Shown here: positions 1 through 40,350 of the stretch, piece by piece
Layout of the letters: every line of letters begins with the position of its first letter
Numbering within the stretch: position 1 is the stretch's first letter
Virus record (IMG/VR): IMGVR_UViG_3300045988_141150
Length of the DNA stretch: 40,350 nt
DNA from: a virus
Reading direction: 5' to 3' (one strand)
Position numbers and translations under genes: made by a program
Notes under the pieces: generated by a model
What the model saw: the letters and a program-made list of their open reading frames with translations, nothing else
What the model was told of the DNA's origin: nothing
The model's database searches: none

Positions 1-95
1 CACGAACATTGAACGCATGATTGCGTTCCATGTGGGCGAAAATGACTATGAATTGACCCTGATTCAGAAGCGAAAGCCCAAAAACTGACAAAAAA

Positions 96-130
96 GGGTG
101 AAAAACCGCTGAAAAATGCGGTTTTTCACC
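96..130. other. Inverted repeat GAAAAACCGC-N8-GCGGTTTTTC. It could act as a bidirectional terminator or simply be an RNA hairpin.
   Basis: A 10-bp perfect stem is visible in the sequence, with a T-run on the minus-strand side. Confidence 0.3.
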
Positions 131-205
131 CGAAAACAAGTCAAAAAATGCAAAAAATAATGGTTGAGAGAACGATGGTAAACCTCAATCAATAGAGAGG
201 ATTTT

Positions 206-622
206 GTGTCAATGGAAAAGATTACTATTAAACTACGCCGATTTAAGGACGGTAGACCGCCTGTTTCAATGGAGTTTATGCCCGATTGTGGCGAGAATCT
301 GAAAGACGTTCAAGCGGTCTACTTTTTCAAGTTTTACAACAACAACAAACTTGAATTTAATAAAGTAGGCACTTCCGCAAAAGACGTTGTAGGGCGCTTG
401 CGTGATGAAATCGGCGAGTATTCAAAAAAGTATCCTATCACGCGAGTTGAAATTCATCGAATCCGCTCTTGCGGAGACTACCCCGCCGAGGGCGCGGAAA
501 GCGCGTTGCGTGCGGAACTGATTAGACGCTATCCCAAAGCGTTTAGAAAGAATGACCGCTTTTTTAATGTGGACATTAGCCCCACGGTGTTCGATGAAAT
601 CGTAAGCGCATTTCTTGCATAA
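206..622 (+). CDS. Hypothetical protein of 138 aa. The start is GTG at 206 or ATG at 212.
   Basis: The ORF is in the track. An AGAGAGGA RBS lies upstream and a terminator hairpin lies downstream. Confidence 0.5.
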   Translation: MSMEKITIKLRRFKDGRPPVSMEFMPDCGENLKDVQAVYFFKFYNNNKLEFNKVGTSAKDVVGRLRDEIGEYSKKYPITRVEIHRIRSCGDYPAEGAESALRAELIRRYPKAFRKNDRFFNVDISPTVFDEIVSAFLA

Positions 623-632
623 ATATTCAATC

Positions 633-665
633 AGCAGGTTGACTAAAACCTGCTGATTTTTTTTG
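633..665 (+). terminator. Rho-independent terminator.
   Basis: Hairpin CAGCAGGTT-N7-ACCTGCTG followed by a run of eight T. Confidence 0.7.
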
Positions 666-677
666 TGCATTTTGCCT

Positions 678-707
678 ATTGACAAGCGGGGAAAAGTGTG
701 GTATAAT
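678..707 (+). promoter_or_regulatory. Sigma70-like promoter of family B: TTGACA, an 18-nt spacer, TATAAT.
   Basis: The hexamers match consensus. The upstream element TGTGCATTTTGCCTATTGACA is conserved in three copies, at 667, 784 and 1171. Confidence 0.6.
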
Positions 708-710
708 TGG

Positions 711-737
711 CCGGCCGTAAACTGACGCCACGGCCGG
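711..737 (+). other. GC-rich hairpin immediately downstream of the promoter: CCGGCCG-N13-CGGCCGG.
   Basis: A 7-bp GC stem is visible in the sequence. Confidence 0.5.
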
Positions 738-783
738 AATTTCGTATCAATAGGCAAGTTCAACAATTTTTGAGCGAAATGTT

Positions 784-832
784 TGTGCATTTTGTCTATT
801 GATTTTATCCCGAAAATGTAGTATCTTATAAT
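784..832 (+). promoter_or_regulatory. Second copy of the family-B promoter element, with a poorer -35 (TTGATT/TTTTAT) and TATAAT at 827..832.
   Basis: It shares the upstream motif TGTGCATTTTGTCTATTGA. Spacing to the -10 is ambiguous. Confidence 0.4.
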
Positions 833-856
833 TACAGAAAGGGAGAGTGATACAAA

Positions 857-982
857 ATGCGGTGTGTTGAATGTCCGTACTACTACTGGAATGACTACGT
901 GGAGATGGAAATCTGCCATGCTGACCCCAACTGGCCCGCCCCTTGCGAATACGATGATGAACCAGAGGAGGAAGAAAAATGA
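857..982 (+). CDS. Small acidic Cys-rich protein of 41 aa: MRCVECPYYYWNDYVEMEICHADPNWPAPCEYDDEPEEEEK.
   Basis: ATG follows an AAAGGGAGAG RBS. The ORF is shorter than the track cutoff. It has a paralogue immediately downstream. Confidence 0.45.
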   Translation: MRCVECPYYYWNDYVEMEICHADPNWPAPCEYDDEPEEEEK

Positions 983-1134
983 AACATTATCATTGCCCTG
1001 TAAATGGTTGGGATTGTCCTTACTACACAGACGACCCTCAGCCTTGTATGTGTACGCTGGAAGACCCATTCCACGATTGCGATGATTTCGCATCGATGTG
1101 GGATGAAGATGATGATTACACAGATTATGATTAA
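979..1134 (+). CDS. Small acidic Cys-rich protein of 51 aa: MKHYHCPVNGWDCPYYTDDPQPCMC..., a paralogue of the previous gene.
   Basis: ATG overlaps the upstream stop (ATGA). It shares the C-P-Y-Y and D-P-x-x-P-C motifs and is followed by a terminator. Confidence 0.45.
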   Translation: MKHYHCPVNGWDCPYYTDDPQPCMCTLEDPFHDCDDFASMWDEDDDYTDYD

Positions 1135-1140
1135 AATTTT

Positions 1141-1171
1141 CGGGCAGAAAAATCTGCCCGAATTTTTTTTT
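1141..1171 (+). terminator. Rho-independent terminator.
   Basis: Hairpin CGGGCAGA-N4-TCTGCCCG followed by a run of nine T. Confidence 0.7.
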
Positions 1172-1214
1172 GTGTAAAATGCCTATTGACAAAGCCTGCG
1201 GTTTGTGGTATAAT
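1171..1214 (+). promoter_or_regulatory. Third family-B promoter: TTGACA at 1186..1191, a 17-nt spacer, TATAAT at 1209..1214.
   Basis: Consensus hexamers plus the conserved upstream TGTGTAAAATGCCTATTGACA. Confidence 0.6.
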
Positions 1215-1227
1215 AAAGGCGGGGCTG

Positions 1228-1257
1228 GCCGGGCCGGGGTGGGACGTCCCGGCCCGA
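1228..1257 (+). other. GC-rich hairpin downstream of the promoter. It contains the perfect palindrome GGGACGTCCC.
   Basis: GGGCCGGG...CCCGGCCC stem, visible in the sequence. Confidence 0.5.
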
Positions 1258-1336
1258 TTTCCCGATCGGTATACCCATATGCGAAATTTTTCATACTTCT
1301 AGCACCTCTCCATATGGCCCAAAAAAATCCCGAAAA

Positions 1337-1365
1337 TTGACTTTTTATAAAAAATATGTTATAAT
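1337..1365 (+). promoter_or_regulatory. Copy of the family-A repeated promoter motif: TTGACT, a 17-nt spacer, TATAAT.
   Basis: It matches the recurrent motif TTGAyTTTTTATAAAAAATA-TATAAT. Confidence 0.5.
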
Positions 1366-1475
1366 GATAAAAAAAGACTTTTTTAAGCCCGCGTAGGATC
1401 ATATGCCTTTATGATTAATTAAAAATTGCTTCGCCCTTACATTGTTTCACGCGTATGTTTTCATTCAAAAAAATC

Positions 1476-1504
1476 TTGACATTTTTAAAAAAAAAGTATA
1501 TAAT
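1476..1504 (+). promoter_or_regulatory. Family-A promoter: TTGACA, a 17-nt spacer, TATAAT. It drives the gene at 1536.
   Basis: Consensus hexamers, followed by ATATATAGAAAATAAGAAAAGAGG. Confidence 0.6.
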
Positions 1505-1535
1505 ATATATAGAAAATAAGAAAAGAGGTATTCAT

Positions 1536-1913
1536 ATGGATATGAATGATATTGTTGCTCGTCTGAAAAATGGTGAGGACGCTCAGACTATTGCGGACGA
1601 GATGGAAAATGCTCTGAATGATGCGATTAAGCAGGTGGAGAAGGAAACCAAGCAGGCCGATCGGAAGACCGCGCTCGCGCAAGAAATCGCCGATCGGATT
1701 AACGAGTATGCCGCTCTTAATGGCCACAAGGATTCCGCGTTGACCGCGTCCGATGTGGAGACTATCTTTGCTGAGGTTTACGGTCTTATGAACGGGGTCA
1801 ACGATCTTATTGACGCGCTTTTCCCCAAGAGCACACAGGTAAAGGTTAAGAAGGTCAAGAAAACTGATGATGATGTAATTGCCGAGTTTTTGAACACTTT
1901 CATTAATAAGTGA
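1536..1913 (+). CDS. Hypothetical protein of 125 aa.
   Basis: In frame within track ORF 1455..1913. ATG follows an AAGAGG RBS. A terminator lies downstream. Confidence 0.6.
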   Translation: MDMNDIVARLKNGEDAQTIADEMENALNDAIKQVEKETKQADRKTALAQEIADRINEYAALNGHKDSALTASDVETIFAEVYGLMNGVNDLIDALFPKSTQVKVKKVKKTDDDVIAEFLNTFINK

Positions 1914-1985
1914 ACAATGTGTCGGGTGAGATATTTTTCATCCTAAGAATTGACAATTTCACCAAGAATTGCCTAATATGAAAGA

Positions 1986-2016
1986 AGAGAGACTAAAAAA
2001 AGTCTCTCTTTTTTTT
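1986..2016 (+). terminator. Rho-independent terminator.
   Basis: Hairpin AGAGAGACT-N6-AGTCTCTCT followed by a run of eight T. Confidence 0.7.
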
Positions 2017-2257
2017 AGGTTCGGAGATCGGAGACGGGAAAAAGTGGTTGGTGGTTTAGTAAAACCGATCGGCACCACACTCTCGCAATTTTCGCTATTT
2101 TAGCAATTTCTACAATTATTCCACGTCGTCCGAATTATCCAAACCTTTAATTACTATCCAAAAGCGAATCAACCAATATAGGTCTATTAACGGTCTCTTC
2201 CAGCGTTCCATAGGCAATATCCAACAGCCACACCAATTAAAAACCAAATAATACCAC

Positions 2258-2662
2258 TCATACAAGCAACTCCTCCAACTTTGTCTTAAATACACTATCA
2301 AGAATGTCATCAGCAAGCGTTCTCTTACTGAGATCCACATCTTCTGATCCAGAAGCAACCCCATTAACGAGGGCGCTTGTGTCCGAAGTCGTCTGCGGCT
2401 GCTTCTCAAACGCGGGCTTCACATATCTATATTCATTCTCGATATATTCTATCTTACCTTGCTCAGTAATTCGACCAAGAACCTTACCATTAAAAACCAA
2501 CTTATTACAGTCATCCCAAATAAGATATGCGCCTTGCGTATTCTCCCTATTAAAAAACTCTTTCTTAGTAGTAGCAATTACATTCCAATTGCGGAAAACG
2601 CCTACCTTTTCTCCATTATTCTTTTTCAGTTCTTCAGTTGTAAATTTCATTTCAGTTTTCAA
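2258..2662 (-). CDS. Hypothetical protein of 134 aa.
   Basis: The ORF is in the track and has no in-frame TAG. Confidence 0.5.
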   Translation of the reverse strand: MKTEMKFTTEELKKNNGEKVGVFRNWNVIATTKKEFFNRENTQGAYLIWDDCNKLVFNGKVLGRITEQGKIEYIENEYRYVKPAFEKQPQTTSDTSALVNGVASGSEDVDLSKRTLADDILDSVFKTKLEELLV

Positions 2663-3139
2663 ATCCTTACTTTCATTTCATTTTTTGAATAGTTCCCCGA
2701 GACAAATACCCCTGCTTTACGCAGAAATAACCTACCCCGGTATTCCATTTTAAAATTATATTTCTTTCTTTTATTATTTATATTATAATATATTATTTAT
2801 TATAAATCAAATAAACTCCTAAAGAAATGGATTTTCTTCTATTGATTCAGGTCTATCCTCATATTTCATTTTAATTGGTTTTGTACTATCTGGAACAACA
2901 AAATAAATAGTATTATCTTTCATATATAAATCAGGTTTTATCATATTTGTTTTATCTATCATCTTATCAAACTATTCTTGCGTTCCTCTTACAAATCTTA
3001 CTATTGAAGGATTGCCTTTTCCGCCCCTTACTTCTTCATAATTATATTCCATTACTTTTTACTCCTTTTGCTCTCATTACTGCCCCTGAATTACCCAGCC
3101 GATATATATTAAATATTATCTATTATATATATATTAATA

Positions 3140-3382
3140 GGAACTTTTTGTTCCGAAAATATAGGCAATTCGGAACTAACGGTTCCAAACATAAGGGGCA
3201 TTTTGGAACTAACGGTTCCGCAGTCCCTAATAATTCATCACGTTTTAAATGAATGGAACTAACGGTTCCGAATTTAATGTTAAAATTCAAATTTGTCTTC
3301 TTTCGGAACTTTTTGTTCCACTTTACTATTATTAATTATCTATTTTTGAATAACAACCTATCCCTTCGGAACTTTTTGTTCC
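3140..3382. repeat. Array of six palindromes GGAAC-N4/5-GTTCC. GGAACTTTTTGTTCC occurs three times and GGAACTAACGGTTCC three times.
   Basis: Exact copies sit at 3140, 3172, 3205, 3255, 3305 and 3368. They lie in a 600-bp non-coding gap between two minus-strand genes. Confidence 0.8.
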
Positions 3383-3711
3383 AGAAAATCATTACAATTA
3401 TCATAAAAATCATATTTTCCTTCCGCGGTTTCGACTAAATAGTTATTATTCTTTAAATCATTTATACCAGCATCAATAGCCTTGCGGACTGCCCTTGCTT
3501 CACTCGCCTTTGAATAATCTTTTCCTAACCAATTGGCATAAGCGGTCGGATTCATAGTCCAAACAAAATTATTAGTATTACCAGCTAAATATAAATATAA
3601 TCTTAAACCATTCAATGTTAAACTCCCAGTAGCCTAACCCAACGTAGGAGTGTTTATTGAAGTAAAATTACCACTCTATAAAACTTCTTTATGAATCTTA
3701 AATAGGCTCAT
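3358..3711 (-). CDS. Hypothetical protein of 117 codons. It is readable only with TAG as sense, with two in-frame TAG.
   Basis: It extends track ORF 3358..3615 upstream through two in-frame CTA (minus-strand TAG) codons to an ATG at 3709..3711. Confidence 0.45.
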
Positions 3712-3887
3712 TATTTCTTGCCCATTAATTCATCCAGAGCCTAAACTAACTCCGGAGTCTTTTCATATATCCAACACATAAAGTTAGGCTTCCGCGGATT
3801 TGCGGTTGTTGTTATTGGATATATTCCTTTCTTTTCTAATTCTAAATATATTCTTAATGAATATATAATTTTATTGGCATTTGGCAT
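3711..3887 (-). CDS. Small hypothetical protein of 58 aa with one in-frame TAG.
   Basis: ATG follows an AAAGGAG RBS on the minus strand. Its TAA overlaps the downstream ATG. Confidence 0.4.
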
Positions 3888-3916
3888 ATTAGCGACTCCT
3901 TTAAGCAATTAAAATA

Positions 3917-4474
3917 TTATTCTAAATATTTAAATGGAGCCAATCTTGATACTTTTTTATTATGTTCCGATTGAAAAATATAATCTAATGGAAGTTGAAT
4001 TCCATCTTTAATCGGATAAGCATAAAATTCGAGACAATCTTTACGCTCTCTTAGGTATCCATGATGAACTAATAAGTCAAAATTAAATACAATATCTTCT
4101 ATATCTTTACAATACTAAATATCTGTATTTAAGATATCATTAAAATGAATATAATCTCCATCCTTTTTATTCATTACATAACACCATAACTCAAAGTTAA
4201 TATAATAAGCGAATGTGTATGTAAATAAATAAAGCGGAACTCCATTATATGCTTTATGTGAAGCCAAAGGCGGAATCTCTCTATTTATTTTAATAGGTTT
4301 AGTAAAATCTAATACTGCTCCTGTTTCATATAAATCATAATTATCAGGACTATTTTTTATAACTTGATAATGTTCCTTTTCAGCAATCTATTCAATATCT
4401 TTAACCGCTCTCATACTACCTTTCTTATAATAGTATTTGTCGTGGAAAAAAGTTATCAATTCCTTTTTAGTCAA
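3917..4474 (-). CDS. Hypothetical protein of 185 codons with two in-frame TAG and a TTG start.
   Basis: An AAAAGGAGGAGG RBS on the minus strand precedes a continuous frame that ends in TAA. The two in-frame TAG hide it from the standard-code ORF track. Confidence 0.45.
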
Positions 4475-4871
4475 TTTATAAGTCCTCCTCCTTTTCTTTT
4501 TAATTGTTCTATAATAAATAAAAATTTTTTTAATACTTTTAATTGCGTTTGCCCACAAATTTTTAAATATTTTTCTAAAAGTAATAATTTGTCTTACATT
4601 TTAATACAAAATGGTAAAAATTTTCTACAATTTTAACTAACGCGGTTTTCCCGTCTAATGTTCCTTCTATCCTAAGCATAGCGATCTCTAATATCTACAT
4701 AAGCGACTATGAAAAATTGCCTACAATTTTTACCTATTTTAATTACATTTAATATGTTTGCCCAAGCGCTTTTATTTTTTATTTAATTCAAAAAACATTT
4801 ATTGATTTTTATTAAATTTTAATATATAATATAAATATAAAATAAAGAAAAACTATTAAAGGTGATAAAAA

Positions 4872-5069
4872 ATGCTAGCTAAACTTATTGATAATCAAGG
4901 TCAAACTCATATCATCAATACGACCCATATTCATTCAATTTCCGTAAAGAATTCTGGGTCGGATAAACTTGTGATGGTTTTTTGGGACAATGAAACAAAA
5001 ACCGCGTATTATGTAAAACCCACTGAGTATAGCACTTTTATCAATTCTATTTTTAAGGAGGATAAGTAA
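4872..5069 (+). CDS. Hypothetical protein of 65 aa.
   Basis: The ORF is in the track. An AAAGGTGAT RBS lies upstream, and a family-A-like promoter lies at about 4795 to 4850. Confidence 0.55.
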   Translation: MLAKLIDNQGQTHIINTTHIHSISVKNSGSDKLVMVFWDNETKTAYYVKPTEYSTFINSIFKEDK

Positions 5070-5070
5070 T

Positions 5071-5409
5071 ATGTCTGTTGATTTTGGTTCTAAGCTCGTG
5101 TGTGGCTACAAAGTCTCTAAGAACCTTCTTGAGAACTATGATAATATGGCTGAGGCTATTGAACAGCTTACCGAAGAAGGTTATTGGCATCGCGCAAGCT
5201 GCTATGATAACGACGAAAATCCTATCTTCGGCTATCTTCTCGGTAAGTCTTCCGCGGGCGAGGCCGTCCGCATCGACAACATCTTCATCGCTCCGCAGGA
5301 GTATTATCGCCTTAACGACACAATGAAGGAAGCTTACGCAAAGTTTCTCAAAATCCCCATCGAAAGCCTTGATGATCCCGAGATTTTTCTAATCTCTACA
5401 ATTTCTTAA
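5071..5409 (+). CDS. Hypothetical protein of 112 aa.
   Basis: The ORF is in the track. An AAGGAGGA RBS lies upstream. It is tightly packed with its neighbours. Confidence 0.6.
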   Translation: MSVDFGSKLVCGYKVSKNLLENYDNMAEAIEQLTEEGYWHRASCYDNDENPIFGYLLGKSSAGEAVRIDNIFIAPQEYYRLNDTMKEAYAKFLKIPIESLDDPEIFLISTIS

Positions 5410-5425
5410 AGAAAGGAAAATAAAT

Positions 5426-5680
5426 ATGAAACAATGCCCTGTTTATTATGAAGCACGCTATTGGGACGATTCTGATAAAATGGATAGACTTACGTGCGGT
5501 TTTATCTTCGCGGAAACCCTCGCAGAAGCCGGCCGTTGGGCAGAAGAATATTTCGAAGATCTTATCACTATCGCATTTACCCCTCTTGACGAGGGCCCTT
5601 TGCGCGTCAATCATGATCTTGCTAACAAGATTCTAAAATTTGACGGCGAAGATGCTCCATATTCTGCTAAAGTGCTATGA
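5426..5680 (+). CDS. Hypothetical protein of 84 aa.
   Basis: The ORF is in the track, with an AAAGGAAA RBS. Confidence 0.55.
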   Translation: MKQCPVYYEARYWDDSDKMDRLTCGFIFAETLAEAGRWAEEYFEDLITIAFTPLDEGPLRVNHDLANKILKFDGEDAPYSAKVL

Positions 5681-6120
5681 TGACTTTCCTATGTAAGAAT
5701 TGCGCTTACCTTTTGTCTAATGGTGCTTGTCCAATAGCAGGATATTCACCCGACCCCAATCAACCCGTTTGTAATAGCTTTAGCGACACTAAGTATACTT
5801 GTAAAGTTTGTCATAACCCAATTTTCCATAAGCAAATGGTTATTGACGACAAAGGAAATACTTATTGCGATAAATGTTTCGCAAGACTTAGCACATGCGC
5901 TAATTGTGAACAAAATGTGAACTGCGCATTTAATGATTCTCCCGACACGCCGAAAATGGTCCAAAAGCGAGAAATCGTTGGAAATATGCAAGCCGTCACG
6001 AATGTCCGTAATCCCGACATTGTCGAAAAGACGTGTAAGAAAGGTTGTTCTTGTTTTAACGAAGAAAATGGCTGTATGAGAGATTTCAATTGTTGCGATA
6101 AACTTAACCCTATTCTTTAA
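5677..6120 (+). CDS. Cys-rich zinc-ribbon protein of 147 aa.
   Basis: It has multiple CxxC pairs, such as CKNCAY, CKVCHNP, CDKC and CANC. Its start overlaps the upstream stop. Confidence 0.55.
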   Translation: MMTFLCKNCAYLLSNGACPIAGYSPDPNQPVCNSFSDTKYTCKVCHNPIFHKQMVIDDKGNTYCDKCFARLSTCANCEQNVNCAFNDSPDTPKMVQKREIVGNMQAVTNVRNPDIVEKTCKKGCSCFNEENGCMRDFNCCDKLNPIL

Positions 6121-6134
6121 AGGAGTTTTTAAAT

Positions 6135-6734
6135 ATGTTTATCTTCTTCTTGAAAACGCTGATGGGCGGATTTGTTCTACCGGCCTTAATTATTTTTCTA
6201 ATTTTCGCCATTCATTCTGCTTATCGTAGTTATAGGTATTATAGCACTCTTTCCGATCCTAAGGCCAAGCATTTCCGCAATTGGTCTCATCGCGACCGCG
6301 TTGATATTCTCCGTCAAATTATTCCTGCCTTTTGGATCGGCGTTTGTCTTTACCTCGCGGTAGGCATGTTTGGCGGAGTTATGATGTCTTCGGCTGTTGA
6401 TGACTATTCTAAGTATGATTATACGATTACGGAAGCCCAAGAGCTAACAAGTATAGATAACGATGGCAATATCTATACTTACCGTGCCTTTGAAGGTGAG
6501 ACTGTTTATTACACTTATCTTACACTCAGCACTGATGGCATTATGAGCACTGAGACCCATCCCGTGAATGACACAGTAATTGTTTACTCTAATCAGGTTC
6601 CGCACATTGAAAAGCGTCTCCCACGTTATGGCGATTGGAGAGAGTGGTTCTTTGTCTGCTCTAAGTCAACGCGAGCTTACCTTTATATTCCAGAAGGAAC
6701 AGATATAGCGAAAGATTATATTGTGGAGAAATAA
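6135..6734 (+). CDS. Membrane protein of 199 aa.
   Basis: The N-terminus is hydrophobic and a second TM segment is present. The ORF is in the track. Confidence 0.55.
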   Translation: MFIFFLKTLMGGFVLPALIIFLIFAIHSAYRSYRYYSTLSDPKAKHFRNWSHRDRVDILRQIIPAFWIGVCLYLAVGMFGGVMMSSAVDDYSKYDYTITEAQELTSIDNDGNIYTYRAFEGETVYYTYLTLSTDGIMSTETHPVNDTVIVYSNQVPHIEKRLPRYGDWREWFFVCSKSTRAYLYIPEGTDIAKDYIVEK

Positions 6735-6735
6735 A

Positions 6736-7005
6736 ATGAACAAAGGTGATTTAATTTATTTAAAAATGTCTAACGGCGACAGTGTTTTCTTCAACGTAAA
6801 TGAAATCGTTGCGGTTCTTGTTTCTCATATTGCCAAGGATAATTCAGATGATGACAGTATTTCTACTGAAACTTTTGAAACAAAACTTGACTTTTATATG
6901 AATGATAAATCTCATTATGAATATGTCTTTGATGATAGGTATTCTAATGGTACCGCAATTCTAAAACAACTTAAAAATTTTGTTTCTGAGGAGGCATTCA
7001 AATGA
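6736..7005 (+). CDS. Hypothetical protein of 89 aa.
   Basis: ATG lies in the frame of track ORF 6721..7005, with a GGAGAAATAAA RBS. Confidence 0.55.
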   Translation: MNKGDLIYLKMSNGDSVFFNVNEIVAVLVSHIAKDNSDDDSISTETFETKLDFYMNDKSHYEYVFDDRYSNGTAILKQLKNFVSEEAFK

Positions 7006-7247
7006 TTGTAATTTTACACAACTTCCGCGGTTCTAAGTATCTTATTAATACTAACAATATTAACGCCGTCGAAATTCGACCCGTGAATTCTGAAACTTAT
7101 GCAAAAGAAATCGCGGAAGCAGGCGGTGGTCCGCTCTCGTTTATTTACATTGATTGGCAATTCAATGCTTCAACAAGCATTCTCGTATCTTCTGAAACTG
7201 CCGAAGAGTTTCTCAATCTTTTTGAAGGCGCGATTGAAATCTTTTAA
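7002..7247 (+). CDS. Hypothetical protein of 81 aa.
   Basis: The ORF is in the track and overlaps the upstream stop. Confidence 0.55.
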   Translation: MIVILHNFRGSKYLINTNNINAVEIRPVNSETYAKEIAEAGGGPLSFIYIDWQFNASTSILVSSETAEEFLNLFEGAIEIF

Positions 7248-7305
7248 TTTCTAAATATATTATAACAAAAATTTTGGGTAAAATCAATTAATGGAGGAAT
7301 AATAT

Positions 7306-7521
7306 ATGAAGCATATGCCTGTCTTATTCATTTATGACGCGTTCTGTGATGAGATTTACTGCGCCACAAATATAAGTGGATCTGACGCTCTCGAAATCGC
7401 TATGTCCGCGATCGAAGAGAATGTTGAGAAACGATTCCATTGTCGTAAATTTGATACAAGACTTTACAAAGATGCATTGGAAGATATGATTATTTATTAT
7501 AATTATGCTCCCGTTCTCTAA
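7306..7521 (+). CDS. Hypothetical protein of 71 aa.
   Basis: The ORF is in the track, with a GGAGGAATAATAT RBS. Confidence 0.55.
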   Translation: MKHMPVLFIYDAFCDEIYCATNISGSDALEIAMSAIEENVEKRFHCRKFDTRLYKDALEDMIIYYNYAPVL

Positions 7522-7530
7522 TTTTTAAAA

Positions 7531-7559
7531 GGATTTGCGCAAACCGCAAATCCTTTTTT
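7531..7559 (+). terminator. Rho-independent terminator.
   Basis: Hairpin GGATTTGCG-N5-CGCAAATCC followed by a run of six T. Confidence 0.7.
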
Positions 7560-7610
7560 GATTTTTTATAAAAAATAATATATAATATATATATAAAGTA
7601 AAGAAAGGAA
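7558..7610 (+). promoter_or_regulatory. Family-A promoter: TTGATT, a 17-nt spacer, TATAAT, then ...AAAGTAAAGAAAGG.
   Basis: It matches the consensus motif. Confidence 0.6.
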
Positions 7611-7702
7611 ATAAAAATTATGACTACTTCTAATTCTAAGATTAAAACTCATTCCATTGGCATTCTTTGTGATACGGCGGGGGAGACCATAATTTCTATT
7701 TC

Positions 7703-7942
7703 TTGAATGCATCTGAGGCCGATATGCAGGAAATGTTTATGGAGTATTGTCGAGATATGGTCGATGATAGTCTTATGGAGCATCAGTTCGAGGTAATTCA
7801 GAAAGACTCTGATAATGATTGGTATCTTTATCACGGCGAGATGACTGGTGATTGGACGAAGAGATTCTCTTCTTATCTCGATATGATGAATAACGTCGCC
7901 GATGATGTTTTTATTGATTTCGTTGATGCGATTGAAATGTAA
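7703..7942 (+). CDS. Hypothetical acidic protein of about 79 aa. The start is uncertain.
   Basis: The ORF is in the track. A 28-codon ORF at 7620..7706 sits just after the promoter, so the true start may be the internal ATG near 7727. Confidence 0.4.
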   Translation: MNASEADMQEMFMEYCRDMVDDSLMEHQFEVIQKDSDNDWYLYHGEMTGDWTKRFSSYLDMMNNVADDVFIDFVDAIEM

Positions 7943-7953
7943 GGAGAATAATT

Positions 7954-8235
7954 ATGAAAGAAATTACTTGTTATAAAATTGAAGATGGAGTGATTGGTAA
8001 GTCTTGGACCTTCGCCAATATTTCTGAAGCAGAAATACAAGAGTTATATCTCGCTTTCATTGAAGGCGCAATCGAAGAAGATATTATGGAAACTCAGCGA
8101 ATCGAATACTTCGATCTCCCTCTTCCTAAGCCCGATTGGTGGCGAGTAGAAGAGGATTATCAGAAAGAAGTTGATAGACTTCGTCTTATGGATAGCGAGT
8201 TCTATATGCATAAATTTAATGCTTATACGTTTTAA
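7954..8235 (+). CDS. Hypothetical protein of 93 aa.
   Basis: The ORF is in the track, with an AAGGAGAATAAT RBS. Confidence 0.55.
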   Translation: MKEITCYKIEDGVIGKSWTFANISEAEIQELYLAFIEGAIEEDIMETQRIEYFDLPLPKPDWWRVEEDYQKEVDRLRLMDSEFYMHKFNAYTF

Positions 8236-8246
8236 GGAGAATATAA

Positions 8247-8981
8247 ATGATTCCTGGACTTTATGAAATCTTTAATACGCGCTGGGGTGGTCAGACGGTC
8301 TGGGTATCCTCTGATTGGCATTTTGGCGATTCAGATTTGCGGATTGGCCACCCCAACCGCATTTCTGATGACGATCTTGTAAAACTTTTAAATAGCAAAG
8401 CAGGTCGGAAAGACACACTCATTTGTCTCGGTGATGTAGGTGATATCTCTTATGTGCGGAAACTGCGCGCCGGTTATAAGGTTCTCATCAAGGGCAACCA
8501 CGATGCTGGCTCTGAAAACTATAAGCGCAAAATTGTCAAGAAGAGATTCTCTATGAATCACTATCGAAAGGACGAAGCGCTTATGGAAATGAAGCGTCTT
8601 TATCCTGATTGTAAGTATTTTATTGATTCGGGATTTAATTTCTGCACTCCCTTTGAATATTGGGAGATTACCGCGGATAATGGTCTTTTCGACGAAGTAT
8701 ATGATGGCGTGCTCCTTATTGGTGAGAAACTTATGCTTTCTCACGAACCAATTAAGCAGGACTGGGCTCTCGATCTTCACGGCCATGACCACAATCATAA
8801 AGAGACGGACATCTATCACAAGAATGTTTGTATAGATGTGTTTGGCCCCGCCCCTTTAAACTTAAATCAGTTCATGAAAAATGGCCCGACTGCGAAGATC
8901 GAGAGCGTCCATAGAAAGACGATTGATACCGCGACCAAGAGAAAGCAGAAGCGAGGAGGTAAAAAGATATGGGAGAAATGA
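8247..8981 (+). CDS. Calcineurin-like metallophosphoesterase, a Ser/Thr phosphatase-like protein of 244 aa.
   Basis: The motifs DWHFG, LGDVGD, GNHD and GHDH occur in the canonical order. Confidence 0.7.
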   Translation: MIPGLYEIFNTRWGGQTVWVSSDWHFGDSDLRIGHPNRISDDDLVKLLNSKAGRKDTLICLGDVGDISYVRKLRAGYKVLIKGNHDAGSENYKRKIVKKRFSMNHYRKDEALMEMKRLYPDCKYFIDSGFNFCTPFEYWEITADNGLFDEVYDGVLLIGEKLMLSHEPIKQDWALDLHGHDHNHKETDIYHKNVCIDVFGPAPLNLNQFMKNGPTAKIESVHRKTIDTATKRKQKRGGKKIWEK

Positions 8982-9139
8982 TTATTATGCTATTTATCAT
9001 ATTAGTATTTTTCGGCTTTATGTATATGGATCTACTGAATGATGATACTATGCCTCTCAATGAGAAGTATTATTATTGCGGTATGGGCATGTTGCTTTGC
9101 CTGTTTGCCGGTTTTATTCAGTCAGTCTTTTATGTTTAA
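8969..9139 (+). CDS. Small membrane protein of 56 aa.
   Basis: ATG follows a GAGGAGG RBS. The protein is hydrophobic. Confidence 0.45.
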   Translation: MGEMIIMLFIILVFFGFMYMDLLNDDTMPLNEKYYYCGMGMLLCLFAGFIQSVFYV

Positions 9140-9215
9140 AATAATAATTCTTTGTTTTTGCGCTCTTGGCATTTTATCCGTTTTGTTCGATGACTTAGAT
9201 TAAGGAGAAGGATAT

Positions 9216-9422
9216 ATGGTAGGATTTATTATAGAAATTATTCTTGGATTAATTGTAATAAGGCTTGCCCTATATATCTTCAACCTTACCGACTGCGCTG
9301 ACCCTTTTGAAGATATGTTTCTGATTGATACTTGTCTCATTACCGGAACCCTTCTACTTGTAATCTCTGCACTCCCAATCATTTTAGGATTGTATGGAGT
9401 AATTCAATATTTTATTCATTAA
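9216..9422 (+). CDS. Small membrane protein of 68 aa.
   Basis: The ORF is in the track, with an AAGGAGAAGGA RBS and two predicted TM segments. Confidence 0.5.
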   Translation: MVGFIIEIILGLIVIRLALYIFNLTDCADPFEDMFLIDTCLITGTLLLVISALPIILGLYGVIQYFIH

Positions 9423-9435
9423 GGAGAAGATAGTT

Positions 9436-9840
9436 ATGCTTTATGTAGTTTTTATTCTTGCGTTCGTGGCCTTTATTGCTCTCGCAGCTTGGGGTTTTTA
9501 TAGATATTCTGATCTTGGTTGTATTAGTTCGATTGTCGGCATCATTGGTACTGCTATCTTTGGAATCGTAATAGTATTTTCTACTATTGTGGTTGTCAAT
9601 GAAAATGTATGCAGTGATGCTCTTTACGAGAAATATACAACTCGTAAGGCTACTCTTGAATGGCGACTTGAGCAGAACTATACTGATAATGACAATAACC
9701 TTGGTGCAACTGAACTTTATAAAGAAATTCAGGAATATAATGAAGACCTTGCGAGCGCAAAGGCTAATCGCGCGAACCCTTGGTTGAAGGTTTTTGCGGG
9801 AGAGTATGTTGATCGACTTGAACCTATTGAGTTAAAGTAA
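9436..9840 (+). CDS. Membrane-anchored protein of 134 aa.
   Basis: The ORF is in the track, with an AAGGAGAAGATAG RBS and N-terminal TM segments. Confidence 0.55.
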   Translation: MLYVVFILAFVAFIALAAWGFYRYSDLGCISSIVGIIGTAIFGIVIVFSTIVVVNENVCSDALYEKYTTRKATLEWRLEQNYTDNDNNLGATELYKEIQEYNEDLASAKANRANPWLKVFAGEYVDRLEPIELK

Positions 9841-9851
9841 GGAGAATAAAA

Positions 9852-10442
9852 ATGATTATTTGTAAACATTGCGGTCAGCCCATTTCTGATAAGTCAAAAG
9901 TTTGTCCGTTTTGTGGAGGCAATGTAAAGATTCCTTTCTATGATAAGACGTGGTTCCATATTCTCCTTGTGCTTATTATCTTTACGGGAATTGATTATGT
10001 CATTAGGAATCCCAATCCTGAACCCACGGTATATAGCCCTCCGATTGTAGAAAGCGCGGGAGCCTCGTCTCAGAGTTCGGTTGATCCCGTCGAAGAGACC
10101 GATGAGCAGGAAACCGCGGAATACTCATCCGAATCTCTTTCTAAGATGATTGATATGGTAGAAGATTATCCTATTAAGGCTGAGGAAGAGTATACCGGTA
10201 AGTATATTCAGGTATCAGGATATCTTGACACCGTTGATAGCGATGGTAAATATTTTACTATTGTATCCGATCCTGATGATTTTACTCTCTTAGATAATAT
10301 CCATTGGAGTATGGACAAGGACTCTGATGTTTATGATTTCATTAAGAATGCCAAGGAAGGCTCTTATATTACCGTTTGTGGCGAAATCACCGATGTAGGC
10401 GAAACTATTTATTACATGGGCGACGCTCATTCAGTTCATTAA
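9852..10442 (+). CDS. Protein with an N-terminal zinc ribbon and a TM segment, 196 aa.
   Basis: CKHCG...CPFCGG followed by a hydrophobic segment. The ORF is in the track. Confidence 0.55.
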   Translation: MIICKHCGQPISDKSKVCPFCGGNVKIPFYDKTWFHILLVLIIFTGIDYVIRNPNPEPTVYSPPIVESAGASSQSSVDPVEETDEQETAEYSSESLSKMIDMVEDYPIKAEEEYTGKYIQVSGYLDTVDSDGKYFTIVSDPDDFTLLDNIHWSMDKDSDVYDFIKNAKEGSYITVCGEITDVGETIYYMGDAHSVH

Positions 10443-10449
10443 ATAAAAT

Positions 10450-10489
10450 AAGGACTTATGTTAATTCATAAGTCCTTATTTTATTTTTA
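10450..10489 (+). terminator. Rho-independent terminator.
   Basis: Hairpin AAGGACTTATG-N6-CATAAGTCCTT followed by a T-run. Confidence 0.7.
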
Positions 10490-10532
10490 TAAAAAAATAT
10501 AATATAATATATATATAAAGTTAAGAAAGGAA
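10481..10532 (+). promoter_or_regulatory. Family-A promoter motif, with a weaker -35.
   Basis: ATAAAAAAATATAATATAATATATATATAAAGTTAAGAAAGG. Confidence 0.5.
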
Positions 10533-10817
10533 ATGAAAATTATGTATGTAGAGCTTTGGGATCTAATTGGTAGAAAGTATACTGATCCAGAAGATGATGA
10601 ATACGCAATGCTCGTTTCTAAGGATGGCGTTCATATTGCCAACGCGGTTGAGATTCTTTTCTCTAAGGCTAAGGGCGAGGGTCGAATCCGCGAGTATAAT
10701 ATTGAAATCCCCTGCGTCTTCGACACAATCGGCATCGAAATGGTTTACGTGCTAATTGTCTCTTGGATTAACGCAGATGGCTCTCTTGGAACTTATTATA
10801 CGGAGGTATGTCATTAA
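10533..10817 (+). CDS. Hypothetical protein of 94 aa.
   Basis: The ORF is in the track. Confidence 0.55.
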   Translation: MKIMYVELWDLIGRKYTDPEDDEYAMLVSKDGVHIANAVEILFSKAKGEGRIREYNIEIPCVFDTIGIEMVYVLIVSWINADGSLGTYYTEVCH

Positions 10818-11065
10818 TGACTATTTATGCTCTTTGTTATCATTATGATAGTTTTGGCGGTGATGATACCGCGGTGCTTGGCCTTTATTCTACTGAGGAA
10901 AAGGCTTTTGAAGCAGGACGAAAAAAAGAAAAGGAAGCGCAAGAACGTTGGAAAAAAAATAAGTCTATTTCATATTGTAAAAAGCCTTCATTTGATGGGT
11001 TTTTCGTTCACAGCTACGGCGACTACTATGTAAAGATTATGGAAGTTGATAAGGAGACTACCTAA
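10817..11065 (+). CDS. Hypothetical protein of 82 aa.
   Basis: ATG lies in the frame of track ORF 10808..11065 and overlaps the upstream TAA. Confidence 0.5.
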   Translation: MTIYALCYHYDSFGGDDTAVLGLYSTEEKAFEAGRKKEKEAQERWKKNKSISYCKKPSFDGFFVHSYGDYYVKIMEVDKETT

Positions 11066-11382
11066 TGGTTGTAATGATTTATGCTTATGAAAGCGTCTAT
11101 TGCGGACTCCACGGTATAAATACTGGCGGTGTCTTCGAGGTTGATAGTGCCGCAGAAGCTGATGATATTGGCAAAGGAATGGCTTATGATGTAATTGATA
11201 GTTATAGTCATGCCTTTGAGGATTACGACCTGGAAGAAGTAGAGGAAGGCATTGAATGGGAAGTCTGGCCCGTCCGCGATAACACTGGACTTTCCGTCAG
11301 TGAGCTTGACTGCGAGTTTGCGAACCTCGGTAAAAGTCTCTTTATTGATGAGTATTGTTGTGTAGATATCCACAATACTTAA
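11065..11382 (+). CDS. Hypothetical acidic protein of 105 aa.
   Basis: The ORF is in the track. Confidence 0.55.
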   Translation: MVVMIYAYESVYCGLHGINTGGVFEVDSAAEADDIGKGMAYDVIDSYSHAFEDYDLEEVEEGIEWEVWPVRDNTGLSVSELDCEFANLGKSLFIDEYCCVDIHNT

Positions 11383-11565
11383 TATAAAACTCTGGAAGGG
11401 CATTCTCTTCCCCAATAGGATAAAGTTTCAGTCCATACCGCCCAAGGGTGCTATTCAATAAGGTTAGATTATAAGTGGGTATGATAGTTCTACTAACAAA
11501 CTTGAATAGGCTATATTATATACGCTAAATCCTTGATTGTATGATACCTCCAAAAAAGAGTTTTA

Positions 11566-11595
11566 TTGATTTTTTATAAAAAATAATATATAATA
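11566..11595 (+). promoter_or_regulatory. Family-A promoter: TTGATT, a 17-nt spacer, TATAAT.
   Basis: It matches the consensus motif. Confidence 0.6.
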
Positions 11596-11618
11596 TATAT
11601 AGAAAGTTAAGAAAGGGA

Positions 11619-11801
11619 ATGATAATTATGAAGTTGATAGAAAAGCCCTGTACTAAGGAAGACGCAGTTGAGGCTCTTGAAACAATTGACACCTATGTTG
11701 ATATGCTTTACTGGCAAGGTGTCATTGATAGCGATGAGCTTGATGAACTTACTTCGAATATTTCAATTCTCAAAAGCTTTATTCGAAATGTAAAAGAATA
11801 A
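11619..11801 (+). CDS. Hypothetical protein of 60 aa.
   Basis: The ORF is in the track. Confidence 0.5.
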   Translation: MIIMKLIEKPCTKEDAVEALETIDTYVDMLYWQGVIDSDELDELTSNISILKSFIRNVKE

Positions 11802-11814
11802 TCAATAAATATTA

Positions 11815-12138
11815 GTGAGAGAGGAAATGATAATTATGGAGAAGTTTATTAATGCAATCGTTTTTGATGATGGCTATCACGATAAGTTTGTCATCTGCAA
11901 AGGTGATATTCATAAGTATAATTTCTGTCTTTTTGTTAATAAGATTGCAATTTGTCATGATGAAACTTATATTTTTAAGACCATTCATTATGAAGACCTC
12001 GAAGAAGAAAGCAATGTCGCAGAAGCTTTTGAAGTAATGGATTCTTCTACTGAGTTATTTCATACTGAAAATACTGTAAAGGCTTTCGAAATTCTTTGGA
12101 ATTGCGAAGATGCGGTTGAAGGCATTGATGTTTATTAA
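11815..12138 (+). CDS. Hypothetical protein of 107 aa.
   Basis: The ORF is in the track. Confidence 0.5.
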   Translation: MREEMIIMEKFINAIVFDDGYHDKFVICKGDIHKYNFCLFVNKIAICHDETYIFKTIHYEDLEEESNVAEAFEVMDSSTELFHTENTVKAFEILWNCEDAVEGIDVY

Positions 12139-12150
12139 GATTATGGAGGA

Positions 12151-12759
12151 GTGATCAATATGTTTTATTATGTTAATTATAAAGATAACTGGGCTGATGA
12201 AATGTTTGTTGATGGCTTTTCCATTATGGACGAAAAGGAATACGAGCACTATACTGCGACTGTAAATGCGATCGTTGCAGATATTGAATGTGGTCTGCCA
12301 TTTATTTATCAGATCGGCACCAATGAGGAAATTGAATATAATAATGTCAACGATTTCCTTAGTGCATTTGAAGTGTCTGAGTTCGAAGAGTATCCCGAAG
12401 GCATTGAAATGGTCTTCGGTAAAAAGTTTCCTGAGTTTGGTTTCTTCCCTTATGAGCAGATGCTTGACACTCTTTGGGATCGAGCTAATGACCTTGAAGA
12501 GGAAGAAGATAATGAAATGCGCGAAGAGTATTATCGCATTGATTATTACAATTCTGTCTCTAATGAACATGTTGGCGATCCGGTGTATATCAAGGTTAAG
12601 GGTTATTCTAATATTGAGATTGATGCTCAGATTGAAACCTTTGAGGAGCATTTTGCCACGGAATATAATAAGCAGTATGGCGTATATGTCTACCCTGAGA
12701 CTTGTCAGATTTATAAGGAACTTTATGACAAGGAGATGAATCTTAATGGCAACGAGTAA
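12151..12759 (+). CDS. Hypothetical acidic protein of 202 aa.
   Basis: The ORF is in the track. Confidence 0.55.
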   Translation: MINMFYYVNYKDNWADEMFVDGFSIMDEKEYEHYTATVNAIVADIECGLPFIYQIGTNEEIEYNNVNDFLSAFEVSEFEEYPEGIEMVFGKKFPEFGFFPYEQMLDTLWDRANDLEEEEDNEMREEYYRIDYYNSVSNEHVGDPVYIKVKGYSNIEIDAQIETFEEHFATEYNKQYGVYVYPETCQIYKELYDKEMNLNGNE

Positions 12760-13024
12760 GTATAAGAAGAGCGCGAAAGACCTTGCTTTTGAGCGCGAGA
12801 AGGTTAAACTTCAAGCGCGTAATCTTCAACTTTGTAGAGAACTTGCGGAAGCCCAAAAGGAACTGGAAGCCGCGAAGAAAGAGCTTGAAGAGAGTCGTGC
12901 GCGCAATGCGGAACTCATTTCTTACATTGAGGAAACTACTGGTTGTTGCCCTGAGACTTTCAAGAAAGATATTAAGAACCGCGAAATGATTGCGGGTTTG
13001 CTCTGTTCTCTTCTCAGGCTATAA
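12746..13024 (+). CDS. Coiled-coil protein of 92 aa.
   Basis: It has heptad-like K/E/A-rich sequence. The ORF is in the track. Confidence 0.5.
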   Translation: MATSKYKKSAKDLAFEREKVKLQARNLQLCRELAEAQKELEAAKKELEESRARNAELISYIEETTGCCPETFKKDIKNREMIAGLLCSLLRL

Positions 13025-13046
13025 GAAAAAGATACAGAGGGCCCTC

Positions 13047-13223
13047 ATGATGAAAAATAATATTTTAGGTAATATTTTAGGCGGACTTTGTTTCTGGGTT
13101 TTATGCATCAATATTATGGAAGGTATTGGCATGAAGATTGCGGTTCCCGCACTAATCACTTGGTTGGTTCTGGCGTTTCGCTGTTTCTGGAACGCTTACA
13201 ATGATAAATATAGCGATGATTAA
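13047..13223 (+). CDS. Small membrane protein of 58 aa, possibly holin-like.
   Basis: ATG lies in the frame of track ORF 12990..13223. There are two hydrophobic segments. Confidence 0.4.
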   Translation: MMKNNILGNILGGLCFWVLCINIMEGIGMKIAVPALITWLVLAFRCFWNAYNDKYSDD

Positions 13224-13260
13224 AGACCTTATATAAACCATAAGGTCTTTCTTTATTTTT
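13223..13260 (+). terminator. Rho-independent terminator.
   Basis: Hairpin AAAGACCTTAT-N7-ATAAGGTCTTT followed by a T-run. Confidence 0.7.
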
Positions 13261-13280
13261 ATAAAAAAATATATTATAAT
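13252..13280 (+). promoter_or_regulatory. Family-A promoter with TATAAT at 13275..13280.
   Basis: It matches the consensus motif. Confidence 0.5.
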
Positions 13281-13325
13281 ATTTATAGAAAGTTAAAGAG
13301 AAGATAAAAAAAAGGAGAGACGCTT

Positions 13326-13595
13326 ATGCTTGGCACTGTTAATATTCCTTATTCTAAAATTGAAGAAGATATTGAGAATATTTGCGTTGAGTATGGCCAT
13401 GGTGGTTATGATGTAATGACTTGCGACGAGATCGCAGTTGATAAAATTCTTGAGTATTTTAATCATCTTCGTATTCAGCAATGGAATCTTTCTTGCGCTG
13501 AATGGCCCAATAGAGAAGGTGGTGCTTGCTTTGTCTCTTGGATTGAGGAAGGTCATTTGTGTGGTTATGGATTTGATTATTTGATGGATAATTAA
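13326..13595 (+). CDS. Hypothetical protein of 89 aa.
   Basis: The ORF is in the track. Confidence 0.55.
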   Translation: MLGTVNIPYSKIEEDIENICVEYGHGGYDVMTCDEIAVDKILEYFNHLRIQQWNLSCAEWPNREGGACFVSWIEEGHLCGYGFDYLMDN

Positions 13596-13610
13596 CAAGG
13601 AGTTTTAATT

Positions 13611-13925
13611 ATGAAAACGATTTACGCTATTAGGGACAATGAGACTGAGGAGATTGTTCTTCTTACAGAAACTATTGATGACGCTCAGGAGACAGTTCTT
13701 TCTCTCCAAGAGGAAGCAATGTATGAGCGATTCCTTGATGATACTGTGCGATTCACCAGTTCTTACCTTACTATTGAACCGGAAAAGTGGTGGAGTGAGG
13801 TTGCCAGTTTGAAAAATTTGTATAGCAAGCTTAAGGCAATGAAGTCTCCTTATACTACGACTGAAGGTTTCGCAATTCAGTTTAAGAGCCATGAATATTA
13901 TATTGAGGAGCGGACAATCCTATGA
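13611..13925 (+). CDS. Hypothetical protein of 104 aa.
   Basis: The ORF is in the track. Confidence 0.55.
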   Translation: MKTIYAIRDNETEEIVLLTETIDDAQETVLSLQEEAMYERFLDDTVRFTSSYLTIEPEKWWSEVASLKNLYSKLKAMKSPYTTTEGFAIQFKSHEYYIEERTIL

Positions 13926-14209
13926 AAAGAGTTTATTTAGTATGTGATGAATTTAGCCCCATTTTAGCTTGCGGTGATCTTTCAGATGCATATGAAATGC
14001 TTCTTTCTTTTTATGAAGAAAAAACTTATGGTGATTTTCTTTGGTCTTGTGTTTATCACGATTTATCCATTGAAGATTATTTTGATAGTATGAAAGACTC
14101 TTTTGAGCTATATAATAAGTGTAATAACTCTAAGAAATATGAAACACTTGAAGCTTATATCTTAGATCACGAAAAACATTTTAGCATAGTTAGTATGTGG
14201 GAGGCGTAA
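13922..14209 (+). CDS. Hypothetical protein of 95 aa.
   Basis: The ORF is in the track. Confidence 0.55.
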   Translation: MKRVYLVCDEFSPILACGDLSDAYEMLLSFYEEKTYGDFLWSCVYHDLSIEDYFDSMKDSFELYNKCNNSKKYETLEAYILDHEKHFSIVSMWEA

Positions 14210-14212
14210 AGC

Positions 14213-14932
14213 ATGGTGGCTCCGAGTTTTCAGAAATTTGAATTTATTGGCGACGTGTATGTGTCTGCGGGAAAGAAATATATTCAGGTGAAGAACCCAA
14301 AAACCGGAACTATTCGCCAGGTGCGTTGGTATGAAGACGCGGAGTATACTAGGCTTTACCCAGAAAAATCCCAAGAGGTAGCAACTAAGATGGCTCCACA
14401 TCGTCAAGTTCTTGGGTTTGGCGACGCAGGCTACATCACGATTTTCAAAGGTAATTGTGATGAAGAGAATGATTGGTTTAAGATGAGTTCCGCACGTTAT
14501 ACGCGGTTGTGGGGTTGGTATTTCCGCTCATGTGATGAGATTCCCGCGCTTCCCGCAGATGTTGAACCGATTCGTCTTGATTGGGATAAGGTCGGCGGAG
14601 CAGACGGCGAACTTTATCGTGAAGAAGTGGTAAAGCACGCGGTTGATGCCCTTATATATGATGAAAGTTTGGCTCAGTGGATCGGTAATATCGGCGACCG
14701 CATTGATATTACCGTAAAGATTGATGATAAGCACGCTCTTGAAAGCAAATATGGTCATACTATTGCTTACTCTATGAGTGATGCTGATGGTAATCAGTTT
14801 ATGTGGATTACTTCTTCCAAGAGTGATTGGACTATTGGAAATACTTATCATATCCGCGGAACTGTGAAATCACAAGATGTTCGTAAGAATGTAAAGATTA
14901 ACACGTTAACGAGATGTAGTGAGGTAAAATAA
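14213..14932 (+). CDS. Hypothetical protein of 239 aa.
   Basis: The ORF is in the track. Its GC content is locally higher. Confidence 0.55.
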   Translation: MVAPSFQKFEFIGDVYVSAGKKYIQVKNPKTGTIRQVRWYEDAEYTRLYPEKSQEVATKMAPHRQVLGFGDAGYITIFKGNCDEENDWFKMSSARYTRLWGWYFRSCDEIPALPADVEPIRLDWDKVGGADGELYREEVVKHAVDALIYDESLAQWIGNIGDRIDITVKIDDKHALESKYGHTIAYSMSDADGNQFMWITSSKSDWTIGNTYHIRGTVKSQDVRKNVKINTLTRCSEVK

Positions 14933-15108
14933 TGGAAATGGAACCTATTTATTGTGCGTATGACACTTTAAATCCTACCATCAATCCTGATGGAACTGAG
15001 AAGCATTGGTGCAGTAGTTATAATACTTATATTTGTCTCAAATGTCCTTCTCGATTTGATGGTGAACGTATCAAAAATTATATGGAAAATAATCCAAAGG
15101 AGCATTAA
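14932..15108 (+). CDS. Small Cys-containing protein of 58 aa.
   Basis: ATG overlaps the upstream TAA, in the pattern TAATGG. Confidence 0.4.
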   Translation: MEMEPIYCAYDTLNPTINPDGTEKHWCSSYNTYICLKCPSRFDGERIKNYMENNPKEH

Positions 15109-15111
15109 ATT

Positions 15112-15783
15112 ATGAAGAGATTTATTTGTGGTATTATTGCAATTATCCTTTGCCTTTCGTTGACTGCGTGCGATAGTCCAGAAACAACTACAATTACTGC
15201 TGAGCCGGAGGATGGCGATGTTAAGCTTTCTTTCCTCGCTACTTTCTATGATAATCACGGCGCTCAGTGGTTTCAGTGTGAAGGCGAGACCTTCGACATT
15301 AAGCCTAATAAGGTAAAGGAATGGGCTTATAACACTGATGGTAGTTGGGTTAGTTCTTATTCTCTTTCGTCGGTTGTAAGCATTGACATTGATGGCAAGA
15401 GTGTTGAGAGTTGCGGTTCTACTATTGTTTTTGCTGATAGCCGTCTCACTCAGTATGATGTAGATATTCCCGCGGAAGCCTCGACTAATAGTGGCAATGG
15501 AGCCAGCATTTCCGCGCCTACCGACCGCAGTTGGGATGAGTATTGGGATCTTTCTTGGTGGTATTGGAAGTCTAAGAATTTGAACAATGCAGATGACGGC
15601 AGTAAGATTGTAGTAATTCAGTCTCAGATGGGCGACCCCATTTGTATGTTTGTAGGGGATAACGTCTCTTGGGGCATTCCAAAGAACCTTCCTAAGACTA
15701 CTCAGTTGACAATTGATGGCAAGGCAGTATATATTCATCGTGCGAATTTCGCCATTATTGATACTGATTTATTCAATAATTAA
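15112..15783 (+). CDS. Lipoprotein of 223 aa.
   Basis: It has a signal peptide ending in the lipobox LSLTAC. Confidence 0.6.
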   Translation: MKRFICGIIAIILCLSLTACDSPETTTITAEPEDGDVKLSFLATFYDNHGAQWFQCEGETFDIKPNKVKEWAYNTDGSWVSSYSLSSVVSIDIDGKSVESCGSTIVFADSRLTQYDVDIPAEASTNSGNGASISAPTDRSWDEYWDLSWWYWKSKNLNNADDGSKIVVIQSQMGDPICMFVGDNVSWGIPKNLPKTTQLTIDGKAVYIHRANFAIIDTDLFNN

Positions 15784-15803
15784 ATAAATTAAAAGTCCTT
15801 TTT

Positions 15804-15832
15804 TGATTTTTTATAAAAATTATTATATAATA
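15804..15832 (+). promoter_or_regulatory. Family-A promoter: TTGATT, a 17-nt spacer, TATAAT. It is embedded between the inverted repeats AAAGTCCTTT and AAAGGACTTT.
   Basis: It matches the motif. The flanking 10-bp inverted repeats sit at 15792 and 15849. Confidence 0.5.
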
Positions 15833-15917
15833 TTTATAGAAAGTTAAGAAAGGACTTTTTTTATATGGATTACTGACTATGTAAGCATGCTCGTGTGTCG
15901 TGGTTGGTAAGATCTTT

Positions 15918-15946
15918 TTGACATTTTTAAAAAAATAATATATAAT
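15918..15946 (+). promoter_or_regulatory. Family-A promoter: TTGACA, a 17-nt spacer, TATAAT.
   Basis: Consensus hexamers. Confidence 0.6.
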
Positions 15947-15979
15947 ATATATAGAAAATAAAAAAAGAGGTTATTTGTT

Positions 15980-16222
15980 ATGGAGTATCACTACATAGCT
16001 CATGTTCATGCAGTAGACTCAGAAAAGGAAGATTTTCAGGGCGTAATAGTAGCCTCTAATTACTTGGAAGCAATTAAGCGTATTGTATATTTCTATAAAT
16101 ATGATATTGCTTTTGTGGAAATTATTATCGCTGATGATAAAACAGTTCCTTACCTCGGAGCAAAGATTACTTTTAGTCATCAGGCAATTTGTGATATATT
16201 AGGAGAAGATAACAATGGTTAA
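15980..16222 (+). CDS. Hypothetical protein of 80 aa.
   Basis: The ORF is in the track. Confidence 0.55.
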   Translation: MEYHYIAHVHAVDSEKEDFQGVIVASNYLEAIKRIVYFYKYDIAFVEIIIADDKTVPYLGAKITFSHQAICDILGEDNNG

Positions 16223-16490
16223 AAGAGTAATTGCGGTTCATAGTGAGCATCATGGCTTTGTGTTTTGTTCGCCTACTGAAACTTGGACCGTAGAGGAATT
16301 TATTACCCATTTGGCGAATCCGCATGAGGATTATTATAGTATTCGTGAAATTTGGGAAACTGATTATCCGGAAAATAGTGGCTACAATGATATGCTAAAT
16401 ATCCTTATTGAGAAAGATAAGGATGGCACAGCTTATACTGAGTTTATTCTATTTTGGGACGATGAAAATGCCAAAGAATGGGTGGAGTAA
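16215..16490 (+). CDS. Hypothetical protein of 91 aa.
   Basis: The ORF is in the track. Confidence 0.55.
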   Translation: MVKRVIAVHSEHHGFVFCSPTETWTVEEFITHLANPHEDYYSIREIWETDYPENSGYNDMLNILIEKDKDGTAYTEFILFWDDENAKEWVE

Positions 16491-16657
16491 TGGATAATTT
16501 GTTTATGTGTTATGCGAATCACACTGAGGAACTTGAAAGAATTATCAAGGAAATTAGTGCGGGCGCGACGATTTTCCAGACTGAGCTCACTTTGACGAAT
16601 ATCGATATGGAATATATCCGACGAGAAGTGGAGAGGAGACTAAATGGCCGAAACTAA
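16490..16657 (+). CDS. Small hypothetical protein of 55 aa.
   Basis: ATG overlaps the upstream TAA. Confidence 0.4.
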   Translation: MDNLFMCYANHTEELERIIKEISAGATIFQTELTLTNIDMEYIRREVERRLNGRN

Positions 16658-18011
16658 TGTAATTGGAATTTTTGAATTCCCACATAATATTTTTGATAAA
16701 ATTTTAGATAGATTTAGTCAAGCAGTTCAAGATAATAAGTATCAGAAACTTGATTATGTCTTTTGGCGTAAACTAAAAACTTCTAAAAATAATGTCAGAA
16801 TTGTTGTCAAATCTGACCTCAATGATAAGATTTTCTTTGATATTTACCCTGATGTTTACACTATAAATTATTCTTTTTTTGTTGATGGCATTGATGGATC
16901 TTTTGGTAAATATCTGCTTGATAATATTTGTAATATTTTTACAGATAAGTATGTAATCAAGTGCTCTGAGAAGTTCTTTGAGTATAAGATGCGTAGAGCG
17001 AAGAAGGCTACTGAAAAGAATAATAATATAAGTAAGCCCGGGGATGGACTTGATTATACCAAAGTATTTGACAAGGGAGTATGGAACACAGAATTTTCTT
17101 GCACGAATACTATTTCTGATGAAGAAGCCCAGAAGATTCTTGGAAAGCTACATACTACACCTATTGTGGCAGTTCCTGATAGCGATTGTAGTCTTCAAAC
17201 TGGGAAGGTTGCTTCGATTAATTCTAATACAATTTTCGCTACTACTCTTACTGATCCTACCACAATTACACTCGGTAGTCAAATTGACGCAATTAAAGAT
17301 AAGTGTGCTATGATTGATACCGATTATATCAATGATCGAATCAATAAAGTTTTGAATGAACAAAATACATTTAACAATAATGTTGATGATAAGAAAGGAA
17401 ATAATAAAATGAAGGCGTTTAATTTTGATTTTGGCCCCTGCACCAATGATAACATTCGTATGTCTATGTATGGTCTGGCTGTGAAGAATGCGGCTGGTAC
17501 TTGGGTTTCTTATAACCCTGAGAGTAAGGAAATTATCGACGTCGATGTCTTCAACTTTGATGGCGGTAAGTTTCTTTACAAGATGCCGGTTGCCATCAAG
17601 GACGTTAAGGTCGGCGACATTGTTATCCACAACCGCAAGGCGATGTTTGTGATTGATGTGTCTGAAACGGGTATGACCGCGATTGATCCGCAGGCCGGTG
17701 AGGAGAAGAAGATTCTGCTTACCAAGTCCCCGTTTGGTTTCAATTTCGCAACGAAGGTCGTGTCTCTCTTTAATATGACTTCTGATGCGCCCACTCCGGA
17801 TGCACCGTTCGGCAATATGCTCCCCTTCCTCATGATGAGTGAGAATAGTGGCGAGTTTGACATGAACACCATGCTGATGCTCTCTATGATGGGCGGTCAG
17901 GGTGGTATGGATTTCTCTAAGAATCCTATGATGATGTATTTCCTTATGAAGGACTCCAAGAACGCGGATGATCTTCTTCCGCTCATGTTCATGGGTAATC
18001 TTTGTAAGTAA
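16644..18011 (+). CDS. Hypothetical protein of 455 aa with a Met-rich C-terminus.
   Basis: The ORF is in the track. Confidence 0.6.
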   Translation: MAETNVIGIFEFPHNIFDKILDRFSQAVQDNKYQKLDYVFWRKLKTSKNNVRIVVKSDLNDKIFFDIYPDVYTINYSFFVDGIDGSFGKYLLDNICNIFTDKYVIKCSEKFFEYKMRRAKKATEKNNNISKPGDGLDYTKVFDKGVWNTEFSCTNTISDEEAQKILGKLHTTPIVAVPDSDCSLQTGKVASINSNTIFATTLTDPTTITLGSQIDAIKDKCAMIDTDYINDRINKVLNEQNTFNNNVDDKKGNNKMKAFNFDFGPCTNDNIRMSMYGLAVKNAAGTWVSYNPESKEIIDVDVFNFDGGKFLYKMPVAIKDVKVGDIVIHNRKAMFVIDVSETGMTAIDPQAGEEKKILLTKSPFGFNFATKVVSLFNMTSDAPTPDAPFGNMLPFLMMSENSGEFDMNTMLMLSMMGGQGGMDFSKNPMMMYFLMKDSKNADDLLPLMFMGNLCK

Positions 18012-18035
18012 ATATAATAAAACCCCTTTCGCAAG

Positions 18036-18075
18036 AAAGCCCTTTGATTGACCGCAAAGGGCTTTCTTTATTTTT
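18036..18075 (+). terminator. Rho-independent terminator.
   Basis: Hairpin AAAGCCCTTTG-N8-CAAAGGGCTTT followed by a T-run. Confidence 0.7.
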
Positions 18076-18095
18076 ATAAAAAAATATAATATAAT
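18067..18095 (+). promoter_or_regulatory. Family-A promoter.
   Basis: It matches the motif. Confidence 0.5.
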
Positions 18096-18140
18096 ATATA
18101 TATAAAGTTAAGAAAGGTATTAAAAAGAGGTTGATAAGAT

Positions 18141-19745
18141 ATGGCTAATTTATTTGAACTCCTTTCCAAAGAAGATTGCGAAAAGATTGAATGGTATATC
18201 CGTAATTTTGCGGGCCTCGGTGGAGATAGTTCCGATATGAAGGCGTCTCTCGACTACATTCTCCGCTTTTGGGCTTATAATAAGCAGAGTCTTTATAAAA
18301 TGTTGGGAGATAATCTTATCATTTCTCGTAAGGTAAGTTATTCTCGCACTTATGAAGATATGAGTGATGATTTTTATGATTATTTCGGTAGAAATGGTGA
18401 TGGATATGAATTCCGAAATACCTTTAATAATAAGGTAAGAGATCTTTATCTTAAAACAGACATCTCTGATACTCAGTATTTTAATCTGGTAAATCTTTTG
18501 GATGTTGAGCCTTTAATGTCTAACATTTATGATGGGGAATCTTTTAAATTCACTTATAACAATAAAACTCTTATGATTAATAAGGGTATGAAGCTTAGTA
18601 AGATGCTTGGTAAGATGAGTGATATCTTGGAGATTGACCGCGATATCTATGAAAAGTTCCGTATCGCTCATTCTCAGTTCCTTAATCAGAAAAATATCTC
18701 TGGTGAACTCTGTCTTTCTATTCATCCTCTTGACTATATCACTATGAGTGATAATGATTGCGGTTGGGATTCTTGTATGAGATGGCAGAGTGGTGGTGGT
18801 GAATATCGTCAGGGAACCGTTGAGATGATGAATTCTCCCATTATCCTCGAAGCTTACCTTAAATCTGATAAGGATATGGAACTTTGGTATAAGAACGGTC
18901 AGCCTGTTATGTGGAATAGTAAGCGTTGGCGCGAGCTTTTCATTGTAGATAAAAGCCTTATTCTTGGCATTAAGGGTTATCCTTATTGTAATGAAAATCT
19001 TGAAAGCATTTGTCTTGCTTGGATCAAAAAGCTCGCTGAACAGAATCTTGGTTTTGGCCCTTATACCAAGTATTTAAATCAGATTCATAATTACAGTAAT
19101 AACATTATTGGCGAGCTTGACAGAAATATTTATTTCAATCTTGATACCAATTTCATGTATAATGATATCTACTCAGAGCATAATGCTTACGTTTCCACTA
19201 AAATTCCTACGGATGAAAGCGTTAATCTTAACTACTCGGGTGAATCTGAGTGCATGTGTTGCGGAGAACTTCTTGATGATTCTCTTCTCGATGATAGAGA
19301 GAATAACGCGGAAATGACCATTTGCCCAAGTTGTTCGGGCACAGTAAAGTGCGATAAGTGTGGCGATATTGTTTATGTCGATGACACTTATAATGTCGAT
19401 GGAAGAACTTACTGCGCTTATTGTTATGACGAAAACACAGAAGTTTGTCCTTGTTGCGGAGTCCGCAAAGACTATGATGACATGAAGCAAATCCGCCTTC
19501 GATTCCAGAAGAAGCCAGTTGGGTTCTATACGGATATTTGTTGGGATTGCTGTGAGGATAAAAAAGTAAAAACCTTCTTCAGTGGTGAAATTGAAGAAGA
19601 TAGAGATGGTTGGCGCTCCAATTATTATGTCGATGGAGAAACTCTCACTAAAAAGGGCAGAGACCTCTTTAATATTAGTGAAAAGGAATTTATTTCTTGG
19701 GCTATTGGCACCAACCCAAATCAAAGACCTTCTTTGATTTTTTAA
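18141..19745 (+). CDS. Large protein of 534 aa with a C-terminal cluster of CxxC zinc ribbons. It is a paralogue of the gene at 22274..23704.
   Basis: The shared motif is GELCLSIHPLDYITMSDNDCGWDSCM against GTLCFSVHPLDFLSVSENTYNWRSCH. It is followed by WNSKRWRELF against WNSKKWRMLL. Confidence 0.6.
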   Translation: MANLFELLSKEDCEKIEWYIRNFAGLGGDSSDMKASLDYILRFWAYNKQSLYKMLGDNLIISRKVSYSRTYEDMSDDFYDYFGRNGDGYEFRNTFNNKVRDLYLKTDISDTQYFNLVNLLDVEPLMSNIYDGESFKFTYNNKTLMINKGMKLSKMLGKMSDILEIDRDIYEKFRIAHSQFLNQKNISGELCLSIHPLDYITMSDNDCGWDSCMRWQSGGGEYRQGTVEMMNSPIILEAYLKSDKDMELWYKNGQPVMWNSKRWRELFIVDKSLILGIKGYPYCNENLESICLAWIKKLAEQNLGFGPYTKYLNQIHNYSNNIIGELDRNIYFNLDTNFMYNDIYSEHNAYVSTKIPTDESVNLNYSGESECMCCGELLDDSLLDDRENNAEMTICPSCSGTVKCDKCGDIVYVDDTYNVDGRTYCAYCYDENTEVCPCCGVRKDYDDMKQIRLRFQKKPVGFYTDICWDCCEDKKVKTFFSGEIEEDRDGWRSNYYVDGETLTKKGRDLFNISEKEFISWAIGTNPNQRPSLIF

Positions 19746-19762
19746 AAAAAATAATATATAAT
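19734..19762 (+). promoter_or_regulatory. Family-A promoter: TTGATT, a 17-nt spacer, TATAAT.
   Basis: It matches the motif. Confidence 0.6.
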
Positions 19763-19835
19763 ATTTATGTAAGGTAAAGGAAGAAATACTTCCTAAAAAT
19801 AAAATTGTTATTTATGAAAGGTTAAGGTAAAAATT

Positions 19836-20273
19836 ATGACTAATGAAGTTAAGGTTTCTAAGCGTGAAATGTTTGAGGCAATTAAAGGTCTGGCTGAGAG
19901 TGGCGCTCTGCACATGGTAGACTTCAATGAGAACATCACTGACGAGGCTGTCGCTGAGTTCTGCGCGAACGAGATTGACCTGCTTGATAAGAAGGCTGCT
20001 AAGGCTAAGGAGCGTGCGGCTGCCAAGAAGGCAGAGGGCGATGAGCTGACTGAGCAGATTTATAATGTTCTTTCTAGCGATGAGTTTATGACTATCCCCG
20101 AGATTGTCAAGGCTCTTGGCGATGAGGATGTCTCTGCGCAGAAGGCAAGCTATCGACTTCGCACTCTTGTGAGCGAGAATCGTGCGGAGAAGACTGAGGT
20201 TTCCGTTCCGGGTACTGATGGCGGTAAGGCGTCCAAGAAAGTGGCTTATCGAAAGATTGTCGCTGAGGACTAA
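19836..20273 (+). CDS. Hypothetical protein of 145 aa in a GC-richer segment.
   Basis: The ORF is in the track, with an AAGGTAAAAATT RBS. A terminator lies downstream. Confidence 0.55.
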   Translation: MTNEVKVSKREMFEAIKGLAESGALHMVDFNENITDEAVAEFCANEIDLLDKKAAKAKERAAAKKAEGDELTEQIYNVLSSDEFMTIPEIVKALGDEDVSAQKASYRLRTLVSENRAEKTEVSVPGTDGGKASKKVAYRKIVAED

Positions 20274-20288
20274 GAGCTAAATGATTAA

Positions 20289-20319
20289 ATGGACTGAAAA
20301 TTTTTCAGTCCATTTTTTC
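20289..20319 (+). terminator. Rho-independent terminator.
   Basis: Hairpin ATGGACTGAAAA-TTTTTCAGTCCAT followed by a T-run. Confidence 0.75.
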
Positions 20320-20391
20320 TTGTTATCTGCTTCGACCGGTGCTGGTCGCATATACCGAAAGTCCAAAAGTAAAAAGCCGTTTAGAATTTTC

Positions 20392-20420
20392 TTGACAAAA
20401 TTGGAGTTTTTTGTTATAAT
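20392..20420 (+). promoter_or_regulatory. Canonical sigma70 promoter: TTGACA, a 17-nt spacer, TATAAT.
   Basis: Both hexamers are perfect consensus. Confidence 0.65.
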
Positions 20421-20597
20421 TATATTATAAAGGAGTGATATAATTTGAAATATTGTGTTTCTGTGCGTCAACCTGATGTTGTTCGCGAGAAAGCTGATGA
20501 ACTTATGGTTAATTATAATGATATAAATATTATGTATGATATGATTTAGAAATTTCCAAATAAACGATATATTATCAGAATCCGCAAAAATGAAGAA

Positions 20598-20813
20598 GTG
20601 AATTGGGAAGAGATTGATTCATTTAAGGATAAAGTCGATCTTATTGTAGCATTTGAAGATATGCTTACCCGCAATGGATGTAATATTGATGTAAAGTATT
20701 ATTTTGCTTATCCTGCTACTACGTGGGCAGAAGTCCGCGTTCTCCTTGATCTTGGAGTTAGCGAACTTTTCATCGGGGCACCGCTTACATTTGATTTAAG
20801 ACAATTAAATTAG
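20598..20813 (+). CDS. Hypothetical protein of 71 aa with a GTG start. It may read through its TAG into the gene at 20835..21245.
   Basis: The ORF is in the track and ends in TAG. The downstream ORF is in the same frame, 7 codons later. Confidence 0.45.
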   Translation: MNWEEIDSFKDKVDLIVAFEDMLTRNGCNIDVKYYFAYPATTWAEVRVLLDLGVSELFIGAPLTFDLRQLN

Positions 20814-20834
20814 CAAGCAAAAGTTCCAATTCGT

Positions 20835-21245
20835 ATGATTGCGAATAAGTGCTATGACGATAACCTTCCAAGAGAAAATGGAATATGCGGTTCTTACGTT
20901 CGACCGGAAGACGTAGATTATTATGGAACATATGTCTCAACTTTAGAATTCGATGAACCTGCGCTCTCTAAAGAAGCTGTGCTTTTGGATATTTATCAAA
21001 GTGGTCATTGGCAAGGTAATCTAAACCTTTTATTAACTAATTTAAATTATAATGTGGATAATCGTGGAATTCCCGAAGATTTTGGCCCCAACCGCATCAA
21101 TTGCGGTCAGCGCTGTCAGCGACAAGGGACGTGTCATTATTGTGAAACCGCATTTATATTTTCTCGTGTTATAGATAAAGCCGTTCAAGCAAGTAAGCAG
21201 AATAATCCTATCCCCGAAGCGGAAGAAGACTCAATTGACAAATAA
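20835..21245 (+). CDS. Hypothetical Cys-containing protein of 136 aa.
   Basis: The ORF is in the track. Confidence 0.5.
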   Translation: MIANKCYDDNLPRENGICGSYVRPEDVDYYGTYVSTLEFDEPALSKEAVLLDIYQSGHWQGNLNLLLTNLNYNVDNRGIPEDFGPNRINCGQRCQRQGTCHYCETAFIFSRVIDKAVQASKQNNPIPEAEEDSIDK

Positions 21246-21296
21246 AAAAAATAATGTTATAATATAAATATAAGATAAAAGATAGGAGAATAAACT

Positions 21297-22403
21297 GTGA
21301 GAGGTTTTAAAACTAATGAACTTTGGTTATTTGAATATCTGGTTCGCTCGACACAAGATGAGTTAAGAGAATATGTTGCCGATGTATTGAAAGCTAAATA
21401 TACTGAAGTAGTTATTACTAAAGAGTATGTTTGTGCGGTTGGCGATATTCCTATTGCTTTAGTAGCTCATCTTGATACTGTGTTTGAGAAACCGGTCAAA
21501 GATTTATATTATGATACAAGAAAAAATGTGCTTTGGTCGCCCGATGGTCTTGGCGCAGATGATAGAGCAGGAGTATATGCGATTCTTCATATTTTGAGAA
21601 ATACATCTTTGCGTCCTTCTATTATTTTTACCACTGATGAAGAAATTGGTGGATTGGGCGCCGAAGCATTAGTATTACAATATTTTGAGTGTCCATTTCC
21701 CAATCTGAAATATATTATTCAGTTGGATAGACAAGGCACAAATGATTGTGTGTTTTATGACCTTTACAATCCTAAATTCATTGATTACATTGAATCTTTT
21801 GGATTTGTAGAGGATTTTGGCACGTTTAGTGATATTAGTGTTTTATGTCCTGAATGGAAAATTTGTGGCGTGAATCTTTCAGTAGGTTATAAAAATGAAC
21901 ATAACCGTATTGAAACATTAAATGCGGGTGCTCTTTTTGATACGATTAATAAGGTAATCCGCATGCTCAAAGAGAAAGATATTCCTAATTTTGAGTATTA
22001 TCGTAATTATCATAGTATTTGGTTCGATAATATTTGTAAGAATTTTCCAACTGATGGCGATGGATTCTACGTTCATTGTAGAGGATGCGGTCAGTTATTT
22101 AGTGAATATGAAACATTTCCAGTAAAGGGATTAGATGGACATACATGTTTTTATTGCCCTGATTGTATTCCCAGTAATGTTGAATGGTGTGCGGAGTGTG
22201 AAGAGGCATTTGAGATTGACCCTGCGAACCCACACAGCGAGTATTGTAAAGATTGTATTGGAGGATTAGTCAAATGTCATATGACTTCGACATCGAAAGC
22301 ATTAAAGAACAGTTCAACAAAGTCATCAGTTACTCCCAAGGAATCAGTAATCCAAAAACAGAAGAACTATTCGAAAGATTCCTCGAAGCCAAAAAAGACT
22401 TAA
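21297..22403 (+). CDS. M20/M28-like Zn metallopeptidase domain followed by a C-terminal zinc ribbon. The true 3' end is uncertain.
   Basis: The motifs HLDTV, DGLGADDRAGV and TTDEEIGGLGA are present, with CxxC pairs at the C-terminus. The last 130 nt overlap the next gene in another frame. Confidence 0.5.
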   Translation: MRGFKTNELWLFEYLVRSTQDELREYVADVLKAKYTEVVITKEYVCAVGDIPIALVAHLDTVFEKPVKDLYYDTRKNVLWSPDGLGADDRAGVYAILHILRNTSLRPSIIFTTDEEIGGLGAEALVLQYFECPFPNLKYIIQLDRQGTNDCVFYDLYNPKFIDYIESFGFVEDFGTFSDISVLCPEWKICGVNLSVGYKNEHNRIETLNAGALFDTINKVIRMLKEKDIPNFEYYRNYHSIWFDNICKNFPTDGDGFYVHCRGCGQLFSEYETFPVKGLDGHTCFYCPDCIPSNVEWCAECEEAFEIDPANPHSEYCKDCIGGLVKCHMTSTSKALKNSSTKSSVTPKESVIQKQKNYSKDSSKPKKT

Positions 22404-23704
22404 TTAAATTTTTTCACGGTCATTTAATTTATGAATGGCCGGAAAAGGTATCTTTTTCCTTAGATGATAAAACTAAAGAGCATCGTCTTGAAGAGTTTCT
22501 TGAAACAATTAATTATACTTATAATAATGAAGACTTAAAGGATTTTATTTCAGTAAATAAAGAAGGATTCTTTAACAATACAGTTATAGATACTTATTTC
22601 TATAAAGATAAAAAGATTCCAAGAGGAATGAAATTAGTTAAGGCTTTTAAGTATTTTGAAGAGAATCCACGCTCTTTGGAAGATATTCAGAATTACGCAA
22701 GTCGTATTATCCAAGAGGACAAGATTGAGGGAACATTATGTTTCTCAGTTCATCCTTTGGATTTTTTAAGCGTAAGTGAAAATACTTATAATTGGCGCTC
22801 TTGCCATGCACTTGACGGCGAATATAGAGCAGGAAATTTATCTTACATGGTAGATAAAAGCACTTTTATTTGTTATTTGCGCGGAGCAGAGAATCAGAAA
22901 CTTCCGCATTTCCCTGAAGATGTTCTTTGGAATTCTAAGAAATGGCGTATGCTTCTTTACATGGAAGATAAGCGACGTGGTTTAATGGCTGGTCGTCAAT
23001 ATCCTTTTATGACAACCAATGCTTTAATTAAAATTAAAGATATTATCAATACTTTTGATAAGACTTTTCAGTTGCGTGAATGGGTAGATGGAGGTATTAA
23101 TACTGTTTCTAATAGGATGAGCACTACTTCTTTTGATGAAGAAACTATTGGATTATCCGAGACATGGATTCCTATTTTATCTCGTTTATATCCTATTAGT
23201 GATATTGTTGAAGATATTGGCGAGCATACTCTTCAATATAATGATTTGCTTTATTCTTCTTGCTATTTACCCATTTATAGTTTAAAATTGTATTATTATC
23301 CATTAGAGACTGATCTTCCTCATTGGTCTATTGGTGGCGATGTCCCTTGTTTACAATGCGGTAAAACTATTATCGAAAGTGGAGAATATATGCGATGCGG
23401 AGACTGTGAATTCAATTATGGAGTAAACGAAGATGATAATTACGGTTATTGCGCTTGTTGCGGTTCTCGTATAATCCTTGATGAAGCAAATTCCGTAGGC
23501 GATGAGAATGAATTGGTTTGCGATAGTTGTGCAGATACTTATTGTAAACGATGCGAATGTTGTAATAATTTATATTATACAGAAGATATTCACTATCATA
23601 AAGGAACTGATATGTATTTATGTCCTTGGTGTTTTAGAGATGCTGATGAAGAAAAAGTTAATAATTTTAGGTCTTTAAAAGACTTTATACATAATTTTAG
23701 TTAA
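22274..23704 (+). CDS. Large protein with C-terminal zinc ribbons. It is a paralogue of the gene at 18141..19745.
   Basis: ATG at 22274 follows a GGAGGATTAGTC RBS, within track ORF 22253..23704. Confidence 0.6.
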   Translation: MSYDFDIESIKEQFNKVISYSQGISNPKTEELFERFLEAKKDLIKFFHGHLIYEWPEKVSFSLDDKTKEHRLEEFLETINYTYNNEDLKDFISVNKEGFFNNTVIDTYFYKDKKIPRGMKLVKAFKYFEENPRSLEDIQNYASRIIQEDKIEGTLCFSVHPLDFLSVSENTYNWRSCHALDGEYRAGNLSYMVDKSTFICYLRGAENQKLPHFPEDVLWNSKKWRMLLYMEDKRRGLMAGRQYPFMTTNALIKIKDIINTFDKTFQLREWVDGGINTVSNRMSTTSFDEETIGLSETWIPILSRLYPISDIVEDIGEHTLQYNDLLYSSCYLPIYSLKLYYYPLETDLPHWSIGGDVPCLQCGKTIIESGEYMRCGDCEFNYGVNEDDNYGYCACCGSRIILDEANSVGDENELVCDSCADTYCKRCECCNNLYYTEDIHYHKGTDMYLCPWCFRDADEEKVNNFRSLKDFIHNFS

Positions 23705-23716
23705 GGAGAATTAGAT

Positions 23717-24022
23717 ATGGCTAAAGGTACAGTAGCTAAGGAACAGATCGCCAAGAAAATGGCGGAAGTATTTGGCGCTGATTGGATCGGCGAGCGAGAT
23801 AAAAAGTATTATCTTTGGGCTAACGAGAATGGTGAGCGAATTCAAATTGCTATTAGTATGACATGCCCAAAGACTCCGGTTGGTGAAGCAGGTGCAACCA
23901 CGGATTCAAATGTTTTGAATTTTGAAGATGGGGCAACCGCAGGTGGAGAAACCCCGATTGAAATTACTACAGATGAAAAGAAAAATGTTGCTGATTTGAT
24001 GGCAAGATTAGGATTGAATTGA
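23717..24022 (+). CDS. Hypothetical protein of 101 aa.
   Basis: The ORF is in the track, with an AAGGAGAATTAGAT RBS. Confidence 0.55.
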   Translation: MAKGTVAKEQIAKKMAEVFGADWIGERDKKYYLWANENGERIQIAISMTCPKTPVGEAGATTDSNVLNFEDGATAGGETPIEITTDEKKNVADLMARLGLN

Positions 24023-24027
24023 TTTAA

Positions 24028-24062
24028 AGAGTAATGTCATTTGACATTACTCTTTTTTTTTG
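24028..24062 (+). terminator. Rho-independent terminator at the early/late boundary.
   Basis: Hairpin AGAGTAATGTCA-TT-TGACATTACTCT followed by a run of nine T. Confidence 0.75.
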
Positions 24063-24194
24063 TTATTATTTATTTAGTAAAAATGATAAATGGTTAGGTT
24101 TAACCGAAATTAAAAAATAAAATAAAATAAATTTTTAATAAAAATAGGATATATAGTATCCTAATTATTTATTTTATTAGGAGGAATTTTAATA

Positions 24195-24611
24195 ATGACT
24201 GAATTAAATAATACCTTTAAGGTAGTTGTTACTGACAATGAAGGCAAAGAGACTGAAAGTATTATAACTGGTCCTATTGTTTTTTCTACAAGTATTAATG
24301 GAGAAACTAGCGGAATTAAATATACTTTTAGACTTCGTGAATATTCAAAAGGCTATGATGTTGAAACTTTAAGTTTACCTAAAGTTTCTGCTCAGCTTAT
24401 TGGAAATTTTGATCGTTCAAAGGTTGCTAAAATTGGTGTATATTATTTAGCTGTTTCTAATGATTATAGAAAAGTTTTTGAAAAAAATGTTGCCAATATT
24501 GCTGAAATGGTATTCGAATATAATAATGATATTGGAGATAAGTCATATGCTAATAGTTATAACACTATAGCAGAGCTTAATATAACTTATACTCCCGAGG
24601 CTGTAAATTAA
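24195..24611 (+). CDS. Hypothetical protein of 138 aa, the first gene of the late block. It contains no TAG.
   Basis: The ORF is in the track, with a TAGGAGGAATTTT RBS. Confidence 0.55.
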   Translation: MTELNNTFKVVVTDNEGKETESIITGPIVFSTSINGETSGIKYTFRLREYSKGYDVETLSLPKVSAQLIGNFDRSKVAKIGVYYLAVSNDYRKVFEKNVANIAEMVFEYNNDIGDKSYANSYNTIAELNITYTPEAVN

Positions 24612-24624
24612 GGAGAGAATATAA

Positions 24625-25347
24625 ATGGCTGGTAGTCGTATTTCATGGAGCGATGTTCGCGCTCTATATGATACTTTAAATACTGCTTAGACTCGTTTTT
24701 CTCAATCTCGCACGGCTGCTCCCTCAAATGAGGGGCGTCGTACGAGAGAAAGTGACATTACTACTTTAAAAAATGAAATTGAAAATTTAAGAAATGTTTC
24801 TTATGTAGGAACTTAGGCTACTTTTTCTAATTTTACCGCTCCAAGAGCTAATGAACTTATGAAACGAGTCCCTTTAGAGGAAATTAGAAGTAAACTTGAT
24901 ACTATAAATGGCATTTGCGCCTATGATGGAGCGAATTATACAAGCAATAATGGTTATCGTGGTGCTAACTATACAAGTAATAATAGTCAACGTTCTTCTT
25001 ATTATTCAAGTAATGATGCTCAACGTTCTTCTTATTATTCAAGTAATAATGCTCAACGTGCTTCAGATTATTCAAGTAATAATGCTCAACGTTCTTCAGA
25101 TTATTCAAGTAATAATGCTCAACGTTCTTCAAATTATTCAAGTAACTATACTTATTATACTGCTAATTATTCAAGTAATAATGGTCATAGATCTGCTAAC
25201 TATAGTAGTAATAATGGTAATAGATCTTCTAACTATAGTAGTAATAATTCTCAACGTTCTTCAAATTATTCAAGTAATTATACTTATAGAAGTGCTTATG
25301 CTTCTAGAAGTTCAAATCGTAGTGGCGCTGGTAGAGTACGCTCTTAA
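24625..25347 (+). CDS. Repeat protein of 240 codons with two in-frame TAG. About 12 tandem 11-residue repeats of the form (A/S)xY(S/T)SNNxQRS follow a 100-residue N-terminal region. It is a candidate multi-core RiPP precursor.
   Basis: ATG follows an AAGGAGAGAAT RBS. The frame is continuous with track ORF 24859..25347 through TAG codons at 24688 and 24814. The underlying nucleotides form a 33-nt tandem repeat. Confidence 0.55.
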
Positions 25348-25378
25348 TTTTTTGAGAAAAAGGAGTTTTATAATATAA

Positions 25379-26878
25379 ATGTTTAAAGAAATGGATATTA
25401 GAGCAATATCTTTAGTTTCTTCATGTGGATGTAATTTACATTGTAAATATTGTCTTATTGAGAATACTTTAAATAATTGCTCTGCAAATTTACAACATGA
25501 AACTATTAAAGCTTTAAATGATGGTACTTTTTTAAATAATGTAAAAGGTATTTTTAAACGTTTAAATCTTGATAGATATAAAATAGAATGTTTTACTTTA
25601 TGGGGTCAAGAGCCTACATTGACATTACATCTTCTTACTGATCATTTGGAAGATTGGTTTAATTATTTCCCAAATATTAATCATATTGACTATTCTACTA
25701 ATGGGATGGATTTTCCTGAAAGAACTGTTAATTTTATTAAAAAGGTTGATGAATTAGCAAATAATGAACTTGCTTTAGAAGTTCAATTCTCTTATGATGG
25801 CACTTACTCAACCAATAATATTAGAAATGCTAATAATGAAAAAATCTTTGAGACTGCTTCAACTGTAATTAAAGAATTAAATAAAATTAAATTTCATAAT
25901 GTAAATGTATCTATTCAATTACATGGTGTTCTTTCTGGAGCTTTAATTCATGAACTTAATACAACTCAAAAAGTTCATGATTATTATAAAGATTTAGATA
26001 ATTTTGGATTTGAATTAGCTGATATTAATCTTAATTAGAGAGTTGAAGTAAATAGTAGTGTATCTATTTGCCCTGAGAATCCAAGAGATGGATCAGTTGA
26101 TGAACGTATTGAATATGAGTCTTTCTTACAACGCATTGTTAATATTGATGTAAGTGATTTTCATGACCCACATCTTCCAGTTAGTATTATTATTGGTTAT
26201 CGTCATCTTTATGAAGAAGTATTTTCTGATTTACATGGATTTACTGGAGAAGATCGTCCAATTACGCCCCAAGAATTAATGCGATTAGTTATGGAAGGAA
26301 ATCAAGAAGCAATTACTGTAGCTTCAAGAAATAATTTTTGTAGTGGTAATTTTAATGAATTAAAATTACTTTATGATGGTACTATGATGTCTTGTCAAAA
26401 CTTTATGTTTGATCTTGATGGTAATAATGTTAAAGATGATGGTACTATTGGAGCACAATTGAGAAAAGACACTCGTCGCACTAAAACTGATTGCATTAAT
26501 CTTTTAACTGATAGTGAAGAAGATATTAATAAAGTTATATATAAATATAATATGTATAAAACACATTCCTTCCCATTTATGTTTCAAGCAACTGTAAATA
26601 CTTTACAAATGCTTAATGAATGCAATCAATTAAATTCTATTTACAAGTATAATCCTGATAAATTATTAAGATTGGCATTAATTGCAACAAAAATTGATGC
26701 TTGTACTTATAATAATTTTATTTCTTCTGGTAGCGCGTTGTTAAGAAGTGTAGGCACTTTAAGAACTCAATCAGCACTATTTATGTATGTAGATAGAGAA
26801 AATAATTTACTTAAACCCGAAGAAGAATGGTTCCGAAATACTGAAAATATGAATGAATATAGAGGAGAAAGTAATTAA
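25379..26878 (+). CDS. Radical SAM enzyme of about 499 codons with one in-frame TAG at 26036.
   Basis: It carries CGCNLHCKYC, a CxxxCxxC motif. Track ORFs 25379..26038 and 26279..26878 are in the same frame, joined through a TAG with no TAA or TGA between them. Confidence 0.6.
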
Positions 26879-28281
26879 TGAATATTAGTGAAGGTTGTCA
26901 ATTAGATAATAATAAATATTTTGAAAAATTTATAGATAATTATATTTTTAATAGGGATCACCAAGAGGAAGGATACTGGATTAATGGAGAGTCTTTTGAG
27001 CTTATTATAAGACCCGAATGTAATCAACAATGTGAATATTGTTATGTTGCACGGTATGGAGATAAACTCTATCCGATGGAGAAACGCGCCGATAAGGAAA
27101 CTCTTGTTCATAATACAGATATTATTTTGAATTATATCTTTAAAGAAAGAAAAGTTTTATTTCATGAAATGGAACTTTTTGCTGGAGATTTATTTTATGA
27201 TGATATTGGATTTGAAATTCTCGAATTAATGTTTAAATATTATAAAGAATTATTTGATGAACATCCAAATATTTTTAATTTCCATCCTCGTATTGTAATT
27301 CCTAATAATTTTAGTTTTGCTATTGATGATAAAAAAGCTAAAAAAATGGAAGAGCTTTTAGCTAAATTTAAAACTATCAATATGGAAATAAGCCTTTCTT
27401 GTTCTATAGATGGACCTTATAATAGTGTGCGCGAGCGCGATAAAGATGATAGTTATTATACTAAAATTCTTGAATTCCTTCAAAGAAATCCTTGTGGTAT
27501 TCATCCTATGATTTCTCCAAGTAATATTGAGAGTGCTATTAAGAATTTTGATTGGTGGGACGAACAATATGAAAAGTATAATCTTGCTGGTGAAGACATT
27601 CATGATTTTCAACCTATGTATTTGGAAGTCCGCAATGATGAATGGACTGATGAGAAATTAGATCATTATCTTGAATTTTTAACTCATATGCTTGAAGTAA
27701 GATTTCATAAAAATGGTGAGTCTGTAGATAAATTGGCAAGACATATTTTCTTAGGAGATGGAAAAGAAGGTTCTTTACCTTGTCTTGGTAATTATGACCC
27801 TATTGGATTAACTTCTACTTGGAATAGTGAAGAATATACTTGCGCGATTTCGCATTAGACTTGTCTTTATGTGGCGAGTTTTGAATTTGCGCCTTGCCAT
27901 AGAACTTCTTATCCTCAGTTTCTTGGTGGACGTCTTGATGTAAAAGATGACAAAGTAGTTGGTATTACTGCAATTAATCCTACTGTGTATAGTGTAATTA
28001 AAACGAATAATACACATATGAATATTGGTTGTTTAACTTGTCCTTTTGATCCTTATTGTTTAAAAGGATGTTTAGGCGCTCAGTATGAAGCCACAGGTGA
28101 TTTATTTGTTCCCGGTGAAAGCGTTTGTAAATTACATAAAACACATTTAACTTTTTTAGTAAAGACTTATTGTGAGTTGGGATTAACTAAAATTGCAGTT
28201 GAAAAAAATTATTTTAAGAGTGAAGCAGATAAAGAAAAATGGCTTACTTTATGTCGTAAATTGGGGTATTATAATGATTGA
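26878..28281 (+). CDS. Radical SAM/SPASM-domain enzyme of about 467 codons with one in-frame TAG at 27856.
   Basis: It has an N-terminal CNQQCEYC radical SAM motif. Its C-terminal Cys cluster CLTCPFDPYCLKGCLG...VCKLH has the SPASM pattern. Track ORFs 26878..27858 and 27871..28281 are in the same frame. Confidence 0.6.
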
Positions 28282-28576
28282 AGAAATGAAAAGACAAATT
28301 CAACACTTAGATGATACTTTTGATCCTTCTAATGTTGGAGATTATAAAGATTTATTATATGTAATCTATTTAAATTGGATTGAAAATAATGGAGAAAACG
28401 AAGAAGTCAATTCTCTTATTAACAATTTAATTAAAAGAATTATTGATTCTAGCATTAATGATAATAATAATTGTGATAATTGTAATGAAGATGAAGATCC
28501 TAATATGAGTGAAGATTATTTAATTTATCGCCATTTCTTAGGATATAAAATTCCTGGCTATTGGCGTAATCATTAA
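28274..28576 (+). CDS. Small acidic protein of 100 aa. It could be an accessory protein or a precursor.
   Basis: ATG lies in the frame of track ORF 28193..28576 and overlaps the upstream TGA. Confidence 0.45.
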   Translation: MIEEMKRQIQHLDDTFDPSNVGDYKDLLYVIYLNWIENNGENEEVNSLINNLIKRIIDSSINDNNNCDNCNEDEDPNMSEDYLIYRHFLGYKIPGYWRNH

Positions 28577-29157
28577 TGTTAATTAATTTATATAATGCTC
28601 GTCAAACTTTATTAAGATCAGTAAAGTTTGACGAGCGTGAATGCGATGATATTGTTTTTGGATTAAATTTTCCAAAAGAAATTACTTTTTGCAAAATTGT
28701 AAATAATTCAAATGATATAGAATATTCTTCATTAAATTATCTATATAGTCAATTAAAAGATTTAGAATATAAAGATATAAAAATTATTGAATTAGTTTTT
28801 AATCAAAAACAAAAATTTACGTTTGAATCTACAGTAAAATCTATTTTTTATAGAACAATGTTATATTCAAGTTAGGGACAATTGGAATTTAAATTATATT
28901 TAACTTTACGATTTGAAGAAGAACATCCAATTATTTACGATAAAGAAGAATAGATTTTAAAGTGTGACAAAAATTGTAAACAGTTAAATAGAAAAATACA
29001 TCGTTGTGAATTTTTTCATAGTGATTTAAATGATATAAATGAAATTTGTACGGAATGTTTTTTGTAGGAAAGAGATAACCAAATAAAAGAATTGGTTAAT
29101 TATAATAGAGATATTATAAATGTTTTGGAGAATAAATATGGAAATAGATAGAACTAA
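28576..29157 (+). CDS. Hypothetical Cys-containing protein of about 193 codons with four in-frame TAG.
   Basis: It extends track ORF 28576..28875 through TAG codons to a TAA at about 29155. Confidence 0.4.
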
Positions 29158-31216
29158 AAATTATCAAGGGATTCCTCCTTATACTAATCCAATATGGAAA
29201 TCGGTTTATGATGGTGTTAGTTTAGAAATGCATATTGTAGATCATTGTAATCTTAATTGCGCAGGATGTAATCATTTTTCCCCTTTAGCAGAACCTTGGT
29301 ATATTGATTTAGATGATTTCCGTGATCAGATTACTTTTGCTTATAAAAAAATTCCAAATATAAAACTTTTTATGATTTTAGGTGGAGAACCTACTTTGCA
29401 TCCAAAATTATTTGAAATATGTTAGATTGCTAGAGAAGTTTTCCCAAAAAATAAAGTAGAAATTAAAATATTAAGCAATGGGTGTCATTTACAAGATGCT
29501 TTTAAACATGAGAAAGAATATCAAGATATGGGAGTAATATTTGATATTACTACTTATGGGAAATATACTGATCATAAAGCGGTAGAATATTTAGACAGTC
29601 ATGGTTTAGGTTTTAATCATAATTCAAGATTATTTATGCGACAATAGCTTGTAAATGAAGCAGGAACTACTGATATAAATGAAGTATATTTTCATAAATG
29701 CCCGCATTAGTTACCTTGTTTTACTTTAAAAAATTATAAAATTTATATATGTCCTTTTTCTGCACATTTGGATATTTATAGAAAAAAATATAATGTAAAT
29801 ATTCCAGAAGATGAAAGTGATTATTTGCGATTAGAGGATATAAATAATTTAGATGATTTACATAATTTTATTTTTAAGCCTAAAAATATTTGTAGATATT
29901 GCGATGGAACTATGTCTAAAGCCTCTTGGATTTGGCACAAATATTATGATACAAAATCGGAATTTATAGTTCCAATGGAAGATGCTTATTTTAGAGATTA
30001 TGATTTTTATTTAAAATTAGTTAATGATAAAGAAAATTTTTTAGAAAATTATTAGTTATTTAAAGAAAACAGATGCCCAATTGAATTTAGATATAATACT
30101 TATTATTTAAAAAAATGTTTTACTCGTTTTATTGATGGAAAAATGGATATTATAATACCTTATTATAATATGAATGATTAGCAAATTATTAATTTGTATA
30201 ATAATTTATCTACCCAAACAATTATAAAAGATTGTTGTGTATATTTTATTAGCGACCATTCTTTCTATGATAAAAAACTTATTGAGATATTTGATGAAGC
30301 GAGTTTTCCTTGTTTCTTTTTTAAGAATTTAAAACGAAAAGGACCAGGTCTAACTCGTAATTTAGGATTAGAATATTCTTTTAATAAATATGTGTTATTT
30401 TGGGATTCTGATGATTTATTCCCAAATGATAATGTTTTAGAAATTTTATATAATTCAATAAAACATAATGAGAAAGATTTTGGAGTATTTAAAATAGCTA
30501 ATACTGATAAATCAGTTGAAAAGATTAATTTAATTCTTAAAAGAGATTTTCTTAATAAAAATAATATAAAATATTCAAAATTTTTCTTTGGAGAAGACAG
30601 TATTTTCTTGGATAGATGTGATATTTATGGTGAATCTTATGAGTTAGAAGACTAGAATTTAGGTCTTTATATAACTTAGTTAGAAGACAATCCTAATTGT
30701 TTATCTCATTCTAATTCTAACATGGTAATTACAGCATATATTAATAAAATAATTGTATTTTTTGCTAATTTTATTGATGTTTTGAAATTAGAAAATATTG
30801 ATGAAAATCGTAAACAAAGTACTTTAAGACGGAATCTTTATAGAATTATTAATGAAATAAAATCAATAAGTGATTTAGATTCTTCTTTTTATGGATATGA
30901 AAATAATTATTTTTTAGAAAAAATTCTTCTTTTAATTTATTATATTTTATATACTATGTATAATTTATATAGTAACAAAGAAGATTTTAATAATATTCCC
31001 AATTTGTGTAATTTAGATAAACAAATTATAGAAGATATCAAAAGTTAGAAAATTAAATTTAGTCTTCTAAGAGGAGAATGTATAACTAATTTTGATGATA
31101 TTAAAAATGAAATTTATCCATTGTTAAATTATCTTAACAATGAATTATGCTATGTGCCTACTTATGAATGGTTTCTGAATTATTTAGATGGAAAAGGAGA
31201 GAGTATTTATGATTGA
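29138..31216 (+). CDS. Continuous 692-codon frame with 9 in-frame TAG and no TAA or TGA. It has an N-terminal radical SAM domain (CNLNCAGCNH, GGEPTLHP and a C-terminal CRYCDG) and a central GT2 glycosyltransferase domain (IIIPYYN...GPGLTRNLG...FWDSDD). It is one fusion protein or two to three cistrons.
   Basis: Track ORFs 29120..29425, 29768..30055, 30194..30655 and 30722..31048 all share one frame and are separated only by TAG. The frame ends at a TGA at 31214. Confidence 0.5.
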
Positions 31217-31391
31217 AACTTATCAAGAATATAAAGAAAAAGTTTATTTTCTTCTAAATAATTTTTTAGATTTTACTAAAGGAGATAAACCTTATTTATT
31301 TAATATGCCTTCAAAATTAGGCAATCTTCCTAATCTAAATGAATATTTATATTTTTGTTTTAATAAATCTGATGCAGGAGAAAATAAATGA
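31209..31391 (+). CDS. Small protein of 60 aa.
   Basis: ATG follows an AAAGGAGAGAG RBS, in the frame of track ORF 31188..31391. It ends in TGA. Confidence 0.45.
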   Translation: MIETYQEYKEKVYFLLNNFLDFTKGDKPYLFNMPSKLGNLPNLNEYLYFCFNKSDAGENK

Positions 31392-31930
31392 GGTTTACTG
31401 ATTATCATTTTGGATAGGCAGAGTCTGACTTTTGGACTTTATTAAAAGAATTTCTATTAAGGTTTGATCCCAATAGTATTTATGATTTTTGGATTTTATT
31501 TATTTATTTTTAGTTAGGTATTATTAGAAAAGATAGATTTATCATTTATTAGGTATAGTATATTTTAAAAGAAAAAATAGATTTTGAAGAAATTAATGAA
31601 GTAAATTTTAATACAATTATTCCAATAGAAAAGATAAATTTATCTAGTTTAAAAGATTGTATTTGGATAAGCTATTGGATTTGTTAGTATAATTATTAGA
31701 ATGATGAAAATTTAATTTTAATTTATAGTGAGAAAATATTTAATAATCTTACTAATATTTTTGAGCCGGATATTGTTATAGATATTCCAATAGTGTAGTA
31801 GAGTAATAAAATATGTAAAATGTGCGGTTTAGAGTCTAAATCTAATGGATAGAATATACCATTTTTTAAAATAAATGATAATAAATATTTATGTCCTAAT
31901 TGTTATTATTTATTAAAATTAAATGAATAA
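31388..31930 (+). CDS. Hypothetical protein of 180 codons with a C-terminal CxxC...CxxC zinc ribbon. It has about 10 in-frame TAG.
   Basis: ATG overlaps the upstream TGA. The frame is free of TAA and TGA for 543 nt in a region of about 25% GC. It is invisible to the standard-code track. Confidence 0.4.
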
Positions 31931-32023
31931 TTATTAAAACCTACTTTTATAGTAGGTTTTAATTGATTTTTAATAAAAAATAATGTATTATAATTATAAG
32001 ATAAATGAAAAGGGTGTGTTTAT

Positions 32024-33808
32024 GTGAATAATTATAATCAACATTATAAAGAAATAAGTCCTATTGAGACTGTTAATAATATTAAAAATTTTTTAGAAGG
32101 ACGCGGATTTACTTGTGTTGAGGAAGCTTTACGACAAGAACAATCAACTACTTGGAGTCTTGTATTAAATCTTGAATACAAAGGACATTTTGTGCTAAAA
32201 ACTTATGGCAAAGGTGTTACAAAAGAATTCGCCAGAGCTTCTGGTTATGCGGAAATGTATGAGCGTTTTTGTAATGGAATGCACTATCTTTGTAATTCTT
32301 TTCTTTGTGCGGAAAAAATTGAATTAAATAGAAAAAATTATGGTTATTCTTTGTTTAAAAATGAAAAGCCTTTAAGTTATAAAGAGGCACTTGGAGGAGA
32401 AGATACTCTTTTATATAAACTTTTTGATCGTTTGAATAAGAAAGATAATGGTTTATTAGAGGATTATTTTAAAACTATTTATAATAATGAATTTTTTGGA
32501 ATACCATTTAAAGGAGTCAACATTAATAAAACTTTATATATGGATCCTCGTCTTCTTCAACGTTATCATGGTAGTTCGGGAATGGCAGCCGGCAATACTT
32601 TTAATGAAGCCTTAAATCAAGGTTTATCTGAAATTTTCGAGCATTATGTTTTAAGTAATTTTTATATTGATATTGATAATAAAGATTTTTATTTTTATGA
32701 TACAGATAGTATTAAAGATGAAAAATTAAAAAATATTATTAGTGCGATTAAATCTCATAATAATAACTTTTATATTATTGATATGTCAAGAACTTATAAT
32801 GTGCCTGTTATGGTAGCAATTTTGATTAATAAATATAGTGGTACTGTAGCTATTAATTTTGGTGCTTTCCCTGTATTTGAAATTGCAGTTGAGCGAGTTT
32901 GTACTGAAATGTATCAAAATTGTTTTTCTTTTGATACAAGAAAAACTTCAGTTGTATCTCCGTATTATTCTTTAGATAAAGAAGATATGGTTATAGATGG
33001 CGGTTCTTGTATTACAAATCTTAATACTTTTCCTGAGAGTTTATTCTTGAATAAGAAATTTGTAAATACTATTAATAAAGATGTATTTTTATCTTATACT
33101 GATAAAAATTACTCTAATGATGAAATCTTAGAGCATAATAAAAAGATTGCTACTAATATTGGAGCAGATATTTATTGTGCTGATGTATCTTTAATTGATA
33201 CCGTATCTGCGATTAGTATTTATGTTGATAATCTTGACGGGCTATGGAAATCTTTCTTTGATAGATGCCAAGGAGTTAAAGAAACTGGAGAAGCAATTAC
33301 TATAACTAAAAATAAACATTTGGCCATTAAAAACTATTTAAATAATAAAGATAAAGTATATGATGTAATTAAATATTGTCTTGATTATTATAATATTACT
33401 TTTGACAAAATTGTAGATAGATTTTGTGGTTTACTTACTCATGGAGATCAATTAGTTGCTTATAATAATAAAAATATATTATTAACACCTAATGAGATGT
33501 TTGTTAAAAACCTTTATATGGATGCAACAGGATATTTATTAGAAGATGAAGGATTTTCTTTAGATATTTCAGTTAGTTGTTTTTATACTTATTATAAAAA
33601 ATATTTAACTTTATTAGCATATGTTCACAGTAGAAAATATACTAAAGAAGATATGATTAAAATTTTCAAAGAATTTGATTATACTTTTACTGATGAAGAT
33701 TTTAAACATATTACGGATAGAAAATATTTAGTAGAAAAATGTATTTTAGAGCCTATGTATAATACATTTAGAAGCAATGATTTTAAAGAAATGATTAAAA
33801 ATTATTAA
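32024..33808 (+). CDS. YcaO-domain protein of 594 aa.
   Basis: HGSSGMAAGNTFNEALNQGLSEIFEHY matches the YcaO ATP-binding signature, which has the form xGSNGLAsGNTxxEAxxQGLxExxER. The ORF is in the track and has no TAG. Confidence 0.65.
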   Translation: MNNYNQHYKEISPIETVNNIKNFLEGRGFTCVEEALRQEQSTTWSLVLNLEYKGHFVLKTYGKGVTKEFARASGYAEMYERFCNGMHYLCNSFLCAEKIELNRKNYGYSLFKNEKPLSYKEALGGEDTLLYKLFDRLNKKDNGLLEDYFKTIYNNEFFGIPFKGVNINKTLYMDPRLLQRYHGSSGMAAGNTFNEALNQGLSEIFEHYVLSNFYIDIDNKDFYFYDTDSIKDEKLKNIISAIKSHNNNFYIIDMSRTYNVPVMVAILINKYSGTVAINFGAFPVFEIAVERVCTEMYQNCFSFDTRKTSVVSPYYSLDKEDMVIDGGSCITNLNTFPESLFLNKKFVNTINKDVFLSYTDKNYSNDEILEHNKKIATNIGADIYCADVSLIDTVSAISIYVDNLDGLWKSFFDRCQGVKETGEAITITKNKHLAIKNYLNNKDKVYDVIKYCLDYYNITFDKIVDRFCGLLTHGDQLVAYNNKNILLTPNEMFVKNLYMDATGYLLEDEGFSLDISVSCFYTYYKKYLTLLAYVHSRKYTKEDMIKIFKEFDYTFTDEDFKHITDRKYLVEKCILEPMYNTFRSNDFKEMIKNY

Positions 33809-33819
33809 TAGGAGATTAT

Positions 33820-34698
33820 ATGAATATTAATTTTAATTGCCCTGAATTTTACTATGGGATTGAAGTATATGATAAACTTTTTGAATTACAAGAAATTGCT
33901 CCAGAAGCATTTTATCCAGAAGCCAAGGTAAAGTATATATATGGCTGTCTTCCTAATATGATTTGGAATGGTGGCGGATTTATGGATGGACGTCCAGAGC
34001 ATAATATTGATTATCTTTGCGCAATGCGTGATTTTTATGAAAAAAATAATATTATTTTACGTTTTACATTGACAAATCCGCTTTTAGAAGAAACTGACGT
34101 TTATGATAGATACTGTAATGAAATGTTAAAACTTTTTGATAATGGTATTAATGAAATTATTGTTAATTCTCCTATTCTTGAGCGCTATCTTCGAGACAAA
34201 TTTCCTAATTATAAGTTGACTAAAAGTATTACGGCAGCAAAAGAAGATTATGATTTTGTAAAAGCTCTTGATAATTATGAAAGCATTGTCCTTCCTCGTC
34301 GTCACAATAGAAATTGGGAACTTCTTGATTCTATTCCAAAAGATAAAAGAGAGAAAATTGAAATTCTTGCTGATGAAAGTTGTCCTATTGATTGTCCTCG
34401 TCTTTATACTCATTACAATGTTTTTGCAAATTTTAGTTTGTTTAAAAAAATTGATGACTCTCAGCGTAATTGTACTACTATGAAAAATAATGGCGCAGTT
34501 TTTCCTGAAATTGATAATAAAGATATGATTTATATGGATGAAATTTTAAATACTTATTTACCAAAAGGATATAATAATTTTAAGATTTCTGGGCGCAATT
34601 GCGCTGACCATTGTGCAAAATCTATTACTCCGTATTTTTTTAAACCAGAATATCAATTAGAAGGTTTTTGCGAGTTGCTCGATATTGGTTTGAGTTGA
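33820..34698 (+). CDS. Hypothetical protein of 292 aa, possibly a partner of the YcaO protein.
   Basis: The ORF is in the track. It begins 12 nt after the YcaO stop and has several Cys pairs. Confidence 0.5.
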   Translation: MNINFNCPEFYYGIEVYDKLFELQEIAPEAFYPEAKVKYIYGCLPNMIWNGGGFMDGRPEHNIDYLCAMRDFYEKNNIILRFTLTNPLLEETDVYDRYCNEMLKLFDNGINEIIVNSPILERYLRDKFPNYKLTKSITAAKEDYDFVKALDNYESIVLPRRHNRNWELLDSIPKDKREKIEILADESCPIDCPRLYTHYNVFANFSLFKKIDDSQRNCTTMKNNGAVFPEIDNKDMIYMDEILNTYLPKGYNNFKISGRNCADHCAKSITPYFFKPEYQLEGFCELLDIGLS

Positions 34699-34702
34699 TT
34701 TT

Positions 34703-34741
34703 AACTCCTTACTATTTTATTTAGTAAGGAGTTTTTTTTTT
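34703..34741 (+). terminator. Rho-independent terminator.
   Basis: Hairpin AACTCCTTACTA-N7-TAGTAAGGAGTT followed by a run of ten T. Confidence 0.75.
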
Positions 34742-34822
34742 ATTTAACCAGATTAAATTAATGACTTCTTATAAATTTTTAAATTTTATAGAAATAATAA
34801 AATTTATAAGGAGGTCATTTAA

Positions 34823-35377
34823 ATGGCAATTCCAAAAGCAATAGAACATATGCGTAGTGGAAGTGGCGGTTTAGAAATTATTCCAATTATTTCTACTGAT
34901 GGATTAACTTACACAGGAACCGCAAAATCTATTAAAGAATATAAAGACGGAATGATTATTGGTCTTATTCCAAATATGAATAATATTGCGACAAATCCAA
35001 TTACTAATATAACGATAAATATAAATAATTTAGGAGCATTAAAATTAACTCAATATTATATTAAAAAAGAACATTCTAATAATGGATTAGGGTGTTGGCA
35101 CAGCAATACTGCTGTAGAAGCCAATTTTTTATATAAAGATGAAGCTTTTATTGGATAGATACAATTAGGGTCATCTAGTGGTGATTATATTTTACCTATT
35201 AATCCAGGATTAGACTTAGCTTAGATTACTAATGGTTCTATTGGGTCTAATTTGTCTGTCACTGCTAATTCTTCTTATTTAAACAATAATATTTTAAGAA
35301 ATATTAAAGTATCTACTTCTGCTCCCACCGCTTCAGACGGAAATGTTGGAGATATTTGGATTTAGTATTTCACTTAA
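34823..35377 (+). CDS. Putative virion or tail protein of 184 codons with three in-frame TAG.
   Basis: Track ORF 34823..35158 continues in frame through TAG to a TAA at 35375. An AAGGAGGTCATTTAA RBS lies upstream. Confidence 0.45.
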
Positions 35378-35393
35378 TAGAGGAGGAATTTAA

Positions 35394-36809
35394 ATGCCAA
35401 ATACTTATAATCCTTCTGGAACTTCTATAACAGATTATTCTTCTATTAAATTTATTCCAGGAGATATTATTAATAGTAGCTATTCAGGAGCGGTAAATCC
35501 AGTAAAACTTCCAACGGGAAATTATCAATTAGAATGTTGGGGTGGCTATGGTGGAATTGGTTATTCTGGTTCTTTAACTTCATCAACAACAACTTCATGG
35601 ATATATATAGGAACTAATAATGCAACTAGTTATTTTAGCATTAATAATGATTCAAATTATTATTTCCGTCAAGATGGAAATGACTGGATAGCTACAAATG
35701 GCGGTATACATTCAAGTACTGCAACCACTACATTAACTTGTACTTCTGCGGGAACTTACAAGATTTATTATTATTATCAGACTGAAGTAAATTGTGATAA
35801 AGTTACTTTAACTGTTGGAGGATCAACGGTTTTAAATGCCGTATCGGGGTCATAGTCTTTAACTGAAGCTGGTAGCTATTCTTTATCATCAGGGTCTACT
35901 ATTGTAATGACTTATTCTAAAGATAGTTCAGTAAATGCCGACAATGAAGAAGTTTATTTTTAGATTTAGAAATAGGAGAGTAATACTACTTATACTCCCA
36001 CAAGTTCAAAAAATAGTTATTGGGGTGGAGCAGGAGGATATTCTACAGGAATTCTTTCTTTATCAGCCCCTACTGTTATCTATTTGTATACAGGAGGTTA
36101 GGGTAATTATTCAAGTAATAGTGAAAAAGGAAAAGTAGTTAGTGGCGGATTTAACGGAGGAGGTAGCTCTAGAATCAGATGGTATACTTCTGCTTATACA
36201 TCAGGAGGTGGCGGAGGTGGCGCTTCCGATGTTCGTATAGGCCAAGACTCTCTTTACGCCCGTGTAATTGTTGCTGGCGGTGGTGGCGGTGGCGCAGGAG
36301 AAAGCAATTCTTCTATTAAATAGGGCGGTGGATTAACTGGTAATTCTGCTGTTGAAGAATATAAAGCTACGTAGACTAAAGCCGGAACAAATGGATCTTT
36401 TGGCCAAGGGGCTGATGCTAGTGGATCTGCCAATTATAATTATGGTCCCGGTGGTGGTGGTGGAGGCTGGTACGGTGGTGGTGCTTCTACTAATGTTAGT
36501 GACAGTTCCGCCGATTATAGAACTTATAATGGCGGAGGTTCTGGCTATGTATATACTTCATCAACTGCCTCTAATTATCCTTCTGGCTGTTTGTTAAATA
36601 GTAATTATTATTTAACAAATGCTTCTACTGCTATAGGATATAGTAAAACCAATCCAGGAGGGCAACATGGGTATATTCGTATTACAGTATTATCTCCATT
36701 AAATGTAAAAATTAATCCTAACACCTATGCTCCTATTAAAGCAATATATACAAAAATAGATAACACAACTTGGAAAGGAGGAATGACTACATGGCAACCT
36801 ATGACTTAA
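35394..36809 (+). CDS. Glycine-rich tail-fibre-like protein of 471 codons with 7 in-frame TAG.
   Basis: Track ORFs 35394..35855, 36352..., and 36591..36809 share one frame. The N-terminus contains LPTGNYQLECWGGYGG. The C-terminus contains SGYVYTSSTASNYPSGCLLNS...GYIRITV. Confidence 0.55.
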
Positions 36810-38128
36810 CTTCTTCGATTCCTTCTTCTTCTTCTTTAAGAACGGGGGATATATTAAATTGTCCTTATAGTGGATCTGCTAAATCAATTACTCTTCCAAA
36901 AGGCACTTATAAATTAGAATGTTGGGGAGCACAAGGTGGAAATGCAGGTTATTATAGTTATGTTCATTCAACCCCTAATGGAGGAAAAGGTGGATACTCT
37001 ACTGGTGTAATCACTTTATCTTCAAGTGTTATAGTATATCTTTATACCGGAGGACAAGGAGGAAGTACTATCGGGAATAAGCTAGACTAGAATTCAGTAG
37101 CTACAGCACCTGGTGGATTTAATGGAGGTGGCATCGCTAATCAAATGGGAGCCGCTGGTGGTGGTGGAGCTTCTGATATTCGCATAGGCCAAGATTCTCT
37201 CTATGCTCGTATAATCGTCGCTGGAGGCGGTGGTGGTGGAGGCAATGCGAGTAGTTCTACTTTATTATCTTGTGGCGGAAATGGTGGAGGAACTACTGGT
37301 GGAACTCCACCTAATTAGCACAATAATAGAACCCCAGGAAAAGGAGGAACTCAAACTGGAATAACAGCTAGTCGTTCATCATCAATTTCTGCGGGATTTG
37401 GTAATGGAGCTGGTGGTACGGGAGAAAATCTTCGTGGAGCCGGTGGCGGTGGCTGGTATGGTGGAACTATGGGTGAAAATTCAACTGGCGGAGGTGGAGG
37501 TTCTGGTTATGTATATACTTCCTCAACTGCTTCTAATTATCCATCTGGTTGCTTATTGAATAGCACTCATTATCTTAGTTCTGCTTCTACAATAGCTGGC
37601 GACACTTCATTCACTTCTCCAACAGGGTCATCTGAAACAGGTCATAGCGGAAACGGGTATATAAGAATTACTATTTAGTCTATTGTTAACTGGGCTTATT
37701 CTACTGTATCAATTCCTGCTCCTACTTATAGTAAATAGGATACTTCTTCTTGGACTTTATCTCCGAGTGCTTGCAGGTATTTTTCTTTTACCCCTACTAT
37801 TTCAGGAGATTTTATTGTTTATTCCAATTCTTCAATAGATACTTTTGGCTATTTAACATCAAATATTGTTTCTCTTAATAGTAGTGGATAGCCTTCTTCT
37901 AATATTTTAGCTAGTGATGATGATTAGGCAAAAAAATATGGTGGATCTGGAAGTAATTTTGGTATTTGTTATAAAGTTACTGCTGGAACTACTTATTATA
38001 TATATGTTAAGCCTTATCGTGATAGTACAGCAAATAGTTCAGTATATTTAACTTATTATATGGCTCATCCTGACAGTAGAGTATATGTAAAAACAGATAG
38101 TACAACATGGAAATTAATAACCAATTAA
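36791..38128 (+). CDS. Glycine-rich tail-fibre-like protein of 445 codons with about 8 in-frame TAG. It is a paralogue of the gene at 35394..36809.
   Basis: It shares LPKGTYKLECWGAQGG, SDIRIGQDSLYARIIVAGGGGGG and SGYVYTSSTASNYPSGCLLNS...GNGYIRITI with the upstream gene. It ends at a TAA at 38126. Confidence 0.55.
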
Positions 38129-38136
38129 AAAATTTT

Positions 38137-38165
38137 TTGACATTTTAAAAAAAATAATATATAAT
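38137..38165 (+). promoter_or_regulatory. Family-A promoter: TTGACA, a 17-nt spacer, TATAAT.
   Basis: It matches the motif. It drives the tRNA-Trp region. Confidence 0.6.
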
Positions 38166-38299
38166 ATATTTATAAAATAAAGAAAGACCTTTACAGCAAA
38201 AATAACTTCCAGAATAAACTAATGATTAAGTCATAATCCTTTAAGATTAAAATAATGGTTCAACTCCATTTTCCGGACAAAGTTAAGGTCTTGTTTTTA

Positions 38300-38374
38300 T
38301 AGGCGTCTGGTGTAACGGTAGCATGCGGGTCTCCAAAACCTTGCGGTGTGGGTTCGAATCCTACGACGCCTGCC
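38300..38374 (+). tRNA. tRNA-Trp with anticodon CCA.
   Basis: Acceptor stem AGGCGTC pairs with GACGCCT over 7 bp. The T arm is GTGGG-TTCGAAT-CCTAC. The anticodon loop is CTCCAAA. The discriminator is G and CCA is encoded. Confidence 0.7.
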
Positions 38375-38396
38375 ATTTTAGACAAAAAGAACTTTT

Positions 38397-38425
38397 TTGA
38401 TTTTATTAAAAATATATAATATAAT
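38397..38425 (+). promoter_or_regulatory. Family-A promoter.
   Basis: TTGATT, a 17-nt spacer, TATAAT. Confidence 0.6.
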
Positions 38426-38459
38426 ATATATAGAAAGTTGAGAAAGGAGAAAATAAATA

Positions 38460-38642
38460 ATGAATATTGAAGTTGGTAATTCTTATTGTTTTGTCCCTTA
38501 TCGTGGTCGTTGTTATCGTAGACAGTATCTTAAATGTACTGTTATTCGAGTATTAAATTATCAGATTGAAGTCCTTGATGAGCATGGTGAAAAATGGCTT
38601 CTTTCAGAAGATGATTTAATGCCAATTCAAAGACCTTATTGA
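38460..38642 (+). CDS. Small hypothetical protein of 60 aa.
   Basis: The ORF is in the track, with an AAAGGAGAAAAT RBS, and sits between two promoter copies. Confidence 0.45.
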   Translation: MNIEVGNSYCFVPYRGRCYRRQYLKCTVIRVLNYQIEVLDEHGEKWLLSEDDLMPIQRPY

Positions 38643-38667
38643 CATTTTATAAAAAATATTATATAAT
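38639..38667 (+). promoter_or_regulatory. Family-A promoter: TTGACA, a 17-nt spacer, TATAAT.
   Basis: It matches the motif. Confidence 0.6.
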
Positions 38668-38726
38668 ATTTATATAAGATGAGGAAAGAAAAAAGAAAAT
38701 AAAAAACTTTGGGTAAAAGAGAAAAG

Positions 38727-38755
38727 TTGATTTTTTAAAAAAAATATAATATAAT
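38727..38755 (+). promoter_or_regulatory. Family-A promoter: TTGATT, a 17-nt spacer, TATAAT.
   Basis: It matches the motif. It drives the interrupted tRNA. Confidence 0.6.
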
Positions 38756-38794
38756 AAATATATAAAGTAAGGATTTTAAAAGTCCTTCTTTTAT

Positions 38795-39342
38795 GGGAGT
38801 GTAGCTCAGTTGGTTAGAGCACGCGGCTGTTTACTTGACCTTATCATTTTCTTATAAAAAAATGAAATGAATAGTAAACAAAAAGGTAATATTACCGAGC
38901 TTGAAACAATGTTAGCATTTATGAAACTTGGTTATAATGTTCTTACTCCTTACGGAGATTGTGAGCGTTATGATTTTGTGGTTGATGTAAATGGTAAATT
39001 TATTAGAATTCAAGCTAAAACATCGCGAACCGAAGATGAAGGAGCTTCTTTTATTTTTTCTGGTAGAAGTTGCCATAGAAAAGATGGAAGAATAGTTCAT
39101 CATCAATATACTAACGAAGAAATTGATTACTTCGTAACTACTTTTAATGGAAAATGTTATTTGATTCCAGTGGAAGAGTGCGGAGCAGATAAAAGACTTC
39201 GTATTCTTCCACCTAAAAACAATCAAGTAAGAGGTATTACTTGGGCGAAAGATTATGAGTTGGAGGAAGTAGTAAGAAAATGGTAAGCTGATGTGTAAGC
39301 AACCGCGGTTTGTCGTGAGTTCGAGTCTCTCCTCTCCCGCCA
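38795..39342 (+). tRNA. Interrupted tRNA gene, tRNA-Asp-like with an inferred anticodon GUC. The 5' half is 38795..38830 and the 3' half is 39300..39342. A 469-bp insertion in the anticodon loop separates them.
   Basis: The 5' half reads GGGAGTG-TA-GCTCAGTTGGTTAGAGC-A-CGCGG-CTGT. The 3' half reads CAA-CCGCG-GTTTGTC-GTGAG-TTCGAGT-CTCTC-CTCTCCC-G-CCA. The anticodon stem CGCGG pairs with CCGCG perfectly. The acceptor stem pairs 6 of 7. The D loop resembles tRNA-Asp. Confidence 0.55.
38867..39286 (+). CDS. PD-(D/E)xK nuclease of 139 aa encoded inside the tRNA insertion. It resembles Hjc and I-Ssp6803I and is a candidate homing endonuclease.
   Basis: The ORF is in the track. The motifs ELETML (E), GDCERYDFVVDV (D) and IRIQAKTS (Q/E-x-K) occur in the order and spacing of the Hjc / I-Ssp6803I fold. 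Confidence 0.55.
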   Translation: MNSKQKGNITELETMLAFMKLGYNVLTPYGDCERYDFVVDVNGKFIRIQAKTSRTEDEGASFIFSGRSCHRKDGRIVHHQYTNEEIDYFVTTFNGKCYLIPVEECGADKRLRILPPKNNQVRGITWAKDYELEEVVRKW

Positions 39343-39582
39343 TTGGGGCGTTAACACGGATTTTGTAAGTTTAAACTACCACCGATCGAAAGAGTATGTG
39401 GCTTGCGGAAAACGCCCGACTAAATATAAGGAAGCGAAGTAAAACTTATTGTGAAATAGTAGCTATACTCACATTAATCAAGGCTATGGGTTCTGGGAAT
39501 CCAAAAGAGTAAAAGTTGGTTCGAGTCCTAACGATTGACGAAGTTCGAATCTTCGCGATGTGGGTTATAAAACTCTTTATTT
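39343..39582 (+). ncRNA. Structured non-coding region with tRNA-like fragments of uncertain nature.
   Basis: It contains the long-range helix GGGGCGTT...AACGCCC at 39346 and 39411. It also holds two T-arm-like motifs, GTTGG-TTCGAGT-CCTAAC and CGAAG-TTCGAAT-CTTCG, but I cannot fold a complete canonical tRNA. Confidence 0.3.
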
Positions 39583-39659
39583 GCTGGTGTAGCCGAATTG
39601 GCATAGGCGAATGATTTAGGATCATTAATCTGAAGGTTCGAGTCCTTTCTCCAGCACCA
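39583..39659 (+). tRNA. Class-I tRNA with a short variable loop and anticodon UAG. The anticodon would read CUN codons as Leu, but amino-acid identity is uncertain.
   Basis: The acceptor stem GCTGGTG pairs with CTCCAGC 6 of 7. The anticodon arm is AATGA-TTTAGGA-TCATT. The T arm is GAAGG-TTCGAGT-CCTTT. The discriminator is A, CCA is encoded, and the variable loop is 5 nt. Confidence 0.6.
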
Positions 39660-39746
39660 GTCCCTCCCTGGGAATGCGTTGAAGGCTTGCGAACTTTGAA
39701 CGCAGGTGGTTGGCAACTCCATCTATACATAAATAAGTTGCGTTTT

Positions 39747-39825
39747 GGGCTTCGGGACTGCATGGCGTGGTCGTCTGTCTTGCACACAGAAAATCAGGTG
39801 AGTTCGATTCTCACGAGGTCCACCA
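39747..39825 (+). tRNA. tRNA-Ala with anticodon UGC.
   Basis: The acceptor stem is GGGCTTC with GAGGTCC and includes a G3:U70 pair. The anticodon arm is TCTGT-CTTGCAC-ACAGA. The T arm is GTGAG-TTCGATT-CTCAC. CCA is encoded. Confidence 0.6.
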
Positions 39826-40225
39826 TTATATGGTTATATGGTGTAAAGAGTAAGCACGGCGGTTAAATAAACCGCAAATTTAGGAGCATTGCCTAATATA
39901 ACCGATTATATGATTGGTGATAAAAGCAGCCAGAAATATTATCTTATTAATTAAAACTTAATACAATATACTAAACGATATAATAGATAAGGTATATTAA
40001 TAAAATTTATATACAATAAGATAATATATACAAAATGCTAATAGTGATTTTGGTTCCAGCGCTAGGAAAGTTTTTCCCACTACGAAGAGAAAATTTGAAG
40101 AGTTAGCGTAGTCTTGATAATTATGTCTTAAATAATTATCCCTTTTTGGCTCATAACCTTTTTTTGGATAAAAAATTATATTATATTTACCGTGATGCCG
40201 CGGAGGGACGGCCGCCCTAAAGTGC

Positions 40226-40350
40226 GATTAAGATTAGAAAGAAGTTGGAAGATCTTCTTAAAACTTCCATTAGATTAGAAAGAAGTTGGAAGATCTTCTT
40301 AAAACTTCCATTAGATTAGAAAGAAGTTGGAAGATCTTCTTAAAACTTCC
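40226..40350. repeat. 41-bp direct tandem repeat, ATTAGATTAGAAAGAAGTTGGAAGATCTTCTTAAAACTTCC, present in at least three copies and running off the window end.
   Basis: Copies sit at 40226, 40269 and 40310. Each unit contains the nested inverted repeats GAAGTT..AACTTC and GAAGATCTTC. Confidence 0.8.

Follow-up and report, generated by a model that had tools for sequence, protein, structure and literature searches.

Recoding of TAG to glutamine in the late genes of large gut phages has already been published (bioRxiv 10.1101/2021.08.26.457843; PMC9523058), and for other gut phages the assignment of TAG as glutamine was confirmed by metaproteomics (PMC9523058). It has also been proposed that recoded phages switch their code during infection (bioRxiv 10.1101/2021.08.26.457843). 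The phage analyzed here, of which a stretch of 40,350 nucleotides (the window) was available, resembles the code-15 gut phages (crAss-like, Lak, Jade, Sapphire and Agate) in that in-frame TAG accumulates in late and structural genes while the early genes are free of it, in that the genome is AT-rich, about 195 kb long and from human gut, and in that its relatives are split among TAG-sense, TGA-sense and standard codes. Nothing essential sets it apart from these phages; the window itself contains neither a suppressor tRNA nor a release-factor gene.

Three groups of described enzymes are relevant for the gene reported here. [quoted passage not shown] TarS, TarP and RmlT (PDB 5tze, 6h1j and 8bz4) are GT2 glycosyltransferases of wall teichoic acid that have the GT-A fold and lack a radical SAM domain. 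The triceptide systems (3-CyFEs such as XncB, MscB and YhhB; PMC11002830) and the His-Xaa-Ser pair HxsB/HxsC are radical SAM/SPASM systems for the maturation of repeat peptides; at our locus, a protein with many aromatic-x-Ser/Asn motifs is encoded directly upstream of two radical SAM/SPASM genes. In the literature and databases searched there was no characterised SpeY-like radical enzyme that is covalently tied to a TarS/TarP-like glycosyltransferase, and literature searches for phage modules of this sort, or for phage proteins that join radical SAM to a glycosyltransferase, yielded nothing relevant.

Results

The gene under study spans 29138..31216 (+) and, with TAG read as glutamine, encodes 692 amino acids followed by the stop codon TGA at 31214-31216. 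It represents a single protein-coding gene, and the phage, a gut phage with a large genome (~195 kb), very probably uses TAG for glutamine in late genes. In the product, a SpeY-like radical SAM domain is connected by a helical linker to a GT2 domain with a helical extension of the TarS/TarP/RmlT type. Pfam confirmed both of the domains named in the initial annotation: Radical_SAM (PF04055) matched residues 33–129 with 31.5 bits (cut-off 29.5), Fer4_12 being matched as well, and Glycos_transf_2 matched residues 338–482 with 45 bits (cut-off 23.3).

The SpeY-like twitch radical SAM domain comprises residues 1–305 (29138..30052, +). The CX3CX2C motif of the radical SAM [4Fe-4S] cluster (C37, C41 and C44; 29246..29269, +) does not vary in alignments A2 and A3, which comprise 45 sequences, the GGE motif (G82-G83-E84; 29381-29389, +) is likewise invariant, and the fold matches a partial TIM barrel, which together place the domain in the radical SAM superfamily. 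Cysteines C188, C194, C205, C252 and C255 (29699..29902, +) presumably belong to an auxiliary (twitch) cluster; alignments A2 and A3 show no variation at C205, C252 and C255 and at least 90% conservation of C194. Judged by these auxiliary-cluster cysteines, the N-terminal half is a twitch-domain radical SAM protein of the SpeY/BtrN type. It has the GGE motif in common with SpeY, its CX3CX2C motif lines up with CNMRCQSC of SpeY and C188, C205, C252 and C255 with four SpeY cysteines, at 21–22% identity and a profile E-value of 3e-12. Unlike SpeY, the phage domain is fused to a glycosyltransferase, and its reaction may be a dehydrogenation, an epimerisation or another one. The likeness to BtrN is more distant.

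The interdomain linker (residues 306–334; 30053..30139, +) starts with the TAG at 30053, which is translated in frame, and helices are predicted in this region at residues 298–309 and 321–333 with high pLDDT. It is followed by the GT2 domain (residues 335–505; 30140..30652, +), which was assigned to this family of inverting enzymes by its GT-A fold, a DxD motif (D423-S-D425; 30404-30412, +) and a catalytic acidic residue, the ED motif being E486-D487. Both halves have catalytic signatures that do not vary across the family, namely CX3CX2C, GGE and the auxiliary cysteines in the radical SAM half, and DxD, GPGxxRN and ED in the GT2 half. The C-terminal region (residues 506–692; 30653..31213, +) is all-helical, with helices predicted from residue 527 to 683; it is conserved only among closer relatives (37–39% in L002 and L026), and its substitutions show a third-position bias (6/6/20 at codon positions 1/2/3).

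An AlphaFold (AF2) model of the relative P0001, whose sequence is 96% identical to that of the window protein, is compact (pLDDT 91.5, pTM 0.90). Foldseek alignments to TarP, TarS and RmlT extend over 333–369 columns and are thus longer than the GT-A core. With these enzymes the phage domain has the GT-A fold, the N-terminal IIIPxYN strand, DxD, ED and the helices after the catalytic core in common, at an identity of only 19–22%; the likeness concerns the overall fold, and the fusion protein is not classed as a teichoic-acid transferase. C-terminal trimerisation or carbohydrate-binding modules of the TarS type were not identified in it. No full-length analogue was found in BFVD (TMq ≤0.33).

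The gene is located in a TAG-rich block of late genes and adjoins tail-fibre-like genes, while the genes at 5.6–24 kb are almost entirely devoid of TAG. Upstream lies a gene for a 240-aa repeat protein (24625..25347, +), which combines a conserved domain of about 100 aa at the N-terminus with NYSSNNxQRSS-type repeats at the C-terminus and whose homologues adjoin the radical SAM pair in L004, L026, L028, L029, L031 and L032. This pair consists of radical SAM protein A (499 aa; 25379..26878, +), with weak Pfam and NCBIfam matches to peptide-maturase radical SAM families, and radical SAM/SPASM protein B (467 aa; 26878..28281, +), with its CX3CX2C motif at CNQQCEYC and weak NCBIfam matches to SPASM, HxsB and YhhB. 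Both are present in all fusion loci. Their NCBIfam scores (YhhB, HxsB, PapB and SPASM) amount to 17–26 bits against cut-offs of 27–445, so that the resemblance to the triceptide and Hxs systems stands far below the curated thresholds; it is a resemblance of the neighbouring genes and does not extend to the fusion protein. In addition, the putative substrate of the phage is a protein of 170–250 aa, whereas triceptide and Hxs substrates are short peptides. Downstream, a YcaO-domain protein (32009..33808, +; Pfam PF02624, E 5e-28) is encoded without TAG in the window and occurs only in some relatives; its start is probably a GTG near 32024. A U32-like protein of 292 aa (33820..34698, +; weak match to Pfam PF01136, below the cut-off) is kept in every fusion locus whose sequence reaches that far, and the synteny of the repeat protein, the two radical SAM genes and the U32-like gene holds across the fusion loci. 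L004 and L006 have genes for a GT8 protein, a methyltransferase and a transporter beside the module.

We tentatively propose a mechanism for the fusion protein, to which we give somewhat less than an even chance. The GT2 half would transfer a nucleotide-activated sugar to an acceptor, and the radical SAM half would then take hydrogen from one of the sugar carbons in the resulting glycoside, so that a hydroxyl-bearing carbon would be oxidised or epimerised by analogy to the action of SpeY and BtrN on a sugar or cyclitol; the fusion would channel the glycosyl transfer and the radical step. The foremost candidate acceptor or substrate would be the repeat protein with its aromatic-x-Ser/Asn motifs, an assignment that we regard as possible and rather doubtful. 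The two neighbouring radical SAM/SPASM enzymes would probably modify the repeat protein too, leading to a cross-linked, glycosylated phage protein. It is more speculative still, and on balance unlikely, that the fusion attaches and tailors the sugar within a conserved late phage pathway that would turn the repeat protein into a heavily cross-linked, glycosylated product. Besides the two radical SAM/SPASM enzymes and the U32-like protein, this pathway would include YcaO/ThiF, GT8 and methyltransferase proteins in some of the phages.

Alternatively, the target of the same protein might be a polymer other than a protein, for instance the wall teichoic acid, capsule or lipopolysaccharide of the host or a glycan made by the phage, in a surface conversion like that of TarP. 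The association of radical SAM and GT2 domains recurs in three forms, which favours the mechanism proposed above: the genes are split and adjacent in the phage contig L045 and the bacterial locus L116 (Gastranaerophilales MAG), L142 (Lachnospiraceae MAG) contains a reverse-order fusion within a polysaccharide locus that also encodes a Wzx-like flippase, and many architectures with the glycosyltransferase first are found among the profile matches. In the two bacterial loci the same SpeY-like family, at about 30% identity, is paired with GT2, which implies a shared substrate with the phage protein; the bacterial GT2 comes first or is encoded separately, in a Wzx-type polysaccharide context and under the standard code, as opposed to the late module of the phage. 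Because these homologues lie in polysaccharide loci, a glycan acceptor can be argued for, and the teichoic acid on which TarS, TarP and RmlT, the nearest glycosyltransferase structures, work as well as the GT8, methyltransferase and transporter genes of L004 and L006 point in the same direction. On the other hand, the fusion gene is accompanied in every fusion locus by the genes for the repeat protein and the two SPASM-type radical SAM proteins, it lies in the TAG-rich late block next to tail-fibre-like genes, and no flippase, polymerase or lipid-carrier gene was seen in the module of the window. We consider a glycan acceptor conceivable, if somewhat improbable.

The initial annotation had foreseen a single radical SAM-GT2 fusion if TAG is purely sense, or two to three cistrons if TAG acts as a context-dependent stop at 30053 or 30653, and had called both outcomes unusual. 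The latter was overstated, since late-gene recoding of TAG to glutamine is published and the fusion is a populated family. Strong whole-query matches (E ≤6e-52) were listed for 81 clusters at 90% identity, nearly all of which are 630–710 aa long and carry both Pfam domains, and about 35 representatives at 50% identity match almost all of the profile without a break. A megablast of INPHARED with 24 kb of the window gave no match, a tblastn of INPHARED with the fusion protein retrieved only a distant cyanophage radical SAM protein, and a PHROGs search with the fusion protein gave nothing significant. Elsewhere in the window, the 139-aa ORF at 38867 has exact protein matches on short contigs only.

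We are confident that the gene gives rise to one 692-residue polypeptide and not to two or three cistrons. In L032 the fusion is a single, uninterrupted and collinear standard-code ORF of 689 aa, and in L014 it is a TGA-recoded frame of 713 codons in which TGA occurs four times, once at the position of a conserved tryptophan. Since the same family thus occurs under TAG-sense, TGA-sense and standard codes, the in-frame stops are to be read as sense codons and the fusion as real. The linker peptide is 62–71% identical in L002 and L026–28, and the predicted structure agrees with a single protein. Separate genes for the two domains in related phages, which had been named as the observation that would overturn the fusion, occur in none of the nine fusion-bearing lineages examined (0/9); split genes were seen only in the distant contig L045 (27% identity) and in L116.

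It could still be envisaged that isoforms are programmed, with host RF1 and the suppressor tRNA competing at the linker TAG to give a stand-alone radical SAM protein next to the full fusion. TAG at codon 306 is common to the window lineage and the L026/L027 lineage, which are only 58% identical, stand-alone SpeY-like radical SAM proteins of 255–300 aa are common, and the code switch proposed for recoded phages (bioRxiv 10.1101/2021.08.26.457843) would suit such a scheme. However, three TAG codons precede codon 306, so that truncation would occur mostly within the radical SAM domain, ahead of the putative isoform end. Most lineages moreover have no TAG in this column, and standard-code L032 has no stop there. 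We regard programmed isoforms as very improbable.

Even less credence can be given to termination at 30053 and/or 30653 with a radical SAM protein, a GT2 protein restarting at Met336 and a separate C-terminal protein. What speaks for it is that TAG306 falls exactly in the interdomain linker and recurs in the L026/L027 lineage, that an in-frame ATG is available at 30143 and that the distant L045 and L116 have split genes. Yet these TAG codons are not kept in relatives: the codon-306 column holds sense codons (N, C, L, F) and codon 506 is not TAG in L002, L004, L006, L029/L031, L014 and L032, the frame being continuous in the last two. The 30 codons from TAG306 to Met336 are conserved as protein, and the pTM of the predicted model is that of a fixed interdomain arrangement. 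Regarding the two internal ATGs that had been suggested as starts, the one at 30143 is in frame, while '30116' (30115–30117) is out of frame and was rejected. The start at 30143 was likewise rejected: Met336 is isoleucine in most homologues, and in place of the RBS-like sequence looked for upstream there is only GGA and no Shine-Dalgarno site, compared to a 4–8-nt Shine-Dalgarno core, of the AGGAG type, at 15 of 19 real gene starts. An example of a real cistron boundary in this window is the start of the next gene (60 aa; 31209..31391, +), which has an AAGGAG Shine-Dalgarno core and whose ATG reaches 8 nt back into the fusion gene.

Eight TAG codons are located in frame at 29423, 29645, 29708, 30053, 30179, 30653, 30677 and 31046 (span 29423..31048, +), corresponding to codons 96, 170, 191, 306, 348, 506, 514 and 637. 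Nine had been counted initially, the ninth asterisk being the terminal TGA. Aligning the TAG sites with homologues bore out the reading of TAG as a sense codon. Between near-identical relatives, all five TAG/non-TAG differences (5/5) are exchanges with CAA or CAG, and codon 360, whose glutamine is invariant across the 45 homologues aligned in A2 and A3, is CAA in the window and L012 and TAG in L001 and L013. In the homologue alignment the share of glutamine in TAG columns is 9% versus 1.8%, a 5-fold enrichment. In distant homologues, several of the TAG columns are occupied by N, K, D, E or hydrophobic residues, no non-TAG relative has glutamine in the column of codon 306, and TAG positions differ between lineages without being kept across the fusion family. 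All 29 listed genes of the window terminate with TAA or TGA and none with TAG, and the 692-aa products that public gene callers have already predicted contain Q at the TAG sites. From the alignments, the amino acid at TAG is in all likelihood glutamine.

No tRNA(CUA) was found inside the 40,350-nt window, in which the only odd tRNA has a 6-nt anticodon loop. The relatives L016, L017 and L020 (~95% identical) do possess a tRNA(CUA) (Rfam 52.3 bits), which was reached via a downstream protein on the IMG/VR contig of a relative and lies about 8 kb past the window end, about 10.4 kb downstream of the tRNA that the window has at 38208. It carries U1-C72, G2-C71, G10, U35 and G73, which we take to be glutamine identity elements. 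A phage tRNA(CUA) with such features, as its presence in these relatives suggests, would very likely decode the eight TAG codons. As these would be read by the suppressor, the full-length fusion would, with equally high probability, be made only after suppressor expression, in line with what has been proposed for recoded phages and their late genes.

It is very improbable that TAG stands for a different amino acid (e.g. pyrrolysine, Ser, Tyr, Leu or Lys). ARAGORN labels the tRNA(CUA) of the relatives 'Pyl', and this label as well as the N, K, D or E residues at many TAG columns of distant homologues could be taken in favour of such an assignment; against this stand the glutamine-type features of the same tRNA, no pyl genes seen in the window and the metaproteomic result for other gut phages (PMC9523058). 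The exchanges with glutamine codons only and the TAG of relatives on invariant Gln360 led us to reject other assignments.

The frame scan confirmed the previously noted 692-codon frame: 692 sense codons contain no TAA and no internal TGA before the terminal TGA, and it is the longest TAA/TGA-free frame of the window. Across the same interval the other two frames contain 27 and 63 TAA. From the local composition (A 0.38, T 0.39; GC 23%) about 39 TAA and about 15 TGA would be expected, and the probability of a frame without either is ~6e-25. Compared to relatives of ~95% identity, substitutions are distributed 22/10/61 over codon positions 1/2/3, with 61 changed codons being synonymous and 27 non-synonymous, and the third-position bias is present in every segment of the gene, also downstream of each TAG. 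The ATG is preceded by a GGAG Shine-Dalgarno core 7 nt upstream. Read with the standard code, the frame is broken into pieces of 101, 39, 95, 153, 108 and 31 aa; JGI/IMG calls in relatives include the same 101-aa and 153-aa pieces, and two such fragments are named 'radical SAM enzyme' and 'glycosyltransferase'. Although table 11 yields these six fragments and JGI/IMG annotated their like in relatives, a decayed pseudogene or unrelated short ORFs under the standard code are a negligible option that the lack of TAA over 692 codons, the third-position bias through all segments, the invariant catalytic residues and the high-confidence predicted fold refute.

Discussion

The recoding of this phage is already known in kind, and the fusion protein, as yet uncharacterised, is a variant of enzymes whose kinds are known. 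Gene callers that use the standard code shred the fusion gene into 'radical SAM' and 'glycosyltransferase' fragments, and reading TAG as glutamine restores a bifunctional enzyme together with its whole module; the occurrence of the family under three codes serves as an internal control. A SpeY-like and a TarS/TarP-like domain on one polypeptide suggest a transfer-then-tailor chemistry.

Radical cross-links and modified glycans belong to a chemistry that is usually that of bacterial natural products. If the proposed late pathway is correct, it would represent a virus-encoded, RiPP-like maturation of a whole protein that is kept across phages with three genetic codes. If the repeat protein is indeed the acceptor, abundant jumbo phages of the human gut would possess an elaborate protein-maturation pathway, which would have a bearing on the surface properties of the virion and on host recognition.

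A single reading frame encodes a radical SAM-GT2 fusion

The plus-strand frame from 29138 comprises 692 sense codons followed by a TGA at 31214-31216 and contains neither TAA nor internal TGA, which the codon count bore out for the initial annotation. Eight TAG codons lie in this frame (codon scan: 29423, 29645, 29708, 30053, 30179, 30653, 30677 and 31046), the ninth that had been reported being the terminal TGA miscounted. At the G+C content of 23% found for 29138-31216, about 39 TAA and about 15 TGA would be expected from composition in 692 codons (probability of none ~6e-25), and the other two frames of the same stretch contain 27 and 63 TAA. It is the longest TAA/TGA-free frame within the window, and the standard code would split it into pieces of 101, 39, 95, 153, 108 and 31 aa. 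Because GGAG sits 7 nt before 29138, the upstream context favours this start over the ATG at 29120. Across approximately 28000-33000, covering the fusion and its small neighbours, the G+C content falls to 0.20-0.25, compared to 0.35-0.40 in most of the window, and the GC skew is positive throughout from about 6 kb to the window end.

The same stretch had alternatively been read as two or three cistrons, with TAG acting as a stop in some contexts and an internal start at one of two ATG codons. The first of these, given as 30116, is actually at 30115 and lies in another frame. The second at 30143 (Met336) is in frame, yet its position is occupied by isoleucine in most homologues, inside the motif GKIDIIIPYYN, and only GGA precedes it, compared to a 4-8-nt AGGAG-type core at 15 of 19 regional gene starts. 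A true boundary is seen at the 3′ end of the fusion, where AAGGAG is followed by an ATG at 31209 with an 8-nt overlap with the fusion stop. Moreover, the 30 residues from TAG306 to Met336 are 62-71% identical in relatives whose overall identity is 58-63%, which indicates that this linker is translated. We thus rejected the multi-cistron reading.

The single-polypeptide reading is further supported by the relatives. When clustered at 90% identity, 81 clusters match the whole query strongly (E at most 6e-52), almost all of them 630-710 aa long with both Pfam domains, and of the representatives at 50% identity about 35 align to nearly the entire 672-position profile in one stretch; judged by sequence, the collinear architecture is that of a family. 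In a 114-kb IMG/VR contig of 37% G+C (L032), the fusion is a single 689-aa standard-code ORF lacking TAG, while in a 175-kb contig (L014) it is a single 713-codon frame interrupted by nothing but four TGA, including one on a conserved tryptophan column. The same protein is hence kept intact under three genetic codes, and as read from the genes these two contigs settle the question of a single polypeptide whatever one assumes about TAG. Separate genes in related phages, which the initial annotation had named as evidence against a fusion, were found in none of the nine fusion lineages examined; the only separate adjacent radical SAM and GT2 genes are those of a distant phage contig (L045, 27% identity, different frames) and a bacterial MAG (L116). 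The family also occurs, fragmented under the standard code, on a 50.6-kb contig of 22% G+C (CAYLJU010000010.1) binned as a Muribaculaceae MAG, which is probably a mis-binned recoded phage contig.

TAG is very probably read as glutamine

A public 692-aa homologue (P0001), 96% identical to the window protein, carries glutamine at all eight TAG sites. Since its DNA (L001) has TAG at these positions, the gene caller of the source had already used a TAG-sense code. Of the window and three relatives of ~95% DNA identity, two have CAA and two have TAG at codon 360, and Gln360 is invariant across 45 aligned family members. Among the twelve family genes with DNA, all five TAG-involving differences between near-identical pairs are exchanges with a Gln codon, and glutamine makes up 9% of the residues aligned to TAG columns versus a background of 1.8%. 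TAG sites are almost wholly different between lineages (L002, L004, L006 and L026-31), a behaviour of sense codons unlike that of conserved terminators. Substitutions relative to the 95% relatives are distributed 22/10/61 over codon positions 1/2/3 (61 synonymous and 27 non-synonymous codons), and as the third-position bias is present in every segment of the gene, one frame is under purifying selection on either side of each TAG. All 29 listed genes of the window terminate in TAA or TGA. Taken together, we hold the gene structure as a single fusion and the reading of TAG as glutamine to be highly probable.

TAG is essentially absent from genes at 5.6-24 kb and reaches up to nine per gene at 24.6-38.1 kb, and such TAG-poor early and TAG-rich late genes are the pattern of stop-codon-recoded gut phages (bioRxiv 10.1101/2021.08.26.457843). 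For crAss-like phages, metaproteomics confirmed TAG as glutamine (PMC9523058). The recoding of the fusion gene is textbook code 15 of large gut phages and already known. The genomes of ~195 kb and the TAG-sense, TGA-sense and standard-code relatives encountered here fit the Jade, Sapphire and Agate clades, likened by description only (bioRxiv 10.1101/2021.08.26.457843). Within the TAG-rich block, the YcaO and U32-like genes (32009-34698) lack TAG, as do their L002 homologues, while those of L004 carry 10 and 9; lineages may differ in expression timing or in time since acquisition.

A tRNA(CUA) was sought within the window and not found, and the tRNA array of the window runs on beyond its end. 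In ~95% identical relatives (IMG/VR contigs of 194-197 kb), this array includes a putative amber-suppressor tRNA with anticodon CUA (L016 13580-13652, L017 13432-13521, L020 14399-14488; Rfam 52.3 bits). Counted from the first tRNA of the window, it is ~10.4 kb further downstream, which places it ~8 kb past the window end. It carries U1-C72, G2-C71, G10, U35 and G73, which we take to be glutamine identity elements. ARAGORN also calls a tRNA(UCA) (L016 14931-15010, L017 14794-14873), although TGA is a stop here, and this call found no support at the Rfam gathering threshold. A tRNA-like gene at 38208-38278 (+; Rfam tRNA 37.5 bits) combines a 5-bp anticodon stem with a loop of only 6 nt, CUUUAA, for which ARAGORN gives a two-base anticodon. 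It is kept in the ~95% relatives (AUUUAA loop in L012), and its slot directly before tRNA-Trp holds a normal tRNA-Gln(UUG) in a 63% relative (L002); it could have arisen from a tRNA-Gln and be degenerate or unconventional. Embedded in the array is a 139-aa PDDEXK_5 nuclease-family ORF (38867-39286, +), with an identical protein on several human-gut metagenome contigs.

Both halves belong to known superfamilies

The radical SAM and GT2 domains initially annotated were both confirmed by Pfam above curated cut-offs: the first third of the protein holds Radical_SAM (aa 33-129) and Fer4_12, and its middle part Glycos_transf_2 (aa 338-482). Each half clearly falls within a known superfamily. In the family alignment, C37/C41/C44, G82-G83-E84, C205, C252 and C255 of the radical SAM half are invariant or near-invariant (C194 at least 90%), as are D337-IIIP341, D373, G402-P-G404, R407, D423-x-D425 and E486-D487 of the GT2 half. 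A sequence match (profile E 3e-12) links the radical SAM half to SpeY (7wzv), a twitch radical SAM dehydrogenase, four cysteines of which align with C188, C205, C252 and C255, a pattern that fits a putative twitch auxiliary cluster (twitch domain as defined in PMC10114671). Since Foldseek alignments of the GT2 half (333-369 columns) extend past the GT-A core into a C-terminal helical region, the last ~180 residues are best read as a predicted helical extension of the kind that members of this glycosyltransferase subgroup typically have; at the sequence level, its conservation is limited to closer relatives. An AlphaFold2 model of P0001 from the family alignment (mean pLDDT 91.5, pTM 0.90) indicates a fixed predicted domain arrangement.

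The fusion travels in a conserved phage module

In every fusion locus with long enough DNA, the fusion has four travelling partners: a pair of radical SAM proteins (~470 aa each), of which one has SPASM-like cysteines, a U32-like protein and, in most loci, a repeat protein. In the window, it is flanked by the radical SAM proteins (25379-28281, +; 499 and 467 aa, the SPASM-like cysteines being in the second) and by a YcaO-domain and the U32-like protein (32009-34698, +). Synteny of the radical SAM pair with the U32-like gene extends to every fusion locus; YcaO is found in some of them only. The L004 and L006 loci additionally hold ThiF, GT8, a methyltransferase (Methyltransf_21), a Na/sulphate-type symporter (Na_sulph_symp) and chorismate mutase. 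Two small TAG-rich ORFs (28576-29157, +, 193 aa, four TAG; 31388-31930, +, 180 aa, nine TAG and zero CAA/CAG) end in CxxC...CxxC zinc-ribbon-like motifs, and their conservation is limited to the closest lineages (L002, L026). Two adjacent paralogous glycine-rich proteins (35394-38128, +; 471 and 445 aa, with 7 and 6 TAG) both match PHROG 1589/5811 and are probably tail-fibre-like late proteins; the first, the one scanned against Pfam, matches the glycine-rich domain ALK_LTK_GRD (PF12810, E 4e-35).

The pairing of this radical SAM family with a GT2 recurs as radical SAM-GT2 phage fusions, as split adjacent genes (L045, L116), as many GT-first architectures in the representative library and as a reverse-order fusion in a Lachnospiraceae MAG (L142), whose neighbours are two radical SAM/SPASM genes, a further GT2 and a Wzx-like flippase. 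That the two have been fused repeatedly, and in both orders, speaks for activities that share one substrate. The GT2 half would attach a nucleotide-activated sugar to an acceptor, and the radical SAM half would then abstract a hydrogen from the attached sugar, resulting in its oxidation or epimerisation. This order is modelled on the SpeY/BtrN precedent, and we regard it as a tentative proposal with somewhat less than an even chance.

As to the acceptor, the repeat protein (24625-25347, +, 240 aa) has a conserved N-terminal domain of ~100 aa followed by about a dozen 11-residue NYSSNNxQRSS repeats, and relatives carry other aromatic-x-Ser/Asn repeats (FSSNF, YNSSFNSS or SYRASY). Its homologues in other phages always have two radical SAM/SPASM genes as neighbours. 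Triceptide radical SAM enzymes cross-link aromatic-x-(Ser/Asn/Arg) motifs (PMC11002830) to which the repeats bear a resemblance, a likeness that is only a lead because the family-model matches of the two neighbouring radical SAM proteins fall far below cut-off. The repeat protein may be a substrate of triceptide-like cross-linking and glycosylation. That it is what the module decorates is our best guess, if a doubtful one, and we give about the same probability to a glycan or teichoic-acid-like acceptor.

In unrelated phage contigs (L043, L044, L052 and L054; IMG/VR, 49-234 kb), stand-alone SpeY-like radical SAM genes of ~255-275 aa are arrayed in tandem, three to five paralogues at a time, which suggests a wider phage use of this sugar-radical enzyme family. 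Literature, PDB and BFVD comparisons yielded no characterised counterpart to a SpeY-like sugar-radical enzyme covalently joined to a TarS/TarP-like GT2, nor to its conserved phage module.

Follow-up and report, generated by a model that had tools for sequence, protein, structure and literature searches.

A YcaO enzyme encoded in a radical SAM and repeat-protein cassette of TAG-recoded phages

In bacteria and archaea, YcaO enzymes and radical SAM/SPASM maturases are a hallmark of pathways to peptide natural products; they also account for a few protein modifications, such as those of McrA and uL16. Azoline-forming YcaOs require a Pro-rich (PxPxP) C terminus. Three ATP/Mg-binding motifs occur in all YcaO proteins (PMC8120280). 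The YcaO of Escherichia coli (EcYcaO) is a TfuA-independent backbone thioamidase of Met82 in the ribosomal protein uL16 that requires ATP, Mg, and sulfide; it is strongly acidic (pI, ~4.4), which makes it complementary to the basic uL16 (PMC13063428). For the U32 proteins, another family that is relevant here, the 4Fe-4S motifs CX6CX15CX3/4C and CXnCX12CX3C have been described (PMC6747719). TAG-recoded gut phages (code 15) have been reported by Borges et al. (10.1101/2021.08.26.457843) and Peters et al. (PMC9523058), and neither article mentions YcaO or radical SAM cassettes. Here, we analyze a YcaO gene found in a stretch of viral DNA of 40,350 nucleotides (IMG/VR record IMGVR_UViG_3300045988_141150), referred to as the window.

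The gene lies on the plus strand at 32024-33808 and encodes 594 amino acids without a sense TAG codon. A first-pass annotation, based on the letters of the DNA, had proposed that this open reading frame (ORF) encodes a YcaO-domain protein, and both the ORF and its assignment were confirmed. PF02624 matched residues 62 to 389 with an E value of 5e-28 (98.8 bits; cutoff, 25.7) and TIGR00702 gave 84.4 bits (cutoff, 75.65); these matches are far beyond chance, and the product is a genuine YcaO. Translation starts at the GTG at 32024, which has the Shine-Dalgarno-like site AAGGGTG on its 5' side and is consistent with the family consensus MxxxxxHYKE. The ATP-core motif highlighted by the first-pass annotation, HGSSGMAAGNTFNEALNQGLSEIFEHYV, was found at residues 183 to 210. 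All three ATP/Mg motifs, namely, S73/E77/E80, N191/E195/Q199/E203/E206, and E290/R291/E295, show no variation among 24 family members and align to EcYcaO positions 71/75/78, 187 to 202, and 285 to 290, respectively; the individual residues are those that we take to be ATP binders in line with Dunbar et al. (2014). Judged by these motifs, the enzyme is probably catalytically competent.

The family profile matched EcYcaO (PDB 4Q84) with an E value of 5e-50, and MusD and TruD were also detectable as sequence matches. The AF2 model of the window YcaO (pLDDT, 89.5) predicts the two-domain architecture of the E. coli type, i.e., a YcaO domain followed by a C-terminal helical domain in a protein of ~580 amino acids. 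In a Foldseek comparison with the PDB, the top 41 matches were all YcaO enzymes. The alignment between the model and EcYcaO was full length (~620 columns; TM score, 0.60 to 0.64; TMq against 4Q86, 0.60 to 0.63), whereas other YcaO types reached a TMq of at most 0.47. LynD, TruD, and McbD are structurally much more distant from the model than EcYcaO is. Models for specialized YcaOs scored well below their cutoffs: the SagD/McbD-type model TIGR03604 gave 36.1 bits (cutoff, 219), and the McrA-type model TIGR03266 gave 33.5 bits (cutoff, 365). The protein ends in RSNDFKEMIKNY (...FKEMIKNY), and a Pro-rich motif is found neither in this tail nor in the family consensus. Searches of PHROGs and PADLOC with the YcaO gave no match.

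The genes next to the YcaO gene look fragmented because the phage reads TAG as sense. All stops that interrupt these ORFs are TAG, none of 19 early ORFs uses TAG as terminator, TAG positions align mostly with Gln codons, and relatives carry tRNA(CTA), a TAG suppressor; pseudogenes or frameshifts were therefore ruled out. The virus is best described as a large phage of the gut in which TAG encodes an amino acid, probably Gln. The first-pass annotation had missed this recoding, which hid from it the repeat-protein and radical SAM context described below. Its assignment to a phage agrees with the location of relatives on IMG/VR contigs of 124 to 240 kb that carry holin, baseplate, and fiber genes. 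A late phage operon, as had been suggested, is supported indirectly by the TAG recoding of the surrounding genes, but the structural module that was part of this suggestion was not found, since none of the flanking genes in the window had a match among capsid, portal, terminase, or tail families.

Reading TAG as sense restores a 10.7-kb cassette (24.0 to 34.7 kb), which forms a low-GC island (20 to 30% GC) and shares 63 to 79% identity with the sister phage L008, compared to 94 to 99% or 88 to 97% outside. The upstream edge is a terminator-like hairpin on the plus strand (24026-24055; 13-bp stem and T-run) that overlaps the best promoter-like site of the region (24041-24069); the drop in identity from 94 to 99% down to 63 to 79% and the start of the low-GC island coincide with it. 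At the downstream edge, a second terminator-like hairpin (34703-34733, plus strand; 12-bp stem and T9) marks the point from which identity is back at 88 to 97%, and in L006, L007, and L009 the tRNA region comes directly after this edge. Glycine-rich genes located 3' of the cassette are an indel and are absent from three sister phages.

All cassette genes are on the plus strand. The first gene within the divergent region encodes a 138-amino-acid protein (24195-24611) that had no match in Pfam, PHROGs, or PADLOC and is 41% identical to its L008 counterpart, whereas the flanking genes are 95 to 98% identical. It is followed by the repeat protein gene rep (24625-25347; 240 amino acids, 2 sense TAGs, pI 9.9) and by two radical SAM-like genes, rSAM-A (25379-26878; 499 amino acids, 1 sense TAG) and rSAM-B (26878-28281; 467 amino acids, 1 sense TAG). 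Three lineage-specific ORFs are located at 28274-28576 (~100 amino acids; homologues in L006 to L009 only), 28576-29157 (193 amino acids, 4 sense TAGs, and the Cys pairs CDKNC...CTEC), and 31388-31930 (180 amino acids, 9 sense TAGs, and a C-terminal CxxC...CxxC pair). Between the last two, a gene at 29120-31216 (698 amino acids, 8 sense TAGs) encodes a fusion of a radical SAM domain (PF04055, E value of 2.5e-7, residues 39 to 135) and a family 2 glycosyltransferase (PF00535, E value of 1.5e-11, residues 344 to 488); a similar fusion is found 5' of rep in L031. A 13-bp hairpin with a weak T tail (31933-31963, plus strand) separates these upstream genes from the YcaO gene and possibly acts as an internal attenuator. 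No RRE/PqqD-like domain, leader peptidase, or exporter was detected in the cassette with Pfam and NCBIfam, although divergent forms are possible.

The rep protein is the candidate substrate of the cassette enzymes and the only basic protein of the cassette. A conserved N-terminal domain of ~100 amino acids that ends at Cys97 is followed by 10.5 tandem copies of the 11-residue Ser/Asn/Tyr/Arg unit NYSSNNAQRSS, encoded by a DNA repeat with a 33-nucleotide period (24934-25278). This combination of a conserved N-terminal domain and hypervariable repeats is seen across the rep family. The protein has the layout of a RiPP-type precursor, in which a recognition region and a core are encoded beside the modifying enzymes. 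Searches with the N-terminal domain in PDB, PHROGs, Pfam, and NCBIfam returned nothing significant, and a database of 5.8 billion proteins contained five truncated fragments of it and nothing else. The HMM for this domain (repN) matched 23 of the 30 nonredundant lineages, and several others encode divergent low-complexity proteins. In every locus in which rep was detected, it adjoins rSAM-A on the upstream side. No obvious difference in repeat composition was seen between lineages with and without YcaO.

Both rSAM-A and rSAM-B contain the CX3CX2C motif (C17xxxC21xxC24 and C48xxxC52xxC55, respectively). Their PF04055 scores of 25.8 bits (rSAM-A; E value, 1.3e-5) and 15.9 bits (rSAM-B) are below the gathering cutoff of 29.5. 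Weak NCBIfam matches of rSAM-A were to peptide maturases only (PapB, YhhB, FibroRumin, and CbpB), with a further weak match to the twitch domain, and those of rSAM-B were to HxsB, QhpD, nif11-rSAM, SCIFF, and the SPASM domain (TIGR04085, 19.3 bits; cutoff, 27); the database likeness of the pair is thus to peptide maturases only. Seven Cys residues are invariant in the SPASM-like C-terminal half of rSAM-B (positions 322, 340, 385, 388, 394, 398, and 417). Counterparts of rSAM-B in distant loci are 30 to 37% identical, and a tblastn search of GenBank phages with this protein gave no match.

A 292-amino-acid ORF directly 3' of the YcaO gene (33820-34698, plus strand, no sense TAG) had been pointed out correctly in the first-pass annotation, but the overlap of start and stop claimed there does not exist: the TAA of the YcaO gene ends at 33808, and the ATG at 33820 follows after an 11-nucleotide gap, behind an AGGAG site. 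The idea of a two-component enzyme, formed by YcaO and a TfuA or E1-like partner, did not hold either. Pfam, NCBIfam, and a fold search ruled out the downstream protein, which is U32-like, as such a partner, and the two genes occur without each other: the U32-like gene is absent within 10 kb of YcaO in five lineages (L001, L004, L010, L015, and L022) and is found without YcaO in many loci. The protein has the U32 TIM-barrel fold and a weak match to PF01136 (19.3 bits; gathering cutoff, 22.4), as is seen in 5 of 27 family members. Three Cys residues are invariant in the family (C188-x3-C192-x25-C218) and suggest an Fe-S site, while the fourth Cys shifts position (C99 in 81%, C7 in 74%, and position 184 in 59%). 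PHROGs and PADLOC contained no match, and the sole GenBank phage sequences detected by tblastn were three unannotated fecal contigs. Pfam scans found no TfuA in any cassette ORF, and neither an E1-like/Ocin-ThiF partner nor an FMN dehydrogenase was detected among the cassette ORFs with Pfam and NCBIfam (Pfam only for the 138-amino-acid ORF). ThiS or another sulfur-delivery gene is not present. A ThiF gene occurs only in L002, in an unrelated context.

The distribution of these genes was determined with peptide patterns and 10-kb flanks, so that the following co-occurrence counts are lower bounds: rSAM-A adjoins rSAM-B in 58 of 59 loci and in 30 of 30 clusters; among the 30 nonredundant rSAM-B lineages, 16 contain the U32-like gene and 8 contain YcaO; and YcaO, rep, rSAM-A, and rSAM-B are co-located in 17 of the 24 YcaO loci. 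The four genes are directly adjacent in L001, L004, L010, L015, and L022. L084, the sole contig from a cellular bin with a full-length YcaO relative, carries the same block. BLAST detected no repN, rSAM-A, or rSAM-B within 10 kb of YcaO in L002/L012 and L021, and in L023 just a weak rSAM-A match on the opposite strand was found within this distance. With YcaO in 8 of 30 lineages, the enzyme is dispensable to the cassette system.

The first-pass annotation knew of no such enzyme in the structural modules of virulent phages. In agreement, 50,697 deposited phage records contained no equivalent except for E. coli's own ycaO in a prophage-derived record. There were no matches to the YcaO fold among the BFVD viral structures at an E value of ≤0.001, a megablast search of GenBank phages with the window gave no match, and our literature search retrieved nothing relevant on YcaO enzymes or RiPP cassettes in phages. 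The phage YcaO and its cassette thus apparently have no counterpart in the deposited phages, BFVD, or literature searched.

On balance, the phage enzyme is probably a stand-alone YcaO of the E. coli type that tailors rep as an optional member of a phage-specific maturation cassette. The invariant core of the cassette is rep followed by the two radical SAM/SPASM-like enzymes, to which glycosyltransferases, the U32-family protein (probably an Fe-S protein), and YcaO (about one lineage in four) are common additions. The enzymes would recognize the conserved N-terminal domain of rep, much as a long RiPP leader is recognized or as EcYcaO recognizes folded uL16, and would then alter the hypervariable C-terminal repeats. 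YcaO, with ATP and Mg, would phosphorylate a backbone amide oxygen in these repeats, and a nucleophile would replace the oxygen. By analogy, we favor sulfide as the nucleophile and a thioamide, rather than an azoline, as the product, because the closest characterized relative is a TfuA-independent thioamidase and azoline-specific features are missing. YcaO and rep are linked here by gene neighborhood, and the thioamide proposal draws on this analogy and on the sulfide-rich gut habitat. Diversifying selection on the product, for example, a virion-surface or host-interaction determinant, is suggested by the allelic divergence of the cassette. More tentatively, the cassette may be an interchangeable, serotype-like module of large TAG-recoded gut phages in which RiPP-type chemistry generates a heavily modified hypervariable repeat protein that is displayed on the virion or used against hosts or competitors; the chemistries possibly combined in such a module are radical SAM cross-linking, YcaO backbone activation, U32-type Fe-S chemistry, and glycosylation.

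Instead of modifying rep, the YcaO could act like EcYcaO on an unrelated folded protein of the host or phage, e.g., by thioamidating uL16 or a translation factor, and its gene would be found in the cassette only by coincidence, as accessory genes gather beside tRNA arrays. EcYcaO, the modifier of uL16 (PMC13063428), is indeed the closest characterized relative by sequence and structure, the window YcaO has no sense TAG, and the gene adjoins tRNA arrays in several lineages: a suppressor tRNA(CTA) is located ~24 nucleotides upstream in L001, L010, L015, and L022, and in L002/L012 the YcaO without repN or rSAM matches within 10 kb is near a tRNA array, a tmRNA, and a suppressor tRNA. However, the equivalog model for EcYcaO-type uL16 thioamidases, NF040716, was missed widely (100.2 bits; cutoff, 700), identity to EcYcaO in the structural alignment is ~20%, and the pI of the window YcaO is 5.71 (family median, 5.16; minimum, 4.85) and not 4.4. 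In addition, YcaO adjoins rep in five lineages, and its divergence follows that of the cassette (63% identity to L008, compared to 95 to 98% for backbone genes), which would not be expected if its target were a conserved ribosomal protein of the host. We regard such a role as unlikely. The suppressor tRNA that abuts YcaO in the four lineages could also indicate that the enzyme belongs to the code-change machinery and aids the reading of TAG as sense. "Code-change modules" in standard code have been described 5' of recoded genes (10.1101/2021.08.26.457843), and the window YcaO and U32-like genes have no sense TAG in 886 codons. This reading is weakened by the sense TAG counts: cassette genes use sense TAG in 25 of the 47 loci without YcaO within 10 kb, and the YcaO genes of L030, L048, L068, and L033 themselves contain 7, 4, 1, and 1 sense TAGs, respectively, so that these YcaOs cannot act before the code change. 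We give it very little credence.

The nature of the chemistry was considered as well. The cassette could be an azoline/azole (TOMM/LAP) bacteriocin cluster similar to that of microcin B17, in which YcaO cyclodehydrates Cys, Ser, and Thr of rep to a toxin that is freed at lysis. Cyclodehydratases are the best-known members of the YcaO superfamily, MusD and TruD are among the detectable sequence matches, and the rep repeats are rich in Ser/Thr/Cys beside Gly/Asn, like microcin B17-type cores; yet the repeat unit of L014 (NFGNFGDFG) contains none of these three residues. Against such a cluster also stand the TIGR03604 score of 36 bits (cutoff, 219), the YcaO C terminus without a Pro-rich motif, a structure much nearer to EcYcaO than to LynD, TruD, and McbD, and cassette ORFs that include no E1-like/Ocin-ThiF protein, FMN dehydrogenase, leader peptidase, or exporter; we judge it improbable. 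Lastly, the YcaO might be a noncatalytic scaffold or chaperone that presents rep to the radical SAM enzymes, an idea that echoes that of a "RimO accessory factor." The gene is linked to two radical SAM enzymes, and EcYcaO was historically annotated as the accessory factor of a radical SAM enzyme, although this role is now itself doubted (PMC13063428). The invariance of all ATP/Mg-binding positions across the family argues for retained catalysis, and we consider a mere scaffold highly improbable.

A conserved, phage-specific cassette that joins YcaO, radical SAM enzymes, and a hypervariable repeat protein, as in our preferred reading of a rep-directed tailoring enzyme, would carry chemistry of this type into viruses. 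If the serotype-like module proved true, it would be the first YcaO chemistry and the first multienzyme RiPP-like pathway used by a virus on its own protein. Because TAG recoding truncates the cassette genes, standard annotation does not see them. The cassette behaves as an allelic island of low GC content within a genome that is otherwise nearly identical, a pattern typical of determinants under diversifying selection (host range, immune evasion, and competition). As an EcYcaO relative with a candidate substrate encoded next door, the phage YcaO could help to explain substrate recognition and sulfur supply of stand-alone YcaOs, and the cassette provides uncharacterized subfamilies of radical SAM and U32 proteins together with sets of substrates already at hand for their study.

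Comparison with known systems places the locus as follows. (i) EcYcaO (PDB 4Q84, 4Q85, and 4Q86) is the best structural and sequence match of the phage YcaO. Both are two-domain proteins of roughly 590 amino acids, both keep all three ATP/Mg motifs, and both are stand-alone enzymes without an E1-like, TfuA, or dehydrogenase partner; the substrate of the phage enzyme is plausibly also a protein that is recognized through a folded domain and not a short peptide. Unlike EcYcaO, it is phage encoded within a radical SAM/repeat-protein cassette, is ~20 to 29% identical and far under the NF040716 cutoff, is not strongly acidic, and has as its likely substrate a hypervariable repeat protein instead of a conserved ribosomal protein. 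(ii) Repeat-core RiPP systems (PapB/freyrasin ranthipeptides, His-Xaa-Ser HxsB, CXXX-repeat, Cys-every-fifth CefB, and the cyclophane-forming YhhB/XyeB) share with the cassette an N-terminal recognition region followed by tandem short core motifs, encoded just 5' of one or two radical SAM/SPASM enzymes. The phage system differs in that all NCBIfam scores of its radical SAM enzymes are far under the family cutoffs, the rep "leader" is a domain of ~100 amino acids in a protein of 150 to 480 amino acids, no RRE, peptidase, or exporter was found in the cassette, and the cassette is phage borne and TAG recoded, with YcaO, the U32-like protein, and glycosyltransferases. (iii) The closest known counterparts of the U32-like protein are the U32 family Fe-S proteins (UbiU/UbiV, RlhA, and TrhP; fold of Mk0906, PDB 5D88), which it resembles in its PF01136 match, weak and below the Pfam gathering score, and in its conserved Cys residues, including a CX3C pair. 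In contrast to CX6CX15CX3/4C, its spacing is C188-x3-C192-x25-C218 with a variable fourth Cys, and the known U32 members act on quinones or RNA, with none known to act on proteins. (iv) As in the code 15 gut phages of Borges et al. and Peters et al., sense TAG is concentrated in late-type genes, relatives carry the suppressor tRNA(CTA), and the contigs measure 100 to 200 kb and originate from gut samples.

The first-pass annotation had placed a 594-aa YcaO-domain protein at positions 32024-33808 (+ strand), and a PF02624 search confirmed it (E=5e-28; score, 98.8 bits; cutoff, 25.7), with the motif it had quoted present. The open reading frame (ORF) starts with GTG at 32024, is preceded by a Shine-Dalgarno-like AAGGGTG site, and also scores above the TIGR00702 cutoff. 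The top NCBIfam model was the E. coli-type NF040716 (100 bits versus a cutoff of 700); the TOMM and McrA-thioamidation models reached 36 and 33.5 bits. A 24-member alignment of the YcaO family matched E. coli YcaO (EcYcaO; 4Q84) with E=5e-50, and the residues invariant in it (S73/E77/E80, N191/E195/Q199/E203/E206, and E290/R291/E295) line up with the ATP/Mg blocks of EcYcaO. The individual ATP-binding residues among them are reportedly those of Dunbar et al. 2014. An AF2 model of the phage protein (pLDDT 89.5) matched EcYcaO over ~620 columns (TM 0.60-0.64, E ~1e-19), whereas M. jannaschii YcaO, LynD, TruD, MusD, and McbD gave TMq values of ≤0.47. Three ATP-binding motifs are universal among YcaO proteins (PMC8120280). 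EcYcaO is a TfuA-independent thioamidase that targets the folded ribosomal protein uL16, requires ATP, Mg, and sulfide, and is unusually acidic, with a pI of 4.4 (PMC13063428). Given its best model and structure matches, its low score relative to the NF040716 cutoff, and its pI of 5.7 (family median, 5.2), the phage protein is an EcYcaO-like enzyme outside the uL16 equivalog.

YcaO is part of a single 10.7-kb cassette at ~24.0-34.7 kb, as delimited by three independent signals, namely, (i) a GC content of 20-30% versus 35-42% elsewhere in the window, (ii) terminator-like hairpins at its upstream (24026-24055) and downstream (34703-34733) edges, and (iii) DNA identity to the sister phage L008, which drops from 94-99% before the cassette to 63-79% within it and then recovers to 88-97%. 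The upstream hairpin coincides in part with the best promoter-like site (24041-24069). The cassette encodes, in order, a 138-aa ORF, the repeat protein rep (24625-25347), the radical SAM/SPASM-like enzymes rSAM-A (25379-26878) and rSAM-B (26878-28281), two small ORFs, a radical SAM-GT2 fusion (PF00535, E=1.5e-11; PF04055, E=2.5e-7), a 180-aa ORF, YcaO, and a U32-like protein. Relatives of this YcaO were found in metagenomes only, on phage contigs of 124-240 kb that carry holin, baseplate, and fibre genes and are also TAG recoded. In loci L001, L004, L010, L015, and L022, the order is YcaO, repeat protein, rSAM-A, and rSAM-B; the window counterparts of the latter three (24625-28281) lie 3.7 kb upstream of YcaO.

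The U32-like protein (33820-34698, + strand) is the 292-aa product that had been noted directly after YcaO; the overlapping start-stop spacing suggested at the time did not hold, since an 11-nt gap with an AGGAG site separates the two genes. Nor is it the TfuA or E1-like partner that had been proposed. Cys188, Cys192, and Cys218 are invariant in its family of 27 metagenomic sequences, whose fourth Cys varies; this pattern is similar, though not identical, to the 4Fe-4S Cys motifs known from U32 proteins (PMC6747719). Its structure model had a pLDDT of 88.2.

Several neighboring genes were recorded. Just upstream of the cassette lie a peptidase-like gene with a C-terminal Cys-rich zinc-ribbon region (21297-22403; M28/M20; phrog_4191 "peptidase," E=3.8e-27) and a gene (22253-23704) whose 483-aa product has a comparable Cys-rich tail, both 97-98% identical to L008, and the early, nonrecoded part of the window contains a strong DUF5052 match (15112-15783; PF16475, E=2.4e-42). 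Three TAG-recoded genes occupy 34823-38128: one is a 184-aa ORF, and the other two code for glycine-rich proteins that carry a glycine-rich domain of the ALK/LTK type (PF12810, E=3.9e-35). L008 has this block; L006, L007, and L009 lack it, and their tRNA region directly follows the U32-like gene. A conserved tRNA-like gene at 38208-38278 (Rfam tRNA, 37.5 bits), the first of a tRNA array directly after the cassette, has an apparent 6-nt anticodon loop, and no anticodon was assignable by ARAGORN; its counterparts are at 10755-10825 in L006, 16158-16228 in L008, and 12758-12828 in L009.

Three-frame translation showed that every stop interrupting neighboring genes at 20445-38128 (~20.4-38.1 kb) is TAG, whereas 19 long early ORFs end in TAA (17) or TGA (2) and never in TAG. 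Sense TAG is most often opposite Gln codons in relatives (25/75, mainly CAA), and long ORFs are restored when it is read as Gln, its most likely meaning in the late-type genes of the window. This usage fits the code-15 recoding of late genes known in large gut phages (10.1101/2021.08.26.457843; PMC9523058). Sister loci carry a tRNA with anticodon CTA (L001, 9889-9977; L010, 9886-9974; L015, 9889-9977; L022, 9889-9976; L002, 8845-8935; L004, 16309-16397), labeled "Pyl" by ARAGORN, whose length of 88-91 nt suggests a long variable arm; in four lineages, it precedes the YcaO gene by ~24 nt. Neither the window nor the flanks of its closest relatives yielded such a tRNA. Sense TAG is abundant in the small ORFs, the gene for the GT2 fusion, and the glycine-rich genes: the ORF at 31388-31930 has 9 in 180 codons, that at 29120-31216 has 8 in 698, and the glycine-rich genes have 6-7 apiece. 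There is one each in rSAM-A and rSAM-B and none in the 886 codons of YcaO and the U32-like gene (32024-34698), and these TAG-poor enzymes may be translatable earlier than other cassette genes or more recently acquired. Standard-code gene calling would leave such recoded genes fragmented or cut short.

Rep (240 aa, pI 9.9), the candidate substrate, is the sole basic protein of the cassette. Its conserved N-terminal domain of ~100 aa ends with a conserved Cys; searches of PDB, PHROGs, Pfam, and NCBIfam detected no relative of this domain. Next come 10.5 copies of the 11-aa unit NYSSNNAQRSS, which correspond to a 33-nt DNA repeat at 24934-25278. Other frames over this repeat, including 24859-25378 (+), give by-product ORFs of 156-162 aa, and the conserved domain occurs only in the frame starting at 24625. 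A rep-type protein is found directly upstream of rSAM-A in every related locus, with quite different repeats: NTNSTNANCC and GNHGQGCGR (L001), CSITCSNKCTAQACGRT (L022), FGFNGSNFSF (L011), NFGNFGDFG (L014), and GWSQGANGN (L059). In database searches, rSAM-A and rSAM-B resembled only maturases of repeat-core RiPP peptides (PapB, HxsB, QhpD, SCIFF, CXXX-repeat, CefB, and YhhB/XyeB), and these matches were weak.

An rSAM-B-seeded scan retrieved 59 phage loci, of which, by HMM, 58 encode rSAM-A, 36 the rep N-terminal domain, 39 the U32-like protein, and 12 YcaO. After clustering of rSAM-B at 90% identity, the corresponding numbers among 30 lineages were 30, 23, 16, and 8; all these counts are lower bounds, given 10-kb flanks and pattern-based scans. 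The co-occurrence identifies rep and the two rSAM enzymes as the core, to which YcaO and the U32-like protein are added as accessories independently of each other, contrary to the two-component enzyme initially envisaged. By BLAST, YcaO occurs in L002/L012 and L021 without the rep N-terminal domain, rSAM-A, or rSAM-B within 10 kb, and in L023 with only a weak rSAM-A match on the opposite strand within that distance. On L002, a 188-kb phage contig, a Cys-rich "CGYNC" protein and two further radical SAM genes lie ~9 kb from YcaO; a tmRNA (tag AKPYRLAA; 8249-8597) and a ThiF-family protein (6728-7459) are close to YcaO. Tandem YcaO paralogues adjoin the rep/rSAM block in L014/L033 (IMGVR_UViG_3300029705_000392; 13314-15059 and 15133-16902 in L033). 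In some phages, the rep-rSAM-A-rSAM-B core is duplicated at distant genome positions (IMGVR_UViG_3300045988_175607, _177309, _173030, and 3300028591_000087; L036/L046, L037/L049, L050/L075, and L068/L073).

In the best-supported reading, YcaO would be a stand-alone tailoring enzyme acting on rep: the rep N-terminal domain would be recognized first, and YcaO would then activate backbone amides of the repeats in an ATP/Mg-dependent manner. A noncatalytic scaffold is unlikely, since the ATP site is invariant. Homology and the nearby tRNA arrays would speak for a host target such as uL16, but this fits poorly with a YcaO that diverges like the cassette and has a nonacidic pI. A role in the code change is weakened by the 25 of 47 loci that have sense TAG without YcaO within 10 kb and by the up to 7 sense TAG codons inside some YcaO genes.

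E1-like partners, dehydrogenases, and a Pro-rich C terminus are features of azoline-forming YcaO enzymes; the cassette ORFs include neither of the two partners, and the phage YcaO lacks such a C terminus. The gut is a sulfide-rich environment. Since these azoline-specific features are absent, the closest relative is a thioamidase, some repeat units have no Cys, Ser, or Thr, and sulfide is available in the gut, we favor a thioamide over an azoline as the predicted product of YcaO action on rep. A classic TOMM bacteriocin pathway is unlikely, as several of its defining features are missing. The allelic divergence of the cassette and its glycosyltransferases suggests that the cassette product is under diversifying selection, and the predicted rep product is possibly displayed on the virion.

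No comparable YcaO was present in 50,697 deposited phage records, no YcaO fold in BFVD, and no match in PHROGs or PADLOC; a full-text literature search returned no description of a phage YcaO or of such a cassette. Among 185,579 species-representative genomes, the closest YcaO relative was 27% identical, and the full block occurred in one contig only (L084, a 35-kb contig of a Faecalibacterium-binned MAG). YcaO itself belongs to a known superfamily, and the system resembles known RiPP logic; what appears to be undescribed so far is the combination, together with its viral setting and allelic behavior.

Follow-up and report, generated by a model that had tools for sequence, protein, structure and literature searches.

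Two tandem glycine-rich paralogues with the ALK/LTK-type domain in a TAG-recoded gut phage, one conserved and one with an exchanged core

Introduction

The closest characterised relative of the proteins described here is PtsHN10M, a receptor-binding protein of a C. difficile prophage that binds the S-layer protein SlpA and carries a glycine-rich domain at aa 14-267 (PMC9615553). By itself, the glycine-rich part bound neither cells nor the partner protein, and the C-terminal domain is the binder (PMC9615553). A second point of comparison is the gp38 adhesin of T4-like phages, whose conserved glycine-rich motifs build a scaffold of polyglycine-II, with receptor specificity determined by the hypervariable segments in between (PMC13243192). 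In a PBSX-like tailocin of Brevibacillus laterosporus, two adjacent, imperfectly repeated glycine-rich protein genes beside the tail genes are a proposed determinant of the target spectrum (PMC9406221).

Here we analyse a window of 40,350 nt, the viral record IMGVR_UViG_3300045988_141150; coordinates refer to the whole window. It contains two tandem glycine-rich genes, A and B, preceded by a smaller gene, G. Like B, the proteins PtsHN10M, CDMH1 gp30 and phiCDHM11 gp21 are phage-encoded, with an N-terminal PF12810 domain followed by a separate C-terminal beta-rich domain. However, their C-terminal domain is of the PtsM/31he type, whereas that of B is PPC-like in its model and unrelated, and A has no C-terminal domain but instead an inserted domain that is CBM-like by prediction. 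Moreover, their gene lies in the tail module after a PF12571 attachment protein, whereas the G-A-B locus is isolated. Diversity is also placed differently: in the PtsM type the C-terminus is the more diverse part (PMC9615553), whereas in B the glycine-rich core varies and the C-terminus is conserved. By their published description, the B. laterosporus genes resemble A and B as a tandem glycine-rich pair; they belong to a bacteriocin rather than to a jumbo phage.

A and B are members of a large, already catalogued protein family and not a new system, and their importance is moderate. What the locus offers is a matched natural comparison of two paralogues in the same genomes, one of which is frozen while the other has its core swapped as a discrete cassette and its C-terminal domain held constant.

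Results and discussion

Gene structure and TAG recoding

Under the standard code the A/B region is split into short open reading frames. Once TAG is read as a sense codon, A and B become intact, overlapping genes (Table 1): all 13 of their 13 in-frame stops are TAG (seven in A and six in B), and both terminate with TAA. TAG most likely codes for Gln, and the codon found most often at the TAG positions in orthologues is CAA (20 of the 58 non-TAG codons). In relatives, G, A and B contain four, five and six TAG codons, respectively, and five upstream genes contain none. A canonical CUA suppressor tRNA was found neither in the window nor in the 10 kb downstream in relatives.

Table 1 Features of the G-A-B locus and its borders
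Feature	Position	Strand	Description
Terminator-like hairpin	34703..34733	+	12 bp stem, then T-run; closes the upstream island, just before G-A-B
Gene G	34823..35377	+	184 aa, 3 in-frame TAG; RBS AAGGAGG at 34808; first gene of the trio, conserved
Gene A	35394..36809	+	471 aa, 7 in-frame TAG, TAA stop; RBS GAGGAGG; conserved paralogue
A aa 25-55	35466..35558	+	N-terminal beta-strands of the glycine-rich domain (GDIINSSYSG...LPTGNYQLECWGGYGG); PF12810 profile ~1-23
A aa 56-205	35559..36008	+	Inserted beta-sandwich of ~150 aa on a long beta-hairpin; splits the glycine-rich domain
A aa 206-433	36009..36692	+	Rest of the PF12810 domain, profile 24-243, Pfam E 3.9e-35
Gene B	36791..38128	+	445 aa, 6 in-frame TAG, TAA stop; RBS AAAGGAGGAA at 36775-36784; variable paralogue
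B aa 32-295	36884..37675	+	Complete PF12810 domain, profile 2-242, Pfam E 2.6e-46
B aa ~48-240	36932..37510	+	Hypervariable cassette (glycine-rich core); Gly runs conserved, intervening segments hypervariable with indels
B aa 297-445	37679..38125	+	Conserved C-terminal beta-sandwich, ~150 aa, 80-94% conserved
Sigma-70 promoter-like site	38137..38165	+	Perfect consensus TTGACA-17-TATAAT, directly after the B stop

The three genes are tightly packed, with a gap of 16 nt between G and A, an overlap of 19 nt between the end of A and the start of B in another frame, and strong ribosome-binding sites. We read G-A-B (34823-38128) as one unit of three translationally coupled, TAG-recoded genes in a gut phage of ~190 kb, and the promoter-like site behind B marks its end and the start of a tRNA array. 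Recoding has been proposed as a regulator of late lytic genes (PMC11210395), and since all three genes are TAG-recoded, the unit is probably expressed late. The neighbouring 7 kb of DNA had no match among 50,697 phage records, so this phage lineage is absent from the deposited phages.

A and B are paralogues

The preliminary description placed two tandem paralogous genes here; its coordinates and reading frames are correct, and all the motifs it quoted are found, namely LPTGNYQLECWGGYGG, SDVRIGQDSLYARVIVAGGGGGG and SGYVYTSSTASNYPSGCLLNS...GYIRIT in A, and LPKGTYKLECWGAQGG and SDIRIGQDSLYARIIVAGGGGGG together with the C-terminal module of A in B. Alignment of the recoded translations places their similarity far above chance. 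Composition-corrected blastp aligns 267 aa at 44% identity (E 1e-28), with 18 of 32 positions identical at the N-terminus, and the Smith-Waterman score is 529, whereas 300 shuffles score 105 +/- 15 (z=29). Masking every Gly leaves a score of 236 against 48 +/- 7 (z=28). We conclude from these alignments that A and B are true paralogues, with diverging middles, as had been noted. The blocks described as shared terminal modules, on the other hand, are not the ends of the proteins; they belong to one domain and make up its N- and C-terminal strands.

That the similarity might be a low-complexity artefact, or the open reading frames not real genes, deserves mention in a domain of ~25-27% Gly that the standard code breaks into fragments. 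We give this next to no weight, given the z of 28 after Gly masking, frames interrupted by TAG only, thousands of homologues, a strong Pfam match and confident structure models.

Blocks that are identical between A and B in amino acids are just 81-82% identical in DNA and are therefore kept by protein-level selection rather than by recent gene conversion, which we rejected on this ground.

Domain family and predicted fold

Both proteins match Pfam PF12810, the ALK/LTK glycine-rich domain, well above its curated gathering threshold of 24.5 bits (A, 122.4 bits, E 3.9e-35; B, 159 bits, E 2.6e-46). It is the sole Pfam match in either protein, and a kinase domain is absent. Membership in PF12810, which had been suggested from a motif, is thus strongly supported, while the accompanying view of the family as one mostly of eukaryotic parasites is outdated: its current name is the ALK/LTK glycine-rich domain, and phages and bacteria carry it widely. 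Searches of PHROGs matched only families of unknown function (1589, 5811 and 7388), and NCBIfam returned nothing for A, B or G. Searched as a single sequence, B had no significant match among PDB sequences; the family profile reached ALK at E 2e-4.

Structural comparison used AF2 models of orthologues, P0001 (97% identical) and P0121 (96%), rather than of the exact window proteins. The mean pLDDT is 91.8 for the 96%-identical A orthologue and 84 for the 97%-identical B orthologue. In Foldseek, the A model matched ALK/LTK at E 3e-6 and the B model matched ALK/LTK TG domains at E 2.6e-7 to 1e-5, both with a probability of 1.0; across the models, the matches include 9g5i, 7nx4, 7lrz and 7nx1 (E 2.6e-7 to 5e-5, probability 1.0). 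The fold predicted for these orthologues is that of the ALK/LTK crystal structures, a TNF-like beta-sandwich whose strands flank the glycine-rich region, with what would be a lattice of glycine-run segments. In the models, DSSP assigns these segments to neither helix nor strand, and their pLDDT values are 90-99, which is compatible with polyglycine-II helices in hexagonal packing.

A and B share a domain with the ALK/LTK receptor tyrosine kinases and are not members of that receptor family. They belong to the same Pfam family as the human TG (TNF-like plus glycine-rich) supradomain (7nx4, 7lrz, 7nx1 and 7n00) and have the same predicted fold; however, sequence identity is ~15-18%, and the phage proteins are without a transmembrane segment, an EGF-like domain, a kinase domain or a known ALKAL-type ligand. 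The UniProt name 'receptor protein-tyrosine kinase' carried by viral homologues is a misleading annotation artefact. Membrane-anchored cellular proteins have this domain too, so it is not fibre-specific. Literature searches on the domain and on polyglycine-II in receptor-binding proteins of phages found no paper that connects phage glycine-rich proteins with the ALK fold.

Protein A, the constant copy

In A, the Pfam match begins only at profile position 24, which corresponds to aa 206, and the missing N-terminal piece is found upstream, where it aligns with B aa 19-50. Between the two lies an insert, which in the orthologue model is a sandwich flanked by DSSP strands 56-72 and 186-209. Its Foldseek matches are carbohydrate-binding modules of families CBM6/29/35/86 (E 5e-3 to 2e-2, TMt ~0.4), a weak resemblance between a model and these folds. 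Homology between this insert and the C-terminal domain of B was not detectable.

A orthologues are 86-96% identical over their full length, and the mean pairwise identity of A in the matched genomes of related ~190 kb phages is 91%.

Protein B, the variable copy

B behaves differently. Its nucleotide identity to relatives falls from ~0.9 to 0.23-0.7 between ~36.9 and ~37.5 kb, and in the matched genomes amino-acid identity is 23-53% in the core versus >85% in the flanks. Sharp DNA breakpoints bound the core, which sorts into at least 11 discrete types of cassette, whereas the flanks form one cluster. Within the core, entropy is 0.74 at the 60 Gly positions versus 1.69 at the 130 non-Gly positions. 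This mosaic of conserved flanks and an exchangeable core is as expected of tail-fibre or receptor-binding proteins. A has glycine-rich DNA of the same kind yet is conserved, and mutational instability alone is therefore insufficient to explain the pattern in B. A diversity-generating retroelement, which would pair a variable repeat with a near-identical template and leave substitutions without indels, was considered and rejected: indels are many, identity between genomes drops below 50%, and apart from the A/B blocks (81-82%) the region has no repeats.

The C-terminal domain of B matched 5sv5 (E 1e-4, TMt 0.69), 1nqj (TMt 0.70) and the C-terminal domain of CPE (TMt 0.6-0.67) in Foldseek. By its model it resembles pre-peptidase C-terminal (PPC) domains, collagen-binding domains and the C-terminal domain of the C. 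perfringens enterotoxin.

B resembles gp38 (Salmonella phage S16, PDB 6F45; PP01) in that its conserved Gly runs alternate with variable loops. This resemblance is an analogy and not family membership: gp38 is not among the Pfam results, 6F45 is absent among the 50 best Foldseek PDB matches, and gp38 is not known to have a TNF-like sandwich.

Gene G and its C-terminal motif

G is 95% conserved among the matched relatives and has no Pfam, PHROG or NCBIfam match. It ends in a motif, STSAPTASDGNVGDIWIQYFT, that is common to proteins encoded directly upstream of glycine-rich-domain genes in other phages (L012_180, E 1e-8; L010_243, E 7e-7; L012_91, E 8e-6) and that is strictly C-terminal in many remote matches. 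A remote-homologue search gave 35 matches, the larger of which are without an informative Pfam domain. At 64 loci in bacterial genomes, a motif of this type is absent upstream of the glycine-rich-domain genes, which limits the G-type linkage to some phages. G contains neither a PF12571 domain nor any other known fibre domain, and is not similar to CDMH1 gp29, the attachment protein of the C. difficile phage. We propose that G may be a fibre adaptor, which would couple the A/B pair to the particle via the conserved C-terminal motif.

Function of the unit

We favour, with moderate confidence, the reading that G-A-B encodes exposed host-adhesion proteins of the tail-fibre or receptor-binding type. 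Several observations bear on it: (i) PtsHN10M, the C. difficile receptor-binding protein, contains the same domain. (ii) In C. difficile myophages, CDMH1 gp30 and phiCDHM11 gp21 (PF12810, E ~1e-48) are encoded directly after a PF12571 tail-fibre gene and before the holin/lysin genes, in a receptor-binding-protein locus, and the C-terminus of CDMH1 gp30 corresponds to a solved 'Tail fiber protein' (PDB 31he, E 2e-77). (iii) More distant homologues lie in tail-fibre clusters beside Peptidase_S74, Phage_fiber_2, BclA_C and GLGNVDNT-repeat fibre genes, often as tandem pairs. (iv) Some of the structural matches among viral proteins are annotated as virion structural protein or short tail fibre. (v) As read from the sequences, A and B are without a signal peptide or a hydrophobic N-terminus, which fits assembly in the cytoplasm. 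On this reading the proteins would be present in the virion, at the tail, and offer a host-binding surface. The tail-fibre-like, receptor-binding role that had been suggested for the pair at the outset is partly sustained; against it stand the lack of flanking tail genes and the failure of the PtsHN10M glycine-rich part to bind by itself. The sole available experiment accordingly does not back the B core as the binding face.

As to the companion proposal, of duplicated copies that diversify host range, only B diversifies across genomes, in its core, and A is conserved; these are not two equally diversifying copies. The frozen A and the swapped core of B point to the loops on the glycine scaffold as a specificity surface. 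In the mechanism we envisage, A would be the constant copy, either a structural link or a binder of a surface component that does not vary, for example a cell-wall glycan, and B the specificity copy, with its Gly runs as a fixed scaffold and its loops exchanged between phage strains as a cassette of ~580 nt. Such an exchange might retarget the phage, by analogy with the hypervariable segments between the glycine-rich motifs of gp38. The second beta-sandwich in each protein could bind a ligand. Loops as a specificity surface would also aid host prediction for widespread, uncultured gut phages of this TAG-recoded, ~190 kb kind.

The isolation of the locus invites other explanations. Neither the 35 kb upstream, in the window, nor the 10 kb downstream, in relatives, contains a recognisable capsid, tail, baseplate or tape-measure gene; Pfam and PHROGs gave no structural annotation for G and ten flanking proteins; and the trio is flanked by unannotated TAG-free genes and by a tRNA/homing-endonuclease array. 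A and B might thus be exposed on the particle without being tail receptor-binding proteins, as capsid, neck or whisker decorations or as auxiliary glycan or mucus adhesins, with B varying under another selection such as avoidance of host or animal immunity. The likeness of the accessory domains to carbohydrate- or collagen-binding modules agrees with this, as do the distance from any recognisable tail module and the fact that the PtsHN10M glycine-rich domain is not the cell-binding part. We nevertheless judge it unlikely, because all informative homologue contexts are tail-fibre or receptor-binding-protein loci and because the swapping of a discrete cassette between conserved flanks is the classic pattern of a host-range determinant.

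A rather slimmer chance attaches to A and B being late, non-virion proteins, released on lysis or displayed on the infected cell, that bind the bacterial surface in superinfection exclusion, receptor masking or a toxin-like activity. An islet among non-structural genes, a domain used by membrane-anchored cellular surface proteins, and a C-terminal domain in B that resembles clostridial toxin receptor-binding domains would all suit such a role. Yet neither the sequence of A nor that of B shows a signal peptide, a transmembrane segment or a lipobox, and the C. difficile phage homologues are structural receptor-binding proteins. Host adhesion by virion proteins remains our preferred explanation.

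The upstream island

In the window, and likewise in the relative L009, G directly follows a 10.7 kb radical-SAM/YcaO island (24060-34734), with the island/backbone junction at 24059|34735. The products of the island are rSAM/SPASM-like, rSAM+GT2 and YcaO proteins, and it has its own repeat-rich candidate substrate, an NYSSNN-repeat protein (24625-25347). G-A-B is present and the island absent in four of the five relatives compared.

The unrelated phage L012 encodes a fusion protein in which two glycine-rich domains are joined to a CXXX-repeat rSAM-target region, and a genuine TIGR04115 CXXX-repeat maturase is encoded two genes away from it. This fusion, the adjacency in the window and L009 and the rSAM/SPASM-like, rSAM+GT2 and YcaO enzymes encoded there raise the idea that G-A-B works with the island, its glycine-rich proteins serving as substrates, scaffolds or partners of peptide-modifying enzymes. 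We find this very improbable: most relatives with G-A-B have no island, the island brings its own candidate substrate, A and B contain no CXXX or comparable repeat, and no homologue of the L012 maturase was found in the island. A broader speculation drawn by analogy with L012, and one we would call a long shot, is that RiPP-type maturases service glycine-rich phage fibres, in which case the island might modify virion fibre components (the NYSSNN-repeat protein and/or G, A and B). Were this true, it would mean enzymatically cross-linked or otherwise modified phage adhesins.

At the opposite border, an aberrant, conserved tRNA lies directly downstream of the locus.

Two recoded glycine-rich paralogues

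Under the standard code, 35394-38128 is a patchwork of short ORFs. Two of its frames, however, encode continuous proteins, A and B, in which TAG is the only interruption (seven in-frame TAGs in A and six in B) and which both end at TAA. Strong Shine-Dalgarno sequences precede both genes, which overlap by 19 nt in different frames. In-frame TAGs occur in plus-strand genes from 24.6 to 38.1 kb of the window, and most genes at 16.6–24 kb have none. Among the codons aligned with TAG in five related genomes, CAA is the commonest (20 of 58 non-TAG codons), including at conserved sites, for example the Q of GAQGG, and on this basis glutamine (code 15) is the best-supported reading of TAG. In the relatives, the trio formed by G (a 184 aa protein encoded just upstream), A and B carries 4, 5 and 6 TAG codons, respectively, and the five upstream genes carry none. 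Judged by codon content, G-A-B is a recoded islet. Recoding has been proposed to gate late lytic genes (PMC11210395), and the trio is therefore probably expressed late.

Coordinates of genes, domains and signals
Feature	Location	Strand	Length or remark
Radical SAM (rSAM) protein	25379-26878		island gene
rSAM/SPASM-like protein	26878-28281		island gene
rSAM+GT2 fusion	29120-31216		island gene
YcaO	32255-33808		island gene
U32-like protein	33820-34698		island gene
Terminator-like hairpin	34703-34733		precedes G-A-B
Protein G	34823-35377	+	184 aa
Protein A	35394-36809	+	471 aa
PF12810 domain of A	aa 206-433		Pfam E 3.9e-35
Protein B	36791-38128	+	445 aa
PF12810 domain of B	aa 32-295		Pfam E 2.6e-46
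Sigma-70 consensus site, perfect TTGACA-17-TATAAT	38137-38165		after G-A-B, opens tRNA array
G-type motif protein	L010 9264-9995		unrelated phage
G-type motif proteins	L012 9466-10008 and 12212-12487		unrelated phage

The preliminary description took A and B for tandem, tail-fibre-like paralogues with two shared terminal modules. All the motifs that it quoted are present in the translations, and alignment of the recoded proteins bears out the paralogy (blastp E = 1e-28, 44% identity over 267 aa, with a further 18 identities in 32 positions at the N-terminus). The Smith-Waterman score lies at z = 29 relative to shuffled sequences and at z = 28 with all glycines masked. Thus, similarity arising as an artefact of low complexity is refuted, with a negligible probability left to it. 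Blocks identical in amino acids between A and B are only 81–82% identical in DNA, which shows that protein-level selection preserves them; the same figure rules out recent gene conversion. The shared blocks are real but are not separate modules. The Pfam match of A starts at profile position 24, and the missing first part of the profile is located at aa ~25–55, so the blocks are the opening and closing beta-strands of a single domain.

Domain family and fold

Both proteins match PF12810, the family named beforehand, and no other Pfam family; its present Pfam name is ALK/LTK glycine-rich domain. An insert of ~150 aa splits the domain in A, and an extra domain of ~150 aa follows it in B. AlphaFold2 models were made on the database orthologues P0121 (96% identical to A, pLDDT 91.8) and P0001 (97% identical to B, pLDDT 84). 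For both models the top PDB matches are human ALK/LTK TNF-like/glycine-rich supradomains (Foldseek probability 1.0; E = 2.6e-7 for the B model and 3e-6 for the A model), and the family profile also reaches ALK by sequence (E = 2e-4). By score and by fold, A and B are members of PF12810; they have this domain in common with ALK/LTK but are not receptor tyrosine kinases. The Gly-run segments are modelled confidently, yet as neither helix nor strand, which fits polyglycine-II helices. In B, the C-terminal domain shows structural likeness to pre-peptidase C-terminal domains, to collagen-binding domains and to the claudin-binding domain of C. perfringens enterotoxin (Foldseek TMt 0.6–0.7). The insert of A is predicted to be a beta-sandwich on a long hairpin, with a weak likeness to carbohydrate-binding modules (E = 5e-3 to 2e-2), and has no detectable relationship to the C-terminal domain of B.

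Many viral proteins of the same fold, from gut and Caulobacter phages, cyanophages and giant viruses, are named "receptor protein-tyrosine kinase" in UniProt. No kinase domain was found in those checked, and the label appears to be a misnomer transferred from the ALK-derived domain name.

Conserved A and variable B

The most informative result is an asymmetry between the two paralogues. Compared pairwise across one set of five genomes, G averages 95% identity and A 91%, whereas in B the ends exceed 85% and aa ~50–260 are only 23–53% identical, with many indels. The pattern persists across 96 orthologues of A and 75 of B. Diversification of both copies had been suggested; it holds for the core of B and fails for A. 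Eleven discrete types of core stay separate at identity thresholds from 80% down to 60%, and the flanks form one cluster. DNA identity to the relatives falls abruptly at ~36.9 kb and rises again at ~37.5 kb. Only two near-identical database proteins carry the cassette of the window, which is otherwise at most 58% identical to anything, orthologue or not. Within the core, entropy is 0.74 with 1% gaps at the 60 glycine positions, which are conserved, against 1.69 with 15% gaps at the 130 others, which are not. Allele exchange under diversifying selection can explain this pattern. Slippage or relaxed constraint cannot account for it, since A is conserved despite the same kind of glycine-rich coding sequence.

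Homologues and proposed function

Family sizes of 5087 and 3750 proteins were obtained at E <= 1e-5 among scored candidates. Homologues detectable among deposited phages all come from C. difficile phages, where the genes are labelled "glycine rich protein". In CDMH1 and phiCDHM11 these follow baseplate genes and a PF12571 tail-fibre gene and precede holin and lysin; their products match PF12810 (E about 1e-48), and CDMH1 gp30 has, at its C-terminus, a match to a "Tail fiber protein" of solved structure (PDB 31he, E = 2e-77). The C. difficile prophage receptor-binding protein PtsHN10M, in which Pfam places the glycine-rich domain at aa 14–267, shares ~54% identity with the CDMH1 protein and has been characterised experimentally. 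The full-length protein bound the low-molecular-weight subunit of SlpA, and a C-terminal fragment, aa 259–570, was sufficient alone for binding to C. difficile cells; the N-terminal fragment failed to bind either cells or the partner protein PtsHN10L (PMC9615553). A and B are alike in domain order to these PtsM-type proteins but lack their position after a PF12571 protein and their C-terminal domain. In uncultured phages, distant homologues adjoin Peptidase_S74, Phage_fiber_2, BclA_C and GLGNVDNT-repeat proteins; frequently the genes stand in tandem, or a single chain contains two or three of the domains. Viral structural matches to the B model (BFVD) include some cyanophage proteins whose annotation is virion structural protein or short tail fibre.

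We consider that G, A and B are probably exposed host-adhesion proteins of the fibre or receptor-binding type, and most likely the trio would encode a module of the particle for host adhesion. The glycine-rich domain would supply a rigid scaffold, from which B would display strain-specific loops between fixed glycine runs. A, constant and with its CBM-like insert, could be a structural link or a binder of an invariant surface component. That the core of B is the specificity surface we propose only tentatively. Its variation recalls T4-type gp38, in which hypervariable segments lie between glycine-rich motifs, although gp38 has no homology to A or B (Pfam, Foldseek). The family is already on record, as are its occurrence in phages and its link to receptor-binding proteins; our literature search found no paper linking phage glycine-rich proteins to the ALK fold and none on a hypervariable glycine-rich core.

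The main counter-evidence to an adhesion module is that the glycine-rich part of PtsHN10M did not bind and that tail genes do not adjoin the trio. The order G-A-B is present in related contigs of 160–198 kb, but no capsid, tail or baseplate genes are recognisable in the 35 kb upstream or, in relatives, 10 kb downstream; therefore local synteny does not support a tail module. A role for A and B as a non-tail decoration or auxiliary adhesin is unlikely; a late surface-binding protein outside the virion is more unlikely still.

G, as part of the favoured adhesion module, may act as an adaptor. Its C-terminal end, STSAPTASDGNVGDIWIQYFT (35314-35377), belongs to a strictly C-terminal motif, [LV]R.I..ST..P...DG..GD[IV]W[IV].Y.., that ends many otherwise unrelated phage proteins of 91–570 aa. 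In two unrelated phages it ends proteins directly upstream of glycine-rich-domain genes (E = 1e-8 to 8e-6), and it also closes many further proteins, of 114–570 aa. One motif-only match has a Phage_fiber_2 domain. In bacterial genomes, no such motif was seen ahead of glycine-rich-domain genes. The motif may serve for docking.

In an uncultured Bacilli MAG (L017), a 680 aa protein (6912-8954) has an N-terminal transmembrane helix and a C-terminal glycine-rich domain. Its gene is surrounded by housekeeping genes; cells, too, thus use the domain as a surface module.

Neighbouring genes

A 10.7 kb low-GC (20–28%) island, 24060-34734, lies between a 101 aa gene (23717-24022) and G. It looks like a phage-carried RiPP-type peptide-modification cluster, with up to nine in-frame TAGs in its genes. 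Its first long gene (24625-25347) encodes a Ser/Asn/Tyr-rich protein of 240 aa without a family match, in whose C-terminal half a 33 nt unit (NYSSNNAQRSS, 82% matches) is repeated 10.5 times in tandem; composition and position make it a candidate substrate for the adjacent rSAM/YcaO enzymes. In L012, a 124 kb contig of an unrelated phage, the locus 12512-17082 includes an 813 aa protein that joins a ~215 aa Cys-rich region of CXXX repeats to two glycine-rich domains. Two genes downstream, adjoining a GH25/CHAP lysin, is a CXXX-repeat-target radical SAM maturase (TIGR04115, 520 bits; cutoff 350), and the 813 aa protein is a putative fibre protein and radical-SAM substrate. This fusion of a glycine-rich-domain protein to a radical-SAM target is the reason for considering that fibres of the family are modified by RiPP-type maturases, which we regard as very doubtful. 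Functional coupling of G-A-B to the adjacent island is less probable again: one relative, L009, carries the island at 75% DNA identity, and four others (L005-L008) lack it, with a junction at 24059|34735 and ~7 nt of overlap.

No promoter-like or terminator-like signals were seen inside G-A-B. The tRNA array that follows (38137-40350) has 5 tRNAs in the window, and 16–19 lie within 10 kb of B in the relatives (L003-L009). A PD-(D/E)XK endonuclease gene (38867-39286) is interspersed, and in the relatives' arrays GIY-YIG and HNH genes occur variably and resemble those of homing endonucleases. An aberrant tRNA-like gene ~80 nt past the B stop (38208-38278; Rfam tRNA 37.5 bits) is 98% conserved across relatives. 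Its 5 bp anticodon stem closes a 6-nt loop, CTTTAA in the window, ATTTAA in four relatives and CTTCAA in L007. If the loop is taken as U33 followed by three bases, the anticodon would be UUA (ochre) or UCA (opal). Neither the window nor the 10 kb downstream in relatives showed a canonical CUA suppressor tRNA. At 40231-40350, a 41 nt unit with the palindrome GAAGATCTTC is repeated perfectly in tandem 2.9 times, up to the last nucleotide of the window, and further copies may therefore lie past that edge.

Further upstream, 18141-19745 (534 aa) and 22274-23704 (476 aa) encode TAG-free paralogues (32% identity over 152 aa, E = 8e-18) with a common HPLD..S.N...W.SC core and Cys-rich C-termini; only the latter has a family match (phrog_18912, unknown function). 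In the early, TAG-free part of the window, a lipoprotein-like gene (15112-15783; lipobox LTAC, DUF5052 match at E = 2e-42) encodes a possible superinfection-exclusion or host-surface protein and may give a hint to the host.

Follow-up and report, generated by a model that had tools for sequence, protein, structure and literature searches.

Can a tRNA gene interrupted in its anticodon loop by a nuclease gene still yield a tRNA, or is it dead? This question is raised by a locus near one end of a viral DNA stretch of 40,350 nt (hereafter, the window). An earlier note, made from the letters of the DNA, had proposed either a non-canonical intron or an invaded and inactivated tRNA gene. After comparison with about 120 related loci these are still the two live explanations, and we lean toward the first of them.

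Identity of the Split Gene

With its intron search, ARAGORN recovers a single split tRNA at 38795..39342 with an insert of 469 nt, the sole such call in the 40-kb window; by default, the same program does not call the split gene. The check with a tRNA finder suggested earlier has thus been run, and a tRNA split by a 469-bp insert stands, while the halves then proposed (38795..38830 and 39300..39342) give way to 38795-38831 and 39301-39342. The parts of the locus are the following.

38639..38667, + strand: promoter-like site, TTGACA-17-TATAAT (12/12), upstream of the split gene; consensus match only
38727..38755, + strand: second promoter-like site, TTGATT-17-TATAAT (10/12), 40 nt upstream of the tRNA; consensus match
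38795..38831, + strand: tRNA-Asn exon 1 (ARAGORN; junction set by uninterrupted alleles), with the acceptor 5' strand, D arm, anticodon stem 5' strand (38822-38826), C32 and U33 (38827-38828) and anticodon GUU (38829-38831)
38832..39300, + strand: insert, an intron-like mobile element of 469 nt, TAC...AAGC (ARAGORN and uninterrupted alleles)
38867..39286, + strand: complete homing-endonuclease ORF of 139 aa, PF11645 / I-Ssp6803I family (Pfam, homologues)
39301..39342, + strand: tRNA-Asn exon 2 (ARAGORN on the joined exons), with A37 and A38, anticodon stem 3' strand (39303-39307), T arm, acceptor 3' strand, G73 and CCA

The site of interruption is fixed at 36/37 because uninterrupted alleles exist in about 30 Enterococcus phages and, as a tRNA-Gln version, in one gut phage. 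The uninterrupted alleles read ...GGCTGTTAACC..., which is tRNA-Asn GTT, and set the insert between T36 and A37. When 38831 is joined to 39301, ARAGORN returns tRNA-Asn(gtt), with a cloverleaf, anticodon GUU, G73 and an uninterrupted homologue. In Enterococcus phage EFP01, the exons of the split allele are identical to annotated tRNA-Asn genes. Judged from these comparisons, the split gene is tRNA-Asn(GUU), interrupted between nucleotides 36 and 37. The locus had been read as Asp-like; yet a tRNA-Asp (GUC) with a 35/36 junction is ruled out by the empty alleles and by pattern scans for the window's exon junction without the insert, which met with the Asn form in 13 viral contigs but never with the Asp form. 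Intact tRNA-Asp genes of the same contigs differ in their D stem (GUUC/GUUU) and carry the loop CUGUCAC. The splice predicted in the earlier note, CUGU to CAA, was likewise off by one base, the junction being CUGUU/AA; with it, the apparent group I-like signature of U(-1) and terminal G disappears. The window's gene has a variable loop of 7 nt (GUUUGUC) and two U.U mismatches, at 6:67 and 50:64. Conserved RNA was also sought in the 240-nt spacer at 39343-39582, which is unconserved in related loci.

The Encoded Nuclease

The 139-aa product aligns along its whole length with Pfam PF11645 (PDDEXK_5; E=1.4e-31), and its best solved relative is I-Ssp6803I (2OST, E=2.7e-10). Residues D36, Q49, and K51 of the D..QxK signature, and likewise E11, are invariant across 13 diverse homologues. 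The ORF had been taken from its letters for a PD-(D/E)xK nuclease of the I-Ssp6803I type, and the profile matches bear this out. No premature TAA or TGA stop and no frameshift occurs in the ORFs inspected, a point counted in favor of splicing. By contrast, a second argument for splicing, a broken ORF beside intact exons in loci L022 and L031, is withdrawn: in-frame stops fall only at two shared positions, the single one examined in the DNA reads TAG, and these phages probably read TAG as sense. Short contigs (500-570 nt) with the ORF, checked for a circular or transcript-like nature, are plain genomic fragments.

Absence of a Recognizable Ribozyme

In favor of self-splicing, I-Ssp6803I, the closest characterized relative, resides in a 655-nt group I intron. 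A ribozyme here would have to be unrecognized, and either tiny or embedded in the ORF: a degenerate group I core, or a new one formed by the stem and internal loop described below. Divergent tRNA group I introns may indeed evade model RF00028 (PMC13011429), and the internal loop of Asn and Lys elements holds conserved CUGA and UGAUG motifs. However, Rfam searches, in gathering and E-value modes, gave no match to group I (RF00028 or other) or group II models at E<=10, whether in 38100-40350, in the whole window or in 20 related loci. The non-coding part of the insert is 49 nt only (35 + 14), against the roughly 180 nt or more of structured RNA that a group I intron needs; the earlier remark that too little room is left for a group I core was correct. 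The last insert base is C in Asn and Ile types and A in Gln, Lys, and Thr types, never the terminal G of group I, and in Gln-type elements a G precedes the 5' junction, versus the U(-1) of group I.

A ribozyme embedded in the ORF was rejected on the flat synonymous-site profile away from its ends: synonymous sites vary all along except in the first ~6 and last ~12 codons (low variation in codons 128-139). Ile, Gln, and Thr types lack the loop motifs, which leaves no common catalytic core. As for group II, no Rfam match was obtained, and the ORF encodes a 139-aa nuclease, not a reverse transcriptase. Hammerhead, hairpin, and bulge-helix-bulge readings, assessed by eye, all miss required elements. 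Overall, we consider self-splicing very improbable.

A Conserved RNA Fold around the Junctions

The two ends of the insert fold together with the anticodon stem into a bipartite structure, with these parts in the window.

38828..38834, + strand: outer helix 5' strand, made of U33, anticodon G34-U36 and insert nucleotides 1-3 (UAC); covariation, folding
38835..38839, + strand: internal loop 5' side, UUGAC (YUGAC motif, conserved in Asn and Lys types)
38840..38855, + strand: inner helix 5' strand, CUUAUCAUUUUCUUAU, which is the 5' UTR of the ORF
39272..39287, + strand: inner helix 3' strand, GUAAGAAAAUGGUAAG, over the last ORF codons and the stop
39288..39294, + strand: internal loop 3' side, CUGAUGU (conserved in Asn and Lys types)
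39295..39301, + strand: outer helix 3' strand, made of GUA, AGC (partner of the anticodon) and A37; covariation, folding

The plan is the same in all types: the anticodon stem leads to the outer helix, the internal loop and then an inner helix of 12-16 bp, in which the 5' UTR pairs with the final part of the ORF. That the insert ends pair and extend the anticodon stem had been noticed before; covariation and folding indicate that this pairing is real and reaches further. Over 69 distinct junctions, 90.3% of outer-helix cells are paired, versus 35-45% with the 3' partners slid; 7 of the 9 pairs vary on both sides, and the observed score is reached in 0 of 500 shuffles. Many of these pairs are G.U, which implies that selection acts on the plus-strand RNA. 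The last three bases of the insert match the anticodon of each host tRNA (AGC/GUU, AUC/GAU, CAA/UUG, AAA or AGA/UUU, and AUA/UGU). The whole pre-tRNA folds with z=-6.7, and the inner duplex has a mean of -14.6 kcal/mol, versus -9.0 when shuffled. Both junctions lie inside a continuous covarying helix with no bulges. In the modeled fold they face each other in one helix, 3 bp apart, so that cuts there would leave 3' overhangs. A kink-turn or box C/D reading of the internal loop was rejected by eye: in Asn and Lys types CUGA does lie opposite UGAUG, but in a 1x2 loop rather than a 3-nt bulge, and with the motif missing from Ile, Gln, and Thr types it is not universal.

A Mobile Family in Phage tRNA Genes

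The window being unannotated sequence, an assembly artefact might be suspected, with two tRNA fragments brought around an unrelated gene in a chimeric contig. This reading is refuted, and we give it practically no weight: independent contigs, more than 100 of them and drawn from different studies, show the same layout, and so does the finished genome of Enterococcus phage EFP01 (KY549443), an isolate. The ~120 related loci inspected carry elements of 460-485 nt at position 36/37 of genes for at least five tRNA species (tRNA-Asn, Ile, Gln, Lys, and Thr); the phages are from gut and rumen or infect Enterococcus, and the family exceeds 660 protein clusters.

Filled and empty sites coexist in near-identical genomes. 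Within Schiekvirus, about 30 genomes have an empty site and EFP01, 1 of ~33, has a filled one, the exons being 100% identical. For the tRNA-Gln type, an empty (L143) and a filled (L034) locus have near-identical flanks and the anticodon stem alone is exchanged, which points to co-conversion of flanking exon. Inserts 97-99% identical sit in tRNA-Asn bodies 74-78% identical, with flanks 98-100% identical. Divergence of flank, insert and exon was also compared as a sign of vertical inheritance, but AT-rich flanks share so high a background identity that it tells little. On these comparative grounds, the element is a mobile homing-endonuclease cassette without a ribozyme, located between nucleotides 36 and 37 of tRNA-Asn(GUU). 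The filled/empty polymorphism and the co-conversion tract further lead us to infer site-specific cutting of the empty allele; the encoded nuclease presumably cuts such alleles at the anticodon. Intact copies of the same tRNA in related genomes, proposed earlier as part of a test for a disrupted pseudogene, do exist (about 30 Schiekvirus genomes and L143); yet they do not mark a pseudogene, because any mobile intron also has empty sites.

No ORF-less derivative of the element was found in a scan of gaps up to ~60 nt, which was counted against splicing. Separate ORF-less insertions of 44-45 nt do break the anticodon loop of well-formed tRNAs on the same contigs, and were counted for splicing; one of the two can be read as a 36/37 insertion. 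For the joined sequence GGCTGTTAACCGCGGTTTGTCGTGAG, no DNA allele occurs in IMG/VR.

Spliced Intron or Dead tRNA

How the cassette spreads may be pictured as follows. The I-Ssp6803I-type nuclease would cut the uninterrupted tRNA gene at the anticodon, CGCGGCTGTTAACCGCG being the candidate DNA target of the 139-aa protein, and repair off the carrier genome would copy the cassette in, at times with a few flanking exon bases. At the RNA level, the pre-tRNA keeps its cloverleaf while the insert closes on itself and prolongs the stem below it: U33 is paired to A37, the anticodon to the final insert triplet, and insert bases 1-3 and beyond to the bases just ahead of that triplet. We propose that this terminal helix is a splicing substrate, both junctions being cut by a protein endonuclease, either the nuclease that the insert encodes or an RNase of host or phage, and the anticodon loop being rejoined by an RNA ligase, possibly RtcB (encoded by EFP01) or one of the Rnl type. 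The helix would recreate, in RNA, the anticodon stem and triplet duplex that the nuclease recognizes in DNA. I-Ssp6803I reportedly cuts DNA with the same 3-bp stagger, on either side of the anticodon, a result attributed to Bonocora and Shub in 2001.

That the element is a true tRNA intron, removed enzymatically and sparing the tRNA it invades, is the reading toward which we lean, at slightly under an even chance. The more specific version, in which protein-removed introns encode a nuclease that could serve both as homing and as splicing endonuclease, with a phage or host ligase closing the loop, we put forward more tentatively. Several observations were counted in favor of splicing. Among the 75 distinct split tRNAs, 47 are free of stem mismatches, and discriminator bases suit the identity; zero-mismatch genes make up 76% of split and 78% of uninterrupted tRNA-Asn. 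Schiekvirus phages, EFP01 among them, encode RtcB (PF01139, E=1.8e-59). The DREN domain of SPARDA, a structural relative of the I-Ssp6803I tetramer, has been named a DNA and RNA effector nuclease (PMC12205087).

The competing view, a real possibility that we nonetheless favor less, is that of a selfish, unspliced insertion: the tRNA is dead, and the nuclease gene occupies its own target, shielding the carrier from cutting. Phage tRNAs being dispensable, homing would outweigh the cost. The long stem would then serve the nuclease gene, through RNase III-type mRNA release, end protection or translation restraint, in the manner of bacterial rRNA intervening sequences or of the regulatory hairpins of other phage homing-endonuclease genes; in agreement, the inner helix overlies the 5' UTR directly upstream of the start codon. 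No ribozyme is at hand, and we know of no bacterial splicing enzyme for such a helix, nor of any bacterial or phage endonuclease that would cleave a perfectly paired RNA helix on both strands with a 3-nt stagger. Relatives of the nuclease are free-standing homing-endonuclease genes near tRNA genes, often tRNA-Asn, so the family does not need splicing, its distant members standing beside intact tRNAs. Among the ~33 Schiekvirus genomes EFP01 alone has the insert, and the phage is viable with or without it.

The state of the exons speaks on both sides. Those of split genes show no more decay than tRNA-Asn genes without an insert, a point against dead tRNAs; however, intact exons do not prove selection, because homing is so recent and frequent, and with turnover this recent they need none. 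Besides the two stem mismatches in the window, several carriers have damaged exons: C33 (L008, L052), a GCU anticodon (L054), a duplicated D arm (L011) and defective stems (L069, L063, L064). All of these were counted against splicing, as was the 7-nt variable loop of the window's gene. The ligase is similarly double-edged. A metal-dependent PD-(D/E)XK cut would leave 5'-P and 3'-OH ends, which RtcB cannot join, and this was counted against splicing. RtcB occurs in all Schiekvirus and the insert in 1 of ~33 genomes, so RtcB is more simply read as a tRNA-repair enzyme. None was found in the window or in the fetched flanks, and a search for RtcB on gut carrier contigs gave more than 600 matches, among which none of the 80 listed was recognized by eye as a carrier; among 20 proteins scanned near RtcB in Schiekvirus, none is an Rnl-type ligase.

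Other features fit poorly with a dead tRNA. If the stem served processing or stabilization, it is hard to see why it should begin exactly at the junction and include the anticodon in its pairing; yet in each of five host tRNAs the final insert triplet has been re-tuned to that tRNA's anticodon. No frameshifted, truncated or decayed copy is seen in ~120 loci, whereas a cycle of hit and decay should leave remains.

Implications

What is new here is a large family, actively mobile, whose members interrupt phage tRNA genes and have no ribozyme. According to a 2014 review, the phage introns then observed were all in protein-coding genes, despite many phage tRNA genes (PMC3984707), and the bacterial tRNA introns described in the literature that we searched are all ribozymes. 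If spliced, these elements would be the first case of ribozyme-free, enzyme-catalyzed tRNA splicing in viruses of bacteria. They would bring archaeal/eukaryal-style cut-and-ligate splicing to these viruses, give phage RtcB a splicing role, and bear on the origin of protein-dependent introns from mobile elements. If unspliced, they would offer a clear case of a homing-endonuclease gene spreading through the destruction of dispensable genes, and phage tRNA counts, as used for codon adaptation, host range and stop-codon recoding, would be systematically wrong. Default tRNA finders overlook the split genes, and intron searches misname them, as Asp, Leu or Phe in place of Asn, Gln, Lys or Ile.

Comparison with Known Systems

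One close parallel is the tRNA-fMet group I intron of Synechocystis PCC 6803, which shares the nuclease family (PF11645), the target in an anticodon loop and mobility by homing. That intron has 655 nt, with a 150-aa ORF and ~200 nt left for the ribozyme, compared with 469 nt and 49 non-coding here. Its site is 33/34 (PMC13011429), whereas the present element sits at 36/37, in phages, has no ribozyme, and pairs its terminal stem with the anticodon. The group I introns of tRNA-Asn(GUU) share the host tRNA, and in both cases standard tools misjudge the anticodon, the junction being ambiguous by 1-2 bases (PMC13011429). Those introns self-splice, measure 184-894 nt and have U(-1) and a terminal G; the ones carrying an endonuclease exceed 500 nt and encode the HNH type (PMC13011429). 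In contrast, the present element has neither ribozyme nor U(-1)/terminal-G signature nor HNH gene.

Free-standing PF11645 homologues are found in Kuttervirus PM10, haloarchaeal virus HSTV-4, Pectobacterium phage My1, and Vibrio and Synechococcus phages. They are 30-35% identical and tightly associated with tRNA genes, twice directly downstream of tRNA-Asn(GTT). These genes are intergenic and leave the tRNA intact, while the present gene lies inside the anticodon loop, with an acquired bipartite stem.

Bacterial 23S rRNA intervening sequences also form a ribozyme-free extended helix, sometimes with an ORF, in the loop of a structural RNA. They are excised by RNase III without religation, and the fragmented rRNA still works. 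A tRNA cut in the anticodon loop does not work, and the intervening-sequence model thus implies a dead tRNA.

Archaeal bulge-helix-bulge introns, some with homing-endonuclease genes, resemble the element in their basal stem and ORF, the lack of a ribozyme, and the pairing of anticodon with insert. There, two 3-nt bulges carry the splice sites, with a 4-bp helix between them; here the helix is continuous, without 3-nt bulges, and the site is 36/37, not 37/38. In archaea and animals, tRNA exons are joined by RtcB after a protein has made the cuts. Bacteria are, to our knowledge, without EndA, and we know of no tRNA-splicing endonuclease in bacterial hosts (Enterococcus for EFP01). The splicing endonuclease itself has a fold derived from PD-(D/E)XK (PMC3424549).

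Identity of the Split Gene and of Its Nuclease

In the window, ARAGORN with default settings reports five tRNAs and misses the split gene, yet with intron search it returns a single split tRNA at 38795..39342. The insertion of a nuclease ORF into a tRNA gene, proposed in an earlier note on this DNA, is thus real: the insert carries a complete ORF, covered end to end by Pfam PF11645 (PDDEXK_5; E=1.4e-31). Its assignment to the I-Ssp6803I type also stands, with 2OST (I-Ssp6803I) as best solved relative (E=2.7e-10); residues E11, D36, Q49, and K51 do not vary among 13 diverse homologues.

Features of the split gene in the window
38795-38831: exon 1 of tRNA-Asn(GUU)
38832-39300: insert, 469 nt
38867..39286: nuclease ORF, 139 aa, complete, inside the split tRNA
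39301-39342: exon 2
38828-38834 with 39295-39301: outer helix
38840-38855 with 39272-39287: inner helix
just upstream of the split gene: two promoter-like sites, one a perfect TTGACA-17-TATAAT

The gene had been read as tRNA-Asp (GUC), interrupted between CUGU and CAA, which is also where ARAGORN places the insert; four lines of evidence move the junction by one base, giving tRNA-Asn(GUU) with the insert between nucleotides 36 (the last anticodon base) and 37. The closest isolate, Enterococcus phage EFP01 (KY549443), has a homologous 463-nt insert whose ORF is 58% identical to the window's. In about 30 sister Schiekvirus genomes the same gene is uninterrupted, is annotated tRNA-Asn(GTT), and reads ...ACTGGCTGTTAACCAGT...; because the EFP01 exons are 100% identical to these alleles, T36/A37 is the sole consistent insertion point. 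Among viral contigs, 13 carry the window's exon junction without an insert as the Asn version, and none carries the Asp version; IMG/VR contains no DNA sequence that matches the joined exons of the window allele. When 38831 is joined to 39301, ARAGORN calls tRNA-Asn(gtt). On the same contigs, intact tRNA-Asp genes differ in the D stem and carry a CUGUCAC loop, whereas intact tRNA-Asn genes resemble the split ones. At the corrected junction the insert reads TAC...AAGC and, since its end is not G, the apparent group I signature is gone.

A Mobile Cassette in Phage tRNA Genes

A protein search (E<=1e-5) returned at least 660 clusters, and about 120 loci were fetched from viral contigs, human-gut and rumen metagenomes, and two MAGs. 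Nearly all fetched ORFs lie inside a tRNA anticodon loop, in inserts of ~460-485 nt, and a 36/37 junction yields natural anticodon loops in every case, with UUA as anticodon in a few loci. Discriminator bases match the assigned identities, with G in the Asn and Gln types and A in the Ile and Lys types. ARAGORN mis-names many split genes as Asp, Leu, or Phe.

Host tRNAs, anticodon loop after joining, number of loci, and last three bases of the insert
Asn GUU: CUGUUAA; 68 loci; AGC
Ile GAU: CUGAUAA or CUGAUAC; 16 loci; AUC
Gln UUG: CUUUGAC; 5 loci; CAA
Lys UUU: CUUUUAA; 2 loci; AAA or AGA
Thr UGU: UUUGUAA; 2 loci; AUA

The same position is filled in some phages and empty in others, as in EFP01 versus the other Schiekvirus genomes, and in locus L034 versus L143, whose phage flanks are near-identical and where L143 holds the uninterrupted Gln-type allele, CTTTGAC. 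These two loci differ only in the anticodon stem and one neighbouring base (CGGGA/TCCCG vs TATGA/TCATA), the remaining tRNA and 150/150 downstream bases being identical; the exchanged stem is the co-conversion tract expected from homing. The window and L003 share with L004 inserts 97-99% and flanks 98-100% identical, but tRNA-Asn bodies only 74-78% identical. Between the sister phages of the window (38795-39342) and L004 (1429-1974), 98-100% identical in flanks and insert, about a quarter of tRNA exon positions differ; in L004 the changes leave every stem paired, while two U.U mismatches occur in the window allele. Exchange of exon patches, or co-conversion over long tracts supplied by different donors, could account for this difference.

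No premature TAA or TGA stop or frameshift was found among the translated ORFs. The nuclease ORFs of L022 and L031 have two positions in common with an in-frame stop, and the stop checked in DNA is TAG; given these and the tRNA(CUA) genes on related contigs (L006 3157-3247, L008 2641-2731), part of this phage group, including the L022 and L031 phages, probably reads TAG as sense. More remote PF11645 proteins (30-35% identity) are encoded by stand-alone genes between intact tRNA genes, and in Kuttervirus PM10 and haloarchaeal virus HSTV-4 the gene lies directly downstream of tRNA-Asn(GTT). Free-standing and inserted relatives, together with filled and empty sites, therefore point to a family of tRNA-gene-targeting homing endonucleases, of which the window's clade has entered the target site itself. 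Overall, sequence comparison gives good support to a mobile, ribozyme-free homing-endonuclease cassette at 36/37 of phage tRNA genes; that the split gene is an assembly artefact we regard as excluded.

The Schiekvirus tRNA-Asn locus is an endonuclease-gene hotspot: in Enterococcus phage vB_OCPT_Bop (L039 804-1487) an unrelated HNH homing-endonuclease gene, hegA, stands ~200 nt downstream of the same tRNA-Asn, where other Schiekvirus genomes have tRNA-Gln. Other structured RNAs occur nearby, namely a ROOL RNA in EFP01 (L001 3430-4016; 264.8 bits), ~460 nt downstream of the split tRNA-Asn, another in a gut phage locus (L026 3111-3423), and a phage-encoded tmRNA just upstream of a split tRNA-Ile (L025 1003-1425). 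Two otherwise well-formed tRNAs carry ORF-less anticodon-loop insertions of 44-45 nt:

L034 3122-3242, also L035 1889-2009 and L143 4219-4339: Thr UGU, Rfam tRNA 51.8 bits
L011 2569-2690: Gln CUG or possibly a CUA suppressor, Rfam tRNA 47 bits

Each insertion is mini-tRNA-like (a stem of 7 bp, a hairpin similar to a T arm, and CCA after a single unpaired base), and cuts at the 5' end of the stem and directly after CCA would give 7-nt loops with anticodons UAU and CUA.

In the window, a tRNA-like gene with a 6-nt anticodon loop lies at 38208-38278 (ARAGORN 'tRNA-??? (tt)'; Rfam tRNA 37.5 bits). A 240-nt spacer (39343-39582) separates the split tRNA-Asn from tRNA-Leu; it holds T-arm-like motifs (GGTTCGAGTCC, AGTTCGAATCT) and, at lowered ARAGORN thresholds only, two overlapping degenerate tRNAs. 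Since sister contigs share the spacer at 98-99% and its conservation does not extend to remoter relatives, the motifs and degenerate calls probably represent remnants of tRNAs. The ORF map is fragmented (66 ORFs of >=90 aa, many overlapping), and a very AT-rich block (21297-34698, especially 25000-34000; GC 0.20-0.30) encodes a YcaO cyclodehydratase (32024-33808, E=5e-28), two radical-SAM-like proteins, and peptidase-like proteins, which looks like a peptide-modification (RiPP-like) cluster within the phage.

Absence of a Ribozyme

The lack of a group I core, remarked on earlier, holds: Rfam group I and II models gave no match in the window even at E<=10, where only ordinary tRNAs appeared, and covariance models gave none in 20 related loci. 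The non-coding part of the insert amounts to 35 nt 5' and 14 nt 3' of the ORF. A catalytic core of 150-200 nt cannot hide in the ORF, since synonymous differences are spread along the gene in 28 distinct 139-codon ORFs (smoothed fraction 0.17-0.48), with dips in the first ~6 and last ~12 codons and two mild internal ones. Motifs in the internal loop between the two helices (YUGAC opposite CUGAUGU) are limited to the Asn and Lys types, and thus do not form a common core. A cryptic ribozyme is very improbable. Group I introns of bacterial tRNAs that contain an endonuclease gene are all longer than 500 nt (PMC13011429).

An RNA Helix Joining the Junctions

The ends of the insert were earlier suggested to pair and extend the anticodon stem, and this pairing is upheld by covariation across 69 distinct junctions. 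In every type U33 forms a pair with A37, the anticodon triplet with the insert's final three bases, and insert bases 1-3 (up to 8) with those directly 5' of the final three; beyond the internal loop, the 5' UTR forms an inner helix of 12-16 bp with the last codons and the stop codon. Both helices are present in the MFE and centroid folds of the 548-nt pre-tRNA (z=-6.7). In the outer helix 90.3% of cells are paired, versus 35-45% after a shift of the 3' partners by 1-3 columns; 7/9 pairs show changes on both sides (in one of them AU:32, UG:12, UA:10, CG:6, GC:6), and 0/500 shuffles reached the observed covariation score. The frequent G.U pairs show that the + strand RNA, rather than DNA, is under constraint. 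The insert's terminal triplet tracks the host anticodon, and the inner duplex averages -14.6 kcal/mol against -9.0 when shuffled (73 distinct inserts). The junctions are staggered by three base pairs within the helix, a geometry predicted to give 3' overhangs; as the helix has no bulges, a bulge-helix-bulge motif is ruled out. In EFP01 the last ~23 nt of the insert (L001 2900-2925, TGAAACGATATTATGGCTGATG) resemble the segment of the phage's own 5' exon that spans D arm and anticodon stem (L001 2441-2465, TGAAACGGTATCATGACTGGCTG) at ~19/23 bases, a likeness not clearly seen in the window.

Fate of the RNA

The stems are free of mismatches in 47 of 75 distinct split tRNAs and contain a single one in 20 others; U8, the D-loop GG, and the T loop are conserved. 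In sets collected without regard to the quality of acceptor, D, and T arms, 32/42 split and 14/18 uninterrupted tRNA-Asn genes lack mismatches, and the former are as well formed as the latter. Blemishes include C33 (L008, L052), anticodon GCU (L054), a D-arm duplication (L011), and stem defects (L069, L063, L064), and the window gene, besides its U.U mismatches, has a 7-nt variable loop. Because homing is evidently recent and frequent, exon integrity cannot separate selection from youth.

RtcB is the tRNA-splicing ligase of archaea and animals. The Schiekvirus phage Bop encodes a full-length copy (PF01139, E=1.8e-59), and EFP01 the same gene at 99% identity. RtcB is common in large phages (691 records) and, since insert-free Schiekvirus genomes have it too, tRNA repair is a simpler reason for it; none was found in the window or fetched flanks, or recognised by eye on gut carrier contigs among the matches listed (80 of >600). 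A metal-dependent PD-(D/E)XK cut would leave 5'-P and 3'-OH ends, whose joining needs an Rnl-type ligase; none occurred among 20 Schiekvirus proteins scanned. The DREN domain of SPARDA, which bears the name DNA and RNA effector nuclease, is described as resembling I-Ssp6803I tetramers in structure (PMC12205087), which makes RNA cleavage by an I-Ssp6803I-like fold conceivable.

We tentatively favour an enzymatically spliced intron, because the covarying helix is flush with the junctions, includes the anticodon, and has been adjusted anew to five host tRNAs; such a helix has the look of a structure that defines splice sites, beyond the needs of an mRNA-processing stem. Nearly as plausible is an unspliced insertion, that is, a tRNA put out of action, with a stem that serves processing or regulation: the nuclease has free-standing relatives, the element acts like a typical selfish gene, and we know of no endonuclease matching such a helix.

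Our literature search found no paper on phage tRNA genes with endonuclease insertions or introns that lack a ribozyme, and a 2014 review placed every phage intron then known in protein-coding genes (PMC3984707). Splicing, if true, would represent a categorically new system for bacterial viruses. The I-Ssp6803I intron takes 655 nt for a 150-aa ORF, versus 469 nt for 139 aa here. I-Ssp6803I reportedly cuts DNA on either side of the anticodon, leaving 3-nt 3' overhangs, the same stagger as between the two RNA junctions described here. The homing-endonuclease family and the kind of target are known; the absent ribozyme and an RNA architecture of the element's own, conserved, are new.

Follow-up and report, generated by a model that had tools for sequence, protein, structure and literature searches.

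The tRNA gene at positions 39583-39659 on the plus strand of the window (the whole stretch of viral DNA analysed here, 40,350 nt of the IMG/VR record IMGVR_UViG_3300045988_141150) very probably encodes a leucine decoder with a short variable arm, a class I tRNA-Leu with the anticodon UAG that would be charged by the enzyme of the host. Judged by its sequence, it belongs to a large and diverse lineage that resides in phage tRNA arrays and on chromosomes of Actinomycetota. The original prediction had left two choices, an unusual short-arm isoacceptor for leucine or some other identity; the former is supported, the latter is not. The adjective "unusual" has to be dropped, as tRNAs of this kind are widespread in phage contigs, annotated in cultured phages and chromosomal in Actinomycetota. 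Similarly, the rule that bacterial tRNA-Leu is class II turned out in our scans to be often broken in phage tRNA arrays and in Actinomycetota.

ARAGORN calls a tRNA-Leu(tag) of 77 nt, encoded CCA included, at exactly these positions, and the Rfam tRNA model scores the same stretch with 60.5 bits (gathering score 29, E = 5.7e-12), which confirms the prediction of a class I molecule that has G37 next to the anticodon UAG, a variable loop of 5 nt and A73. The cloverleaf drawn by ARAGORN comprises an acceptor stem of 7 bp with a single mismatch (U6.U67), a D stem of 3 bp, and anticodon and T stems of 5 bp each; the T loop reads UUCGAGU. The D arm (39592-39608), GCC-GAAUUGGCAUA-GGC, combines its 3-bp stem with an 11-nt loop that contains A14, A15, G18 and G19, as in bacterial tRNA-Leu. 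Infernal aligns the anticodon loop UUUAGGA (39615-39621) as U32 U33 U34 A35 G36 G37 A38, which, in agreement with ARAGORN, puts the anticodon at 39617-39619 and G37 at 39620. The variable loop AAUCU (39627-39631) ends in U48, the partner of A15, and since it has only 5 nt, the tRNA is of class I. The discriminator A73 (39656) and the encoded CCA complete the molecule (39656-39659), and all universal tRNA positions are intact. A different anticodon stem, which had been named as the outcome that would speak against the prediction, was not obtained by ARAGORN, by Infernal or by thermodynamic folding. The MFE fold is not a cloverleaf, yet it retains the same anticodon hairpin and therefore offers no alternative anticodon; its overall shape carries no weight against the cloverleaf, which is backed by ARAGORN, by the Infernal alignment and by the covariation within the family.

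Apart from the arm, the tRNA looks like a leucine acceptor. Its anticodon is one of the leucine box and is preceded by U33 in a 7-nt loop, and the leucine-type core (U8-A14, A15-U48, the placement of G18G19, a 3-bp D stem and a long D loop) is complete. The long variable arm of class II is missing; what is found instead is the short-arm combination of a 4-6-nt variable loop, a leucine anticodon and a leucine-type D arm. With the canonical class II tRNA-Leu(UAG) it shares the anticodon, A73, U8-A14, A15-U48, G18G19, the 3-bp D stem and the 11-nt loop; the difference lies in the variable arm, which has 13-17 nt there and 5 nt here. The anticodon CUA of an amber suppressor is absent. Two identity elements had been proposed for inspection. 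A73 is present, also in all of the 107 family members listed; G3:U70, the wobble pair of tRNA-Ala, is absent, the pair being U3-A70. The U6.U67 mismatch in the acceptor stem counts against the reading as a leucine decoder.

The resemblance of the D arm to bacterial tRNA-Leu prompted a search for further class I tRNAs with the anticodon UAG. The pattern used, TTGG..YTTAGG..GGTTCRANTCC, fixes G18G19, the loop YUUAGG, the class I spacing and the T loop. Among the 120 matches listed for viral contigs, at least 118 loci carry an ARAGORN tRNA-Leu(tag) of 73-78 nt; these amount to at least 107 distinct sequences and at least 84 clusters at 85% identity, while by our own estimate a handful of matches would be expected by chance. 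In an alignment of 107 distinct viral sequences, i.e., the window gene and 106 others, 99.0% of the cells are paired; shuffling lowers this figure to 63%, and sliding of the 3' partners to 36-48%. Covariation scores 0.926 versus 0.207 in shuffles, none of 500 shuffles reaching the observed value; 18 of the 20 base pairs vary on both sides, and covariation is seen in all four stems. The variable region has 5 nt in 100 of the 107 sequences and 6 nt in seven. Of course, the conservation of the anticodon loop, of G18G19 and of the T loop within this alignment is uninformative, because the search pattern had fixed them. U8, A14, A15, U48 and A73, however, are invariant (107/107), though the pattern had left them free. 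The set of an E. coli-type LeuRS has been summarised as A73, A14, A15-U48 and the placement of G18G19 (PMC6614811), and the invariant positions represent this identity set minus the long arm. The closest D arm outside the short-arm family is that of class II tRNA-Leu, which matches the one in the window at 16 of 20 positions, and the motif A14-A15-Y-U-G18-G19 occurs in 41% of class II leucine tRNAs versus 5-25% of other isotypes.

The same pattern, applied to prokaryotic contigs (one genome per species), yields at least about 100 short tRNA-Leu(tag) genes. Among the matches listed, many are the sole tRNA in an 8-kb chromosomal stretch of Actinomycetota, e.g., in Kribbella, Micromonospora, Pseudonocardia, Kutzneria and Amycolatopsis; others lie within arrays of 7-29 tRNAs. 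The chromosomal genes of Actinomycetota (L131-L250; loci outside the window are denoted by L numbers) have a near-identical sequence, ggggccgtagcccaattggcagaggc..., across many genera. In these lineages class I tRNA-Leu(UAG) appears to be the ordinary chromosomal form.

The most telling observation comes from close relatives of the phage. Further contigs of its group, 124-197 kb long and all from a single gut virome data set, were found by scanning with other genes of the array. The 77-nt class I tRNA-Leu(UAG) is carried by the window and by L107, L130, L251 and L345, the copies in these relatives being identical or distinguished by a compensatory change in the D stem, C11-G24 to U-A. In L256, L257 and L258, the corresponding slot between tRNA-Asn and tRNA-Ala is occupied by an unrelated class II tRNA-Leu(UAG), which has 85 nt and A73. 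When these three are aligned with the window, the 237-nt spacer upstream is 96.6-98.3% identical and the stretch from the 3' end of the tRNA through the end of tRNA-Ala is 95.8-97.6% identical, whereas the tRNA body is just 48% identical; the exchanged segment extends from the first bases of the tRNA through the CCA. Since the flanks are nearly identical and two unrelated tRNA bodies share one slot, class I and class II tRNA-Leu(UAG) are interchangeable alleles in this phage group. Short of biochemistry, no other observation made here argues as strongly as the swap that the short form would serve as tRNA-Leu(UAG). It is conceivable, if unlikely, that phages keep the short tRNA-Leu, a mobile and mainly phage-borne lineage traded against class II in cassettes of precisely the size of a tRNA, in order to escape a host action on the long arm of class II; the swap would then be the trace of an arms race and not of neutral turnover. 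In this doubtful scenario, the phage might evade, e.g., a defence nuclease of the host that targets tRNAs, or might become independent of a host factor.

As a leucine decoder, the tRNA would be functional in its short-arm (type I) form and would be expressed from the phage tRNA array. It should read CUA and CUG, possibly all four CUN codons via U34. G37 would be modified by TrmD; G36-G37 is the methylation target of this enzyme in CUN-reading tRNAs. Charging would be achieved by the host's LeuRS via A73, the leucine-type D arm and the elbow (U8-A14, A15-U48, G18G19), with no need for the long arm. Leucylation by the enzyme of a gut host is, however, not to be taken for granted, because the type I tRNA-Leu(CAA) of Streptomyces coelicolor, which is leucylated by its own LeuRS, is not charged by the LeuRS of E. 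coli (Nucleic Acids Res 2019, PMC6614811). Moreover, A73 is no identity element in the Streptomyces system (PMC6614811), and in view of both facts the recognition rules may differ from those assumed here. The S. coelicolor tRNA has a 5-nt variable loop, like the one in the window, and exists beside class II isoacceptors for leucine, and its leucylation is experimentally documented; it differs by its anticodon, CAA instead of UAG, and by being chromosomal, not phage-borne.

A related doubt concerns demand. Per 1000 codons of the window, the leucine codons CTA (2.3) and CTG (2.2) are rare, whereas CTT (25.7) and TTA (31.2) are common; a demand for tRNA-Leu(UAG) is therefore not obvious in the 40 kb seen. 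One might suspect that the gene is not meant for decoding at all. It could be a copy in decay, could act as a decoy that occupies a tRNA-targeting nuclease of the host, or could be an RNA-processing signal of the array. The low codon demand would agree with this, as would the U.U mismatch within the acceptor stem, the company of non-canonical elements in the array (a tRNA with a 6-nt anticodon loop and a tRNA-like element with an 8-bp acceptor) and the rejection of one type I tRNA-Leu by E. coli LeuRS. Nevertheless, such a role is quite improbable: the copies in L107, L251 and L345 are unchanged or changed in a compensatory way, no universal tRNA position is disrupted, the CCA end is encoded, and the covariation in all four stems throughout the family suggests purifying selection on a working cloverleaf.

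Whether the codons in question mean leucine can be judged from homologous proteins. In homologues of the YcaO protein (n = 48), the columns opposite CTT contain 33% leucine and 69% L, I, V, M or F; the respective figures are 30% and 65% opposite TTA and 10% and 32% for the background. The two CTA columns are hydrophobic, one rich in L/I/V and one in Y/F/L. Homologues of the fused radical-SAM/GT2 protein (n = 84) have 72% of these five residues in CTT columns and 84% in the single CTG column; their two CTA columns are A/V/G and I/L/T. When the window is compared with L107, CTA stands opposite TTA, TTG, CTT or CTG in 10 of 17 aligned CTA codon pairs and opposite codons for Ile, Val or Phe in four more. 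CTA, CTG and CTT thus appear to behave as leucine codons and nothing points elsewhere, with the proviso that the sample for CTA, four alignment columns and 17 codon pairs, is small and lends low power to tests of CTA alone.

These data bear on a non-leucine identity of the tRNA, by which CUA and CUG would be reassigned as sense codons. A precedent comes from yeast mitochondria, whose class I tRNA-Thr1(UAG) inserts threonine at CUN; its anticodon loop is enlarged to 8 nt, its body derives from tRNA-His, and CUN codons stand at threonine positions in that system. A class I body with a leucine-box anticodon is the formal look of such cases, the rarity of CTA and CTG would lower the cost of a reassignment, and one of the four CTA columns is mostly A/V/G. 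The likeness to tRNA-Thr1, however, ends with class and anticodon. The loop here has 7 nt, not 8, the body is neither His-like nor Thr-like, U3-A70 stands in place of G3:U70, and the window does not place CUN at threonine positions, CTA being exchanged mainly with other leucine codons in the comparison with L107. In addition, no member of the family (107 of 107 listed) departs from A73 or from the leucine-type D arm, the same family provides single-copy tRNA(UAG) genes on chromosomes of Actinomycetota, and sister phages fill the slot with a normal class II tRNA-Leu(UAG). Reassignment is extremely improbable under these circumstances.

A part of tRNA-Leu(UAG) itself in reading in-frame TAG, a link that the title of the original prediction had suggested, is practically inconceivable: it has in its favour a coincidence of letters (UAG/TAG) and the fact that the gene lies some 1.5 kb past the recoded genes, but by the rules of base pairing a 5'-UAG-3' anticodon pairs with 5'-CUA/CUG-3' and not with UAG, both tools (ARAGORN and Infernal/Rfam) fix the anticodon unambiguously, and a tRNA(CUA) is conserved in seven related contigs. 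TAG recoding would be served by that separate, 90-nt tRNA(CUA) farther along the array, tRNA-Leu(UAG), the presumed leucine decoder, being uninvolved.

The recoding itself is real. The late genes had been said to need TAG decoding, and indeed the gene set used contains 43 in-frame TAG codons in a block at 20505-38128 (+), which is further supported by read-through calls and homologue columns, and none upstream; 25 genes of the window end with TAA, five with TGA and none with TAG. Reading TAG as sense joins many plus-strand fragments into long ORFs, and in L005, a contig with 98.6% identity, an independent gene caller produced TAG read-through proteins. Where TAG stands in the gene for the radical-SAM/glycosyltransferase protein (29120-31216), the homologues have polar residues (N, K, T, E, Q, D), and in a relative with 60-70% identity TAG is found opposite CAA, CAG, AAT or TAG. 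This would fit glutamine as the meaning of TAG without proving it; TAG = Gln has been reported for gut phages (PMC10607447).

The window was predicted to lack a suppressor loop of the form NU-CUA-RN, and this proved correct: neither strand contains such a loop, also when sought as YU-CUA-RN, that is enclosed by a stem and has a T loop after it. The window stops 691 nt past tRNA-Leu(UAG), inside a tandem repeat of 41 nt. In relatives the array goes on beyond this point with at least 14 tRNAs, namely Leu(CAA) and Leu(AAG), both class II, two Glu, Asp and Met, then Asn, Phe, Ser, His, two Ile, Pro and Val, and it ends with tRNA(CUA) and tRNA-Tyr. The conjecture that the suppressor lies elsewhere was therefore sound for the related contigs, and the other option offered, recoding by another mechanism, is not needed, given the conserved tRNA(CUA). 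In L260, a locus obtained by a protein query with 10-kb flanks, the array passes a gene for a GIY-YIG endonuclease and proceeds to the 90-nt tRNA(CUA) (10758-10847) and to tRNA-Tyr(GUA); the tRNA(CUA), which adjoins a 90-nt tRNA-Tyr, is also present in L340-L346. Its anticodon arm occurs in seven of the group's contigs, among them the ones from which L107 and L130 come, and only two positions vary among the 90-nt sequences across the group. L345 is the only locus with both genes, class I tRNA-Leu(UAG) and tRNA(CUA) being 8.3 kb apart in one array. The phage of the window probably carries the tRNA(CUA) too, if one may extrapolate from relatives that are ~95% identical in the tRNA region. The molecule has U1 opposite U72, G2-C71, G73, the loop CUCUAAA and a variable arm of 21 nt; its unpaired first base, G73 and U35 are glutamine-like features in terms of GlnRS identity. 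Long-armed tRNA(CUA) genes of a similar kind are seen in the unrelated viral loci L028 and L059. Beside the tRNA-Tyr/tRNA(CUA) pair of L341 (IMGVR_UViG_3300045988_110853), ARAGORN calls at 7726-7805 an 80-nt tRNA(UCA), which may read opal codons or may be spurious.

The array that surrounds tRNA-Leu(UAG) deserves some comments. The part within the window spans 38208-39905 and is co-oriented on the plus strand (ARAGORN with and without introns). Instead of the four tRNAs counted previously, it comprises six tRNA-like genes, five called by ARAGORN and one split by an insert of 469 nt. Their order is a tRNA with a 6-nt anticodon loop, tRNA-Trp(CCA), the interrupted tRNA (Asn/Asp), tRNA-Leu(UAG), tRNA-Ala(UGC) and a tRNA-like element.

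The first of these (38208-38278, 71 nt, Rfam 37.5 bits) lacks CCA, has C73 and displays a U1-A72 acceptor that resembles phage tRNA-Gln. It is kept in nine related contigs (e.g., L107 3997-4067, L130 6263-6333, L254-L259); the 6-nt loop is AUUUAA in eight of them, CUUCAA in the ninth, L254, and CUUUAA in the window. Infernal assigns the anticodon UUA (UCA in L254), and a shift by one base would result in the leucine anticodons UAA and CAA. With UUA it would read UAA and UAG and, having a Gln-like acceptor, could be considered as the TAG decoder. We rejected this candidate because TAA ends 25 of the 30 genes, because L254 keeps in-frame TAGs despite its loop CUUCAA, and because a canonical tRNA(CUA) exists in the group.

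The interrupted tRNA (38795-39342, ARAGORN with introns) is split in its anticodon loop. Nearly the entire 469-nt insert is an ORF for a PD-(D/E)XK homing endonuclease (38867-39286; Pfam PDDEXK_5, 1.4e-31), so that the core of a group I ribozyme would not fit; Rfam recognizes no intron either, and splicing of the tRNA is doubtful. ARAGORN takes the gene for tRNA-Asp(GUC); the intact alleles in L107 and L256 are tRNA-Asn(GUU), and in L258 the insert sits in a tRNA body of the Asn type. The 237-nt spacer that follows (39346-39582) contains no Rfam family at E < 10 save noise, and its fold has a z-score of -1.05. Downstream of tRNA-Leu(UAG), a 79-nt tRNA-Ala(UGC) (39747-39825) is identified by G3.U70 and A73; it has a variable region of 7 nt and an odd D arm, and Rfam yields only a weak tRNA-Sec match of 27 bits. 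In L130 its place is taken by another tRNA-Ala(UGC), which has 77 nt (4135-4211), an apparent second cassette swap in the array. The last element (39831-39905), which ARAGORN calls Ile(aat) and in relatives Thr(agt) (L251 10033-10107), exhibits an 8-bp acceptor stem and A33; its T loop, AGCAUUG, is non-canonical, and CCA is lacking. Since the T stems of the window and L251 differ by compensatory changes, the element seems to be a conserved structure other than a decoding tRNA. At the very end of the window (40231-40350), the 41-nt unit is repeated in perfect tandem 2.9 times, and short metagenome contigs break there too.

How does the putative tRNA-Leu(UAG) compare with what is on record? A blastn search of GenBank phages with the tRNA alone or with the tRNA region disclosed no close relative, nor did anything there match when 8 kb of the window served as the query; with a 534-aa protein, tblastn gave only matches of 26% identity, and an exact look-up of two ORFs from the left end retrieved no record. 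A concatenated query of ten family members, in contrast to the single gene, matches annotated tRNA-Leu genes in several GenBank phages: Mycobacterium prophages, Sinorhizobium phage Phosso, Bacteroides phage DAC17 (Crassvirales) and Vequintavirinae of Enterobacter and Pantoea. Unannotated matches to the same query are found in Vibrio phages (VspSw_1 and relatives) and in Enterobacter phage ENT3. ARAGORN recognizes a 76-nt tRNA-Leu(tag) in DAC17 (MT074138) and one of 78 nt in Enterobacter phage vB_ExiM_F1M1E (OL744211). Comparative genomics of Mycobacterium has further revealed an acquired tRNA cluster with a short-variable-loop tRNA-Leu(TAG) that is unlike the chromosomal isoacceptor (PMC6582537). 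This cluster, of Mycobacterium mucogenicum/phocaicum, as well as DAC17 and vB_ExiM_F1M1E, have the anticodon, the class I architecture, the location in a mobile tRNA array and the annotation as tRNA-Leu in common with the case described here, yet their sequences are so different from the window tRNA that blastn does not pair them with it at E < 0.01. The short arm was commented on only in passing, for the Mycobacterium cluster (PMC6582537), and our literature search retrieved no paper that has the short-arm tRNA-Leu of phages as its subject. The window gene is a further example of a known but under-described kind of tRNA-Leu, and in this sense the finding is ordinary. The Sup-CUA tRNAs of TAG-recoded gut phages (PMC10607447; bioRxiv 10.1101/2021.08.26.457843) reside in the same kind of array and differ by their anticodon, which is CUA and not UAG.

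Some other features of the window may be mentioned. A block on the plus strand (21297-34698) resembles a peptide-modification (RiPP-like) cluster inside a phage. It comprises a peptidase (21297-22403), a Ser/Asn/Tyr-rich repeat protein (24625-25347), three radical-SAM proteins (25379-26878, 26878-28281 and 29120-31216, the last one fused to a GT2 glycosyltransferase), the YcaO protein (32024-33808) and a weak U32-peptidase-like protein (33820-34698), and is followed by two glycine-rich (ALK_LTK_GRD), fibre-like proteins. Codon usage switches sharply between a left block (5071-20273), in which TTA is nearly absent (0-3 per gene), CTT and CTC are favoured and the GC content is ~37%, and the TAG-recoded right block (20505-38128), where TTA dominates at 20-30% GC. 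An AT-rich intergenic element of 65-95 nt (ttgaca...tataat-like) is present in at least six copies (7556-7622, 10485-10547, 11566-11630, 15801-15895, 19716-19786 and 38395-38470) and also in L107 and L130; it is probably a phage promoter.

For the window, a false lead is removed: its tRNA(UAG) would be an ordinary leucine tRNA, and the recoding would be served by a conventional tRNA(CUA) down the array. In general, when annotation pipelines or readers meet a tRNA(UAG) with a short arm, they should not conclude that codons are reassigned. Two results exceed the routine: class I tRNA-Leu is a common component of phage arrays, and at one locus class I and class II replace each other exactly. The precise swap may be regarded as a natural experiment on the purpose of the long arm of tRNA-Leu.
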